A stretch of 64,000 nucleotides of DNA from a bacterium (GTDB lineage: Bacteria > UBA8248). A model generated the notes under the pieces. It searched no databases. It was not told the origin of the DNA and worked only from the letters and a program-made list of their open reading frames with translations. Made by a program: the position numbers and the translations under genes. Shown here in pieces: positions 1 through 64,000 of the stretch (position 1 is the stretch's first letter; each line of letters starts with the position of its first letter). Location: positions 2,112,001-2,176,000 of the forward strand of contig OZ253442.1 in assembly GCA_965261085.1 (NCBI GenBank), given 5' to 3'.

Positions 1-42
1 ATATGTCCGACCCTACAAAAAATCAATGCAAATCCTGCCTTA

Positions 43-1119
43 TCAGCCGATATCGATCCGCCGGGTCACCGAGCGCGTGGGGCCGAAGGTGGGCATGTAG
101 CACGAGTGCTTGCCGGCCCCGCCCGTCACGATGAGGAGTAAGTCTTGGGGCCCGTCGAGAAGCGGGATCTCGAAGTCATCGTCGCCTTCGTTTTTCGCTA
201 TCTCCTCGCCCCAGGTCTGCATCCCCCACATGGCGCCGCGCTTTAACTGGCGCACGGGCTTTCGGGCGAGCTCGACAATTCTCTGCTTCACGTCCGCTTT
301 CGTGAGGCCGTCTCCCGCTATGGTCGCCGCGTGCTCGGGGCCGAGGGCGAGAACGGGTTCGCCGCGCAGATAGAAATTGTTGCTCCCCATGATTGACATG
401 GTATCGGCGGCGGTGGCGAGGATTCCCTCCGCCGTGTGGCTCACGTGATCATTGATGTTGTGGGGTCCCTCGCAGCCCACGAGCGTCACCACACTTTCCT
501 CAGGCGCAAAACCGCGCTCTACGTGCAGCGGCTCCCAGGGGGAGGCTTCTTCGTTCTCGGCGATGCAGAATGCGTATTTCGCAGGGGATCCTTGCGTGGC
601 GCGATCCAGAACGCCGGGGCTCGCGCCCCCGATGTTCAGAAGCGCCAGGCGCATCGCGCGGCCTATCGTCGCGTTCGCCCGGTTGCCGGGGGCGAAGCAT
701 CCATATTCGGCGTTGAGACCGATTTCCTCGACGATGGGGCCGTTCACGATGATGAGAGGCGCCACCGGGTGGGTCGTCGCCTGAATCGCGTGTAGCGAGA
801 ACTCGGGCTCGAGCACCGCCCGGACCGCTGCCACCAGAACGGGCATGTAAGCCGGCAGACAGCCGGCCATCACGGCGTTCACGGCGAGTGCTTCGGTAGT
901 GATGATTCCTTGTCGAGGCGGCATGAGGCCGATTTCCGCATCAGGGGCCAGTCCCGCGCCCTCCACCATCCGGGCGACGCGCTCTTGCGTAGGGGGAACG
1001 ACGGGCAGGCCGTCGCCCCATCCTCTGGCTTCCAGCAGGCGCGCGAGCGCCTCGGGCGTGTCGCGAACCTTTACGCGCTCGCTTTCAAGTGCAAGATTTT
1101 CCTGAGAGTGGTCGTTCAT
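43..1119 (-). CDS. Conserved uncharacterised protein of the type that accompanies or fuses to UGSC selenoproteins
   Basis: Motifs GWGDGLPVVPPT, AVNAVMAGC, IIVNGP, GNRANATIGRA, AENEEASPW. Start taken at ATG 1119 (MNDHSQ), 13 nt after the upstream stop. Ends with a double stop TGA TAA. Confidence 0.75.
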   Translation of the reverse strand: MNDHSQENLALESERVKVRDTPEALARLLEARGWGDGLPVVPPTQERVARMVEGAGLAPDAEIGLMPPRQGIITTEALAVNAVMAGCLPAYMPVLVAAVRAVLEPEFSLHAIQATTHPVAPLIIVNGPIVEEIGLNAEYGCFAPGNRANATIGRAMRLALLNIGGASPGVLDRATQGSPAKYAFCIAENEEASPWEPLHVERGFAPEESVVTLVGCEGPHNINDHVSHTAEGILATAADTMSIMGSNNFYLRGEPVLALGPEHAATIAGDGLTKADVKQRIVELARKPVRQLKRGAMWGMQTWGEEIAKNEGDDDFEIPLLDGPQDLLLIVTGGAGKHSCYMPTFGPTRSVTRRIDIG

Positions 1120-1132
1120 ACCGAAGGCCCGC

Positions 1133-1741
1133 CTATGCGAAGAGCGCCTTGTGGCGCACCGTCTTTCGGGGCGGGACGTAGGCGCGCTCGCGGTATTCTT
1201 TTCGGAGCGATTCGGCATCGCTCGTGAGTATGCGCCGCACCTCGTCCATCGCGCCGTCTCCCAGAGAGCGCGCTTTTTCGGGCGCAATTCCCCCCACCGG
1301 ATGCGCCACGACGACTATCGGGAGGCCGGGCATCCCCAAAGCCGTTCTCTCGTTCGCGCCAAGGGCCGAAAATTCGCTTGAACAGAACGTGGCCGTCGGA
1401 ACGCCTGCCTTTTCCATCTCCACCGAGTCATGGATACTCCATGACGTGCAACTCCCTCAGTCGCCCACCGCGCAGACTGCCACGTCGATTTGTTCGATGA
1501 ATTCTTCCAGTCGATCCTCGGGCAGGGTCGGGTTCGGCTTTCCCCAGCGGATGAAGCGCAGCGTTTCGTCTTGTTGGGAGAAAAGCTCCTCGATTCGTTC
1601 CAGCAAAACGTCGGCGTTCGGCTTGTTGTTGTGGAAAAAGCCGATTCGGAGTCCCCCCAGGTCTTCGGGGCGCTCCGCCAGGGGGTGGTCGCCCGCGCGA
1701 ACGAAGGAGGTGGGTTTTACGATTTCAATCATCTGGTTCAT
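1133..1741 (-). CDS. UGSC-family selenoprotein, 202 aa, Sec at residue 95 (UGA 1457-1459)
   Basis: ORFs 1457..1741 and 1133..1423 are in the same frame. The junction reads GTG GGC GAC TGA GGG AGT TGC ACG = VGD-U-GSCTSW, followed by a hairpin. Confidence 0.88.
1427..1445 (-). promoter_or_regulatory. Candidate bacterial SECIS hairpin of the UGSC gene
   Basis: GTCATGGA-GTA-TCCATGAC, a perfect 8-bp stem starting 11 nt 3' of the UGA. Confidence 0.75.
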
Positions 1742-1769
1742 CTCGAATCTCCGTAATGGGGAACTTGAA

Positions 1770-2936
1770 CTATAAACTTAATAAATTCTGGGCGATGACC
1801 ATCCGCTGAATCTGGTTGGTTCCCTCGATGATTTGCAGTTGCTTCGCGTCTCTCATGAACCGCTCGAGCGGATGGTCTTTCATGTAGCCCGCGCCGCCCA
1901 AGACCTGAACGCCGTCCACGGCGGCCTTCATGGCGGCGTCGGTGGCGTAGCATTTCGCGGCGCAAATGAAATGCACGTGTTCTTTTTGGTAGTCGCCATT
2001 ATCCACCATCGAGGCGGCGCGGTAAACGAGCAGACGGGCCGCCTCGGTTTCCATGAACATGTCGGCGAGCATGAATTGAACGGCCTGGTGCTGGGCGATG
2101 GGTTTTCCAAAAGCCTCGCGTTCTTTTGCGTACCCGGATGCGTAATCGAGACATCCTTGCGCCAGACCCACGCCCCGCGCGCCGATGGCGGGCCGCGCCT
2201 GGTTGAAGCCGAGCATGGCGGTCTTGAAGCCCCGGCCCCGCTCGCCGATCATGTTTTCCAAGGGAACGCGCGTGTTTTCGAGGAAAATCTCACACGTCGG
2301 GATGCCCCGCATCCCCATCTTCCGCTCATGGCGGCCCACGCGGAATTCGCCCCTGGGAACGATGAAAAAAGAGATGCCCCTCGCTCCCGTCCCGGGTTCT
2401 GTCTTCGCCGCCACGGTGATGAAATCAGCCACGCTCGAACCCGTGCAGTAGCATTTCTGGCCGTTGATCACCCACGAATCCCCATCCTTGACCGCCCTCG
2501 TCGATATGTTCGCGGCGTCAGAACCCGCGTGCGGCTCGGTAAGCGAGAAGGCGGGCCGCAACTCGCCCCGGGCGACGCCGGCAAGATAGGTCTTCTTCTG
2601 CGCCTCGCTTCCGCCGACCGCGATGGGCCGCGTGGCGAGCAGGTGGACGGAAAAGAAAAGGGGGGAGTTCGAGCAAAATCGAGCCATCTGTTCGATGGTG
2701 ACGCAAGTTTCCAGGATGCCGAGACCCGCCCCGCCATAAACTTCGGGAACGTAGAGGCCGAGCAGGTCGTGGGATTTCAAGAGCTGAAAGACGTCTTCCG
2801 GGTATTCGTTGTTCTCATCGATTTCGGCGGCGCGCGGCGCGATATGGCGTCGGCTCAGCTCATACACCGTCTCGCCCAGCATCCGCTGCGCCTGATCGAG
2901 TTCGAACGCGCCTCCAGAATCCGGACTTCCCATCAC
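1770..2936 (-). CDS. Acyl-CoA dehydrogenase family protein (paralog 2)
   Basis: FSLTEPHAGSDA, WVINGQK, KMGMRG, REAFGKPI, QVLGGAGYMKDHPLERFMRDAK, IIEGTNQIQ. Confidence 0.95.
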   Translation of the reverse strand: MMGSPDSGGAFELDQAQRMLGETVYELSRRHIAPRAAEIDENNEYPEDVFQLLKSHDLLGLYVPEVYGGAGLGILETCVTIEQMARFCSNSPLFFSVHLLATRPIAVGGSEAQKKTYLAGVARGELRPAFSLTEPHAGSDAANISTRAVKDGDSWVINGQKCYCTGSSVADFITVAAKTEPGTGARGISFFIVPRGEFRVGRHERKMGMRGIPTCEIFLENTRVPLENMIGERGRGFKTAMLGFNQARPAIGARGVGLAQGCLDYASGYAKEREAFGKPIAQHQAVQFMLADMFMETEAARLLVYRAASMVDNGDYQKEHVHFICAAKCYATDAAMKAAVDGVQVLGGAGYMKDHPLERFMRDAKQLQIIEGTNQIQRMVIAQNLLSL

Positions 2937-2949
2937 CCTCGGCTTGCTC

Positions 2950-4122
2950 CTAGAGGTCGAGTAGGTTCCGGGCGATGATAATCCGCTGTATCTGGCTCGT
3001 TCCCTCGACGATCTGGATTTGCTTGGCGTCGCGCATGAATCGTTCGAGCGGGTGGTCCTTCATGTAGCCCGCTCCGCCCAGGACCTGAATGCTGTCTATC
3101 GCGCACTTCATCGCCATGTCGGCCGCGTAGGTCTTGGCCGTCGAGAAATACCTGGCGTTCTCCTTGCCGATCTGCCCCGCGTCCACCATGGCGGCCGCGC
3201 GGTAGACGAGCAGCCGCGCCGCCTCGATGTCCATGAACATGTCTGCGAGCATGAACTGTACGGCCTGGTGCTGGGCGATGGGCTTTCCAAACGCCTCGCG
3301 CTCCTTGGCGTAGTTGGCCGCGTAGTCGAGACAGCCCTGGGCCAGACCCACCGCGCGCGAGCCGATGGCGGGCCGCATCTGGTTGAAGCCGATCATCGCG
3401 GTCTTGAAGCCCTGGTTCAACTCACCCACCTGGTTCTCGAGCGGGACGGCCACGTTGTCGAGATTCAGCATGCAGGTCGAGATACCCCGCATTCCCATCT
3501 TGCGCTCGTGCTTGGCGACGCTGAAGCCCGGCGTGTCGGTGGGCACGATGTAGTAGGTGATTCCGCGCGTTCCCGCGTGAGGGTCGGTCTTGGCGGCGAC
3601 GGTGATGAAGTCCGCCTTGTCGGGCCCCGTGCAGAAGCACTTGGTGCCGTTGATGACCCATTCGTCGCCCTCTTTGACGGCGCGCGTGCGGATGTTGCCC
3701 GCATCGGAGCCCGCGTGAGGTTCGGTGAGGGCGTAGGAGCCTCTCAACTCGCCTTTGGCGAGGCCCGTCATGTAGTGGTTTTTCTGCTCCTGCGTGCCGC
3801 TCAAGTCGATGACGCGGCTCGAGAGCATGTTGAGCACGATGAAAAGAGGGGAGTTCGAGCAGACGCGCGCGATCTCCTCGATGGCGATGCAGCCGCCCAG
3901 AAAGCCCATTCCGCCGCCCCCGTATTCCTCGGGGAAGAAGATGCCGAGCAGTCCGTATTCTTTTTGCAGTTGGTAGATGTCTTCGGGGTATTCCTCGTTC
4001 TCGTCGATGTCGGCGGCTCGCGGGGCGATGTAGCGCTCCGAGAGCTCGCGGACCGTCTGGCGAAGCATCTTCTGGGTTTCGTCGAGGTCGAATTGCAGCG
4101 TGGTTTCCGTTTGCAGGCTCAT
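2950..4122 (-). CDS. Acyl-CoA dehydrogenase family protein (paralog 1)
   Basis: YALTEPHAGSDA, WVINGTK, KMGMRG, QVLGGAGYMKDHPLERFMRDAK, IVEGTSQIQ. Confidence 0.95.
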   Translation of the reverse strand: MSLQTETTLQFDLDETQKMLRQTVRELSERYIAPRAADIDENEEYPEDIYQLQKEYGLLGIFFPEEYGGGGMGFLGGCIAIEEIARVCSNSPLFIVLNMLSSRVIDLSGTQEQKNHYMTGLAKGELRGSYALTEPHAGSDAGNIRTRAVKEGDEWVINGTKCFCTGPDKADFITVAAKTDPHAGTRGITYYIVPTDTPGFSVAKHERKMGMRGISTCMLNLDNVAVPLENQVGELNQGFKTAMIGFNQMRPAIGSRAVGLAQGCLDYAANYAKEREAFGKPIAQHQAVQFMLADMFMDIEAARLLVYRAAAMVDAGQIGKENARYFSTAKTYAADMAMKCAIDSIQVLGGAGYMKDHPLERFMRDAKQIQIVEGTSQIQRIIIARNLLDL

Positions 4123-4307
4123 TTCATGGCTCCAGCGGTTTGATTATTTCGGATAGTTCTCTCTGTTGTTTGGCTCCATGATCCGCCCCGCGGCGATTGC
4201 ATGTCAACGCCCGTGGCGGAATAATGCCCCGATCCCGGTCTTTGGACTTATCCGGCGCTCGCCCGTGATTGAGGCGCGCGCCCCGTTTCGTCGAAGGAGT
4301 CTTGCAA

Positions 4308-5462
4308 ATGGACCTCGTCATACGAGGCGGGTATGTGGTCGATCCCTCACAGAGTCTGGAGGGGACGATGGACGTCGAAATCGCGCGCGGCCGCGTGCGG
4401 CGGGTGGCTCCCCACATCGAGCCGGGGGGCAGGCGGACGCTGAACGCCAAGGGAAAAATCGTCACCCCCGGTCTGGTCGACCTCCACTGCCATTTTTATG
4501 AGGGTTTTACGCACTACGGCGTGAACCTGGAGGCCACCATGCTCTCGCGCGGCGTGACGACGGCGGTCGATACGGGCAGCGCCGGCGCGCAGACGTACCC
4601 GAGTTTTCAGGAATGGTTTCTTGATAAAGCCCGTCCTACGGTGCGCGCTTACTTGAACATCTCGGAGGGCGGGCTCCTGGTCGACGGCCTGGGCGAGAAC
4701 ATCGACATGCGCGCGCTGCGCGTGGACAGGGCGGTGGAGTGCTACCAGACGAACCGGAAGTACCTCATCGGCATGAAGGTGCGCCTGAGCGACGACGTGG
4801 TTGAGCGCAGCGGCATGAGGCCCCTGGACGCGGCTCTCGAGGCGGCGGAGTTCCTGAAAGTCCCGCTCATGGCGCACGTGGGCAACACGCCGTCTTCTTT
4901 GCCGAGCATTCTCAAGCGCCTCCGCCCGGGCGACGTGCTCACGCACGCGTTTCACGGCAGAAGAGAGAACATACTCGACAAGAGGGGCCGCGTGCGCCGC
5001 GCGGTGTGGGAGGCGAGGGATTCCGGCGTTCTGCTCGACGTCGCCCACGGGCGCTCGAGCTTCAGTTTTGAGATTCTGGAGCGGGCCATGGAGCAGGGCC
5101 TGATGCCGGGGAACCTGAGCACCGACCTTCATACGCACTGCGTCCACGGTCCGGTGTATGATTTCCCCAGCCTTATGAGCAAGTTTCTGGCTTTGGGCTT
5201 TCCTCTCGCCGAAGTAGTCCGGCTCAGCACGCAGACGGCGGCGGAGTGGATTGGCCTTAAAGGAAAGGTGGGAACGCTCAATAAAGGCGCCAGGGGCGAC
5301 GTGGCCGTGTTCCGGATGCGCGAGGGCAGGTTCGTTTTTGAGGACTCCATGGGGGCGCAGCGCAAGGGAAACCAGATGCTCGAGGCGACGCACGTGGTTC
5401 TGGGCGGCCGGCTGTTGAGGCCGTCGGGGGCGGGACGGCGCAGACTCACCGAAGTGTCGTGA
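4308..5462 (+). CDS. Amidohydrolase/deacetylase-family metallohydrolase (dihydroorotase-like)
   Basis: PGLVDLHCH, GVTTAVDTGSAG, GMKVRLS, LMAH, DVLTHAFHG, DVAHGRSSF, STDLH. AAGGAG RBS before ATG 4308. Confidence 0.9.
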   Translation: MDLVIRGGYVVDPSQSLEGTMDVEIARGRVRRVAPHIEPGGRRTLNAKGKIVTPGLVDLHCHFYEGFTHYGVNLEATMLSRGVTTAVDTGSAGAQTYPSFQEWFLDKARPTVRAYLNISEGGLLVDGLGENIDMRALRVDRAVECYQTNRKYLIGMKVRLSDDVVERSGMRPLDAALEAAEFLKVPLMAHVGNTPSSLPSILKRLRPGDVLTHAFHGRRENILDKRGRVRRAVWEARDSGVLLDVAHGRSSFSFEILERAMEQGLMPGNLSTDLHTHCVHGPVYDFPSLMSKFLALGFPLAEVVRLSTQTAAEWIGLKGKVGTLNKGARGDVAVFRMREGRFVFEDSMGAQRKGNQMLEATHVVLGGRLLRPSGAGRRRLTEVS

Positions 5463-5580
5463 AAGTCGAAAGAACCTGAAAATTTCCGACGCCGGGGGTT
5501 GACTACCTGCTTTTGCAGGACTATTTTACGGCCTTGTTTTTCAGATAATTAAAACGTTTGAAATTACAAAGGCGGGCATC

Positions 5581-5658
5581 ATGCGGACGATGAGAAGACA
5601 TGGCGATGGATATTGCTTTTTCGGCTTTATCACCGTCCGTCTGCGCGCCGTGATGTAG
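5581..5658 (+). CDS. Putative Phe/Tyr-sensing leader peptide of aroF
   Basis: [25 protein letters not shown] contains TAT TGC TTT TTC GGC TTT (Y-C-F-F-G-F). It is followed by alternative hairpins and a terminator. The start could instead be ATG 5590. Confidence 0.65.
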
Positions 5659-5713
5659 AAACAAACGGCGGGCGGGTGGACAACCCGGTCGCCACGGACA
5701 AGTAGAGAAACAT

Positions 5714-5746
5714 TCGCCGTGGGACAGCCTCACGGCGATTTATTTT
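5714..5746 (+). terminator. Attenuator/intrinsic terminator upstream of aroF
   Basis: TCGCCGTGGG-ACAGC-CTCACGGCGA followed by TTTATTTT. CCACGG at 5692-5697 can pair with the 5' arm as an antiterminator. Confidence 0.75.
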
Positions 5747-5788
5747 GAGAAACAACTGAAATTCCGAGAGGGAAAAAGGAGATTTGTT

Positions 5789-6808
5789 TTGATTATCGTG
5801 ATGAAGCAGGGCGCAACGGATGATGAGATAGGGAAAGCCGTCGCAAGGATCAATGAACTCGGTTACCAGGAGCACGTCATCAAAGGGGTGGAACGTACGG
5901 TGATCGGGGCCATCGGTGATGAACGGGGGAAATACATGCTGGAGTCGCTTGTTTCTTTGAATGGAGTGGAAAGCGCGATGCCCATTCTCAAGCCCTTCAA
6001 ACTGGCGAGCTCGGAGGGCAGGCCAGAGCGCAGCCAGTTGCCGATGGGCGAGGGAGTGGAAATCGGCGGTGAGCAGATCATTATCATCGGCGGGCCGTGC
6101 TCCGTGGAGAGCAGGGAGCAGATTATGGAATCCGCCGAAGTGGTACGGGCGGGCGGCGGCCACGTCCTTCGGGGCGGCGCGTATAAGCCGCGCACCTCGC
6201 CATACAGCTTCCAGGGCATGGCGGAAGACGGCCTCAAGCTCCTTGCCGAGGCGCGCGAGAAGACGGGGCTTCCCATCCAGACGGAGGTCATGGATTCAGA
6301 AGACATCGATGTGTGCTGCGAGTATGCGGACGTGCTGCAAATCGGCGCGCGCAACGTGCAGAACTTCTCCTTGCTGAAAAAAGTCGGCAAGACGAACAAG
6401 ACCATTTTCCTGAAGCGCGGCATGTCCACGACCATCGAAGAGCTCTTGATGTCGGCCGAATACATCATGAGCCAGGGGAACCCGAACGTCGTGCTGTGCG
6501 AGAGGGGAATACGCACCTTCGAGACGGCCACGCGCAACACGCTGGACATCAGCGCCGTGCCCGTGCTCAAGGAGCAGACGCATTTGCCGATCGTGGTGGA
6601 CCCGAGCCACGCGGCGGGCGCCTGGCGGTTCGTCGCGCCCCTGGCGAAGGCGGCCGTGGCGGTCGGGGCGGACGGCCTGATGCTCGAAATGCACCCTGAG
6701 CCAGAGAAGGCGATGAGCGACGGCCCGCAGTCGCTCAAGCCGAAGAAGTTCGCCGCCCTGGTCGAGGAACTCAAGGTGTTCGCAGAGGCCGCCGGAAGAA
6801 CGATATAG
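5789..6808 (+). CDS. aroF: DAHP synthase (3-deoxy-7-phosphoheptulonate synthase), type I-beta with N-terminal ACT-like domain
   Basis: [66 protein letters not shown] before TTG. Confidence 0.96.
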
Positions 6809-6809
6809 C

Positions 6810-7679
6810 ATGTCCGTTCTTTTCGTGTTCGTGGACGGCCTGGGCATCGCCCCGCCGGGACCGGGCAACCCGCTGTCTCGCGTGGGGGAGCCTCCGCTGG
6901 GGCTTTTGTGCGGAACCGAGGCGCCCGGTTTCCGGCTCATCGAGGCGGATGCCCGCCTCGGCGTCGAGGGCATCCCCCAGAGCGCGACGGGCGGCACGGC
7001 CTTGTTCACGGGAGTGAATGCGCCCAAAGCGGTGGGAAGGCACCTTCAGGCCCTTCCGAATACGCAGTTGCGCCGCATCATCGCACGAAACGGACTCTTG
7101 AGGCGCGCCCGCGAGAGGGGCGCCGACATCGGATTCGCCAACGCATATACGCCTCGTTTTTTCATGCGCCGCAGAAACCGCATCCGCTCGGTGACCACGG
7201 TGATGGCCGAGAGCGCGGGGATTCGGCTGAATCGCCTGGAGGATCTCCTCGAGGGCAGGGCCGTTTATCGCGACTACACGAACGGGCTCATCGCCGGGCA
7301 GGGCCATGATGTGGCGAAGCTCGACGCCGAGGAGGCGGGCGTCCGCCTCGGAGAATTGGCGCGCACAAAGGATTTGCTGCTCTATGAATTTTTTCAGACC
7401 GATCACGTCGGACATCGCGGAACCGCTGAGGATGCCTTTGAGGTTTTGGCGGATTTGAACCGGTTTTTGCAGGCCGCGCTCCGGCATATCGACCCGGATG
7501 TGGATACGTTCATTCTGAGCAGCGACCACGGCAACGTGGAGGATATGGAAACGTCCGCCCACACGACGAACCCCGTTCCCATCCTGCTCTACGGCAAGGG
7601 TGCGGAAACCTTGCTCGCAGATGCCGCGAATCCGAATATCTGTCACGTAACGCCCTTGATTCTCTCCATGATTACGTAA
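6810..7679 (+). CDS. Metalloenzyme of the alkaline phosphatase / phosphoglycerate mutase superfamily
   Basis: FVFVDGLG, PQSATGGTALFTG, TDHVGH, SSDHGNVED, HTTNPVP. Confidence 0.85.
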   Translation: MSVLFVFVDGLGIAPPGPGNPLSRVGEPPLGLLCGTEAPGFRLIEADARLGVEGIPQSATGGTALFTGVNAPKAVGRHLQALPNTQLRRIIARNGLLRRARERGADIGFANAYTPRFFMRRRNRIRSVTTVMAESAGIRLNRLEDLLEGRAVYRDYTNGLIAGQGHDVAKLDAEEAGVRLGELARTKDLLLYEFFQTDHVGHRGTAEDAFEVLADLNRFLQAALRHIDPDVDTFILSSDHGNVEDMETSAHTTNPVPILLYGKGAETLLADAANPNICHVTPLILSMIT

Positions 7680-7817
7680 AGATTTTTTGATGCGTCATTG
7701 ACGGGCTTCATTCGGAGGGAGAAAGGCGGCCCCCACCTTTCCAACATTGACTTTCCAACCGATTATAAATAGACTCGCTTCCCATAATTCGGGTCGTTTT
7801 TGTTTGATTTTGGCGAA

Positions 7818-8969
7818 ATGGGGCGCATGATGGAAAATCTCGACCCGACACTGATGGCGCGAATCGAAAAAGAAGGTGTAGGGCCTTTCTTACGACGTGT
7901 GCGTGAGGGAAAAGACGTACCTCTCCGTTCGATCTCCGAGCAGACGCGAATCCGTACATACTATCTGGAAAGTATCGAAAACGGTGATTTCGATAAATTG
8001 CCGACGGGTCCGGTGGGTCTGGGTTTCGTCCGCGCTTTTGCGGACGCGGTCGGGGTGGACGCCAAGGCCGTCGCCGCGAGCTATAAACGCGAAATTACAG
8101 GCGGTGTTCCATTAGAGGAGTATGGGCTGGAGCCCGAGACTCGAATCCTTTTCAACGCCGCCCCCCGGGTGAATCGATTCTCATCCGTTGCCACTTTTGT
8201 TTTCGTATTGATTTTTCTTCTCGCCGGTGGCGGAATTTTATGGTTCATGAAGGGAAGAACGGAGCAGCTTGTTCCAATTGGATCGATTGTCGACAGGGTC
8301 AAGACCGCTGTTGCGCCCAAGGCGGATAAACTCCCTCGGGTGAGTGGGGTGAATGAGAAAGCGAAACATGAAGATGGCGCGGAGAAAGAAACTGCCGTTG
8401 TCGAGAAAAAGGCTTCCGAGCAGACTCTTCCACCTGCCTCGACCGTGAATTTGAAGGAGCCTCCGGTTGTAAAGAAGGAGGAAAAACCTTCTCCGGCTGA
8501 GGAGAATCATCCGGATCAAGCGAGCGTTCCCGTTCAGGAGAATCAGTCCCCTCCCGCTCAGGGAAGTCCACCGGCCCAGGGTGAAGTAAGTCCGCCTGCC
8601 TCGCAAAACCCTTCGGCTCAAGTGAGTGCTCCAGCCGAGGAGAAAGTCGCCCGCAATGCGGCATCGAACACTCAAGCCGCGGCGCAAGGGCGGCAGGCCA
8701 CGGCGGCTCCCGGGGAACTCCCCCTGACGTTGAAGATTTTTGCGACGGAAGACACATGGCTGCGAATCGTGGTCGATGCGAAAACCACGCAAGAATTCCT
8801 CTTGCTGGCGGGCAAGGAAAGAAATTGGAAGGCGTTGGAAAAATTTTCCCTTACCGTGGGGAACGTGGCGGGAGCGCAGATATCCCTGAACGGCGCGGAC
8901 ATCGCGTTGCCCAAGAATGACTCCAACGTGCTCCGGGATTTCATTATCACCAAGAAGTATTTGAATTAA
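7818..8969 (+). CDS. rodZ: RodZ-like cytoskeleton protein (HTH - TM - Pro/Gln linker - C-terminal beta domain)
   Basis: N-terminal LRRVRE..TRIRTYYLESIENG..GFVRAFA, one TM helix, C-terminal ATEDTWLRIVVD..LTVGNVAG..LNG. Exact start uncertain. Confidence 0.8.
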   Translation: MGRMMENLDPTLMARIEKEGVGPFLRRVREGKDVPLRSISEQTRIRTYYLESIENGDFDKLPTGPVGLGFVRAFADAVGVDAKAVAASYKREITGGVPLEEYGLEPETRILFNAAPRVNRFSSVATFVFVLIFLLAGGGILWFMKGRTEQLVPIGSIVDRVKTAVAPKADKLPRVSGVNEKAKHEDGAEKETAVVEKKASEQTLPPASTVNLKEPPVVKKEEKPSPAEENHPDQASVPVQENQSPPAQGSPPAQGEVSPPASQNPSAQVSAPAEEKVARNAASNTQAAAQGRQATAAPGELPLTLKIFATEDTWLRIVVDAKTTQEFLLLAGKERNWKALEKFSLTVGNVAGAQISLNGADIALPKNDSNVLRDFIITKKYLN

Positions 8970-9057
8970 GGGTTTTTCTGAAATTTCTCATGCTATACGT
9001 GACGTTCCAACATACTTCATCGCCTGATGTTCGATTTGAAATCTGAAATTTCACATC

Positions 9058-12000
9058 ATGAATGAATCCTTGTTATCGCTTCAGAATCTCGATGGGGCCA
9101 AGCGGGTTCACTTGCGTGGCGCGAACGATGCGTCGACCGCCTGGTGGTTGGTCCGAATTGCGCGTGAACACCCTGGACCCGTTATTATCGTCGAGAGCGA
9201 ACAGCGTCGCCTCGAAGTGGTCAAAGCGAACATGAAGCTGTTCATCGGCGCTTCGGGGAAGCGGGATTTGCCGATCCTGGGGTTTCCGGCATGGGATGTG
9301 TATCCCTTCTCCCGTTTGTCTCCATCCAATGAAATCGTCGGCGAAAGGATGTCCGCGCTGCGATTTTTGCGCAGCGGGGAACAAGGCGTCGTGCTGACGA
9401 GCGTATCCGCCATGGGGACGAGAGTACCCCCGCCCGAACGACTGAACGACGCCATGATTCACTTGCGCGAAGGTATGGCGATTGAGCGTGATCCGTTCAT
9501 CGGTTCGCTCGAATCGTTGATGTACGAGAGGAGGTCGTTGGTCGAATCCCCCGGAGAATATGCCGTAAGAGGAGGCATTCTGGATTTTTTCTCTCCCCAG
9601 AACGCATATCCGACGCGCCTGGAATTTCGAGGAGATGAACTCGATTCCTTGCGAAACTTCCATCCCCAGACGCAGCGGAATCTGGACACGCTTCAAGGCG
9701 TGGACGTTTTTCCATCGAAAGAGATTGTTTTCTCGCCGGAAGAACTGGAGAGGGGCCGCCTCGCCCTTTCGGAAGTCACCGCGCCGGAAACGAGTGAACG
9801 AGTAGAGCGCCTTCTCGAATACCTGGATACAGACGGACATTTTTCGGGTATGGAGGGTCTCGCGCCCATATTCTTGTCCGACATGACGACCTTGTTCGAC
9901 GTTGCGCCCGGAAGCGCGCTCTGGATTTTGAACGAAGCGGAAGACATCGACGAAGCGATGGATAAGCTGTGGAGCGAAGTGAACGAGGAGGCGCGTCTTG
10001 CGCCCGAGAGGGGCCTCGTCTCATTCGCGCCTGAGCGTTTGTGGCTCGCCCCTGAGGAGATTCGCGAGGAGTTGTCCATCTGGCCGCGTCTCAAGTTCGA
10101 CTCACTCGGGCTGGACGTCCCGAATTCCGAGGAGGGCTTCGAGGCGGGCGAGGCCTTGCGCGCGGAAAACATCAACCCCTTCAGAGGCAGGGTGGAGGCG
10201 TTCGTCGACCAGCTGCGTTCATGGCGCAGGGAGGATGAAAGCGTCGTCATCGTGGCGGAGGAGAAGACCCTCGCGCTGAGGATACAGGCATTGTTGCGCG
10301 AGTATGAGGTGGGCGTGGAAATTTTGCCCGGAGGCGCTTCGTTCATGGAGGAGCGTCACGAAGTCGCTCTGGCGGAGGGGAAACTCGGCGCCAGCTTCAG
10401 GCTTCCTGAAGAGAGGAGGGTGTTCTTTCGCGCCCAGGACTTGCTGGTCGGCGCTTTGGGCCGGGATTCGCGCCGCCGCCCCCAATCGAAGCCTGGCGAG
10501 GGCTTCAAGGATTTGATTGAGAACGACCTCGTAGTGCACGTGGAGCACGGCGTTAGCCGCTATATGGGCACGCGCGTCATCGAGCATCGAGACGGGGAAA
10601 ACGAATTTCTCGCCCTTCAGTATGCGGGGGGTGACAAACTCTACGTTCCGATGGACGACGTCGAGCGCATCCACAAATACCGTGGAGCCGGGGCCGAGCC
10701 GCCCCTGGACAAATTGGGCGGGAACCGGTGGAGCAAGACGAAGAACAACATCAAGAAATCGCTCCGGGGAATCGCTCGCGATCTGGTGCGACTGTATTCG
10801 GAGCGAAGCGCCGCCGAGGGGCACGCCTTTTCTGCGGAAGGCGCATTCGATCATGAAATATCCGCTGGCTTCGGGTTTGAGGAAACGCCGGATCAGGAAC
10901 AGGCCATTCGCGACGTGCTGGCGGATATGGAGCGCGCCCGTCCGATGGATCGCCTCATCTGCGGGGACGTCGGCTACGGAAAGACGGAGGTGGCGCTCAG
11001 AGCCGCCGCCCGGGCGATTTCGGCGGGCAAGCAGGTCGCCGTCATCGTGCCGACGACGCTGCTGGCGCATCAGCATTGGGACACCTTTCGCAAGCGATTC
11101 GAATCGCTGCCTGTTCACGTGGAGATGCTCTCGCGCTTCAGAAGCAAAAAACAGCAGGGCGAAGTGGTGGAAGGGCTCTCCGCCGGGCGTGTGGACATCG
11201 TCATCGGCACCCATCGGTTGTTGCAAAAAGACGTGTCGTTTCGCGATTTGGGACTTCTTGTCATCGACGAAGAACATCGCTTCGGCGTTTCCCACAAGGA
11301 GAAGGTCAAGAAACTTCGTGTCGACGTGGACGTTCTGACGCTCACGGCCACGCCCATTCCCAGAACCTTGCAGATGGCGCTCTCGGGCACGCGCGATTTG
11401 AGCGTCATCGAAACGCCCCCGCGTCACCGGGTCGCGCCGCGGACGTATATATCCCGCTTCAGCGAAAAACTCATCAAAGACGCCATCACCAAGGAAATCG
11501 ACCGTGGGGGGCAGGTGTTTTTCGTGCACAACCGGGTGAAAAGCCTCCCCGCCATGCGGCGGCTTCTCACGAAACTCGCGCCGGACGCGCGAATTCTCGT
11601 GGGCCACGGCCAGATGAAAGAAAGGGATCTCGAAGAGGTGATGGAGCAGTTCGTGACCCGCCGGGCCGACGTGCTGCTCTGCACCACGATCATCGAAAGC
11701 GGTCTCGACATCCCCTCGGTGAACACGATCGTGATTAACCGGGCGGATATGTTCGGCATGGCGCAGCTCTACCAGTTGCGCGGCCGGGTGGGACGCGACA
11801 GGTTCCAGGCGCACGCCTACCTTCTGGTCTCGGGCGCAGGTTCCCTGACGAAGCCGGCCAGAGAGCGGCTCCAGGCGCTCGAGGAGTTGAGCGAACTGGG
11901 GGGCGGCTTCAAGCTGGCCATGCGCGACCTGGAAATTCGCGGCGCCGGACATTTGCTCGGACATCGCCAATCGGGACAAATTTCGGCCGTGGGGTTCGAC

Positions 12001-12519
12001 ATGTATTGCCGCCTTTTGGAAGAAGTCGTGCAGGAGGCCAAGGGCGAGACGGTCGATCGGCGTGAACCCGAGATCGTCGCGCCGGTGGCTGGCACGCTGC
12101 CCCCTTCGTGGATTCCGGCCCAGGCCGAGCGACTGGATGTATATCGCCGGATTGCATCGGCGCGGGCGCCGGCCGAATTGAGGGAGTTGGGCGTAGAACT
12201 CAAGGATAAATACGGAGAAATGCCGACGCGCGCCCTCCACCTTCTGGAACTGGGGGAAATCCGGTTGCGCGCCCGCCTTTGCGGAATCAAGGCTCTCCAA
12301 ATTCGCGGCAAGGAGGCGCATCTGGAGATTTTCCCGGGAGACTACGAATTGACGGCCGCATTTCTCGATATGCCGGGGATGGTGTTCACCGACACCCATG
12401 CTTTTCGCGCAAGCATCAGCGGGCGCTGGCCGGAGGATTTTGACTTTCTCGTTCAAGTGCTGGATGCTTTGGAAGTGTGCAAAGTCTCCGAAGGCGAGTT
12501 GGCGGCGGAAGAAGCATGA
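9058..12519 (+). CDS. mfd: Transcription-repair coupling factor
   Basis: GEYAVRGGILDFF, VVHVEHG, ETPDQ, DRLICGDVGYGKTEVA, DEEHRFGV, TATPIPRTL, QLYQLRGRVGR, RDLEIRGAG. Confidence 0.98.
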   Translation: MNESLLSLQNLDGAKRVHLRGANDASTAWWLVRIAREHPGPVIIVESEQRRLEVVKANMKLFIGASGKRDLPILGFPAWDVYPFSRLSPSNEIVGERMSALRFLRSGEQGVVLTSVSAMGTRVPPPERLNDAMIHLREGMAIERDPFIGSLESLMYERRSLVESPGEYAVRGGILDFFSPQNAYPTRLEFRGDELDSLRNFHPQTQRNLDTLQGVDVFPSKEIVFSPEELERGRLALSEVTAPETSERVERLLEYLDTDGHFSGMEGLAPIFLSDMTTLFDVAPGSALWILNEAEDIDEAMDKLWSEVNEEARLAPERGLVSFAPERLWLAPEEIREELSIWPRLKFDSLGLDVPNSEEGFEAGEALRAENINPFRGRVEAFVDQLRSWRREDESVVIVAEEKTLALRIQALLREYEVGVEILPGGASFMEERHEVALAEGKLGASFRLPEERRVFFRAQDLLVGALGRDSRRRPQSKPGEGFKDLIENDLVVHVEHGVSRYMGTRVIEHRDGENEFLALQYAGGDKLYVPMDDVERIHKYRGAGAEPPLDKLGGNRWSKTKNNIKKSLRGIARDLVRLYSERSAAEGHAFSAEGAFDHEISAGFGFEETPDQEQAIRDVLADMERARPMDRLICGDVGYGKTEVALRAAARAISAGKQVAVIVPTTLLAHQHWDTFRKRFESLPVHVEMLSRFRSKKQQGEVVEGLSAGRVDIVIGTHRLLQKDVSFRDLGLLVIDEEHRFGVSHKEKVKKLRVDVDVLTLTATPIPRTLQMALSGTRDLSVIETPPRHRVAPRTYISRFSEKLIKDAITKEIDRGGQVFFVHNRVKSLPAMRRLLTKLAPDARILVGHGQMKERDLEEVMEQFVTRRADVLLCTTIIESGLDIPSVNTIVINRADMFGMAQLYQLRGRVGRDRFQAHAYLLVSGAGSLTKPARERLQALEELSELGGGFKLAMRDLEIRGAGHLLGHRQSGQISAVGFDMYCRLLEEVVQEAKGETVDRREPEIVAPVAGTLPPSWIPAQAERLDVYRRIASARAPAELRELGVELKDKYGEMPTRALHLLELGEIRLRARLCGIKALQIRGKEAHLEIFPGDYELTAAFLDMPGMVFTDTHAFRASISGRWPEDFDFLVQVLDALEVCKVSEGELAAEEA

Positions 12520-12529
12520 GGTTTTCATC

Positions 12530-13516
12530 ATGGAAATCGGGAGGAGCGCGCGGCGTCTGATTCGAGGCCGCCGAACCCGGTGGGCGTGGGTTTGTTCGAT
12601 GGCGCTGCTCATCGCCGCGGGTTGTGATTCTTCGCTTCAGACGAGAAGCGAGAAAAAAAAAGGTACCCTGCTGGTGCAGGTGAACGGCGAGCCGATTACC
12701 CGGCAAGATGTGCGCGCGTATTACATGGCGCGCGGGGATGAGGAGGTTTCGGGCAAGGCCGAAAAAGCCATCCCCAGGGTCTTGCTGGATCAATTCGTGG
12801 AAAGACGGCTCCTGCTTCAGCGCTTCCGGGAGACGGGAGAATATGTGAGTGAGGGGAGGGTGAGGCGTTTCGTCGAATTCGTTCGCCGCCAATACGGCGG
12901 ACAGGATTTTAATGCCGTCATGAAAGAGCAGGGGATCGACGAGGAGTCATGGCTCAAAACGATGCGCGAGACGCTCGAGATTGAATACCTGCTGGATAGG
13001 GAAGTGTATTCAAAGTTGAAGGTCTCAGATTCCGAGATAGAAGATTACTATAACCGCAACAAGGAGAAATTCCGGGTCGGAAAACGTTGGCGGGTTCGCC
13101 AAATCATCGTCTCTTCGGCTAAAATGGCTTCTCATCTGAGAAAGCGTGTTCTCGAGGGGAAATCGTTCGCGTCTCTTGCGCAGAAACATTCCATCGGCCC
13201 CGAGCGCGACGAGGGCGGCGATTTGGGTTATTTCCAACAAGGGGAGTTGCCCGAAAACATCGAGAACGTGGTGGAATCACTGATGTTGGGCGAGGTGAGC
13301 CGGGTTGTCAGGAGTCCGGCGGGCTTCCACCTCCTGGAGGTCTCGGAGAGAAGATTGCCGATCCAGAAAACGTTGGCCTCCGCGAGGGATAGCATCAGAA
13401 AACGGTTGCTGGCGGATAAGGGTAGAGCGAGACTCGAAGGGTGGCTCGGAGAACTCAAGCGAAATGCGAAAATCAAATACTATTGGGAAAATCTTGAAAA
13501 TGTCGTATCGGGCTAG
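12530..13516 (+). CDS. Parvulin-type peptidyl-prolyl isomerase (PrsA/SurA-like), probable lipoprotein
   Basis: LIAAGC lipobox, VNGEPIT, FASLAQKHS..EGGDLGYF..GEVSRVVRSPAGFHLL. Confidence 0.88.
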   Translation: MEIGRSARRLIRGRRTRWAWVCSMALLIAAGCDSSLQTRSEKKKGTLLVQVNGEPITRQDVRAYYMARGDEEVSGKAEKAIPRVLLDQFVERRLLLQRFRETGEYVSEGRVRRFVEFVRRQYGGQDFNAVMKEQGIDEESWLKTMRETLEIEYLLDREVYSKLKVSDSEIEDYYNRNKEKFRVGKRWRVRQIIVSSAKMASHLRKRVLEGKSFASLAQKHSIGPERDEGGDLGYFQQGELPENIENVVESLMLGEVSRVVRSPAGFHLLEVSERRLPIQKTLASARDSIRKRLLADKGRARLEGWLGELKRNAKIKYYWENLENVVSG

Positions 13517-14990
13517 GCGTTTCTGTGTTTTGGCGATTGCGTTATGCGTCCTGGTGGGCGCGCCCGTCCCGGCGATGTCCGCCGCCGTGACGATCGAGAG
13601 AATCATTGCGAAGATTGACGATGACATCATCATGCTCTCCGAGCTTCAGGATTTCGTGAAACCGAGCGTCGATAAGTTGAGGAGGAATTTCAGGGGAGAA
13701 CAACTGAATCGGCGAATTCGCGAACTCGAACTCGAGGCGCTCGATGCCATGGTCCAGAGAAAACTCATATCGAAGCGCTCCTCTGCTCTCGGGTTGAACG
13801 TCAGCGAAAAAGAAATTGAAAACGCAATCGCGGGCATACTTCGCCAGAACAAAACGACGACGGCCGGATTGCGCGATTTTTTGTCGGCGCAGGGAATGAG
13901 TATGGAGAAATATCGTGAGGAGCTTCGCGAGAAGCTGCTGGCGCGAAAAGTGGAGAACATGGAAGTCGGCGTGCGCGTCTCGGTGGTGGAGCAGGAAATT
14001 GCGGATTATTACGACGCGCATTCCGATGATTATCGCGAGGCCGAGCGCCGGGTGGTGCGGCAGATCTTCTTTCCCGTGAGCAAGGGCGCTTCCGCTGCGG
14101 AAATCGAAGCGCAGCGCAAAAAAGCGGACCTCGCATACGAAGAGGCCGCCAAGCCCGGTGCGGATTTCCCCAAGCTGGCCGAGAAGTATTCCGAAGGTCC
14201 CGCCAAAAGCCGGGGCGGTTCGTTGGGTTCCATGAAGAAAGGCGAGGTTTTTCCCGAACTCGAACAACTCATTTTTTCGACGGCGAAGGGCGAGACGAGC
14301 AAGCCGACGAGAACGAGGGTGGGCTTTCACATCGTCCACGTCGATGAGGTGAAGCCGGGGAAAGTGATTACCCTCGACAGGGTGGCCGGCAAAATCCGCA
14401 ACAAACTCTTCAATGAAAAATTCACCAAGAGACGCCGCGAATGGATAACGGATCTCAAAAGAGCCGCTTTTCTGGAAATCAACTATGACCCCGTCGCTTC
14501 GCCGGGCGGTTTGTCTTCCGTGTTCAAGAATGTTCGCGAACAGATTACCTTCAGGCTGGTCGGCATCAAGCTCAAACAAGGCGGAGGGTTGTTCGGGCAG
14601 GACAGGGTTTTGTGGGCCTATGGTTCGAAGAGGGAGAAGCCTCGCTGGAAATCGGACAAGGTGAAAGTGGGCGAGGGGGCCAGTGTGGGGAAAGACGCCA
14701 TCGGAGCCCTGGAGGCGGGGCACCGGTTGTTCGTGAATCCCGACCCATCGGCGAACTTCTATTTATTCCGCTACGTGTATCTGCTGCCCGACTCGTATGT
14801 CGGCAAAATCAGCTTTGCGGATATGATCAAGGCGTTCTCGGACCAGTCGAAGGACGAGAGCAAAGAGCAAAAAGCCAAAGCGAAGATAATGGCCTTCGAC
14901 ACGGAGAACAAGGCCGCGCGGCTCGAATTCGAGGTGGAGGTTCAAAGGACGCGCAGCATCGTGGCGGATCCCAAAGAAATCACCCAATGA
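13500..14990 (+). CDS. SurA-like chaperone/PPIase with an extra C-terminal domain
   Basis: Signal peptide, ERIIAKIDDDIIMLSEL, FPKLAEKYSEG..GGSLG..TRVGFHIV, plus about 165 extra C-terminal residues. Confidence 0.85.
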   Translation: MSYRARRFCVLAIALCVLVGAPVPAMSAAVTIERIIAKIDDDIIMLSELQDFVKPSVDKLRRNFRGEQLNRRIRELELEALDAMVQRKLISKRSSALGLNVSEKEIENAIAGILRQNKTTTAGLRDFLSAQGMSMEKYREELREKLLARKVENMEVGVRVSVVEQEIADYYDAHSDDYREAERRVVRQIFFPVSKGASAAEIEAQRKKADLAYEEAAKPGADFPKLAEKYSEGPAKSRGGSLGSMKKGEVFPELEQLIFSTAKGETSKPTRTRVGFHIVHVDEVKPGKVITLDRVAGKIRNKLFNEKFTKRRREWITDLKRAAFLEINYDPVASPGGLSSVFKNVREQITFRLVGIKLKQGGGLFGQDRVLWAYGSKREKPRWKSDKVKVGEGASVGKDAIGALEAGHRLFVNPDPSANFYLFRYVYLLPDSYVGKISFADMIKAFSDQSKDESKEQKAKAKIMAFDTENKAARLEFEVEVQRTRSIVADPKEITQ

Positions 14991-14999
14991 CGATGCAGA

Positions 15000-15314
15000 A
15001 TGCGCCTCGACCAGTTTTTGCGCTATAGCCGCCTAGTCAAGCGCCGTCCCCTCGCCAAGAGCCTGGCGGACGGGGGCGCCGTGGATATCGAGGGGAAAAC
15101 GGCCAAAGCCTCCGCTCAGGTGGAAATCGGAGACGTGCTGAGGCTGAGGCTCGAGAACAAGACCCTGCGCATCCGCGTACTGGGGGAGGCGAAACGCAAT
15201 TTGTCGAAAAAAGACGCCTCCGCCCTGTTCGAGGTTCTTGAGGAATCCGCTTACGCCCTCGATGAGAAAGAGAGTCTCTCGGGCGCGCCGATGGATTTTT
15301 TGAAGCGCCCCTGA
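15000..15314 (+). CDS. S4 RNA-binding domain protein (Hsp15/YabO-RqcP-like)
   Basis: MRLDQFL..SRLVKRRPLAK..G.V..EGK.AKAS..V.IGDVL. Confidence 0.9.
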   Translation: MRLDQFLRYSRLVKRRPLAKSLADGGAVDIEGKTAKASAQVEIGDVLRLRLENKTLRIRVLGEAKRNLSKKDASALFEVLEESAYALDEKESLSGAPMDFLKRP

Positions 15315-15409
15315 TTTCCCTCTTGCTCTTTCCCGGAAAGACTGTTAGTTTTGAGGAAATGGCCCGGCTGGATGCTGCGCCGGGTGGAAATGACATGGTG
15401 ACATAGAAA

Positions 15410-15449
15410 TTCCCCTTTAATGTCGTCCCGTGAGGCGGCGAAGGAGGAA
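15410..15449 (+). promoter_or_regulatory. PyrR-binding RNA stem-loop (pyr attenuator)
   Basis: TTCCCCTTTAATGTCGTCCCGTGAGGCGGCGAAGGAGGAA matches the PyrR loop pattern CUUUAA..GUCCNGNGAGGC..GAAGG and lies directly upstream of pyrR. Confidence 0.85.
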
Positions 15450-15484
15450 ACCCGGATGCTTGCCATCTTCTCGTCTGTTCTCCG

Positions 15485-15517
15485 AACTCCATGCCCTTTG
15501 GGCATGGAGTTTTTTTT
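15485..15517 (+). terminator. Intrinsic terminator of the pyr attenuator
   Basis: AACTCCATGCCC-TTT-GGGCATGGAGTT followed by a T run. Confidence 0.9.
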
Positions 15518-15565
15518 GTTCTTTTTTAATACCGGGCCGCCCGAACATCGGATTTTGCCTTGACG

Positions 15566-16090
15566 ATGAAACAACTCGATGCCGAGCAGTTAAGGCGCAC
15601 CTTGAGGCGTCTCTCGCATGAAATACTGGAGCGCACGGCGGATCTGTCGGAACTGGTGTTCATCGGTATTCGCACGAGGGGCGTGCCGCTCGCGGAAAGA
15701 CTGGCCGGGGAGCTTCAGTCGCTGGTGGGCGTACGTCCGCTGGTGGGCGCGCTCGACGTGACGCTCTACCGCGACGATTTGAATCAGGGAGGCGGGGTGA
15801 GAACCGGTCTCAAGAAAACGGATCTCCCCTTCTCGTGCGAGGGCAAGGACGTCGTTTTGGTCGACGACGTGCTCTACACGGGCCGGACGGCGCGCGCCGC
15901 TCTGGCCGCGCTCGTCAACTTCGGCCGGCCCCGTAGGGTGCGGCTCGCCATTCTGGTGGACAGGGGAGGGCGGGAACTGCCCATTCGCGCCGATTTCGTG
16001 GGGAAAAACATCGAAGCGATCCATCCCGAGGAGGTGCGGGTGCATCTGGAGGAAACCGACGGCCAGGATGCCGTTTTCAAACGATCATAG
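15566..16090 (+). CDS. pyrR: Pyrimidine operon attenuation protein / uracil phosphoribosyltransferase
   Basis: [58 protein letters not shown]. Confidence 0.96.
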
Positions 16091-16121
16091 AAGCCGGGGC
16101 GTTACCAGGGGGGGGAATGAT

Positions 16122-17136
<1,015 letters not shown>

Positions 17137-17153
<17 letters not shown>

Positions 17154-18459
17154 GGGAGGACGCCTCATCGACCCCTCAGGCGGCGTCGATGAGAAGTGCG
17201 ACATCCTGATTGAAGAGGGAAAAATCACGCACAGAAAAAAGAACATATTGCCGCGCGGCGGGGATGAAATAATCGACGCCGAAGGACTCGTCGTGGCTCC
17301 CGGGTTCATCGACATGCACGTCCATTTCAGGGAACCGGGGCAGGAATACAAGGAAGACATCGAGAGCGGCACCCGCGCCGCCGCCGCGGGCGGCTTCACC
17401 GGCGTGGCGTGCATGGCGAACACCGACCCGGTCAACGATACGAGTTCGATCACCGAGCGCATCCTGAAGCGCGCGCGCGAGGTGGGTTCGTGCCGCGTGT
17501 TTCCCATCGGCTCTGTTTCGGTGGGTTTGAAGGGTGAGGAACTGAGCGAGATGGCCGAGCAGAAAGAGGCGGGCGCCGTGGCCTTCAGCGACGACGGCGT
17601 ACCCGTCAAGACGGCCGCACTGATGCGCGCAGCCCTCGAATACGCCGGAATGCTGGGCGTGAGCGTGCTCGATCATGCAGAGGATATGACGCTCTCAGGC
17701 GGCAAGATGATGAACGAGGGAGCGATGTCCACCCTGCTCGGCCTGGCGGGCAACCCGGCGGCGAGCGAGGACATCTGCGTCTATCGGGATATCCGCCTCG
17801 CGGAACTGACGGGAGGCAGGCTCCACATTCTGCATATATCCTCCGCAGGCGCGGTGGACCTGGTTCGGTGGGCAAGGGCGCGCGGCGTTCGCGTGACGGC
17901 GGAGGTGACGCCGCACCATTTCTCCCTGACCGATGAGGTGATTCAGGACTTCGACTCATCCGCCAAGATGGCGCCTCCGCTCAGGGACGAGGCGAATAGA
18001 CAGGCGCTCCTGGAAGGCTTGAAGGACGGCACGATTTCCGCCATCGCCTCGGACCACGCGCCGCATTACGAGGCGGAAACCCAGCGGGAGTTCGACGCCG
18101 TGCCGTTCGGGGTCGTGGGCTTGGAGACGGCCGTGTCCCTCGCGCTGGACAGGCTGGTAGGCGGGGGCGTGCTCACGCTACCCGAGATGATCGCAAAATT
18201 CACGGCGGGGCCGTGCGAGGTGCTGGGCCTGCCCTACGGCACCCTGAAAGAAGGCGCTCCCGGGGACGTGACGATTTTAGACCCCGGGCGCGAGGTGGTC
18301 GTCGACCCCGACACTTTCGAGAGCAACGGGAGGAACACCCCCTTCGCCGGCTGGAAGCTCAAGGGTTGCGCCGTGGCCACGGTCGTTGCCGGAAACCTGC
18401 GGATGAGCAGGCTTGCGGGTGAAATGAAAATCTCCGCACAAGAGGCCCTCGTTTCATGA
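17137..18459 (+). CDS. pyrC: Dihydroorotase (type I)
   Basis: [48 protein letters not shown]; pyr operon context. Confidence 0.95.
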
Positions 18460-19547
18460 AAGGTCGAAAAATAAAACCGGCGCTCCTGGCCCTGGAAGAC
18501 GGCAGAGTCTTCCGGGGCGCAAGTTTCGGGGCGGATTCCGACGCAGAAGGGGAACTCGTCTTCAACACGGCGATGACGGGCTACCAGGAAGTGCTCACCG
18601 ATCCCTCCTACCGCGGCCAGATGGTGGTGATGACGTACCCCCACATCGGGAATTACGGCGTCATCCCGGGCGATGAGGAATCCCGCCGCGTCTGGGTCGA
18701 GGCATACATCGTGAAAGAAGTGTGCAGGCGCCACAGCAATTTCCGCGCGAACGAGGATTTGGACACCTATCTCAAAAAAGAGGGCATCCCCGGCATCGAG
18801 GGCGTCGATACCCGCGCGCTCACGCGCCACATCAGGGAAGCGGGCGCTCTACGGGCGATACTCTCCTCAAAGGATATGGACGAAAAAAACCTCATCACCC
18901 GCGCCAAGGCGAGTCCGGGCCTCAATGGGCGCGACATGGTGCGCGACGTGACTTGTGAGGCCGCGCACGCCTGGGGCGAGAGAAAAGGCCGCCCGCTTTG
19001 CGTGGCGTATGACCTGGGGGCCAAGAACAACATTTTTCGCGAACTTGGGCGAAGGTTCGATCTCGAAATCGTGCCGGCTTCAGAACCTGCGGAGAGCGTG
19101 CTGGCGAGAAAGCCCGCCGCCGTTTTCCTCTCAAACGGCCCCGGCGACCCGGCGGCGCTCGGCTACGTTGTCGAAAACGTAAAAAACATCATGGGCCGGG
19201 TTCCCGTCGTGGGAATCTGCCTGGGCCACCAGATTCTGGCGCAGGCTTTGGGCGGCAGAACCTATAAGCTCAAGTTCGGCCACCACGGGGCGAACCATCC
19301 CGTGCAGGATTTGAATACGAAAAAAGTGGACATCACCTCGCAGAACCACTCCTTCGCCGTCGACCCCGAGAGCCTGCCCGCAGGCGTGGCCGTCACGCAT
19401 TCCTCCCTGAACGACAGCACCTGTGAGGGTCTCAAGTCGGAATCTCCCAAAGTGTTCAGCGTGCAGTACCACCCCGAAGCCTGCCCCGGCCCGCACGACG
19501 CGGGCGCGCTGTTCGATGAGTTCTACAGCTTCTGCGTGGGGGAGTAG
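18456..19547 (+). CDS. carA: Carbamoyl-phosphate synthase small subunit
   Basis: GELVFNTAMTGYQEVLTDPSY, LSNGPGDP, GICLGHQ, SQNH, VQYHPEACPGP. Confidence 0.98.
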   Translation: MKGRKIKPALLALEDGRVFRGASFGADSDAEGELVFNTAMTGYQEVLTDPSYRGQMVVMTYPHIGNYGVIPGDEESRRVWVEAYIVKEVCRRHSNFRANEDLDTYLKKEGIPGIEGVDTRALTRHIREAGALRAILSSKDMDEKNLITRAKASPGLNGRDMVRDVTCEAAHAWGERKGRPLCVAYDLGAKNNIFRELGRRFDLEIVPASEPAESVLARKPAAVFLSNGPGDPAALGYVVENVKNIMGRVPVVGICLGHQILAQALGGRTYKLKFGHHGANHPVQDLNTKKVDITSQNHSFAVDPESLPAGVAVTHSSLNDSTCEGLKSESPKVFSVQYHPEACPGPHDAGALFDEFYSFCVGE

Positions 19548-19649
19548 GGAGCGCGCGCGACGGATTCAGGTAAGGACGATAAGAAATTGAATCAACGGAA
19601 ATTTGAAACTTCTCATGTATTTCCCTTTATAGAGCGAGTGGCCTGATAC

Positions 19650-22901
<3,252 letters not shown>

Positions 22902-22977
22902 CGATTTTCATCCTGCGGTTCAAGGTGTAGAGTAGCGTTTTTTGAGACTCTCGCCGCACCTCGTGAGGCCCGGGCGC

Positions 22978-23250
22978 ATGTTTCGATTTATTTTTTATCT
23001 GGTTTTATCCTGGCTGATATTCTATCTTGTACGCAGCCTTTTCAGCGGCTTCGGGAGAGCGGCGAAAAAAAATCGTGAGGGTGAAGACGTCGTGGACGAT
23101 GAAATGCTGAATTGTCCCGAATGCGAGACGTTCTTCCCGTCCCGCATGGGGATTACGAAACGCGCGGGCGGTGGGCGGCATTCGTTCTGCAGCGTCTCGT
23201 GCGCGGAGCAATTCGCCGAAAGAGGCGGCCCGCCCGGGTCGGAGGTTTAG
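22978..23250 (+). CDS. Small membrane-anchored metal-binding protein (TRASH/YHS, PP0621-like)
   Basis: N-terminal hydrophobic helix, then MLNCPECETFFP...HSFCSVSCAEQF. Confidence 0.7.
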   Translation: MFRFIFYLVLSWLIFYLVRSLFSGFGRAAKKNREGEDVVDDEMLNCPECETFFPSRMGITKRAGGGRHSFCSVSCAEQFAERGGPPGSEV

Positions 23251-23389
23251 AGCGCATCTTTTCGGTTTGTCGTATATAATTTGGTATCATGCGGTTCGAT
23301 GAAAAACGAAAGGACCCAGGCGAGCGCCTCGTGAAGACCCGAACGCCGGAGGCTTAAGTGCGGGCGATCGCCAAAACGGGAGATACGCG

Positions 23390-24124
23390 ATGGCGACGGA
23401 AGCAAGCGGCCCGAACGCGCGTGATGGAGACGGAGCCACGGCCTTGCACCATGCGGTGATGGGCAACGATGCCCTGGAAGCCGCAGGTGACCAGCTCGAG
23501 GCCGGGGCCGAGGTGGACGCGCGCGACAAGAACGGATGGACGCCGCTCCACTGGGCGGTGCGCTACATCCAAGACCCGGCTGTTTTGAGGATCTTGATTC
23601 GGGCCGGCGCCGATGTGGAAGCGCGCGACAGAAGGGGCGCGACGCCGCTTCACACGGCGGCGGCGTTCCGCGCGGAGCCTGCCGTTCTGGAGGCGCTCCT
23701 CGAAGCAGGCGCCGACCCCAACACGGAGGGCATATACGGATGGACGCCCCTTCATGCGTCGGCGGCCTTTGGTAGAATTGGCGCCAACGTGGGGATACTG
23801 GTGCGCGGCGGCGCACGGGTGGACACGCCGGACAGAAGAGGCCTGGCGCCCCTGCACTGGGCGGGGATGCGCAGCACGGCTCCCGCCGTCGTGAAGGCCC
23901 TCCTCGCGGCGGGCGCGAACCCCGACGCGCGCGACAAGCGTGTGCGAACCCCGCTTCACTACGCGGCGGCGAAAGACGAAGTCCTCATCGAAGTCCTCGA
24001 AGCCCTCCTCGACGCAGGCGCCGACCCCGCCGCAAAAGATTCCGAGGGCAAAACCCCCATCGAAGGCGTCAAGCCTGACTCTTCGTTTCTGGGAACGGAG
24101 GCGTACCGGAGGTTGGGGGGGTAG
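23390..24124 (+). CDS. Ankyrin-repeat protein (about 7 repeats)
   Basis: Repeated G-x-TPLH-x-A ... LL-x-AGAD-x-N/E-ARD units about 34 aa apart. Confidence 0.93.
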   Translation: MATEASGPNARDGDGATALHHAVMGNDALEAAGDQLEAGAEVDARDKNGWTPLHWAVRYIQDPAVLRILIRAGADVEARDRRGATPLHTAAAFRAEPAVLEALLEAGADPNTEGIYGWTPLHASAAFGRIGANVGILVRGGARVDTPDRRGLAPLHWAGMRSTAPAVVKALLAAGANPDARDKRVRTPLHYAAAKDEVLIEVLEALLDAGADPAAKDSEGKTPIEGVKPDSSFLGTEAYRRLGG

Positions 24125-24347
24125 GGGGGAGGGCGACAATCAAGCGTAATAATTGCAATATAATACATCCAATTTTTGGTATATAAACATCATTCAACTG
24201 TGATGATTAGCATTGTACGGGAATAGCAATTGATTTTGAGATATTATTAATGATAAATTCGCTTTAGGTACTGCCCGCGCTCAAAACCAACCTGAATAGC
24301 TTCATCAACAGTTAAGAAACAAGCCTACAATCGAGGTAAAGTATTAG

Positions 24348-25904
24348 ATGAGCGGGTCTGATAATCTTAAGTCATTACGCCTAGTAATAACTGAGAATTT
24401 AAGAGTACAGCGTGGTGGCTCAGAATCGATACCATATATTGATATCTCAAATGTTCTCAATGATATGACAGCGCGACAGAATCATGCGATTTTTGGGAGA
24501 CGTGGGTGCGGAAAAACTCTTCTGCTCCATTTTTCAGAAAAAAAGTTGGACGATTCGGTTAAATGTATTTACCTGAATTGTGAAGATTTCAAGAGACACT
24601 CGTTTCCTAACGTACTAATACAAATAATAGATGCCTTATTTGAGGAACTCCAGCGCAACTTAACTGGTTGGTTCGGTCGAAAGCTGAAATCGAAACAACT
24701 AATTGAAAAGATTCGATCAAGATTAAGTGAATTAAGCAAGTTAGCGGATCAACAAGAACAAAAAATGCGCGAACACACATCTAGGGAAAATTCGAGTTCT
24801 GGAGAAATAAATGGCGGGATATCGAATCCATATGTGACATTGAAAGCTGGCACTTCTGCTGCGACCTCATATAAATCAGAAATAGAAAGAAGTTATACAA
24901 AGCATGATGACAAACTCCATGAATTAAACATGTGGCTCCCAGATTTGAAACGTCAGGTACGTGAATTTTTTGATCTATCAAACAACGTTTCTGCAATATT
25001 TCTTCAGATCGACGATTTCTATCACCTAAATAGAATCGATCAACCCTTCATTATGGATTACATACATCGTCTCTGCAAAGATTTGCCGTTATTTTTCAAA
25101 ATTGCCACTCTTAGACATGCAAGTATTCTTTATGCAGATCGACATGGACAACCAATAGGGGCGCAGGAACGTCATGATTATCAACCGATAAACATCGACT
25201 TTACATTGGCGAATCTGAATAAAACACGGGATCAAAATAAAGCTATTCTTCACGCATTTGGTAAACTTGCTAGTATGACGAAGGTCAGGATAGACGGTTT
25301 GTTTAAGGGAGAAGGATTTGAGCGCCTAATCTTAGCAGGGGGTGGTGTGCCACGTGACTGCCTAAGTCTTTTCTTGGAAGTAATAGATACTGCCACATCA
25401 ACGGGAGGTGACGGCCGTATTGGAAAAGATGATGTTCGGATTTTGAGTCGCTCGAATTTCGAGCGGAGAATTGAGGAGTTAAAACAAGACTCAGAAGAGG
25501 GTCGAGAACAAGACGCACTAATACGTGGGATTTATGTGTTACGGAAATTCTGTATCGAAAAGAAAACTAATGTATTCATGGTTTCAGAACAAATGATGCA
25601 ACAAGAAGATCGTATTAGAGAACTTGTTCATAGATTACTGGATTATCGGATTATCCATAATTGTGGCGTAGCATTAACACATAAATCACAAGCAGGGACT
25701 TACCAAGCTTTTGCTATAGACATTGGGTGCTATGCACATATGCGGAAGCTAGATGGTCGATTAGTCGAACTGGATCTATCTAAATCGGATGCTAAGGAAA
25801 GAATGCGCTCAACACCAATTCTTTCAGAAAAAGAATTTGATTCTCTGTGGCATGATGCTCCGGAAGATATAGAGAGAGTGTTACTTGATGAAGACGATAC
25901 ATAA
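24348..25904 (+). CDS. AT-rich P-loop ATPase (AAA+/ORC-CDC6/STAND-like), function unknown
   Basis: Walker A AIFGRRGCGKTLL, Walker B FLQIDDF, AGGGVPRD. GAGG RBS. Much lower GC than the flanks. Confidence 0.8.
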   Translation: MSGSDNLKSLRLVITENLRVQRGGSESIPYIDISNVLNDMTARQNHAIFGRRGCGKTLLLHFSEKKLDDSVKCIYLNCEDFKRHSFPNVLIQIIDALFEELQRNLTGWFGRKLKSKQLIEKIRSRLSELSKLADQQEQKMREHTSRENSSSGEINGGISNPYVTLKAGTSAATSYKSEIERSYTKHDDKLHELNMWLPDLKRQVREFFDLSNNVSAIFLQIDDFYHLNRIDQPFIMDYIHRLCKDLPLFFKIATLRHASILYADRHGQPIGAQERHDYQPINIDFTLANLNKTRDQNKAILHAFGKLASMTKVRIDGLFKGEGFERLILAGGGVPRDCLSLFLEVIDTATSTGGDGRIGKDDVRILSRSNFERRIEELKQDSEEGREQDALIRGIYVLRKFCIEKKTNVFMVSEQMMQQEDRIRELVHRLLDYRIIHNCGVALTHKSQAGTYQAFAIDIGCYAHMRKLDGRLVELDLSKSDAKERMRSTPILSEKEFDSLWHDAPEDIERVLLDEDDT

Positions 25905-26110
25905 GAGTCGAACTATTCATTTCCTAGTTTACTACTTTGAAAGAATACCATTGAGATCTCTTCCGCACATAAATACCCCGAAACCAAAAGCATTCTAACA
26001 ACAGCCCACCTCTTACATAGAGTAACTGTCCGTTGTGTAGCTCGAGAACCGCCCGCCTGAAACATAGACAGAGCCGTTTCCCGATGGCGGGCGGACACTT
26101 TCGAACTCTC

Positions 26111-26301
26111 CTTCCTCGGGGAAGTTCGCCACCCCTACGCGATTCCTCTTCATCAGTCGGCAGCCCCTCCTTAATTAGTCACGTCGAACCCTCATTCATC
26201 AATCAGGTTCGACCCCCCACCGGCTCGACTTCGGGCTTGCGCCCTTACCTCGTCGACAATCCCTTATTCTTCAATCGGAACTGACCCTCAAGGGGGGAGT
26301 G
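26111..26301 (-). repeat. Degenerate inverted copy of the 59829-60057 palindromic element
   Basis: ACCCCCCACCGGCTCGACTTCGGGCTTGCGCCCTTACCTCGTCGAC ... CCCTCAAGGGGGGAGTG matches the reverse complement of 59829-59894. GATTCCTCTTCATCAGTCGG resembles its internal part. Confidence 0.75.
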
Positions 26302-26363
26302 GTTTAGAGCCTTCTTCTTCTTTTCGGGGAAGCCCGCTCCTCAAGTGGCGGAGTGATTCCGAA

Positions 26364-26510
26364 AGGCATTAACCCAAAGCCTTCGTACAGGCCGTCAGGA
26401 GGAACATAGATCGCTTCCCGGCAGATTTCATGCTTCAGCTCACGAAACAGGAATTCGACGACTTGAGGTCACAAATTGTGATCTCAAGTTGAGGCGGCGG
26501 GCTCTATCCG
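26364..26510 (+). pseudogene. ORF6N-domain (phage antirepressor-type DNA-binding) gene remnant
   Basis: PKAFVQAVRRNIDRFPADFMLQLTKQEFDDLRSQIVISS*GG resembles the ORF6N pattern NQAVKRN..RFP.DFMFQLT..E...LRSQ..TSSWGG. No start, frameshift at the 5' side, W replaced by a stop at 26490. Confidence 0.8.
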
Positions 26511-26750
26511 CTTCATCCGCTCTGGCCAACCTCTCGGTTGTCACCAGCATGCGCCGGAATGACGGCGTTGTAGCCGCAATGACGAGGGGCCATACATAAG
26601 CGGGCGGACACGTAGGTCCTCCCCTACGTCGTTCCCCCTCTTTTCTGTCGAGGGCATGATGTAGCCGCCGCGTCTGCGGGACGGGGCCGGATTCACCTGA
26701 GCGCAAGAACGCTCTTCGCCTCGATTCGCCGGTCGAGTCGGCTGGGGTTT

Positions 26751-27497
26751 TCAGCCGCCGAACGAGCGGGAGACGAGGTAGGCGCCCAGCGCAAGCAGGG
26801 AGAGGAAAAATATTTTCCGGAACAACTGCTCGGAGAGTTTTTTTCGAATTCGTTGCCCGATGATCATTCCCGCCATCGCCGGCAGCAGGGCCATGGTGGA
26901 AAGGGCGCCGTGCTCGAGCCGCAGCAGGCCGTTGGCCTGAAGAGCGAAGCCCAGCGCCAGCGTAGATACCATGAAAAGCATTCCCATCGCCTGAATCAGC
27001 GCGTCTCTCGATAGGCCGAGCGCCTGAAGGAACATCACCCCCGGCACGACGAAGGATCCCGTCATGCCGGTCAGCACTCCGTTCACGAGTCCGACCAACG
27101 GGCCCACCCACCTTTCATGGAGGGCTTGGACCTGGAATCGCAGTCCGAGCAGATTCGCGGCGGCGTACGCCACGAGCAGCAACCCGAGAAGCGCGGACAG
27201 CAGTGAGAGATCGACGCGCGTCAGCGCAGACGCTCCGAGCCGCACGGTGATCGCCGCCACCAGCAAAAACAGCCAGATCCGGCGCAGAAGGGCCCAGCCG
27301 TGGCCGCCGACCATCGCCTGCCAGACGTTGGTCACGAAGGATGGGACGAGAAGCAGGGCCATCGCATTCGGCAGATTGATCGCCACCGCCAGAAGGGCGA
27401 GGCTGACCGTCGGAAGGCCAAGACCGATGACCCCCTTGACCGCGCCCGCGAGCAGGAAAGTTCCGGCGATTGCGAGGATGGTGGCGGCGTCAAGAAT
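26751..27497 (-). CDS. TauE/SafE (TSUP) sulfite/organosulfur exporter family membrane protein
   Basis: FLLAGAVKGVIGLGLPTVSL, LLVPSFVTNVWQ, GVLTGMTG, multiple TM helices. Start uncertain: ATT at 27497 follows an AAGGA. Confidence 0.85.
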   Translation of the reverse strand: MLDAATILAIAGTFLLAGAVKGVIGLGLPTVSLALLAVAINLPNAMALLLVPSFVTNVWQAMVGGHGWALLRRIWLFLLVAAITVRLGASALTRVDLSLLSALLGLLLVAYAAANLLGLRFQVQALHERWVGPLVGLVNGVLTGMTGSFVVPGVMFLQALGLSRDALIQAMGMLFMVSTLALGFALQANGLLRLEHGALSTMALLPAMAGMIIGQRIRKKLSEQLFRKIFFLSLLALGAYLVSRSFGG

Positions 27498-27917
27498 ACC
27501 GTTGTTCCTTTGGCGGCGTTCGTCGATGCGCCCGCGGTGAGCCGCTCTCCCCGTCGGGTGATGGTTCCACCGCTTCAGTATCACACAGGCGACGCGTCGG
27601 CGCAGGGCGGGGAGGTGCGTCGTCGGCAGGCGGCCCCTGTTTCGCCGCCGCGCTCCACCATGCCAAGGAGGGTTTGCTGCTTGCCGGATGGCCCGCGCTT
27701 ATCGTCATCCCTTCACTTGGACTTGTGTTTGTTGCTCCTTGCCGCCGAGGCCTCATCCCATTCGACCTCGGAGCCGAGCAGTCCGCCCGCCACGGCGTAT
27801 GCTTCACGGATGCCCACCGTTTGCTCTTTTGCCTCAGTTGTCATCAAAAACCCCCTTGTGTAGTGTTGATCTAACGCAAAGATCGATTCTCTGAAATCCT
27901 GCGCGGGGGAGGATGCC

Positions 27918-29306
27918 ATGGCTGCAAAGCCCAAGGTGGATGTCCTGATTGAGAACGGAACCGTCGTCACCGTGGACCCGCAGCGGAGGGTCATCCGCAA
28001 CGGCGCCGTCGCCATTGCGAAGAACCGGATCAAGGACGTCGGGAAGGCTTCCGCCCTCAGGAGAAAATACGAGGCCAAACGGACCTACGACGCCACCATG
28101 AAGCTCGTCACCCCCGGCCTGATCAACGCGCACATCCACTTCTACCACCACATGCACCGGGGCCTCTCGCCCGAGACCCTGGCGGGGATGCCGTGGTCCG
28201 ACTTCGTCCACCGCCGGGTCGCCACCATCGTGAGTGCCGAGGACGAGATCTGGGGCGGTCTCGGGATTCTGGTCGAAACCCTCAAGACGGGGGTGACGAC
28301 CTTCCTCGAGGCGGGCTCCTACAACCCCGGCCCCGTCATCGAGGGCGTCTCCCGGATAGGAATGCGGGGCTTGATGGGCCGCAGGTCCTTCGACATGGTG
28401 AGCCAGGGCCACAACATGCTGGTCGAGAGCACCCGAAAGTGCCTGAGCGAGAACGAGAAGTTCATGAAGGACTACCGGGGCGGGGTGGGGCTCGTAAAGC
28501 CCTGCGTCGTCCTCGTCGGGATGGGGCGCTGCTCGGACCGGCTCTACCTCAAGTCCAAGGAGATGGCGGACAAGTACAGGACCATCCTCCACATGCATCA
28601 GGCCAACATGATCGAGAACGTCCAGGAGAGCCTGAACCTGAACGGCGCCCGCCCCATCGAGCATCTGTATAATATCGGCGCCCTCGGAAAGAACGTGGCC
28701 CTCACCCACATGATCCACGTGAGCAGCAAGGAGATCGGGCTTCTCGCCGAGACGGGGACGAACGTCCTGCATTGTCCGAGCACCGCCATGAAGATCAGCT
28801 ACGGCCTCTCCGCCTTCGGGAAGTTCCCGGAGATGATGGAGGCGGGCGTCAACGTCGCCATCGGAACCGACGCTTCGGACTGCTCCAACTTCAACGACAT
28901 GGTGCGCCTCATGTATCTGGCGGCGGCGACCCCGAAGGACTACCGCTACGACCCGGCCGCGGGAAGCGCCGAAAAGGCCATCGAGATGGCGACCATCAAC
29001 GGCGCCAGGGCGATGAACATGGAGAAGGAGATCGGTTCCATCGAGCCGGGCAAGAAGGCCGACATCGCCATCTTCGACATGAAGCGGCCGGACTGGGTCC
29101 CCCTCTACAACGAGCTCCAGAATTTCGTCTATTCGGCCCAAGGGAGCAGCTGCGAGAGCGTCATGGTCGACGGGAAGTTCGTGATGGAAAACCGCGAGGT
29201 CAAATCGATAGACGAGATGGAGATCGTGGAGCGGATCGGGCACCGGGCGAAAGAGGTCTTGAAGAGGAGCAAGGTGCCGCTCTACAGCCCGTGGAAGTTC
29301 ATCTAG
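27918..29306 (+). CDS. Amidohydrolase of the deaminase/chlorohydrolase (SsnA/MtaD/AtzA-like) group
   Basis: PGLINAHIH, GVTTFLE, LTHMIH, HCPST, IGTDAS, MATINGARA, GSIEPGKKADIA. Confidence 0.9.
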   Translation: MAAKPKVDVLIENGTVVTVDPQRRVIRNGAVAIAKNRIKDVGKASALRRKYEAKRTYDATMKLVTPGLINAHIHFYHHMHRGLSPETLAGMPWSDFVHRRVATIVSAEDEIWGGLGILVETLKTGVTTFLEAGSYNPGPVIEGVSRIGMRGLMGRRSFDMVSQGHNMLVESTRKCLSENEKFMKDYRGGVGLVKPCVVLVGMGRCSDRLYLKSKEMADKYRTILHMHQANMIENVQESLNLNGARPIEHLYNIGALGKNVALTHMIHVSSKEIGLLAETGTNVLHCPSTAMKISYGLSAFGKFPEMMEAGVNVAIGTDASDCSNFNDMVRLMYLAAATPKDYRYDPAAGSAEKAIEMATINGARAMNMEKEIGSIEPGKKADIAIFDMKRPDWVPLYNELQNFVYSAQGSSCESVMVDGKFVMENREVKSIDEMEIVERIGHRAKEVLKRSKVPLYSPWKFI

Positions 29307-29352
29307 CCGGGCGGCGGGCATTCCCGGCCGGTCGGACGAGGAGGAGGCCCTC

Positions 29353-30486
29353 ATGACTCGCATCGCCACCACCCACGTCGGGTCGCTTCCGCGAAGCCGG
29401 CGGGCGCTCGATTTTCTCTTCGCCCGCGACCGGGGCGAGCCCTACGACCCGGCCGACTTCGCCGCCTGCATGGCGGAGGAGTGCGCGGAGGCGGTTCGCC
29501 GGCAGGTCGAAGCCGGTATCGACATCGTCTCGGACGGCGAGACGTCCAAGATTTCCTACACCACCTACGTCAAGAACCGCTACACCGGCTTTTCCGGGAA
29601 CAGCGAGCGAAGCGTTCCGGGGGACCTGAAACTCTTTCCGCGCTATCTCGAACGCCTCGCGCGGGAAGGCGGCACCCCGAAGCTCGCCCGCCCGAGCTGC
29701 ACCGGGCCGGTAGCGCCGAAGGACGACGCCGACCTCCGGGCCGACATCGCCAATATGAAGAACGCAATGGCGGTGCACGGCGCGCAGCGCGGATTCTTGA
29801 ACGCGGCGTCGCCCGGCGTCATCGCGCAATTCCTTCCGAACGCCTACTACCCCTCTCGCGAGGCCTACCTCGAGGCCCTCGCCGACGCGATGAAGCCGGA
29901 GTACGACGCGATCCTCGCGGCGGGCTTCGACCTGCAGCTCGACTGCCCGGACCTCGGGCTCGCGCGCCACGTGCTGTACGAGGATCGTTCCGACGCCGAG
30001 TTCGGCGAGATCGCGGCGGCCAACGTCGAGATACTGAACCACGCGCTGCGCGACACCGACCCGGCGCGGGTGCGGGTCCACATCTGCTGGGGAAACTACG
30101 AGGGGCCTCACGTTTGCGACGTCGCGCTGAATCACGTGTTCTCCGCCTTGATGTCGGCCCGCGCCCGCTACGTCCTGTTCGAGAACGCCAACCCGCGGCA
30201 CGAGCACGAATGGACCGTATTTCGCGACCGGCGGGCCGATATCCCCGACGAGATGATCCTCGTGCCCGGAGTCATCGACTCGACGAGCAACTTCGTGGAG
30301 CATCCCGAACTTGTCGCGCAGCGGATCGGGCGCTTCGTGGAGCTCGTGGGTCCGGAGCGGGTCATCGCCGGAACCGACTGCGGGTTCGGGACGTTCGCCG
30401 GTTTCGGATCGGTCGATCCCGACATCGTCTACGTCAAGCTCGCGGCGTTGGCGGAGGGCGCCGCCATGGCGTCTGAGAGAATATAA
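29353..30486 (+). CDS. Cobalamin-independent methionine synthase II family single-domain protein (epoxyalkane:CoM-transferase-like)
   Basis: TTHVGSLPR, GIDIVSDGE, LQLDCPDL, HICWGNYEGPH, PGVIDS, AGTDCGF (Zn ligands H-x-C...C). Confidence 0.9.
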   Translation: MTRIATTHVGSLPRSRRALDFLFARDRGEPYDPADFAACMAEECAEAVRRQVEAGIDIVSDGETSKISYTTYVKNRYTGFSGNSERSVPGDLKLFPRYLERLAREGGTPKLARPSCTGPVAPKDDADLRADIANMKNAMAVHGAQRGFLNAASPGVIAQFLPNAYYPSREAYLEALADAMKPEYDAILAAGFDLQLDCPDLGLARHVLYEDRSDAEFGEIAAANVEILNHALRDTDPARVRVHICWGNYEGPHVCDVALNHVFSALMSARARYVLFENANPRHEHEWTVFRDRRADIPDEMILVPGVIDSTSNFVEHPELVAQRIGRFVELVGPERVIAGTDCGFGTFAGFGSVDPDIVYVKLAALAEGAAMASERI

Positions 30487-30749
30487 CGCGCGTCGGAACC
30501 GGCGGTCGCGAGCTTTGTTGTGACGTTTTGAATAGAGGAGACAGGTGGTTCTCACGGGCTCAATCCGCCCGCCCAGCGATTCGCCCCCGTTCAAACGATG
30601 GGTATTTTGACGCGGCTCTGTTTTCAAAAAGAGTGGGGCGGAAAAAGCAGCAGGTTCAGGACGCATGCAATATCGCCGGGATCGGCCGCTTTCCCGCCAG
30701 GTGATGCGAAGCCCGAGGGCGGCGATTTCCAAGGCGAACTTCACTCCGA

Positions 30750-30789
30750 GCCCCCGGCCCGCCCTCGATACCGGGGATGGGCCGGGGGC
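30750..30789. terminator. GC-rich hairpin between convergent genes
   Basis: GCCCCCGGCCC...GGGCCGGGGGC 11-bp stem with an imperfect inner extension. No clear U-tract. Confidence 0.45.
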
Positions 30790-30823
30790 CTTTGTTCGGC
30801 CTGGCGCAACTTCCGCCAAGCGG

Positions 30824-31786
30824 CTATTTCTTCTTCACAAGCTTGTCCACGAGCGCCTTCATATTGCCGTTTTCTTCCACCATGAAGGATTCGAAATCCT
30901 TTCCGCTCATGTAGATCACTCGCTCGCCCATGCGCTTCACCATGGATTGGAAGGATTTGTCCTTCACTCCCTTGTCGAAGGCCGCCCGGAGCTTCGCCAG
31001 GATGTCCGCGGGCGTCTTCTTCGAGGCGAAAATCGTCCGGAACATGGCGAATTGGACGTTGTAGCCCTGCTCCTTCATCGTGGGCAGGTTGGGAAGCTGG
31101 GGCAGCCGGTCGGGCGCGGTTATAGCGAGAACGCGGACCGTTCCCTTGGAAAGAGAGGGCATCACCGTGGAGGCGAAGGCGGGGACGATGTCGATGTGCC
31201 CGCCGAGGAAGGCCTGCCAGGTGGGGCCGCCGCCTTGGAACGGAACGAACTTCAACTTGATGCCTGCCTTCAGCGAGAGAAGCTCCATGGGAATCTGGTC
31301 CACCCCCAGGCCGGGGACGCCCCCGAAGGAGATCTTGCCCGGCCTGCGCTTGGCGTCCTCGATCAGATCGCGGAGGTTCTTCCAGGGGGCGTCTTTCTTC
31401 ACGGTAATGAGAAGGGGGCTGTAGTTGATTCGCCCCACCGGCACGAAGGACGCCGAGGAATAGGGAAGGCTCTCCAGGAGAGGCTTCACCAGGATGCTCT
31501 GCTGGTCGCCCAGGATCAGGGTGTGCCCGTCCGCCCGCGCGCGGGCCACGAAGCTCGCTCCGATGGAGCCTCCGCCGCCCGCCCGAATGACCGCGAGCAT
31601 GGGTTGGCCCAGATAGGGTTCCATGACGCTCGCGAAGGCGCGCGCGTGCGCGTCGTGCGAGCCGCCCGGCGAATAGGGGATGACCAGCCGGACGGGCTTG
31701 TTCGGGAACTTAGCGGCCCCCGCGTGGGTTGGCGCCAGCCAAAGAGCCATGGCCGCGATGAGTAATACTGCCGAGAGTCGTTTCAT
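30824..31786 (-). CDS. tctC: Tripartite tricarboxylate transporter substrate-binding protein (Bug/TctC)
   Basis: Signal peptide, FPNKPVRLVIPYSPGGSHD, GGGGSIG, ADGHTL, VPFQGGG, PTMKEQG. Confidence 0.92.
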   Translation of the reverse strand: MKRLSAVLLIAAMALWLAPTHAGAAKFPNKPVRLVIPYSPGGSHDAHARAFASVMEPYLGQPMLAVIRAGGGGSIGASFVARARADGHTLILGDQQSILVKPLLESLPYSSASFVPVGRINYSPLLITVKKDAPWKNLRDLIEDAKRRPGKISFGGVPGLGVDQIPMELLSLKAGIKLKFVPFQGGGPTWQAFLGGHIDIVPAFASTVMPSLSKGTVRVLAITAPDRLPQLPNLPTMKEQGYNVQFAMFRTIFASKKTPADILAKLRAAFDKGVKDKSFQSMVKRMGERVIYMSGKDFESFMVEENGNMKALVDKLVKKK

Positions 31787-31855
31787 GGGAAGTTCCTCCT
31801 GTGTGTTGTTCCTGCCTTCTCTGAAATCATGCGCCCCGATATGGTGAAACCCTCC

Positions 31856-33361
31856 TCATTCATCGCCGGCCAGCGGGGATCGGCGGCGGGCGCCCCAGAC
31901 GACGACACCTGCGGCCAGCAAAATGAAGACGAGCGAAATAGGCCTGCGGACGAACAGGGAGAGGTCACCGTCTCCCATAATGAGCGATTGTCCGAGGGAA
32001 GACTCGAACGCCCGCCCCAGAATGAAGGTGATGATGAGGGGGGCGACCGGGAAATCGAATTTTCGAAGAAAATAGCCCACCACCCCGAAAACCAGCATCA
32101 CCTTCACGTCGAAGAAGCTGTTGTTCAGGGCGTATGTCCCCACCACGCAGAACGCCGCCACCACGGGGAAGACCGCCTTCTTCGGAAACCGCGCGATCAG
32201 GGCCACGTAGCGCAGGCTGAAGAACCCGAGTACCAGCATGAGGACGTTGCAGAGCAGCATGGCGATCAGGATGCTGTACACGATCGCGCCGTGATCCTCG
32301 AAGAGGCGCGGCCCCGGCCGGAGCCCCTGCACCATGAAGGCGGCGAAGAGCACCGCGGTCACGACGTCGCCCGGGATGCCGAAGCTGAGCAGGGGGATGA
32401 GGCTCGAGCCGTTGACCGCGTTGTTTCCGGTCTCGGCGGCGGCCACCCCCTCCAGCGATCCTTTCCCGAACCGCTCGGGCTCCTTGGACCCACGGTACGC
32501 CAGGCCGTAGGAGACGAACGCGGATACCACCTGACCCAGGCCCGGTATCGCGCCGATGATTGTGCCGACCACCGCCGAGCGGGAGATCGTCCGGCCGCAG
32601 CTCTTGAACTCCTCCAGGGTCAGGGGTTCGTTGCCCTCGGCTTGCCACGCGGTCTTGTGCTTCTCGTCCTCGGTGTTTCGCTCCTCTCGGGACCTCTCTG
32701 CGTAGAGGAAGATCTCCGAGAGCGCGAAGATTCCGATAAGCATCGCGATGAACGAGATTCCCCCGGTCATGTCCACCGAACCGAAGGTGAAGCGCCGCAC
32801 CCCGATCAGGGGGTCGAGGCCGACCGAGCTCAGAAATAGCCCGAGGGCGGCGGACATCAGCCCCCGAATCACCGAGCGGCCCGTGACGCAGCTGATGATG
32901 GCGAAGCTGAATACGAAGATGGCGAAATATTCCGGGGGGCCCACCAGGATGGCGACCGCCGCGATGGCGCCCGCGATGAAGATGGTGACGAGATCGCTGA
33001 AAGTGTCCCCGATGACGGAGGAATAAAGAGCCATCTCGAGGGCCTTTCTCGCCTTTCCCTGCTGGGCGAGGGGGTAGCCGTCCAGGACGGTGGCCGCGGC
33101 CGCGCCCGTCCCCGGAGTGTTGATCAGGATCGCGGGTATCGAACCGCCGAATATCGCTCCCTTCGTGATGGCCAGGAGGAAGGGAATCCCCAGAACGGGT
33201 TCGACGAAGAAGGAGATCGGCAGCAGAACCGCCACCGCCATGGCGGCCGTGAGGCCGGGGAGGCCGCCCACCACGATCCCCAGCGACATTCCGAGCGCCA
33301 GGACCGCGAGCACGTCGAAGCGCAGGCACAGGAGCAGGCCTTGCGCCAGCTGGGCCCACAT
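31856..33361 (-). CDS. tctA: Tripartite tricarboxylate transporter large permease
   Basis: GGLPGL, GGSIPAILINTPGT, DGYPLAQQG, GAIPGLG, EGVAAAETGNNA, GIPGD. Confidence 0.95.
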   Translation of the reverse strand: MWAQLAQGLLLCLRFDVLAVLALGMSLGIVVGGLPGLTAAMAVAVLLPISFFVEPVLGIPFLLAITKGAIFGGSIPAILINTPGTGAAAATVLDGYPLAQQGKARKALEMALYSSVIGDTFSDLVTIFIAGAIAAVAILVGPPEYFAIFVFSFAIISCVTGRSVIRGLMSAALGLFLSSVGLDPLIGVRRFTFGSVDMTGGISFIAMLIGIFALSEIFLYAERSREERNTEDEKHKTAWQAEGNEPLTLEEFKSCGRTISRSAVVGTIIGAIPGLGQVVSAFVSYGLAYRGSKEPERFGKGSLEGVAAAETGNNAVNGSSLIPLLSFGIPGDVVTAVLFAAFMVQGLRPGPRLFEDHGAIVYSILIAMLLCNVLMLVLGFFSLRYVALIARFPKKAVFPVVAAFCVVGTYALNNSFFDVKVMLVFGVVGYFLRKFDFPVAPLIITFILGRAFESSLGQSLIMGDGDLSLFVRRPISLVFILLAAGVVVWGARRRSPLAGDE

Positions 33362-33362
33362 T

Positions 33363-33845
33363 TTAGAAGACCCCGCCCGAAAGTCTGCCCTCCGGCAGCA
33401 CGACGCCCAGGAAACGTTCGAAGAAGACCCAGATGAAGAGCGGGGTGAGCAAAGCGATTAACGCGAGGGTCCGCCATTCCCGCAGCCCGAGCTGAAAGGC
33501 GAACAGGGCGACCGCGACGAGGGTGGCGGGTAGCATCCCGAACCACTCGACGAGAAGGATGTAGAGGGCGAAGGTGGCGACCGGCACCAGGGCGCGGGTC
33601 CGAAGCGGCCCGCCGGGAGGGCCCTCACTCCCGGCGGAGGGGGAGAACCAGTTTCGCGCGGCCATCAGGGCGGCCATGAGCGCCAGAAAGGAGAGGGCGA
33701 GAAAGGGAAAGGCGCTGGGCGGGAACGGGATGGTCCGCTCCCCCACCTTGCGGGTCAGCACCTGGCTGGGTATCAGCGCCAGTCCGGCCAGGCTGATGAC
33801 GAGAACGGCAAGCCCGACCCACGTCTCCCATTGGAATCGCTTCAC
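33363..33845 (-). CDS. tctB: Tripartite tricarboxylate transporter small permease
   Basis: Four to five TM helices, P.AFP motif, C-terminal FERFLGVVLPEG, adjacent to tctA. Confidence 0.88.
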   Translation of the reverse strand: MKRFQWETWVGLAVLVISLAGLALIPSQVLTRKVGERTIPFPPSAFPFLALSFLALMAALMAARNWFSPSAGSEGPPGGPLRTRALVPVATFALYILLVEWFGMLPATLVAVALFAFQLGLREWRTLALIALLTPLFIWVFFERFLGVVLPEGRLSGGVF

Positions 33846-34389
33846 TGTGCTCGGCCTCCAGCTAAGCGCTCACGACCTCAAGGCCCGCTCTCAGAGCAAA
33901 GCGGCGCAACTATCAATGGAACGATCTCCCGCGGAAGGACGCCCGGCGAAGGGCCTCTCTTCCGTCGACCTCTTTGAGAGGCAAGGGAGCCGTCATTTCG
34001 ATTTATGCTATACCCGCAGAATACGGGACGGCGTCCTACGGGTCAAACGAGGGGTGCCATATACTTAGCTAGCCAACAATATCAATCCAGTCATTATGAT
34101 ATCCGGTAACGTCCCAGACGTGCTCCGGTTCAATCTCAATGACGACTCGGTTGATCGTGAATCGCCGGGATCGTCGCCCTCTCGGCTACCCTCCAGGGTT
34201 TTCTTGTGCGGCGGCTTAAAATCGGAGCGCGCGTGACTCTTGGGGTGGTGGCGCTGGCCCTCTCTTGGCCGGCGCCCTGGCTGAACGTTCTGGGCGCGGG
34301 GGTGCTGGCAGCGATGGCCTTTCAGCAGCGTCGCCAAACGCGCGCCAAAAGTTATTCTCTCTAATTCAAGCCGGTTCGGCCAGCCCGTC

Positions 34390-35424
34390 TCAGGCGCGCT
34401 GCCCGGCCGCGGGGCGCTGGAAATGGGGGAGGACTTCTTCGCCGAGCAGCCGAATCGAGTTGAGTATCTTGCCGTGATCAAGCCCTGGAAACTGAATGCG
34501 GAAGTGCATGGAGGTCGTTCCGAGTTCCTCCTGATATCGTTTGATCTGGCGAATGCAATCATCCGGCGAGCCCACAATAAAGCGCCGGCGAAGATTTTCC
34601 ATAGCTTCAGCGCCCTGCTTCACCGGCCTCCCCTCGTCGTCCACCAAATGCCCCCAATCAAGATACTCCTGGTAGTTATAGAGCATGGGTTCTCGCGCCT
34701 CCTCCCAAGCTCGCTCGCTCTCTTCGGCCACGTAGGCTTCGCGTCTCAGGGGGAACTCCACCTGGGATGCGTCCTTCCCCGTCTCGGCCAGGGCATCGAG
34801 ATAGACTTGTTTTCGCTCCTTGAGCACCTTGAGCGGCGTGACCGGATCGGCGAGCCATGCGTTTCCCATGCGTGCGGCGCGGCGGATAGCGGCGGGCAGC
34901 TTGGCCGCCACCCAAATGGGAGGGCATGGCTTCTGCACCGGGCGAGGCATGAGGGTGACATCCTCCATGGGAAAGTAAGGGCCCGTGTGTGTCACGCCCC
35001 GCTCCGTCATTAACCGGCGAACCAGTCCGAGAGCCTCCTCAAAACGGGCGGCCCGTTGCTCGAAAGGAACATTAAAAGCCGCGAATTCCTCCCGCCTGTA
35101 GCCGAGTCCCACCCCCAGCACGAAGCGGCCCCGGGACATGATGTCCAGGACCGCGGCGTCCTCGGCCACCGCCAGCGGGTGATAGAAGGGAAGGAGGAGG
35201 ACGCAGGTGCCGATGCGCATCTTCTCCGTCCGGGTAGCGATGCCGGCGCAGGTCACCATGTTGGAGGGAAAATAGCCGTTATCCTCCACCATGTGGTGTT
35301 CGCTCGTCGTCACCATGTCGAAGCCGTACTTCTCCGCCAGGGCGATCTGCTCCAGGGAATTGTGATAGGCATCCACCCAGTGCCCAGTGCGAGACTGATA
35401 GCTGTAGTGCAAGGCGAACTTCAT
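34390..35424 (-). CDS. Luciferase-like (LLM) flavin-dependent oxidoreductase
   Basis: AEKYGFD..SEHH, IATRTEKMRIGT, HPLAVAEDAAVLD, GRFVLGVGLGY, PRPVQKPCPPIW. Confidence 0.93.
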   Translation of the reverse strand: MKFALHYSYQSRTGHWVDAYHNSLEQIALAEKYGFDMVTTSEHHMVEDNGYFPSNMVTCAGIATRTEKMRIGTCVLLLPFYHPLAVAEDAAVLDIMSRGRFVLGVGLGYRREEFAAFNVPFEQRAARFEEALGLVRRLMTERGVTHTGPYFPMEDVTLMPRPVQKPCPPIWVAAKLPAAIRRAARMGNAWLADPVTPLKVLKERKQVYLDALAETGKDASQVEFPLRREAYVAEESERAWEEAREPMLYNYQEYLDWGHLVDDEGRPVKQGAEAMENLRRRFIVGSPDDCIRQIKRYQEELGTTSMHFRIQFPGLDHGKILNSIRLLGEEVLPHFQRPAAGQRA

Positions 35425-35587
35425 AGCTCCATCCTCCTAAACGATCCGGTTCGTTGGCCACTCACATCTACGCTCCAGACAAAACACATATAAGCCGAAA
35501 TATCCCGGCCCTTGAAATGACTCGTTTCGGAAATGGAGATGGGAAATCGCCTGAGCCGTGTTTTTCAGAGAACTCTTCAACATGAAT

Positions 35588-37003
35588 TCAAGATTCGATC
35601 GTGTATTTGGACAGGACGCCCCCGGACTTGCCGCGCGGGACGAACTGGCCGTAGCCCGGTTGTTGCATGAGCTCACCCTCCCGGAGGACCACCTTTCCGC
35701 GCAGGAGACTGAGCTCCAGCCGGCCGCTAAGCTCCCATCCCTCATAGAGCGTGTAATCGGAATTCGTGTGCTGCCCCGCCGCCGTCACGGTCGAACGCCC
35801 ATCCGGGTCGATGACGACGAGGTCGGCGTCGGAGCCGACGAGAAGCCCTCCTTTCTGCGGGTAGAGACCCAGGGCGCGCGCCGGATTCTCACTCGTGAGC
35901 TGCACGAGGCGCTCGGCCGAAATCCTCCCGCGGGCAACGCCCTCGCTGAAGAGAACCGGAAGGAGGGTCTCGATGCCGGGAGCCCCGAAGGGCGCTTCGG
36001 TGAAGGGCGGGTCATTCTTCTGCGCCTGGCTACAGGGGGCGTGATCGCTCCCGATGACGTTGATCCATCCGTCCTGGATGCCCTTCCAGAGAGCGGAGAC
36101 GTCCGCCTCCTCCCGCAGCGGAGGCGCCACCTTGGCCAGGCTTCCCCGCTCCCGCACGGCCGCCCCCGTGAGGGTCAGATACTGCGGGCAGGTTTCCACG
36201 ACGATGTCCTTCCCGGCCGCCAGCGCGCGCCGCGCCTCATCGAGGGCTTGCGCCGCCGTGAGGTGGACGATGTAAAGCGGGCAGCCCGCAAGATCCGCGA
36301 GGTGGATCGACCGCGCTACCGACTCGGCCTCCAACTGGGGCGGGCGTGTGTATTCCAGGAATTCGGCGCCGTCCATTCCGGCATCGAGGGCCTTGTTCTC
36401 CAGGTAGTCGATGACCAGGCCGTTTTCGGCGTGGACGAGCACGGTGCCGCCATGACGCCCCACGATATCGAGCGCGGCGTAGAAGTAGTCGTCCGGGATG
36501 CATCGGCCGCGGCCCCGCTTTCGGTAGCCCATCATGACCTTGAAGGTGGTGACGCCGCTATCGATGGCCTTGGGGATCTCGGCGAGATACTCGAAATCCT
36601 CGAAGATCCAGGCGTGCAGCGAGAAGTCGATCACGCTCTGCGCTTCGCCCTCCTCGCGGCAACGCTGCAGCGTGGAGAGCATGGTCTCATTCTCCTCGCC
36701 CGTGGCGAAGGGAACCATGGTCGTGACTCCTCCGTGCGCGGCGCTCCGCGCAACGTCGGACAGGGAATCGACATGGGAGGAGTACGCCCTGAAGTGGACA
36801 TGGGGGTCGACGACACCCGGAAGAATGAGCTTGCCCGGCACCTCCAGGACCTCCTCGGCGGCGGGCATACTTTCCGGCGCGCCCACACAGGCGACCCTCC
36901 CGTCTCGAACGCCGAGAGCAGCCTCCTGCCGGCCGTGACCGGATACGATTGCGCCGCCTTTCACGAGCAGGTCGAGCGGTTTCTGCTGGGACCTATCTGT
37001 CAT
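35588..37003 (-). CDS. Cyclic amidohydrolase (dihydropyrimidinase/hydantoinase/allantoinase-like)
   Basis: PGVVDPHVH, GGVTT, TTFKVMM, VHAEN, YIVHL, ETCPQYL, GSDHAP. Confidence 0.9.
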   Translation of the reverse strand: MTDRSQQKPLDLLVKGGAIVSGHGRQEAALGVRDGRVACVGAPESMPAAEEVLEVPGKLILPGVVDPHVHFRAYSSHVDSLSDVARSAAHGGVTTMVPFATGEENETMLSTLQRCREEGEAQSVIDFSLHAWIFEDFEYLAEIPKAIDSGVTTFKVMMGYRKRGRGRCIPDDYFYAALDIVGRHGGTVLVHAENGLVIDYLENKALDAGMDGAEFLEYTRPPQLEAESVARSIHLADLAGCPLYIVHLTAAQALDEARRALAAGKDIVVETCPQYLTLTGAAVRERGSLAKVAPPLREEADVSALWKGIQDGWINVIGSDHAPCSQAQKNDPPFTEAPFGAPGIETLLPVLFSEGVARGRISAERLVQLTSENPARALGLYPQKGGLLVGSDADLVVIDPDGRSTVTAAGQHTNSDYTLYEGWELSGRLELSLLRGKVVLREGELMQQPGYGQFVPRGKSGGVLSKYTIES

Positions 37004-37384
37004 GAAAACCTCCCTTGCGGACAGTCGCCGACGCCGGATGAAACAGCCGTTTCACGCCGGCTCCTCCTTTGTGAAATGACCCGGCCATGAAGCGGTAATC
37101 GAACTTTGATACTTCAACTGATTAAGACGCAGCATACTATATATCGCGGGCGCGCCAAAACCCGGGTGCATCCATTCGGTTTCTCAAAAATACAAATCAA
37201 TCGATAAAGAGGGGCCGAATACCGTTCTTGGGCGAGGCGGAAATCGGCAAGGCGGCCCTGCGCAAAGCTCTTATCGAAAGTGAGCAGTCCGTGGCCCGCA
37301 AACATACACAGGGCCGTTCGCGAACGGTGGGGCAGGCGCATAGGCGGCAGGCATGTATGTCCGCCCGTGCGATTTCTTTCTTTT

Positions 37385-38701
37385 TTAATACTCGAACACC
37401 GTGGGGCCGTCCACCTTTTCGGTCAGCGCCGCTACGGCCGCGCGGGCTGCGCCGAGGCGCCATTCGCGCTCGGCCTCGGGCGTCCGGGAGGGATCGCCGA
37501 AAGGATGGTGAAAATGTCCGGCGCGGTTGTTGACGATTCGGTTGACCCCGATGTCACGCGCCACGTCGGGCAGACAGGTGACGATGACGGTGGGGATGGC
37601 CTCCCGCTCCAAGGCTCTCGCCAGCGCAGCCCCGCTGCGCGTGCCGGTTCCTCACGTGGCGGGGAGGACGACGCCCTCGACCCCGGCCTTTTTGAGCTCC
37701 GCGGCCCAGGCGCGGCCGATGCCGTCCATCTCGGCGAAGGCGCCGCCGTTCCCGCAGGTGCTCAGAAAATCATCGTGGAGCGCGGCGATTTCGCCCTCGT
37801 TTTCTAACCGCCGGAAGGCGTCCACGGCGAGCATGCGGTCGGGCTCCTCGTTCACGAACACGGTGTTGAAGCCCCCGTGGATCGAGATGAAGGCGCCGCC
37901 CGGAAGGGCGTCTTTCCCCTCGAAGGAGTAGGTGGCCCAGTTCTCGTTCCTTGAGCCGGCGAAGCGATCCGGGTTGCCGGGGGGCACCATGCCGCCTTCT
38001 GATACGATGGCGATGCGGGCCTTTTTGAGATCGGCGATAGGCTTAGGCGGAGCTATCTCTTCCAGAACGGGCACTTCGAGTTCCGTCTCGTAGGGCTCGC
38101 CCTTGATTTTCTGGAGAACCATATCGACGGCGCGCCGCGAAGTCGGAAGCTCGGCGATTTCGTTGTAGCGGATGCCGCGCGGGAGGTAGCCATCGTCTGC
38201 GGCATTGCCGACCTCCTCGCCCCGGGCGAGCTTGAGCCCCAGGCGGGCGGCGGCTTCTAAGGCCTCTTCCATCCCGGCGGCGGACGCGGCTGCGGGGACG
38301 GTGTGAACGCTGATTCCGGCGGCGGGAAAGCCCGGATTCTCAGGGTGCATGGCGGTGACGACGGGAATGCCCGCCTCCTGCGCTGCGCGGCAGACGGCGG
38401 CGCAGGCGAGCCCGAAGCGCCCGGCGTTGAAAGCGGGCCCGGCGAGAACGAGATCGGGAGAAAACGCCATCACCAGCGCGATGGCCTCGGCGGCGCATGT
38501 TTTTTCATTCTCGGCGAAAAGACCGTCTCCCGCAAAGACGGTGCCGATGACTTCGGCGTCCTCGCCCAGGATTTTATCGAGCAATACGCCGGGGCCGACG
38601 GGGCCGGGCCGGGTGGATACGGGATGATCGCTTTTCTCCTCGCCCCCGACACCTGCGAAAAACTGGTTCAAGTAGTGAACGACCCGAAGTTTAGTGCTCA
38701 T
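37385..38701 (-). CDS. grdB: Glycine/sarcosine/betaine reductase selenoprotein B-like, 438 aa, Sec350 (UGA 37652-37654)
   Basis: RVVHYLNQFFAGVGGEE, AGPAFNAGRFG, MHPENPG, HGGF. An in-frame UGA joins 37652..38701 to 37385..37612: LPAT-U-GTGTRSGAALARALERE. Confidence 0.9.
37624..37640 (-). promoter_or_regulatory. Candidate SECIS hairpin of grdB
   Basis: GCGCAGC-GGG-GCTGCGC, a perfect 7-bp stem starting 11 nt 3' of the UGA. Confidence 0.7.
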
Positions 38702-38915
38702 AGCCTGGCCTCCTCGTATGAATTCCTTGAAACATATAGGAAATTACACGTGATTATATACTTAATAAAGTGAGCCTCAAGATGTATATTTCTTTGAATG
38801 GGTACTTTATCAACAATCAAAGGTAGAGAGTTTTTCATCGTAGTTCCTGATTCTGGTTTTTTTGTCGATGACCTGCCTGAGTTCATCAATGACCCTAGAA
38901 ATATCATCCCCCTGT

Positions 38916-39239
38916 TCAATTCGTTAGGTAGATAGTGCTTTCATCTGTCTTGCCGTCTTCTTTTAGTTTGTTATATTCGGCTTGCGGCATCGACTCTATA
39001 TGCGTGATAGTTTTGGACTTAACGACATGCTCTTTTTCGTTAAGTGACACGCTACGAGAATCTACTTGGTTGATGATATTGACAGTCGGCTGTTTCTCTA
39101 TCCCGTCAATTTTTTCGCGTAGTTCGCGAAACTGCTTCTTATGAAAGAGCCAACCAATCATCAAACCAACAGCCACAGCTATACCGTAGGATAGTGCTTC
39201 CCTTGCAATAAACTTGACCAACGATTCAGGAAGTTCCAT
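38916..39239 (-). CDS. AT-rich hypothetical membrane protein inserted in the grd cluster
   Basis: 107 aa with one TM helix (YGIAVAVGLMIGWLF), C-terminal QAEYNKLKEDGKTDESTIYLT. Lies in an AT-rich segment of about 38720-39360. Confidence 0.6.
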   Translation of the reverse strand: MELPESLVKFIAREALSYGIAVAVGLMIGWLFHKKQFRELREKIDGIEKQPTVNIINQVDSRSVSLNEKEHVVKSKTITHIESMPQAEYNKLKEDGKTDESTIYLTN

Positions 39240-39414
39240 GTTCTCTTACCACCAGTTGTGCCTAGCTTAGTCAAGTTTATAATCACGCATTCTTAAATCT
39301 GCAAAAGTAGGCGTGAAATTTGCTTTAGTTTTCAAAATACAATTCCCGCCAAACATTTTAGCCCCGTGTCGAACACCCGGCAGGGCGAATATCCCGATCA
39401 ACGATCCCCCAACC

Positions 39415-40710
39415 TCAGTACGCCTTGCCCACCATGTTGTTGATGTCCTTCGCCCACTCGCTGGCGTAGTAGTCGCTGTCGACCAGGGTAAAGGCCTCGC
39501 GGACGTTGCATCTCTTACCGTTGTAGAATTCGACGACCTCGGAGCCGATGACGCGCTCCACCGCAGGGGCGGCGATGCGCTCCCCCTGCATACCCTTGGA
39601 AATGACGGCGTCGGCCTCGGGCACATGAAAGACGAGCGGGAACTCGCCCGACCCCGGACGGCCCACCTCGTAGATGATCGGAACGGCGCTCACGCCCATC
39701 TGCTCGAGCGCCTGGACGGTGAGCCAGTAGTCCACCGTGGAGTTGCCGCCGCCCTCGAAGGCGAGAACCGCGCCGTCGGCCTTGAGGAGGGTGGCGAGCT
39801 TGGCCACGTATTGCGCCGAGCGCTCCTTGAGCGCCTGGTTGTCGTGGTGGCCGCGCGTGATGACCATGCCTGCGAAATTGAGGTCCACCCCGTGGCGGCG
39901 GTAGAGCTCGTATATGAGCGGCATGTTGCAGTGCAGATAGGTCGGCGCCTTCTGCTGCGTCTTGTAATTCGCCCCCACCACCGCGCCGTCGAGCATCTCG
40001 TTCGGGTGAATGAGCGTGGGAAGCGAATCCCCCAGATTTTTGCCGTACATGAAGGTCTGAACCATGGACGCCTGGTGCATGACCTGATCGACGAAAATCA
40101 CCCGGGGAAGGCCGGGGTCGACGTCGCCGATCTCGAACCTTTCCAAGCTAACGGGTTCGAGCTCCGCCGTGTGCGCGGCCAGCCGGGACGCCACCTTCAG
40201 CGTCGCCAGGCGCACGGCGTCGTCATGCGCTTCGTTCGAGGCGCCATCCAGCGGCTCATAGCAGGCGACGAGATTCGCGGTCTCTGAATTCGTGCAGTGC
40301 ATCGCACCAGGACCGGACATATCGATAATCCCCTCGCGAAAGCTCATGATGCCCGTCATGGGACCGAGGAAATGGGTGGTGCTGATGACGCACATCCCAG
40401 CGAGCTTGTGGGTGCGGCCTTGGCCTGCGGTCTTCGCCGGGCCGAGGAATCCGGGGAAAGCGCATGAGCGCCCGCTTACCTTGTAGAGAGGCTCCACCGC
40501 ATCTAAGACGTTGGTGATCCGCACCGAATCTCCCGGCATGGCGGCGTGAAAGCTGACATCCTTGAGCGTGCCGTCTTCGAGCGCCAGTTCACGGAGGGCA
40601 TCGGCATCCACGGTGAGCGTTTTATCCCGGTACGCGAAGCGCTTTCCGAGGATGATTTTTGATACGGGAAATATACCCATCTCCAATTTCATGGACATCA
40701 TCGCCTCCAC
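39415..40710 (-). CDS. Glycine/sarcosine/betaine reductase component B alpha/beta proprotein-like (GrdE/GrdG/GrdI family)
   Basis: PGDSVRITNVLDAVEP, FPGFLG, GQGRTHKLAG, EGIIDMSGPGA, PTLIHPNEMLDGAVV, EGGGN. The start may be one of the Met codons a few residues downstream. Confidence 0.9.
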   Translation of the reverse strand: MEAMMSMKLEMGIFPVSKIILGKRFAYRDKTLTVDADALRELALEDGTLKDVSFHAAMPGDSVRITNVLDAVEPLYKVSGRSCAFPGFLGPAKTAGQGRTHKLAGMCVISTTHFLGPMTGIMSFREGIIDMSGPGAMHCTNSETANLVACYEPLDGASNEAHDDAVRLATLKVASRLAAHTAELEPVSLERFEIGDVDPGLPRVIFVDQVMHQASMVQTFMYGKNLGDSLPTLIHPNEMLDGAVVGANYKTQQKAPTYLHCNMPLIYELYRRHGVDLNFAGMVITRGHHDNQALKERSAQYVAKLATLLKADGAVLAFEGGGNSTVDYWLTVQALEQMGVSAVPIIYEVGRPGSGEFPLVFHVPEADAVISKGMQGERIAAPAVERVIGSEVVEFYNGKRCNVREAFTLVDSDYYASEWAKDINNMVGKAY

Positions 40711-41162
40711 TACCTCGCCGTGCGCATTTCGGCGAGATCGCTTTCTATCTGCTCTAAATCGAGCACCATTTCCATCATGAGAAGTTTATCGGCGTACAGG
40801 TCCTCGGGAACCTGGGATCGCACCTTCTCCTCGAGGATGTGAAAAACGGGGAGTCCCAACGAGACTCCCGCCAGGGGCCCGGCCCAACTGGGGTCCCCGG
40901 TGGTCAGCGTTTCGGCCGCGAGCCGAAGGCCTTCACCGGGCATTCCCAATACCACCATCAAATTTTCCGGCCCGACCTCATCCGCAATCGATTTGATGGC
41001 GGCCTGGTTTTCCAAGTCCATGGCGCCAGCGGAGGTTCAGACGAAACACTCCGTCTTCTGGAATACGATCTCCGCTCCCGCCGCCTCGAGGCATTCGGCA
41101 ATCAGCGGACCGGGAACGCCGTCCCGCTCGCCCAGCGCAATCACCTTCTTGCCCTTGAACAT
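40710..41162 (-). CDS. grdA: Glycine reductase selenoprotein A, 150 aa, CxxU with Sec42 (UGA 41037-41039)
   Basis: [71 protein letters not shown]. The 5' half is missing from the ORF track because of the UGA. Confidence 0.95.
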
Positions 41163-41198
41163 GAATATCCTCCCGCTTGCTACAAAAAAACGAACGAA

Positions 41199-42617
41199 TC
41201 ATGCTTCTATCAATACCGAAGCCCCGTCGGCCTGCTGGGACATCCGGCCCAGAAACAGACTCCCTTTCGCCACCACCATTGTACTCTGAAGGTGGCCCGC
41301 CCGCATCCTCTTAAGAGCGTGGCCGAGAAAGGGAACGCCTGCGGGAATGTGCCCCTGCGTAGGCGCGAATCCGGGCATCCCGTGCGCCTCGATAAAATCC
41401 GGAATCTCCTCGCGGGCTATTTCCCCGCCCATGACCGCCATGGCGGCCAGCATTCTGTAATTCGTGGCCGCAACGTCTCCCGCCCCCGCAGGCAGCATGA
41501 CCTCGGGGTTATGCAGTTCGACGGCATACTTATCGACGCTTCTCAGCTTGCGCCCGGCCCGGGCCAGCGGGTCCCGCACCAGAGCCTCGGCCAACCCCTG
41601 GGGGGTGGAGGGCCTTCCCGCCGCGTGGCGACCCGCGATTTCAAGATTCACCCGGGGGCCGTCTTCCGAATTTTTAGTGAGAAAGAACGCCACCCCGCCC
41701 AATACGTCTTCGAGAACGGGCATCTCTTTTCCCAGATGGTAGTACGCCTTCATCCCGAGCTTCGCCATCGAACCGCCTCCTACGACGACGGCGTTTCCCA
41801 CGACACCCGCCTGAATGAGGGCCGCCGCGTGTATGAGCGCGTACACCGGCGCCGCGCAGAAAGACTTCACATCGACGCCGGCCGCATTCACGCAACCCGC
41901 CATCTCGGCGATTGCCTTGGCGAGATTGCCTCCGCCGCGATTGTAGCGATCTCCGACCGCCTCCTCGGAGCAACTGATGACGTACTCTATTACGTCCGGA
42001 GCGATGCTCTCCTGCACCAGAAGCCGGCTGAGAGCGTATGCGCCGCTGGCCTTGGCCGCCAAGTTTTCCAGAAGAATACGGGCATTGAGCGATTCGTCGG
42101 AATCATGATCGCGGCGAATGCACCCGATGAGTCCTTTATTCTGAAAAAGCGGCAGGGCCTCTCCTCGCTCGATGCGCCGGAAAATGTCTTCCTGGGGATA
42201 TTCCTTTGGGGGTTTTTCTGTTTTGAGAAGAGCGGAGGTGGATTCCGAACCTATGACGCCCGAAACATGACGCTCCTTGTTGCGCATGATCAATCCAAAC
42301 TGATCGGCCGCTTCGAGAAGGGAGTAGAAAGAATTCTGCGGGAGGATTTCCCCGAAAACGCCCTCAGGCGAAGCGCCTGCGAGGGAATTTTCGTACCACG
42401 GAGAAGGAATTTCATTCAACTTCTCGGGCGCGAGATTGCCGATGAAAACCTGGTTCGGCGCATAGCCGACCACTTCGTCAAAAGACCGCAGATTTGTGAA
42501 TACGTCGCCAGGCGCCTGATTGTTCCGGATAGCCTCGCGCCAGGGTTTCGAGCCGTAGCGAACCAGATCGGGAACATGAACGAGAACGTTCGCCGCCGCA
42601 CGTAAATACGCAGTCAT
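41199..42617 (-). CDS. grdC: Glycine reductase complex component C beta subunit
   Basis: YAPNQVFIGN, CSEEAVGDRYNRGGGNLAKAIAE, FCAAP, ELHNPE, GFAPTQGHIPAGVP, KGSLFLGRM. Confidence 0.93.
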   Translation of the reverse strand: MTAYLRAAANVLVHVPDLVRYGSKPWREAIRNNQAPGDVFTNLRSFDEVVGYAPNQVFIGNLAPEKLNEIPSPWYENSLAGASPEGVFGEILPQNSFYSLLEAADQFGLIMRNKERHVSGVIGSESTSALLKTEKPPKEYPQEDIFRRIERGEALPLFQNKGLIGCIRRDHDSDESLNARILLENLAAKASGAYALSRLLVQESIAPDVIEYVISCSEEAVGDRYNRGGGNLAKAIAEMAGCVNAAGVDVKSFCAAPVYALIHAAALIQAGVVGNAVVVGGGSMAKLGMKAYYHLGKEMPVLEDVLGGVAFFLTKNSEDGPRVNLEIAGRHAAGRPSTPQGLAEALVRDPLARAGRKLRSVDKYAVELHNPEVMLPAGAGDVAATNYRMLAAMAVMGGEIAREEIPDFIEAHGMPGFAPTQGHIPAGVPFLGHALKRMRAGHLQSTMVVAKGSLFLGRMSQQADGASVLIEA

Positions 42618-43147
42618 ATCACCCGCCAAAAAAGGAGGAAGGAAAGATTACACGAGCATTCGTACCGGAAATTACATGCCACATCATCTCACCCGGCAAA
42701 AACCATTCACCACGCGTTTTTTCAGCACCCGCCCTGTTCTTCAATAAACACATCCAGGCCAGGGCTTCATCATAAAGAAACGGGAATGATATGCGAAACG
42801 AACAAACTCTTTGCACTTCGATCTTTCATTTCGTTGAGCAGGTTACCGGCTCGCCCCGAGCTTCGCTCAGTCGGGATTGACCCGGCATTTCCCCGCATTT
42901 GCGCTTCTCGCGCGTGGCGGGGGTTTCGCTATGGTGGCGAAGCGAGCCGGCCCCTTCACGAAGACGGGGCGGGCGAATCTCTCGCAGCCCTCTCATGAGG
43001 AAGACTCGATGACAAGGCGTACTTCAAGCTATCCTTTCATGCGGACCCAGGCGGCGAGCCTCACGGGCTCCCTCATGGGGACGGGGCGGAGCGATGGAAC
43101 GGCCCCGAGGGGGAGGAGAGGTGAGGATTCGGAATTCCTGAAAAATA

Positions 43148-43192
43148 CGATAAAATTAGATAAATTCACGGGGTTTTTCGATAAATTTCTGA
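43148..43192 (-). promoter_or_regulatory. Conserved 45-bp intergenic motif, copy 1 (grdC/tal divergent region)
   Basis: CGATAAAATTAGATAAATTCACGGGGTTTTTCGATAAATTTCTGA is 41/45 identical to the reverse complement of 55723-55767. Confidence 0.7.
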
Positions 43193-43373
43193 AAATAAAT
43201 CGCCCGGAAGAAGCCTTGCAAGGTGTTGAAATACAATGATATTCAATCAAAATATGAGTGTATGCCGCTCAAATAAAAGACCGAAAAAAATTTAGCGTTC
43301 CGCATTTGCCCGCAAATCCGATGAGATGGGCGCAGTTCCCGGTATTATCCCGCAAATCCTCACCCCCCCCATG

Positions 43374-43401
43374 TTGACATTTGGGCGCAGTGGCGTAATC
43401 T
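43374..43401 (+). promoter_or_regulatory. Candidate sigma70 promoter of tal
   Basis: TTGACA-16 nt-TAATCT, 58 nt upstream of the ATG. Confidence 0.45.
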
Positions 43402-43459
43402 TCATAACAGCGGGGCATGACCCCGTGGGGGGGAATGAACACGTCCAGCGGGAGAGAAC

Positions 43460-44110
43460 ATGAAGATATTCATTGATACGGCGAACGTGGAAGAAATCAT
43501 CGAAGCGGCGTCCACCGGCATTCTGGACGGCGTGACGACGAATCCCTCGCTCATAGCGAAAGAGGGAGCGGACCACCACACGAGAATCAAGGAGATATGC
43601 GAGGTGGTCGACGGGCCGGTGAGTGCGGAGGTCATCGCCACGGAGGCGAACGAGATGGTCGAGGAGGGCCGTGAACTGGCCGCTATCCACGAGAACGTCG
43701 TCGTGAAGGTTCCGGTGGGCGTCGAGGGCCTGCGCGCCGTCAAGGCCATGCGCGAGGAGAACATCAACACGAACGTCACCCTCATCTTCAGCCCCGTCCA
43801 GGCCATGCTGGCCGCCAAGGCGGGAGCCTCGTTCGTGAGCCCCTTCGTGGGCCGGCTGGACGACATCTCGAGCCCGGGCATGGAGATGGTGGCCGACATC
43901 GTGCAGATCTTCGAGAACTATGATTACGCCACCGAGGTATTGGTGGCGAGCGTGCGAACGCCTATCCATTTGCTCGAAGCCGCGAAAATGGGAGCGGACG
44001 TAGCAACGGTGCCTTTTCAGGTGATTGCGCAGCTGCTCAAGCATCCATTGACCGATATCGGGTTGGAGAAATTTTTGGCGGATTGGCGCCGCGCCAATGA
44101 AATGCGCTGA
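43460..44110 (+). CDS. tal: Transaldolase / fructose-6-phosphate aldolase (short MipB/TalC type)
   Basis: [44 protein letters not shown]. Confidence 0.95.
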
Positions 44111-44133
44111 TCCTCCGGGAGGGTAGAACGATT

Positions 44134-44367
44134 ATGCCGATGTATGAATTTCTTTGCGGAAACTGTGAAAAAGATTTCGAGACCATCGTTTCATCCGCGC
44201 AAGCCGTCGATCTGGTGGAATGCCCTGAATGCGGCTCACGGAAAGTGCGCAAAAAACTTTCCTTGTTCGCCAAATCCACTTCCGGCGCTGCGGCGTCGAC
44301 GTCGGCTTTTGGCGGTGGATACGCAGCCGGCGGGGGTGGTTGTGGAGGTATGTGTTCGTGCCACTAA
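44134..44367 (+). CDS. FmdB-family zinc-ribbon protein
   Basis: MPMYEFLCGNC..FE..ECPECGS. Confidence 0.9.
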   Translation: MPMYEFLCGNCEKDFETIVSSAQAVDLVECPECGSRKVRKKLSLFAKSTSGAAASTSAFGGGYAAGGGGCGGMCSCH

Positions 44368-44446
44368 CCCCTCGGGGTTGCGTTTAGATTCTCTCGCCAA
44401 GCTGCCTGCGCTCTATCCTTTGGAAAATTTTTGAGAGGGGGACAAT

Positions 44447-45697
44447 ATGCCGCAACACGAGCGAGTCAGTGTATTCGAAACCGCCGGCGCACAGTTCGAC
44501 CGAGCGGCGGACCTCATCGATTTAGATGATGAAATGCGGTTTCTCCTCAAGACCCCTTTCCGGGAAATGAAAGTCGAAATTCCCATCCGCAGAGACGATG
44601 GCTCCCTGGGCGTTTGGCAAGGCTACCGCATTCAGTTCAATGGCTCCCGAGGCCCTTTCAAGGGTGGAATCCGCTACCACCACGAAGTGGATATGGACGA
44701 GGTGCGCGGACTCTCGGCTCTCATGGCCTGGAAGACGGCTTTGGTCGATATTCCCTTTGGTGGCGGAAAAGGCGGCATCAGCGTCAACGTGAAAGAACTC
44801 AGCGTTTATGAGTTGGAGCGGCTGACCAGAAAATTCATCGCGCGTATCGACCACATTCTGGGACCATACCGCGATATTCCCGCCCCTGACGTGAACACGA
44901 ACGCGCAGGTGATGGCGTGGATTTTTGATGAATACAGCAGCCGGCACGGGTATGCGCCGGGTTGTGTTACCGGGAAACCCCTGGCCATAGGCGGCTCCCC
45001 GGGGAGGGAGGCCGCTACGGGGCGCGGCGCCGTGATGGTGTATCAGGAGATAGCCAAAAGGGAAGGCTGGGACCCCGCATCCATGACGGCGGCGATACAG
45101 GGTTTCGGGAATGTCGGCTCTTTCGCCGCCAGGTTCATGGGTGAACTGGGAGTGAAGGTGGTGGCGATTTCGGGCAGCAGGGGCGCCTATTTCAATGGCG
45201 ACGGCATCGACGTCGAAGCAGCGGCGGCGCACCGGAAAGAGACGGGTGGGCTGGAAGGTCTCGGCGGAGTCGAGGCGATCACCAATGAAGAGCTTTTGGC
45301 GCTAGATGTGGACGTCTTGATTCCGGCGGCTCTGGGCGGCGCCATTCATGCCGGTAATGCGGCGAACGTAAAAGCCCGGATTATTCTGGAAGTGGCCAAT
45401 GCTCCGGTAACCGAAGGGGGCGAAAACATTCTGGCCGATGGCGGTGACGTCATGCTGATCCCCGACGTATTGGCGAGTTCGGGCGGCGTGACGGTCTCGT
45501 ATTTCGAGTGGGTGCAGAACATCCAGCAATTCGGCTGGGATGAAGAGCGGGTGAACCGCGAGTTGGGCAGAATCATGGCGCGCGCCACTACGGAGGTGTA
45601 TGAACTGGCAAGGGCGAAAAACGTGTCTTTGCGCACGGCGGCCTTTATCATTGCGGTTCAAAGAGTGGCGGAGGCGGAGCGCCTTCGCGGTTTGTAG
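44447..45697 (+). CDS. gdhA: Glu/Leu/Phe/Val dehydrogenase (glutamate dehydrogenase-like)
   Basis: GPFKGGIRYH, FGGGKGG, DIPAPDVNT, VTGKP, GREAATGRG, IQGFGNVG, GGVTVSYFEWVQN. Confidence 0.93.
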   Translation: MPQHERVSVFETAGAQFDRAADLIDLDDEMRFLLKTPFREMKVEIPIRRDDGSLGVWQGYRIQFNGSRGPFKGGIRYHHEVDMDEVRGLSALMAWKTALVDIPFGGGKGGISVNVKELSVYELERLTRKFIARIDHILGPYRDIPAPDVNTNAQVMAWIFDEYSSRHGYAPGCVTGKPLAIGGSPGREAATGRGAVMVYQEIAKREGWDPASMTAAIQGFGNVGSFAARFMGELGVKVVAISGSRGAYFNGDGIDVEAAAAHRKETGGLEGLGGVEAITNEELLALDVDVLIPAALGGAIHAGNAANVKARIILEVANAPVTEGGENILADGGDVMLIPDVLASSGGVTVSYFEWVQNIQQFGWDEERVNRELGRIMARATTEVYELARAKNVSLRTAAFIIAVQRVAEAERLRGL

Positions 45698-45708
45698 GCC
45701 CAGTCATA

Positions 45709-46638
45709 TTGGTGGAGTTTTCGTTGTCTGGATTCGTGATAGACGCTCAAGGCATCGAAAAATCCTTCGGAACCCTCAAAGCCGTCGATGGCGTCTCGCT
45801 TCAGGTGAAGCCCGGGGAGTGTTTCGGGATTCTGGGCCCGAACGGAGCTGGCAAAACCACGACAATCAAGATGCTGCATGGAGCCGTTCATCCTGATGCG
45901 GGCAGCCTGAGGGTGCTGGGGAGAGACGTAATAACCCAGAGCCGGCTCATTCGCGTGCAGATGGGCATCGTATCGCAAGAAGATACCCTGGACCGCGATC
46001 TGACGGTATATGAAAATCTTTGGGTCTATGCCGGGTTTTTCAGCATCTCCAGGAAGGCGTCATTATCCCGCATCGAGCATCTGCTCGATTTCATGCAGCT
46101 TCGCGAAAAATGGAATTCACAGATCAAGACCCTGTCCGGCGGAATGAAGCGGCGCCTCCACATCGCGCGAGCCCTGATCCATGAGCCGAAATTCCTGATT
46201 CTGGATGAACCCACCACCGGCCTGGATCCGCAGGCGAGGCATCTTGTCTGGCAGAGGCTCCGGGAACTCAAGGCGCAGGGCCTGACCATTCTTCTCACTA
46301 CGCATTACATGGAGGAGGCGGCCCAGATGTGCGATCGCATCGGCATCATGGATACGGGAAAATTTCTGATTGAAGGTGAGCCACAATCCCTGGTGCAGGA
46401 AAAAGTGGGTGATGAGGTATACGAGCTCAAGGGCGGTGCTTCAGAAGAATTGCTCCATTCATTACAAAATCTCCCTGTAACCACCGAAGTCGTTGCCGAT
46501 ATATTGTACCTGTACAGCCACAACGGGATGCGGGTGATGGAGCATTTGATTTCTCACGGGAGGAAGGATTTTCTGAGGCGGCCGGCCACCCTGGAGGATT
46601 TATTTTTAAGGCTCACGGGCCGGGAGCTTAGAGATTGA
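45709..46638 (+). CDS. ABC exporter ATP-binding subunit (NodI/DrrA-like)
   Basis: GPNGAGKTT, LSGGMKRR, LILDEPTTGLDPQARH, TTHYMEEA. Confidence 0.93.
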   Translation: MVEFSLSGFVIDAQGIEKSFGTLKAVDGVSLQVKPGECFGILGPNGAGKTTTIKMLHGAVHPDAGSLRVLGRDVITQSRLIRVQMGIVSQEDTLDRDLTVYENLWVYAGFFSISRKASLSRIEHLLDFMQLREKWNSQIKTLSGGMKRRLHIARALIHEPKFLILDEPTTGLDPQARHLVWQRLRELKAQGLTILLTTHYMEEAAQMCDRIGIMDTGKFLIEGEPQSLVQEKVGDEVYELKGGASEELLHSLQNLPVTTEVVADILYLYSHNGMRVMEHLISHGRKDFLRRPATLEDLFLRLTGRELRD

Positions 46639-47411
46639 TGTTCCTCCCCCAGGCTCCGAGTCATCGCGCCTTTCGTGTCTGGGTTCGTCATCTGGTGTAC
46701 TACCGCTCTTTTTACCTGGCGGAATGGGCGGGCAACCTGGGTGAGCACATTTTGTGGCTGGTGGCGTTTGGTTACGGCCTGGGCCGGTTGGTGCCGAGTC
46801 TGGACGGTATCTCGTACGCGCAGTTCATCGGCCCTGGTCTGATGGTTTCCGTCGCGATGTGGAACGCCACATATGAGTCCACATACGGGGCTTATTCAAG
46901 AATGCGAATTCAGAATATCTATGAGTCCATGCTGATGGCCCCGCTCACGGTGGGAGACATCGTGCTGGGCGATCTTCTCTGGTGCGCCAGTCGTGCGTTG
47001 ATTGGCTCGACGTTGATGCTGATCGTTTTGAGTTTGTTCGGTTTGGTCGGCTCATGGTGGGCGGTGGCGATTCTTCCGGTTCTGTTTATCGAGGCGGTGA
47101 TGTTCGCGGCCCTGGGGCTCATTGCGACATCATTGGCCCCCAGCTTCTCGTTTTTCAATTTTTATTTCTCCGCCATCGTCATGCCCATGTTTTTCTTTGC
47201 AGGCACCTTGTTTCCCATCAAAGGGCTTCCGGTGTGGGTGGAACGGTTATCGGACGCTCTCCCGCTTACCCATGCGGTGAGAATCTCACGCGGCTTGTTT
47301 ATTTATGGACATGTCGAGAATTTCATCTGGCATTTTTCTTTTCTGCTTGGCTTTACGCTTTTATTTTTGGTCGTCGCTTGTATTTTAGTGAGCAGGAGGA
47401 TGGTGGAATAA
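46635..47411 (+). CDS. ABC-2 type permease (NodJ-like)
   Basis: SYAQFIGPGL, ATYESTYGAYSRM, PMFFFAGTLFP, LPLTHAV; six TM helices. Confidence 0.9.
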   Translation: MMFLPQAPSHRAFRVWVRHLVYYRSFYLAEWAGNLGEHILWLVAFGYGLGRLVPSLDGISYAQFIGPGLMVSVAMWNATYESTYGAYSRMRIQNIYESMLMAPLTVGDIVLGDLLWCASRALIGSTLMLIVLSLFGLVGSWWAVAILPVLFIEAVMFAALGLIATSLAPSFSFFNFYFSAIVMPMFFFAGTLFPIKGLPVWVERLSDALPLTHAVRISRGLFIYGHVENFIWHFSFLLGFTLLFLVVACILVSRRMVE

Positions 47412-47412
47412 C

Positions 47413-48348
47413 ATGGGGTCCATAACCAAAATCCTGCATCCCCCAGAACCTTTCTTGTTTCATGAGAGTTTGTTGCGTTTTCGCGTCTCCAATGAGGAGT
47501 TCATCAACTCCTACGAGGGCGGGGTGTACCGCAGGGTCGTGGAGGATGCCGATGGCAATCTGGTTTTCCTGGAAGCTGAAGTCGAAGGTGAGGGCAGGGG
47601 CGCGGTTCGCCTCCGGATAGCCACCGAAGGACGGATGACGAAATCGGCCCAGAGCAGGGGCCTGGACGCCATCGAACACGTTTTGGCTTTTGACCTTGAT
47701 TTGAAGCCATTTTACAGGATGGCGAGGGGCGACGCGGATCTGGCTCCTATGGTGAAAAAATTCAGAGGCCTCAAGCCGGTACGGTATTTGAGCGTATTCG
47801 AGGCTCTTGTTACGGCCATTACGGCGCAACAGGTGAATTTGACGTTCGCCGGCGCCATACGGCGGCGGATGGTGAAGCGATGGGGAAGAAAATTGCGCAT
47901 CGACGGGCAGACGCATTACGCTTTCCCGCACCCGGAGCGTTTGGCCCGGGCGCGCGTATCCACCTTGCGGGGGATGCAATTCTCGGAACGAAAAGCGGAA
48001 TATGTGATTGGTGTGGCGCGCGCCGCTATGGAGGGTCGATTGAATGAGAGCGAACTACGGGTTCTCCCCATCGATGAGGCGGTGGCTCGCCTGACCGAGA
48101 TACGGGGCGTGGGTCGCTGGACGGCCGAGCAAATGCTTTTTCGGGCGCTCGGCCGCGTGGAAGTGTTTCCCGGCGGTGATTTGGGAGTGCAAAAGGTCGT
48201 GGCGCGTTATTGTTTCGGGAAAGAGCGTGTGGATGAGGAGACTGCGCGCAAACGAGCAGACGGGTGGCATCCGTGGGCCTCTCTGGCGACGACCTACTTG
48301 TTCGCCGCATGGCGCGCGGGCGTCGCGTCCGCTCATGAGACAGCATGA
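47413..48348 (+). CDS. alkA: DNA-3-methyladenine glycosylase II (AlkA family)
   Basis: FEALVTAITAQQV, AFPHPE, HhH LTEIRGVGRWTA, FPGGDLGV. Confidence 0.88.
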   Translation: MGSITKILHPPEPFLFHESLLRFRVSNEEFINSYEGGVYRRVVEDADGNLVFLEAEVEGEGRGAVRLRIATEGRMTKSAQSRGLDAIEHVLAFDLDLKPFYRMARGDADLAPMVKKFRGLKPVRYLSVFEALVTAITAQQVNLTFAGAIRRRMVKRWGRKLRIDGQTHYAFPHPERLARARVSTLRGMQFSERKAEYVIGVARAAMEGRLNESELRVLPIDEAVARLTEIRGVGRWTAEQMLFRALGRVEVFPGGDLGVQKVVARYCFGKERVDEETARKRADGWHPWASLATTYLFAAWRAGVASAHETA

Positions 48349-48370
48349 TTCTTGAGAGTCAAGTGAATAT

Positions 48371-49513
48371 ATGAACAACACCCGGGTTTCCATCGAGGAG
48401 CGGGAAAAGAATCTGCTGGCGCCTTTTGCCGCCCATAGCGCCGATAGTCTCGGGCGGAAGCATCCGGAGCCCGAGCACGACATGCGGACGGCTTTTCAGC
48501 GCGATCGCGACCGGATCATCCATACGCAAGCGTTCAGGAGGCTTGAATACAAGACCCAGGTTTTTGTGAATCATGAGGGGGATCATTACCGGACGCGTTT
48601 GACGCACACGATAGAGGTGAGCCAGATCGCCCGTTCCATCGCGCGCGCTCTCGGCCTGAATGAAGAACTCGCCGAGGCCGTTGCCCTGGCGCACGATTTG
48701 GGACACCCCCCTTTCGGTCATGCCGGAGAGATGGTTCTGGATGAACTCATGGAAGGCCATGGGGGGTTCGAGCACAATTTGCAAGCCTTGCGAATCGTCG
48801 AGGTTTTAGAGAAGCGCTACCCCTCGTTCCCGGGCTTGAACCTGACGTGGGAGACACGCGAGGGAATCATAAAATATCTTCATCGCTACGAAGGCCCGAT
48901 GCCTCCGGGTCTGACGAATAGAATCTCTCCCAGCCTCGAAGCGCAGGTGGTCGATGTGGCGGATGAGATCGCATACAACAACCATGATTTGGACGACGGG
49001 CTGTCATCTCGGTTATTTGGTCTCGAAGATTTGCAGGATACGCGCCTTTGGCGTGAACATTATGAAAGCTCAAAAGAATCTTTTCCCAACTCTTCCAGGC
49101 GAGAGAGTAAGCACGACACCATTCGCCGAATTATAAACTCACAGGTTCAAGATATTATCACATCCACATGCGAGCGTATTAAGACTCGGAAGCTTCGAGA
49201 TATTTCGGATGTCAGAGAGAATGGACACGATGTGGTTGTTTTTGCTGAAGAGATGAATGAGAAAAACATCGAATTAAAACGTTTCTTGATGGCGCGGATG
49301 TATAAGAACCAGCGTGTCATGAAATTAGAAAAAAGCGCTCGAAAAATATTAAGTGGGTTGTTTCATTTGTATATCGACGATTCTCATAAAATTCCAGAAC
49401 ATGTTCGCAAACTCGAGGATATGGATGGGCGACATCGAATGGTTTGTGATTATGTCGCCGGGATGACGGACCGCTACGCTTTGCAGCAATATGAGCGATG
49501 GTTGGAAGTATGA
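48371..49513 (+). CDS. dgt: dGTP triphosphohydrolase-like HD protein
   Basis: RTAFQRDRDRIIH, KTQVF, RTRLTH, AHDLGHPPFGHAGE, ADEIAYNNHDLDDG, DYVAGMTD. Confidence 0.95.
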   Translation: MNNTRVSIEEREKNLLAPFAAHSADSLGRKHPEPEHDMRTAFQRDRDRIIHTQAFRRLEYKTQVFVNHEGDHYRTRLTHTIEVSQIARSIARALGLNEELAEAVALAHDLGHPPFGHAGEMVLDELMEGHGGFEHNLQALRIVEVLEKRYPSFPGLNLTWETREGIIKYLHRYEGPMPPGLTNRISPSLEAQVVDVADEIAYNNHDLDDGLSSRLFGLEDLQDTRLWREHYESSKESFPNSSRRESKHDTIRRIINSQVQDIITSTCERIKTRKLRDISDVRENGHDVVVFAEEMNEKNIELKRFLMARMYKNQRVMKLEKSARKILSGLFHLYIDDSHKIPEHVRKLEDMDGRHRMVCDYVAGMTDRYALQQYERWLEV

Positions 49514-49613
49514 TGTTTAAGTTCTTCTTCTAGTTCGGGAAAGAGAGAACAGAAGAAAAAATCTTGGGGTGATGGTAATTTTGAGCCGTCTCTTTAAGGC
49601 TGTTGAGAAGATC

Positions 49614-51023
49614 CTACTTAATTTGAAGAGCAGCAAAGAGGTTGGTTTCTTTTCTCTTCAAGAGGAGGAGTACGGAGCCATCAAGATGGGATTTGTCTAT
49701 GATCGCCTGAAATTCTTCTATTGTTTTTACAGGTATGTGGTTAACCTCCTCGATTTCATCGCCGGGCCTGATTCCACTAAGCTCAGCAATGCCCCCTCTG
49801 AGAATCGAGGAGACCACCAATGTCTTCTCCTCATAAGGCAACTCGAAGCGCTGGGCTAGATGCGGGGTAAGCACCTCTACCTTCATTCCCATGTAAGTAT
49901 GGTTCGTCATCATTCGCGAATGGGGCGCTTCAGGCCGTCTTCCTATACGTAAATAGACACTCTCAAGGCGCTTTTCTCGGTAATACTTTACCAACACAAG
50001 GGAATTTGGCTTTGTGCGGGCCACTATGCGGGGAAGGCTCTGCCATGTGCTGACAGATTTGCCGTTGAATTCAACTACGACGTCTCCTCGACGCAAGCCG
50101 GCACGATGGGCAGGGCCGCCGCGAGTAACTTGTGTGAGCTTGGCGCCCTCGAACCGAGAAAGGCCCAGGCTCTTTCCCTCTTGCCGGGGGACTGCCGATA
50201 TAGCCGCACCCAAGCGGCCTCGCACCGGATAGCCTTTGTGGCGAAGGGAATCGATAACGGCTTTGGCTTGATTAATCGGAATGGCGAAACCAATGCCTAA
50301 ACTCCAGGCGCGCGACCCGCTGGAAAATATCGCTGTGTTGACACCGATTACAACGCCTTTCGTATTTGCAAGTGGCCCACCGGAGTTGCCAGGATTGATC
50401 GATGCGTCGGTTTGGAGATATTCATCAAAAGGACCTTCTTTCAAATCCCGAGCCTTGGCGCTGATTATTCCCACAGATACGGAATTTGCCAAGCCAAATG
50501 GACTGCCAATTGCTATAACCCATTGCCCGACATCTACTTCATCGGAATCTCCTAGAGATGCTTCCTGGAGTTTTTGAGTCGGTTTTATTTTTAGTAATGC
50601 AAGATCTGTTTTATCGTCCACGCCAAGCAAACGGGCTGATAATTCCTCTCCTTCATGGAGTTTGACCATAATTTCTTGTGCGTTTTTAATAACGTGGTGA
50701 TTAGTTAAGATATGACCTTCTTGTGAGACAATGATTCCAGAGCCCACGTTGTAGTGGCCGCTAAAGGGCACGTTGCCCTGATCAAATTTTGGAGGATTGT
50801 CTTTTTGGCGACCTCTACCGAAGAGGTTAAGCAGTGGATTGCCCTCGGTGCCTTTTGGTTTTACACGAATATGTACAACCGAAGGTTGTAACTTTTTGGC
50901 TGCATTGATGATGAGGCGACTACCAAATGGATGAGATGTCGCCGCCGACATGGGTGAAGCGCCTATTAACCAGAAGGGCAATAAGCAGATGTAGATAGAA
51001 ATATGTAGACTGCGGCAGCGCAT
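49614..51023 (-). CDS. degP: HtrA/DegP periplasmic serine protease with two PDZ domains
   Basis: GSGII, ILTNHHV, TDLALLK, QTDASINPGNSGGPL, GIGFAIP, two PDZ-like repeats. Confidence 0.93.
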   Translation of the reverse strand: MRCRSLHISIYICLLPFWLIGASPMSAATSHPFGSRLIINAAKKLQPSVVHIRVKPKGTEGNPLLNLFGRGRQKDNPPKFDQGNVPFSGHYNVGSGIIVSQEGHILTNHHVIKNAQEIMVKLHEGEELSARLLGVDDKTDLALLKIKPTQKLQEASLGDSDEVDVGQWVIAIGSPFGLANSVSVGIISAKARDLKEGPFDEYLQTDASINPGNSGGPLANTKGVVIGVNTAIFSSGSRAWSLGIGFAIPINQAKAVIDSLRHKGYPVRGRLGAAISAVPRQEGKSLGLSRFEGAKLTQVTRGGPAHRAGLRRGDVVVEFNGKSVSTWQSLPRIVARTKPNSLVLVKYYREKRLESVYLRIGRRPEAPHSRMMTNHTYMGMKVEVLTPHLAQRFELPYEEKTLVVSSILRGGIAELSGIRPGDEIEEVNHIPVKTIEEFQAIIDKSHLDGSVLLLLKRKETNLFAALQIK

Positions 51024-51308
51024 GGTTTAGTGTACCCTAATCGTTGGGCCTGAACTACGCATAAACGGCTGAAACACCGCACTTTGCATATGTTAGCATC
51101 GTGTATTTCCGGGAGCAATCAATTTGACCAAGGTTGGACAAGTTTGATATAGCGTGATCGCTCGATCACCTGTGAATTTAGCAGGCTTATCTATTGTGGT
51201 TTTTTCTTAGACGCTCGGGAATCGAAGAACACCTATGAGATTTTCAACTAGACTCACGCGGTTCCGGCAGTCGCGCCATTCGCTTTCCCAGAGAGATTTC
51301 TTCTAGCC

Positions 51309-53111
51309 GTGAACATCGGTCGAATCAGAAACTTTTCAATCATCGCGCATATAGACCATGGGAAGTCCACCCTGGCAGATCGCATTTTGGAAAAGACCGG
51401 GGCGCTTTCAAAGCGTGAAATGACTTCCCAGGTCTTGGATTCCATGGCCTTGGAGCAGGAGCGGGGCATCACCATCAAGGCGGCGACGGTTCGTATACAG
51501 TATAAATCACTCCAGGGCGAAGAATATATCTTTAACCTCATAGATACGCCCGGTCATGTGGATTTCAGCTATGAAGTTTCAAGAAGCCTCCAGGCTTGCG
51601 AGGGTGCTTTGCTACTGGTAGACGCGACCCAAGGTATCCAGGCCCAAACGATGGCGAATGCATACCTTGCTTTAGAGCAGGATTTAGCCATTATCCCAGT
51701 GATCAATAAAATCGATCTGCCAGCGGCGGATCCTGAGCGCGTGATGAAGCAAGTGGAGGACATAATCGGAATTGATGGAGATGAATGCCTGCTGGTAAGC
51801 GCGAAACAAGGCGAAGGAGTGGATTCGCTACTTGAAGCAATCGTTGAGCGAGTTCCACCTCCAAACGGAGATCCCGAGGGTTCTGCACAAGGGTTCGTGA
51901 TAGATTCTTGGTATGATTCCTACCAGGGAGCCATTTCGTTATTTCGCATGTTTGAAGGAACCATTCGCAAGGGTGATATCGTCCGCTTTATGTCGACTGG
52001 TCAGGAATATCAAGTTCTGAGTTTAAGCACTTTTACGCCTCATGAAGTGAAAATAAAAGAACTTGGGCCGGGCGAAGTGGGAATTTTATCTGCTTCGATA
52101 CGAGAGGTGAGCGATACTCGAGTGGGTGACACTATTACGCTTGCCAAAGACCCTGCACGTGAGGCCATCCAAGGCTTCCAGGAGCCGAAAGCGATGGTGT
52201 TTAGCGGTTTGTATGCGGTGGATAGTGCCGAGTATGAAGATTTGAGGACGGCGCTAGAGAAACTCAGGCTGAACGATTCGGCCTTTACCTATGAGCCCGA
52301 GACGTCGGTTGCTTTGGGGTTCGGTTTTAGATGTGGGTTCTTGGGTCTTCTTCACATGGAAATCATTCGCGAGAGACTGGAGCGTGAATATGATCTGACA
52401 CTCATCATCACAGCCCCGACAGTGATTTTTCGCGTTCTGCTCAGTGATTCTACAGTGGAAGAAATCGATAGCCCAGCGAAATTGCCCGAACTCTCGAGGA
52501 TTGAGACGATCGAGGAACCGTTCATTTTGGGCACAATTCTTGTGCCCTCGGAATATGTTGGCGCCGTTCTCAAATTAGCACAGGAGAAGCGTGGCATTCA
52601 GCGCTCTATGGAATATATCGATACGACAACAGTGCAAATCGCCTACGAACTACCATTTAGTGAGATTCTCTTTGATTTTTACGACAAATTAAAATCCGTT
52701 TCTCGTGGGTATGCGAGTTTCGACTATGAGCACCTGGATTTTCGCTCAGCGGAGGTCGTAAAGCTGGATGTCCTGCTCAACGGCCAGCCGATAGACCCAT
52801 TTTCGACGATCATTCACAAAGAGAAAGCCTACTATCATGGCCGGGCACTGGTGCAGAAGATGAAAGAAATCATCCCGAGACAAATGTTTGAGGTCATCAT
52901 ACAGGCCGCGGTTGGAAACCGGGTAATTGCGCGGGAGACGATTCGAGCGTTGAGAAAAGATGTGACTGCGAAATGCTATGGTGGTGATATCACGCGGAAA
53001 CGAAAGTTGTTGGAAAAACAGCGAGAAGGAAAGAAGCGCATGAAGAATATCGGAACTGTAGAAGTGCCTCAAGAAGCATTTATGGCTGTTTTGGATGTGG
53101 GCAAGGAGTAA
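51309..53111 (+). CDS. lepA: Elongation factor 4
   Basis: [56 protein letters not shown]. Confidence 0.99.
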
Positions 53112-53114
53112 AAC

Positions 53115-53843
53115 GTGTCGGATGCCAGTCTGGTTACACGCAAGAGCGCGAAGCGAAAGCGCAAATCCAAATCAACTTTTCGCGAATATGCTGAGGCGAT
53201 CATCATCGCTTTGTTATTGGCTATGTTTGTGCGCACCTTTGTGGTGCAAGCATTTAAGATACCCTCGGGTTCGATGGAAAATACTCTTCTTGTTGGCGAC
53301 CATATACTCGTCAATAAATTCATCTTTTGGTTCCGCAAGCCTGAGCGCGGGGATATTATTGTATTCAGGTTTCCTAAGGATGAACGACGAGATTTTATTA
53401 AGCGCGTCATTGCTTTACCGGGTGAGGAGGTGATGGTTCGCGGAGAAAAAGTGTTTATCAACTGCGCTTCGCCGAATACACCGGAAAAATGTGTGGCGTT
53501 GGATGAGAAATATGTGCGTTTTAAGCCAATTGGCGCCGCTGTAGGCTTTGAGAGTAAATGGGGGCCACAGAAAGTCCCGCCGGGACATCTATTCATGCTG
53601 GGGGATAACCGAAACAATAGCCAAGACAGCCGTTTTTGGGGTTTTTTGAAAATAGGTGAGCGCGTGAATCATATACCTGTCCGTTTTGCGGGTTATGCTT
53701 TTAGATTGCCTTTTCCTTGTTCTTTATGGTCTGCGCCGTGTTGGGACGATAAACTCCGTGGCTCCGCTTTCATGATTTATTGGTCTTGGAACGGCGATTC
53801 GGGTTCACCGCGCTGGGGCAGGCTGGCCAACTTTATTAGTTGA
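53115..53843 (+). CDS. lepB: Signal peptidase I
   Basis: AFKIPSGSMENTLLVGD, FIKRVIALPG, MLGDNRNNSQDSRFWG. Confidence 0.97.
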   Translation: MSDASLVTRKSAKRKRKSKSTFREYAEAIIIALLLAMFVRTFVVQAFKIPSGSMENTLLVGDHILVNKFIFWFRKPERGDIIVFRFPKDERRDFIKRVIALPGEEVMVRGEKVFINCASPNTPEKCVALDEKYVRFKPIGAAVGFESKWGPQKVPPGHLFMLGDNRNNSQDSRFWGFLKIGERVNHIPVRFAGYAFRLPFPCSLWSAPCWDDKLRGSAFMIYWSWNGDSGSPRWGRLANFIS

Positions 53844-53912
53844 TTTTTGTTTTTGTTGGGGTTTCGTCTGTCTTGGCAAAAATAGACTCAAAGAATAAAA
53901 AGACTCAACCCC

Positions 53913-54797
53913 TCATATTGTTTCCCATGGAACACAGCGCGTGTGAGAACCTATGGGGTGCCAAACCCGCATGTTGGAATAAGGGCCATAAAGTATCGTG
54001 GCGTCCGGCGCATAAAGAGACGCGAGATGAGAAACGCCGGAATCCCCTCCAAAATACGCGGAAGATTTTGATAAAATAGCGCTTAGAACTTTGGGTGGAA
54101 TATCGTTGATATTGGTGATGGAATCGTCCCAAAGCCTTTGAAATTCCTCGCTAGCCACTGAATCTGCTGGCCCTTCTATCACGACGGGCCACTGGCCTGT
54201 TTCATCAGCATGCCTTCGCGCCATAGTGGCGAGAATCTGAGGAGGAATCCATTTGCCCTTTCCCCCTCCACCCGGATGGATGATGAAGAACTTATCCTCT
54301 ATGCCACATTTATTCAATACTTTATTTGCTAAAATTAAATTATCATGTGAAGGCTGCAGAGTGATTTTCTCGCTCTCGGGAACACCCAAAGATGACCAAG
54401 GATGCATCATCCACTCGCAGATATGAATTTCTGCTGAGACAGGAGGAAAAGGCGGGTGGATCTGATATTTATTCAACCCATTTGAATTCAGCCGTTTAGC
54501 GAGTTCTCCTGAATCATCCGAAGTGTAAAACATGCACGTATCGTAGGGCTCGATGAGTTGAAATAACGCGTCATTTTCCTGTGGTTGGTCGTGATACAGG
54601 AGGTGAAAAGGGGCTGCTCCCCCATCGAGAATTTCGTGAATCAACCCCGAGTCGAGTAGTGGGGCTGCATAATGGGGGTTTGCTGCCAGGGAGATGTGAG
54701 CGTTTTCATAATGGGCACGTAAATGTTTGAATAATAAAACCAATAGCAGGGTGTCCCCGAATGCTCCCATTCGGTAAATCAAGATTCTGGTTGCCAA
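53913..54797 (-). CDS. Glycosyltransferase family 9 (heptosyltransferase-like)
   Basis: ILIYRMGAFGDTLL, IHPGGGGKGKW, GGDSGVSHLA, LYGP. Confidence 0.88.
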   Translation of the reverse strand: MATRILIYRMGAFGDTLLLVLLFKHLRAHYENAHISLAANPHYAAPLLDSGLIHEILDGGAAPFHLLYHDQPQENDALFQLIEPYDTCMFYTSDDSGELAKRLNSNGLNKYQIHPPFPPVSAEIHICEWMMHPWSSLGVPESEKITLQPSHDNLILANKVLNKCGIEDKFFIIHPGGGGKGKWIPPQILATMARRHADETGQWPVVIEGPADSVASEEFQRLWDDSITNINDIPPKVLSAILSKSSAYFGGDSGVSHLASLYAPDATILYGPYSNMRVWHPIGSHTRCVPWETI

Positions 54798-54800
54798 TGT

Positions 54801-55634
54801 CTACACACCACCCATGAGTGATTCCATGGCTCGGGTAATTCTCGCGAATTCGTAAGCGTCCAGGGTTTCCGCGCGCCGGTCGGGGTCGATGTCTGCTCTT
54901 TCAAGAAGGTTTCGCAAAGCCTCCGGGTTTGAGAAGAGTTTTTTCGTATCATTTAACTCATATAGATTCAATGATTTGAGATTGTTGAACAGGGTTTTCC
55001 TGCGGTGCGCGAAACCTGCCTGGATGATCCGGAAATAGAGTTTCTCATCTCCTACATCTACCCGGGGCTTCTCTCTCGCCTCTAGTCGTATGATCGCGGA
55101 GTCGACTTTTGGTGGTGGCCGAAAAGCGCCTGGGGGCACCACTAGGCATAGCTTCGCCTTATAGCGATGCCCTACCCAGAGAGTGAGTGAACCATAGTCC
55201 TTCCCGCCTGGTGCAGCGCAAAGCCTCTCACCCACTTCACGTTGCACCATCAATACCATGAGAGGAAATCGTTCAATCTTTTCAGTGAGTTGTGAGATTA
55301 TGGCCGAAGCGACCTGGTAGGGCAAATTCGCCACCAGTTTCATCTTTTTGGGGAGGGTGGCGTAGTCGATTTCGAGCGCGTCGCCGTGAATCAGATGAAA
55401 TCTCTCGTGCTCATCCTCCATCTTCTTGAGCGCGGGTATGAGCGCCTCGTCTATCTCGATGCCGTGGACGATGGCGCCGGCATCGAGGAGGTGCCGCGTG
55501 AGGGCGCCTTCGCCCACGCCGATTTCAAGTACATCTTCTCCGGTCGTAATTCCTGCTAAATCAATGATATGAGAGAGATACCTCTTCTCGTGAAGGAAGT
55601 GTTGACCGAGTTTTTGTCTGGTGCGATGCGCCAT
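54801..55634 (-). CDS. rsmA: 16S rRNA m6,2A1518/1519 dimethyltransferase
   Basis: LGQHFL, VLEIGVGEGALT, EID, VANLPY, MVQREV, FRPPPKVDS, RRKTL. Confidence 0.97.
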   Translation of the reverse strand: MAHRTRQKLGQHFLHEKRYLSHIIDLAGITTGEDVLEIGVGEGALTRHLLDAGAIVHGIEIDEALIPALKKMEDEHERFHLIHGDALEIDYATLPKKMKLVANLPYQVASAIISQLTEKIERFPLMVLMVQREVGERLCAAPGGKDYGSLTLWVGHRYKAKLCLVVPPGAFRPPPKVDSAIIRLEAREKPRVDVGDEKLYFRIIQAGFAHRRKTLFNNLKSLNLYELNDTKKLFSNPEALRNLLERADIDPDRRAETLDAYEFARITRAMESLMGGV

Positions 55635-55722
55635 GGGAAACCGGGTGTCGGGGGAGGATAACTACTTGACTTTGGATGAGTTTTATGAGAATGTTCTTGG
55701 TGTAGCGCGCCTCAGTAATCCC

Positions 55723-55767
55723 TCAGAAATTTATCGAAAAACATCGTGAATTTATCGTATTTTATCG
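55723..55767 (+). promoter_or_regulatory. Conserved 45-bp intergenic motif, copy 2 (rsmA/icd divergent region)
   Basis: TCAGAAATTTATCGAAAAACATCGTGAATTTATCGTATTTTATCG, with three TTTATCG boxes. Confidence 0.7.
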
Positions 55768-56085
55768 AATTGTTCACGTTTACCGACAAGCGTCGCGACA
55801 CCTGAAAATCAACTCCACCCTATCAGAATCCACATCGGAGTTCCAGCCGAATTTCCAGACCTCGGGGAGATGAAAAATCTTCTCCTCCCGGCTGGCGTAG
55901 GAGCGGGGGACGTGATATGGAGAGGGCGGTAAAGTTCGTTTGAATGCGCCATGAACATTTTACCCCAACAATTATTTCCGGGGGCCGTTCGGCGAATTTC
56001 ATGTGAGAACGGAACCTTTATTCCGTTTTGCCCGCATTTTCGGCGACGTATTTTGTCGCGTGACGAAACTTAAGGGGAGCATTGA

Positions 56086-58286
<2,201 letters not shown>

Positions 58287-58328
58287 GCGCGCTGCTGCAC
58301 CGAAGAATAGTTGAGGGATGGACGTGCG

Positions 58329-59171
58329 ATGCGAACGATAGACGCAGGCGAGGTGACGGCCAGGATTCGCGAAATGTCCATCGAGTCGAACTACCATGTC
58401 GACCCCGCCTACGTGCGGAAGATCGAAGAGGCGAAAGCCGGTGAAACCTCCTCTCTCGGCCTCATGGTGCTCGACCAGATCACCGAGAATGCGGCGCTGG
58501 CGTCCGCCGAGCGCGTGCCCTATTGCCAGGACACGGGCGTTTCCATCGTCTTCGCCGAGGTGGGCCAGGACGTCCACGTAGAGGGCGGGCTTCTGGAGGA
58601 CGCCATCAACGAGGGGGTTCGCCAGGGCTATCGGGACGGCTATCTGCGCGGCTCGGTTGTCAACGACCCGCTCCGCCGCGTGAACACCAAGGACAACACG
58701 CCCGCCGTTATCCACTACCGCGTCGTCGAAGGCGACAGGCTGAAACTTTATTTCGCCGCGAAGGGAACGGGCGCTGAAAACATGAGCATGGCGCGTATGC
58801 TCAAGCCCTCAGATGGCCGCGAGGGTGTGATTCAGACGATTGTCGACCATGTTTTCAAATCGGGGGGAAACCCATGCCCCCCCATTCTGTTGGGTATTGG
58901 TCTGGGCGGTTCTATTGAAAAGGCGGCGCTTCAGGCGAAATGGGCATTGTTTCGCGAACTGGGCGCGCCCAACACCGATCCCCTCGTCGCCGAACTCGAA
59001 CGCGATATACTCGAGGCGGTGAACAGGACCGGCGTGGGGCCGATGGGCATGGGCGGGGATACCACCTGCATCGCCGTGCACGTCGAAACCTACGCCTGCC
59101 ACATCGGAGCGCTGCCGATTTGCGTGAACGTGGAGTGTCACGCGCACCGCCACGCCGAGGTGGTTCTCTAA
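58329..59171 (+). CDS. Class I (Fe-S) fumarate hydratase / tartrate dehydratase, alpha subunit
   Basis: CQDTG, NTKDNTPA, KGTGAEN, GNPCPP, GPMGMGG, CHAHRH. Confidence 0.92.
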   Translation: MRTIDAGEVTARIREMSIESNYHVDPAYVRKIEEAKAGETSSLGLMVLDQITENAALASAERVPYCQDTGVSIVFAEVGQDVHVEGGLLEDAINEGVRQGYRDGYLRGSVVNDPLRRVNTKDNTPAVIHYRVVEGDRLKLYFAAKGTGAENMSMARMLKPSDGREGVIQTIVDHVFKSGGNPCPPILLGIGLGGSIEKAALQAKWALFRELGAPNTDPLVAELERDILEAVNRTGVGPMGMGGDTTCIAVHVETYACHIGALPICVNVECHAHRHAEVVL

Positions 59172-59172
59172 A

Positions 59173-59718
59173 ATGCGGACGATTGACCTCCCGCTCGACC
59201 AGAAGGTGGTGGAATCCCTCTCGATGGGCGACATATGCGAGTTGAGCGGCGTCCTCTATACGGCGCGGGATGCGGCCCACAAACGGATGCTCGAAGAGGC
59301 CGCGCGCGGAGAAGCCCTGCCCATCGAAGTGGCGGGCCAGGTGCTCTTCTATGTCGGGCCGACGCCGCCCAAGCCGGGGGCCATCATCGGCTCGGCGGGA
59401 CCCACGACGAGCGGCCGCATGGACGCCTACACGCCCAGGATGCTGGAACTCGGCCTCACCGGAATGATAGGCAAGGGGGGCAGGAGCCCGGCGGTGGTGG
59501 AGGCCATCGCCCGGCATCGCGCCGTCTATTTCGCCGCCATCGGCGGAACGGCCGCCCTGCTGGCGAAACGCGTCAAAGAAGTCGAGTTGATCGCTTACGA
59601 AGATTTGGGGACCGAGGCGATTCGCAGGCTCGTGGTCGAGAAATTTCCGGTCGTGGTCGCCGTGGACAGCCGGGGGCGGGATATTTTCGCGGAAGGTTTC
59701 AAGAAGTTTGCAAAGTGA
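59173..59718 (+). CDS. Class I fumarate hydratase / tartrate dehydratase, beta subunit
   Basis: YTARDAAHKR, YVGP, GPTTSGRMD, IGKG, DLGTEAI. Confidence 0.93.
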   Translation: MRTIDLPLDQKVVESLSMGDICELSGVLYTARDAAHKRMLEEAARGEALPIEVAGQVLFYVGPTPPKPGAIIGSAGPTTSGRMDAYTPRMLELGLTGMIGKGGRSPAVVEAIARHRAVYFAAIGGTAALLAKRVKEVELIAYEDLGTEAIRRLVVEKFPVVVAVDSRGRDIFAEGFKKFAK

Positions 59719-59828
59719 GGCCCGCTCGTGCGTTTCTGTCTTGGTGTTCATGGCGCGATTTTTAGGGAATTATGTATGTGATTTGACGTTGCTATTTCGG
59801 GTTCCGGATGCGAAAGGGAATAATGTAA

Positions 59829-60057
59829 TCACTCCCCCCTTGAGGGGGAGTCGGCAAGGTAAGGGCGAAGCCCGCAACCGCGCCGGTGGGGGGTGAATTC
59901 CGACTGAAGAAGGAGGAATTCTCCTGACCGAAGAGGGGGTGTTGCGAACGAGGAAAACATCGGCCCCAATTCCTCGCTCCTCGCTCAGCATTGTCCCCCC
60001 ACCGCATTAGCCTTCGCAAGGCTCGGCTTCTGCGACTCCCCCTCAAGGGGGGAGTGA
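59829..60057. repeat. MITE/REP-like element (229 bp) with perfect 25-bp terminal inverted repeats
   Basis: TCACTCCCCCCTTGAGGGGGAGTCG (59829-59853) and CGACTCCCCCTCAAGGGGGGAGTGA (60033-60057), each self-palindromic. Inner inverted pair CGGTGGGGGG / CCCCCCACCG. Confidence 0.85.
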
Positions 60058-60230
60058 GAAAAACCCGAGCAGGGGAGAGTGGTTTTGGAGAAGGAATTAT
60101 GAATTTAACTGGTCGCAGCTTTGTGAATTGACCGGCAAAAAAGGTTTGTCAACCGAAGTATTATGATTCTTTTTTGTGCTTAAAATTTCAGCGTTAGAAT
60201 GTATTCATCGCATTGATTCTGGAGGGTTGG

Positions 60231-61391
60231 ATGAACATCCACGAGTACCAAGGCAAGGAATTGCTCGCGAAATACGGCGTGGCCGTCCCGAGGGGCGGGG
60301 TCGCCGAGACGACGGACGCGGCCGAGCGCATCGCTGCGGATCTGGGCGGCGCGGTGGTCGTCAAGGCGCAGATTCACGCCGGCGGGCGCGGCAAGGGCGG
60401 CGGCGTCAAGCTGGCCGGGACGCCTGCGGAGGCGAAAGAAGCGGCCTCGGAGATTCTCGGCATGACGCTGGTGACGCACCAGACGGGGCCGGAAGGTCGT
60501 CTGGTCAAGAAGGTATGGGTGGAGGAGGCGAGCGACATCGAGCGCGAACTCTATCTCGGCATCGTGCTCGACCGCGCCACGGGCCGCCCCACTATCATGG
60601 CCAGCACCGAGGGCGGTATGGACATCGAGGAGGTGGCCGCGAAAACGCCCGAAAAACTCCTGAAGGTTCCCGTCGACCCGGCGCTGTCCGTTTGGCCCTC
60701 GACCGCGCGGCGCGTCGTTTATGGTCTGGATTTACCCGCCGGCCTCGTTCGCGAGGGGGTCAAATTCGTCACGAATCTCTACCGGTTTTATGACGAAATG
60801 GACGCTTCCCTCCTCGAGATCAACCCCCTGGTGCAGACGAAGGACGGCCGCATCCTCGCGCTCGACGCCAAGGTGAACTTCGACGACAACGCGCTCTACC
60901 GCCACGAGGAGGTGGCCGCGATGCGCGATGAAGACGAGGAGGACCCGCTCGAGGTCGAGGCCTCGAAATTCAACCTCAACTACATCAAGCTCGACGGCTC
61001 GGTCGCCTGCATGGTGAATGGTGCGGGCCTCGCCATGGCGACGATGGACATCATCAAACTCGCCGGGGCGTCCCCCGCGAACTTCCTCGACGTGGGCGGC
61101 GGCGCGAGCAAGGAGATGGTGGAGAACGCCTTTCGCATCCTCATGGACGATCCGGACGTGAAGGCCGTTTTCATCAACATCTTCGGCGGCATTCTGCGCT
61201 GCGACGTTCTCGCCGAAGGCGTCGTGGAGGCCGTCAAGACCGTGAACGTGAACGTGCCCATCATCATCCGCATGGAGGGGACGAACGTGGAGAAGGGCCG
61301 CGAGATCCTCGAAGGCTCGGGTCTCGATTTCACCGTGGGCAATACCATGGCCGATTCCGCCGAGAAGGTGGTCGCGGCCCTTAAGCGCTAG
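60231..61391 (+). CDS. sucC: Succinyl-CoA synthetase beta subunit
   Basis: [58 protein letters not shown]. Confidence 0.98.
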
Positions 61392-61402
61392 GGGGTCTGG
61401 TT

Positions 61403-62299
61403 TTGAGTATTCTGATCGACAAGGAGACGCGCATCCTCGTGCAGGGCATCACCGGGCGCGAGGGAGGCTTTCATGCCGCGCAGTGTCAAAAATACAGCCG
61501 TGAGTTCGCGGGCGGCGGCGGCGCGGTGGTGGCCGGCGTGACGCCCGGCAAGGGCGGGCAGGAGGCGGACGGCGCGCCCGTGTTCAACACGGTCGCCGAA
61601 GCGGTGCAAGAGACGGGCGCAAACGCCTCGCTCATCTTCGTGCCGCCCCCCTTCGCGGCGGACGCCGTCGTGGAGGCCGTGGACGCAGGGTTACCCCTCG
61701 TGGTGTGCATCACCGAGGGCATTCCGGTGCGCGACATGGTGTACGTCAAGCGCCACATGGAAGAGGGCGAAGCCGTGCTCATCGGCCCCAACTGCCCGGG
61801 CGTCATCACGCCCGGCGGCTGCAAGATGGGCATCATGCCGGGCCACATTCACAAGGAAGGCACCATCGGCGTCATCTCGAAGAGCGGCACGCTCACCTAT
61901 GAGGTCGTCGCCCAGCTCACCGAACAGGGTCTGGGCCAGACGACTTGCGTGGGCATCGGCGGCGACCCCGTCATCGGCACGATGTACATCGATCTTCTGC
62001 GCATGTTCGAGGACGACCCGAAGACCGAGGCCATCATCATGATCGGCGAGATCGGCGGCTCCGCCGAGCAGGACGCGGCGCGCTGGGCGAAGGAGAACGT
62101 CACGAAACCGCTCGTGGGCTTCATCGCGGGCCAGACGGCTCCTCCGGGCCGGCGCATGGGCCACGCGGGCGCGATCATCTCCGGCGGGGAGGGCACCGCG
62201 GCCGAGAAGATGCGGGTCATGGACGAATGCGGCATTCACGTCACCGAAAGCCCGGCCGAGATGGGCCTCACCATGGCCAAGGCGCTGGGCAGGGCATAA
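61403..62299 (+). CDS. sucD: Succinyl-CoA synthetase alpha subunit
   Basis: [46 protein letters not shown]. Confidence 0.98.
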
Positions 62300-62326
62300 C
62301 GCCACACACGGAAAGGGAAACAGCAC

Positions 62327-62749
62327 ATGGAACGCACGTTCGCGATGATTAAACCCGACGCCACCGAGCGCGGCCTTAGCGGCAGGATTCTCTCGCGCAT
62401 CGAGGAGGAGGGTTTTCAGGTTCTGGGCATGAGGCTCGTCCACATGTCGAAAGCGCAGGCCGAGGGTTTTTACGCCGTTCACAGGGAGCGCCCCTTCTTC
62501 GGCGATCTCACGACGTTCATGTCCTCAGGCCGCACGGTGGTGCTGGCTCTCGAGCGCGAGGACGCCATCAGGCGCTGGCGCGACGTAATGGGCGCCACGA
62601 ACCCCGCGGAGGCTGATTCGGGAACGATTCGCGCGGAATTGGGCGAGAGCATCGAGCGCAACTCCACGCACGGCTCCGACGCGCCCGATACCGCCGCTTT
62701 CGAGTTGGGTTTCTGGTTCCCGGGAGTGGAACTGCCCGCGGCGCAATAA
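62327..62749 (+). CDS. ndk: Nucleoside diphosphate kinase
   Basis: [32 protein letters not shown]. Confidence 0.98.
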
Positions 62750-62793
62750 TACATTCATCCACTCGGACTCGAATCAACGGGAGAAGCCTGAAA

Positions 62794-63567
62794 ATGCGTT
62801 TGAAGGATAAAGTCGCCATCATCACCGGGGCGGGGCAGGGTATCGGAAAAGTCATCGCCCTGACGTTTGCGCGCGAGGGGGCCAAGGTCGTGCTCGCCGC
62901 GCGCACGCTCGCGAATCTGGAGGACACCGCCGCCGGGATGCCCGACGGCGCCTCCCTCGTCGTGCCCACCGACCTCACGGATGAGGCCGCGGTTCAGGCC
63001 CTCGTGGAGAAGACGCTCGCCGAGTTCGGCACCATCGACATTCTCGTGAACAACTCCGGCATCGCAGGCCCCACGCAGGCGTGCGAGGACGTGACGCGCG
63101 AGGAGTGGGAGGAGTGCTTCGGCGTCAACGTCACGGGCACCTTCCTGATGAGCAAGCACGTCATCCCCACGATGAAGAAAAACAAATACGGGCGCATCCT
63201 CAACATCAGTTCGATGAGCGGCAAGCGGCCCCTGCCGAACCGCACGCCCTACACGGCTTCGAAGATGGCGGTCATCGGCTTGACGCGCACCCTCGCGTTC
63301 GAGCTCGGCGAATACGGCGTCACGGTGAACGCGATTTGCCCCGGGGCCACCTCGGGTCCCAGGATCGACAGCGTCATCGATAACATGTCGCAGAGTTTCG
63401 GCACGACCTTCGAGGAGGCGAAGCAGACCTTCACCGCGCCGGCGGCGCTGAAGACGCTCGTCGACGCGGAGGATCACGCCGCCTTGTGCGTTTTTCTGGC
63501 CTCTGAGGAGGCCGCTCACATGACCGCCCAGGACATCAACGTGACGGGCGGGCTCATCTGGTACTAG
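62794..63567 (+). CDS. Short-chain dehydrogenase/reductase
   Basis: [26 protein letters not shown]. Confidence 0.95.
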
Positions 63568-63632
63568 CCCGCTCATCGTCTCGCTCTTTGCGAGGCCCCG
63601 CCCCCGCGCGGCGGCGCGCGCCGGGAGAGTTC

Positions 63633-64000
63633 ATGTCGTCCCTGAACGGAAGAACACGGCGAGAGAGGAAAATCCGCGTCCGGGGTGCGCGCGAGCATAA
63701 CCTCAAGGATTTAAGCCTCGACATCCCGCGCGACAAGCTCATCGTCATCACGGGCCTGAGCGGCTCGGGCAAGAGTTCCCTCGCTTTCGACACCCTCTAC
63801 GGCGAGGGACAGCGCCGCTACATCGAATCCCTCTCCGCCTACGCGCGCCAGTTCATCGACCAGATCGGCAAGCCCGACGTCGATTCCATCGAGGGCCTCT
63901 CGCCCACCATCGCCATCGAACAGAAAACGGTGAGCAAGAACCCGCGCTCCACCGTCGGCACGGTGACGGAGATCTACGACCATCTGCGGCTGCTCTACGC
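63633..64000 (+). CDS. uvrA: Excinuclease ABC subunit A, 5' part (runs off the window)
   Basis: Own translation: [63 protein letters not shown]. Not in the ORF track because no stop falls in the window. Confidence 0.97.

Follow-up and report, generated by a model that had tools for sequence, protein, structure and literature searches.

Glycine reductase is known from textbooks as an enzyme of the Stickland fermentation, in which ATP is gained from acetyl phosphate and GrdD performs the last step. In the canonical system, GrdD (component C alpha) bears the acetyl thioester and produces acetyl phosphate. The D-proline reductase PrdA/PrdB, a member of the same superfamily, catalyzes a selenocysteine (Sec)-dependent reductive C-N cleavage without GrdD or acetyl phosphate, and it uses no GrdA or GrdC. 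In a passage of PMC13188914, UxxCxxC is named as the motif of selenoprotein B. According to passages of PMC10838667, the fluoroacetate reductase FarE/FarB of Cloacibacillus porcorum MFA1 has a FarB without the CxxC after Sec and a FarE without the cysteines for pyruvoyl formation, which hence is not a proprotein; the pyruvoyl-site Cys is also absent from GrdI, and the figure legends of the same report give grdABCDEX and acetate kinase for strain MFA1.

The 64,000-nucleotide stretch of DNA analyzed here (the window) contains on its minus strand a genuine four-gene selenoenzyme set that is related to glycine reductase and lacks GrdD. The genes are arranged in the order C-A-E-B, all four where the preliminary description had placed them, and its assignment of grdC, grdA (CxxU), a grdE-family gene, and grdB (Sec350), with two UGA codons read through, is borne out by coordinates and family scores. 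The grdC gene (41199..42629, minus strand) encodes the thiolase-fold component C beta, with 476 aa if translation starts at TTG 42629 and 472 aa if it starts at ATG 42617; its 576 bits on the equivalog NF040746 exceed the cut-off of 450. Next comes grdA (40710..41162, minus strand) for a 150-aa selenoprotein A (NF040748, 205 bits, cut-off 130; PF04723, 204 bits), whose motif ECFVU has its Sec codon, TGA, at 41039..41037 and contains the CxxU signature of this family as CFVU. This GrdA is nearly the same as that of GrdD-containing loci, the sole distinguishing residue being E12 in place of Asp. The substrate-specific B component comprises a 431-aa subunit of the GrdE family (39415..40710, minus strand; PF09338, 351 bits) and a 438-aa selenoprotein B of the GrdB family (37385..38701, minus strand), whose Sec350 is encoded by TGA at 37654..37652 and lies in PATUGTGTRSGA. 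Both in-frame TGA codons fall on the alignment column that holds Sec in the respective families, and the reading frame past them is open and conserved in relatives.

A low-GC insert (38726..39412, minus strand; GC 0.41) separates grdE from grdB and holds a 107-aa ORF (39239..38916) with no Pfam or NCBIfam match. Relatives have at this place either a spacer of only 43-165 nt or other cassettes, and one RNA-library contig joins position 38725 to 39413, leaving out 687 nt. Such a foreign cassette, together with the loss of GrdD, might point to a decaying, non-functional remnant, but this is highly improbable in view of the intact frames of all four genes and of the purifying selection that acts on them (dN/dS of 0.09-0.17 in comparison with the related locus L054). 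The order C-A-E-B is also kept in 19 of the 25 related loci (B-E-C-A is found in one, and five are cut by contig ends), and RNA-library contigs from four runs of two studies, which carry no strand or level information and possibly include DNA, match portions of each of the four genes at an identity of at least 93%. Further evidence against decay is provided by the in-frame TGA codons and by the SECIS-like hairpin of grdB (37624..37640, minus strand), a 7-bp stem with a GGN loop at a distance of 15-31 nt from the TGA, counted from its first base. This hairpin is conserved with compensatory changes: among 11 sequences compared by RNAalifold, pair 18-28 is CG in five, UA in five, and UG in one, and pair 15-31 is GC in ten and AU in one. 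Folding of one sequence by itself gives no significant result (z -0.14), and the counterpart of this hairpin in grdA is weaker. Consensus scans yielded sigma-70-like sites on the minus strand just before grdB (38780..38753) and upstream of grdC (42769..42797, 9 of 12 positions); no Rfam family, the glycine riboswitch included, matched the region 37000-43500 at E<=1.

The preliminary description had noted the absence of grdD and of thioredoxin genes from the cluster, and neither is present there. For GrdD the absence extends to the whole genome (a single contig of 4.27 Mb, 96% complete), in which the NF040747 HMM detected no GrdD (best match, PlsX with 19 bits) and tblastn with four genuine GrdD proteins (522-575 bits on NF040747) likewise found none (best E 0.006, at PlsX). 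The whole-genome search for GrdD included no positive-control genome, and its sensitivity is judged by PlsX, which it picked up consistently at 18-35 bits. GrdD is also missing from 12 of 12 related genomes. The lack of a trx gene in the cluster may mean little, because TrxB (C1:580329, 362 bits, over the cut-off) and Trx (C1:2866590) are encoded elsewhere and could serve this enzyme. The Sec machinery of the genome is complete, with selA, selB, selD, and tRNA-Sec (selC, C1:110882-110978) all found.

No match to acetate kinase (PF00871), Pta (PF01515), or PduL (PF06130) was detected in the genome. It does encode an AMP-forming acetyl-CoA synthetase, Acs (1018 bits, over the cut-off), and a haem-copper oxidase subunit I, and thus acetate or acetyl-CoA could be respired. 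These data bear on the possibility that the cluster encodes a conventional reductase of glycine, sarcosine, or betaine, the phosphorolysis being supplied in trans by a protein encoded elsewhere (such as PlsX) or by GrdC itself, with acetyl phosphate as the product. The single PlsX, a homologue of GrdD, is the only GrdD-like protein of the genome, GrdA and GrdC are otherwise canonical, and the Arg, Lys, Tyr, and His residues of GrdC discussed below could accommodate phosphate just as well as CoA. However, the enzymes that would use acetyl phosphate (AckA, Pta, and PduL) are all missing, AckA being absent from 50 of the 51 genomes of the host phylum, and the B component argues against an ordinary reductase as well, so that we consider this explanation quite unlikely.

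The GrdE-like protein has its best NCBIfam match in GrdG with 253 bits against a cut-off of 780, and reaches 126 bits on the FarE model NF053623 (cut-off 675). It lacks the Asn-Cys pyruvoyl site, reading GANY--K where canonical loci have SGNC-VSAC (alignment A2), and this Cys is needed for glycine and sarcosine. The GrdB-like protein (PF07355, 398 bits) passes only the broad subfamily TIGR01918 (411 bits) and stays below all equivalog cut-offs (GrdB, 393 versus 602; GrdF, 412 versus 800; GrdH, 349 versus 775). Both Cys of UxxCxxC are gone from it, the motif being U-G-T-G-T-R-S (UxxGxxS); U-G-T-C-T-R-C is present in eight of eight scanned B proteins of GrdD-containing loci. On the phylogenetic tree it falls into a separate group with L013, L087, and L132, outside the GrdH/GrdI loci, and does not cluster with the B proteins of glycine, sarcosine, or betaine reductase. 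The loss of the pyruvoyl Cys and the replacement of UxxCxxC by UxxGxxS fit a change of substrate, in agreement with the altered motifs and new substrate that had been suggested earlier, and glycine is probably not what the enzyme acts on. A different combination is observed in the GrdD-less loci L109 and L137, where the B protein is over the glycine-reductase cut-off and the pyruvoyl Cys is kept; thus, the loss of GrdD and the unusual B component are separate traits.

Changes are also found in GrdC. Its Cys258 aligns with the nucleophile Cys of FabH, and the AlphaFold model (pLDDT 82.6) has FabH, PqsBC, SpoVAD, OleA, and thiolases as its best PDB folds. The window GrdC carries R228, Y229, K294, and H373 and has no Cys at position 225, reading EEAVGDRYNRGGG, GMK, and ELHNPE at the class-typical residues. 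Among 67 GrdC proteins without a GrdD partner, about 19 of them close relatives of the window, R228, Y229, and K294 are each found in 67 and H373 in 65. At the same four positions all nine GrdD-partnered proteins have I/M, N, N, and Q, with an extra Cys at 225, and these nine form one clade (SH-aLRT 100 in a 72-row GrdC tree). R228, Y229, K294, and H373 may form an acyl-acceptor site; Cys258 is the only residue mapped onto FabH, and the profile comparison leaves the C-terminal half unaligned. The proposal of acyl transfer by GrdC alone, made in the preliminary description, agrees indirectly with these residues of the GrdD-less class and with the absence of AckA, Pta, and PduL, although we know of no demonstration of acyl release by any GrdC without GrdD.

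Our preferred explanation, to which we assign a probability of roughly 0.55, is a working four-protein selenoenzyme (GrdE-like and GrdB-like proteins, GrdA, and GrdC) that runs without GrdD, reduces an alpha-substituted acetate whose substituent leaves readily, and passes the acyl group from GrdC to CoA or water rather than to phosphate; the substrate class, the acyl acceptor, and the role of the four GrdC residues are what we infer. The B component would bind a carboxylate X-CH2-COO-, possibly imported by the nearby tripartite tricarboxylate-type (TTT) transporter. With a GrdE-like protein lacking the pyruvoyl-forming Cys and a GrdB lacking CxxC, no Schiff base would be formed, and therefore X would have to leave well, as do trimethylamine (from betaine) and fluoride (from fluoroacetate); a sulfonium, halide, sulfonate, or ureido group is a candidate for X. 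Sec350 of GrdB would attack the alpha carbon, and the carboxymethyl group would pass to the Sec of GrdA. The GrdA Cys would then close the Se-S bond, the two-carbon unit moving to a thioester on Cys258 of GrdC, and GrdA would be re-reduced by the housekeeping TrxB/Trx. Finally, GrdC itself would hand the acyl group to CoA (preferred) or water at an acceptor site built from R228, Y229, K294, and H373, replacing the phosphorolysis to acetyl phosphate by GrdD.

A variant that differs from this explanation in the acyl acceptor alone has GrdC hydrolyzing the thioester, with the free acetate activated by the AMP-forming acetyl-CoA synthetase. It is consistent with the strong Acs match and with the missing acetyl-phosphate enzymes, and in the related locus L065 grdB is immediately followed by a CoA-transferase of two subunits. 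Hydrolysis would nevertheless waste the thioester energy at a cost of two ATP equivalents, and the four conserved charged or polar residues of GrdC suggest a bound co-substrate rather than water, which makes hydrolysis somewhat unlikely.

The flanking genes differ between relatives, and thus the neighborhood does not fix the substrate. Downstream of the cluster, on the minus strand, lie a hydantoinase/dihydropyrimidinase-type cyclic amidohydrolase (35588..37003; TIGR02033, 392.1 bits, cut-off 393.25), a luciferase-like oxidoreductase of the F420/FMN class (34390..35424; PF00296, 228 bits; TIGR03619, 168 bits, cut-off 167), and tctB and tctA for the membrane parts of the TTT transporter (31856..33845; PF07331, PF01970). 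The hydantoinase-type gene is possibly linked to the cluster, but the link is weak, since among the 25 related loci compared this gene occurs near the cluster elsewhere only in L044 and L061; a link of the oxidoreductase is likewise possible. The same genome has a second paralogous GrdD-less cluster (C1:1.20 Mb), directly followed by tctC-tctB-tctA. This second cluster, the cassette between grdE and grdB, the wide spread of the architecture, and the parallel with the motif losses of FarEB are observations beyond those of the preliminary description.

The position of both clusters beside uptake transporters indicates catabolism and speaks against a reversed or assimilatory enzyme that would use an acyl donor to make a compound resembling an amino acid. 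The one point that could be cited for such a direction is that a Stickland-type enzyme is odd in a host that respires; the partner genes of the reductive glycine route were not found adjoining the cluster, and to our knowledge no reverse reaction has been described in the glycine-reductase family. We therefore regard it as most improbable. The interpretation offered in the preliminary description is partly supported, this direction being the part for which nothing was found in favor.

We delimit a GrdD-less GrdC-GrdA class by two features, namely grdA directly downstream of grdC with no grdD in the genome, and a GrdC with R228/Y229/K294/H373 and no Cys 225; the window has both. In the host phylum, GrdC is over the cut-off in 34 of 51 genomes, with GrdD in none and acetate kinase in one, and in a second phylum 43 of 201 genomes (about a fifth of those sampled) have GrdC and again none has GrdD. 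Of 582 metagenomic GrdC loci, the best 80 have grdA directly after grdC in 51 and grdD in 11, a ratio biased by the choice of these loci for likeness to the query alignment, and grdD may still lie elsewhere in the genome of a contig that lacks it; neither gene follows in nine despite at least 1.2 kb of sequence, nine are cut off, and no locus has both. The GrdD-less design is common in environmental bacteria, found in most of the host-phylum members searched and in most of these best 80 metagenomic loci. As a tentative possibility, GrdC-GrdA without GrdD could be the general, perhaps older, form of the superfamily, a self-contained module of respiring soil, sediment, and marine bacteria that would convert various alpha-substituted acetates to acetyl-CoA through interchangeable B components; the clostridial acetyl-phosphate system would then be a derived clade that recruited a PlsX-like GrdD and lost the GrdC acceptor site (R228, Y229, K294, H373).

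The window thus places the selenium chemistry of glycine reductase in a respiring bacterium that has neither GrdD nor acetyl-phosphate enzymes. If GrdC alone discharges the acyl group, the mechanism of component C needs revision, pipelines that name such genes "glycine/sarcosine/betaine reductase" overcall, and a large set of unexplored reductive C-X cleavages exists, possibly on osmolytes, sulfonium compounds, or halogenated acids. The residues R228, Y229, K294, and H373 offer a direct handle for mutational testing.

In comparison with the known systems, the window resembles the clostridial glycine, sarcosine, and betaine reductases in the CxxU of GrdA, the Sec of GrdB at the family position, the GrdE-family partner, and a full-length GrdC over the equivalog cut-off with a conserved thiolase-type nucleophile Cys. 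It differs from them in a genome without GrdD, AckA, and Pta, in having no adjacent trx genes, in grdA rather than grdD after grdC, in R228/Y229/K294/H373 of GrdC instead of I/M, N, N, and Q, and in a B component without the pyruvoyl Cys and CxxC that is below every equivalog cut-off. Unlike D-proline reductase, it has both GrdA and GrdC, and an assignment to that enzyme was rejected (PrdB, 78 bits versus 300; PrdA, 30 versus 700). With betaine reductase GrdH/GrdI it shares the missing pyruvoyl-site Cys of the GrdI-type partner (SGSF in L111 and L123), whereas GrdH keeps UxxCxxC and grdC-grdD are present in those loci; its GrdB was rejected as GrdH by score (349 bits versus 775) and by its other tree group. 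The E subunit was likewise rejected as a FarE orthologue (126 bits versus 675), and C. porcorum MFA1 has grdD and acetate kinase according to the legends of PMC10838667, whereas the window host has neither. Nevertheless, both motif losses that passages of this report describe for FarE/FarB are shared by the window, and the FarEB substrate given there is, like the one proposed here for the window enzyme, an acetate whose alpha substituent leaves readily.

From 42629 down to 37385, the minus strand carries five ORFs, and the cluster genes among them can clearly be assigned to Grd families with Pfam and NCBIfam. In particular, the product of grdC (from 42629 or 42617 to 41199, 476 or 472 aa) scores 576 bits with NF040746 (cut-off 450), and that of grdA (41162..40710, 150 aa) scores 205 bits with NF040748 (cut-off 130), both NCBIfam models. 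The grdE-family gene (40710..39415, 431 aa) encodes a protein with a match of 351 bits to Pfam PF09338, and the product of the grdB-family gene (38701..37385, 438 aa) matches PF07355 with 398 bits and the broad subfamily model TIGR01918 with 411 bits.

The absence of GrdD from the host genome weighs heavily. This genome forms a single contig of 4.27 Mb with a completeness of 96%, and a whole-genome search with NF040747 returned only PlsX at 19 bits, where genuine GrdD genes recovered from metagenome loci score 522-575 bits. Similarly, tblastn with these genuine GrdDs against the whole genome gave a best E-value of 0.006, at PlsX again, and the preliminary description was thus right that GrdD is missing. 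No match to acetate kinase, Pta or the PduL-type phosphotransacylase was found in the host genome, which encodes an acetyl-CoA synthetase (1018 bits) and haem-copper oxidase subunit I. The same description had also attached meaning to the lack of thioredoxin genes in the cluster; this deserves little weight, because one TrxB above the cut-off and a thioredoxin are encoded elsewhere in the genome.

We constructed a tree of 72 GrdC rows, leaving out fragments shorter than 1250 nt and rows with stops (L068, L101, and L107); of the related-genome loci L044-L068, only L046, L054, L061, L065, and L067 were kept. The nine GrdD-partnered rows in this tree form one clade (SH-aLRT 100), and all rows outside it are GrdD-less or undetermined. 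Comparison of the nine GrdD-partnered rows with 67 other rows, about 19 of which are close relatives of the window GrdC, revealed several discriminating positions (window GrdC numbering). Positions 228, 229, and 294 are filled by Arg, Tyr, and Lys, respectively, in all 67 GrdD-less rows, whereas all nine partnered rows have Ile or Met, Asn, and Asn. Position 373 is His in 65 of the 67 and Gln in all nine, and Cys-225 is present in every partnered row and in none of the others. Neither Cys-258, the counterpart of the FabH nucleophile in alignments, nor the PTQGHIP motif varies in either set. GrdA scarcely differs between the two architectures.

The structural model of the window GrdC (pLDDT 82.6, pTM 0.90) matches FabH, PqsBC, SpoVAD, OleA, and thiolases. 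Among PDB sequences, the FabH match is confined to the surroundings of Cys-258, and hhalign of the GrdC alignment with the host FabH covers residues 198-285 only (probability 12.6); therefore, H373 and H427 could not be matched to His and Asn of FabH. From the distribution of these residues, R228, Y229, K294, and H373 may constitute an acceptor site that is kept in GrdD-less GrdCs and lost in the GrdD-partnered ones; the acyl acceptor would be CoA or water.

The GrdD-less architecture is widespread. Species genomes scanned with the window GrdB-like protein as query yielded 25 loci in metagenome-assembled genomes labelled Nitrospinota, Tectomicrobia or Rokubacteria, with the gene order C-A-E-B in 19 loci, B-E-C-A in one, and a contig-end cut in five. 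GrdD above the cut-off was found in none of 12 genomes of these loci. In the host's phylum (51 genomes), GrdC exceeds the cut-off in 34 genomes, acetate kinase in one, and GrdD in none. Among 201 sampled genomes from the phylum of the Rokubacteria-labelled locus, 43 contain GrdC above the cut-off, and no GrdD match was obtained at E<=1e-20. A metagenome scan with a GrdC alignment gave 582 confirmed loci, of which we considered the best 80, a sample biased toward the query. The gene directly after grdC is grdD in 11 of these 80 loci and grdA in 51; nine have neither gene there although at least 1.2 kb of sequence follows grdC, nine are cut off, and in no locus of the 80 do both grdD and grdA follow grdC. 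The complete loci among the 11 are ordered E-A-B-C-D or A-E-B-C-D. For many C-A pairs, neither grdE nor grdB lies within 8 kb (metagenome loci L080, L096, L108, L138, L140, L144, and L145); in one soil-type clade such orphan pairs are flanked by Macro-domain, NMT1/THI5-like, HAD, and PNPOx-like genes. In the text of the open-access literature, we found no account of GrdD-less systems.

An accessory gene replacing GrdD was sought in the flanks of L046, L061, L065, L067, and the loci with C-A pairs only, and none recurs across lineages. An MmgE/PrpD-family ORF, absent from the window, stands directly after grdC in the GrdD-less loci L086 (2975-4372) and L092 (4346-5719) and upstream of grdC in the GrdD-less L065 (852-2222).

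Both in-frame TGA codons of the cluster, within ECFVU-TSAG in grdA and at codon 350 within PATU-GTGTRSGA in grdB, coincide with the selenocysteine position of the respective family, and the TGA and the open frame 3' of it are kept in relatives. A check for the selenocysteine machinery found SelA, SelB, SelD, and tRNA-Sec in the host genome. Behind the grdB TGA, 11 aligned sequences have in common a hairpin of 7 bp, with a GGN loop, between +15 and +31; one of its pairs is C-G or U-A in five sequences each and U-G in the remaining one. Only this alignment-based fold is informative, as single-sequence folds behind the two TGAs were no better than shuffles (z of -1.43 and -0.14); the grdA hairpin is weak. 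One in-frame TGA each in SelD (C1:3459-4421; C1 is the host contig) and in a thioredoxin-fold ORF (C1:629266-629550) suggests more selenoproteins in the host genome. Three further weak matches to the C-terminal part of PF07355 (23-43 bits; C1:813395-813787, C1:320133-320534, and C1:505350-505658) may be short GrdB/PrdB-like proteins.

All four cluster genes are under purifying selection, with dN/dS of 0.09-0.17 against L054 and 0.11-0.15 against L061. Contigs from RNA libraries (four runs, two studies) match parts of all four genes at an identity of at least 93%, and one of 754 nt spans the end of grdC, the entire grdA, and the start of grdE; such contigs report presence in an RNA library, not strand, level or a single transcript, and stretches outside their cover, e.g. 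41908-42975, are uninformative. The insert between grdE and grdB in the window (38726-39412, 687-713 nt, GC 0.41) contains a minus-strand ORF of 107 aa (39239..38916), membrane-like and of no known family, and a sigma-70-like site just before grdB. The same spacer is 43-165 nt long in 15 loci, holds a DNA-methylase-like ORF and a 204-aa ORF in L044 and L059, a 247-aa ORF and a PIN-domain ORF in L045, L047, L057, and L058, and other inserts in L053, L055, and L056. In this lineage (L044-L059 and the window), the spacer is a hotspot for the insertion of small cassettes of low GC content. Among RNA-library contigs, 38725 is joined to 39413 in an insert-free form, and other forms diverge at 38720.

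A paralogous set in the host genome (C1:1202842-1207400) comprises an IclR regulator, grdA, grdC (556 bits for its product), and grdE-like and grdB-like genes, the latter with a TGA, followed by tctC-tctB-tctA (C1:1202842-1210700 with the tct genes, or 9843-17691 of locus L013). Its proteins are 41-51% identical to those of the window, and it also lacks grdD. A TauE/SafE-family permease gene lies upstream on the other strand, from which a sulfonated substrate of the second cluster is a speculative suggestion. Downstream of the window cluster, on the same strand, are genes for a hydantoinase-type amidohydrolase (392.1 bits with TIGR02033, cut-off 393.25) and a luciferase-like oxidoreductase, and tctB and tctA. 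Outside the window, only L044 and L061 have the amidohydrolase close to the cluster, and the flanking genes of other relatives are different. Transporter genes of the TTT type adjoin both host clusters, which suits an imported carboxylate. No Rfam match at E<=1 was found in 37000-43500, and hence no riboswitch clue. The substrate class of the window enzyme is an inference; candidates compatible with the chemistry are acetates bearing a sulfonium or quaternary ammonium group, haloacetates, sulfoacetate, and N-carbamoylglycine.

The B component differs from the characterized types as well. The window GrdB-like protein falls below the equivalog cut-offs for GrdB (393 vs 602), GrdF (412 vs 800), and GrdH (349 vs 775), and a sequence search of PDB gave no solved relative. 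Since representative GrdB proteins were mostly unlabelled entries truncated at selenocysteine, locus-derived full-length sequences were compared instead; four of the representatives (P0247, P0289, P0308, and P0315; 774-798 aa), with a C-terminal GrdB part up to the selenocysteine position, look like GrdE-GrdB fusions. TSTU-GTCTRCG is the sequence in each of the eight B proteins scanned from loci with GrdD. The window protein, its paralogue, L065, L067, L087, and L132 have [PT]ATU-G[TS]GTRSG, and therefore have lost both cysteines; these proteins group separately in a GrdB tree of 33 rows (SH-aLRT 92). At the pyruvoyl site, the GrdE alignment has the canonical SGNC-VSAC, GANY--K in the window, SGNY--K in the paralogue, and SGSF in the GrdI-type partners of GrdH. 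The altered active-site motifs reported earlier are thus borne out for both the CxxC cysteines and the pyruvoyl-site cysteine. In the GrdD-less loci L109 and L137, SGNC is retained and the B protein exceeds the cut-off for glycine reductase (627 and 628 vs 602); GrdD loss is therefore a trait independent of the unusual B component.

A further comparison is with the fluoroacetate reductase FarE/FarB of Cloacibacillus porcorum MFA1, whose FarB has no CxxC and whose FarE is without the cysteines required to form a pyruvoyl group (PMC10838667). Both B-component losses of the window are thus shared with an enzyme that acts on a substrate with a good leaving group, for which no Schiff base is needed. 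The window GrdE-like protein, at 126 bits against the FarE cut-off of 675, is no orthologue of FarE.
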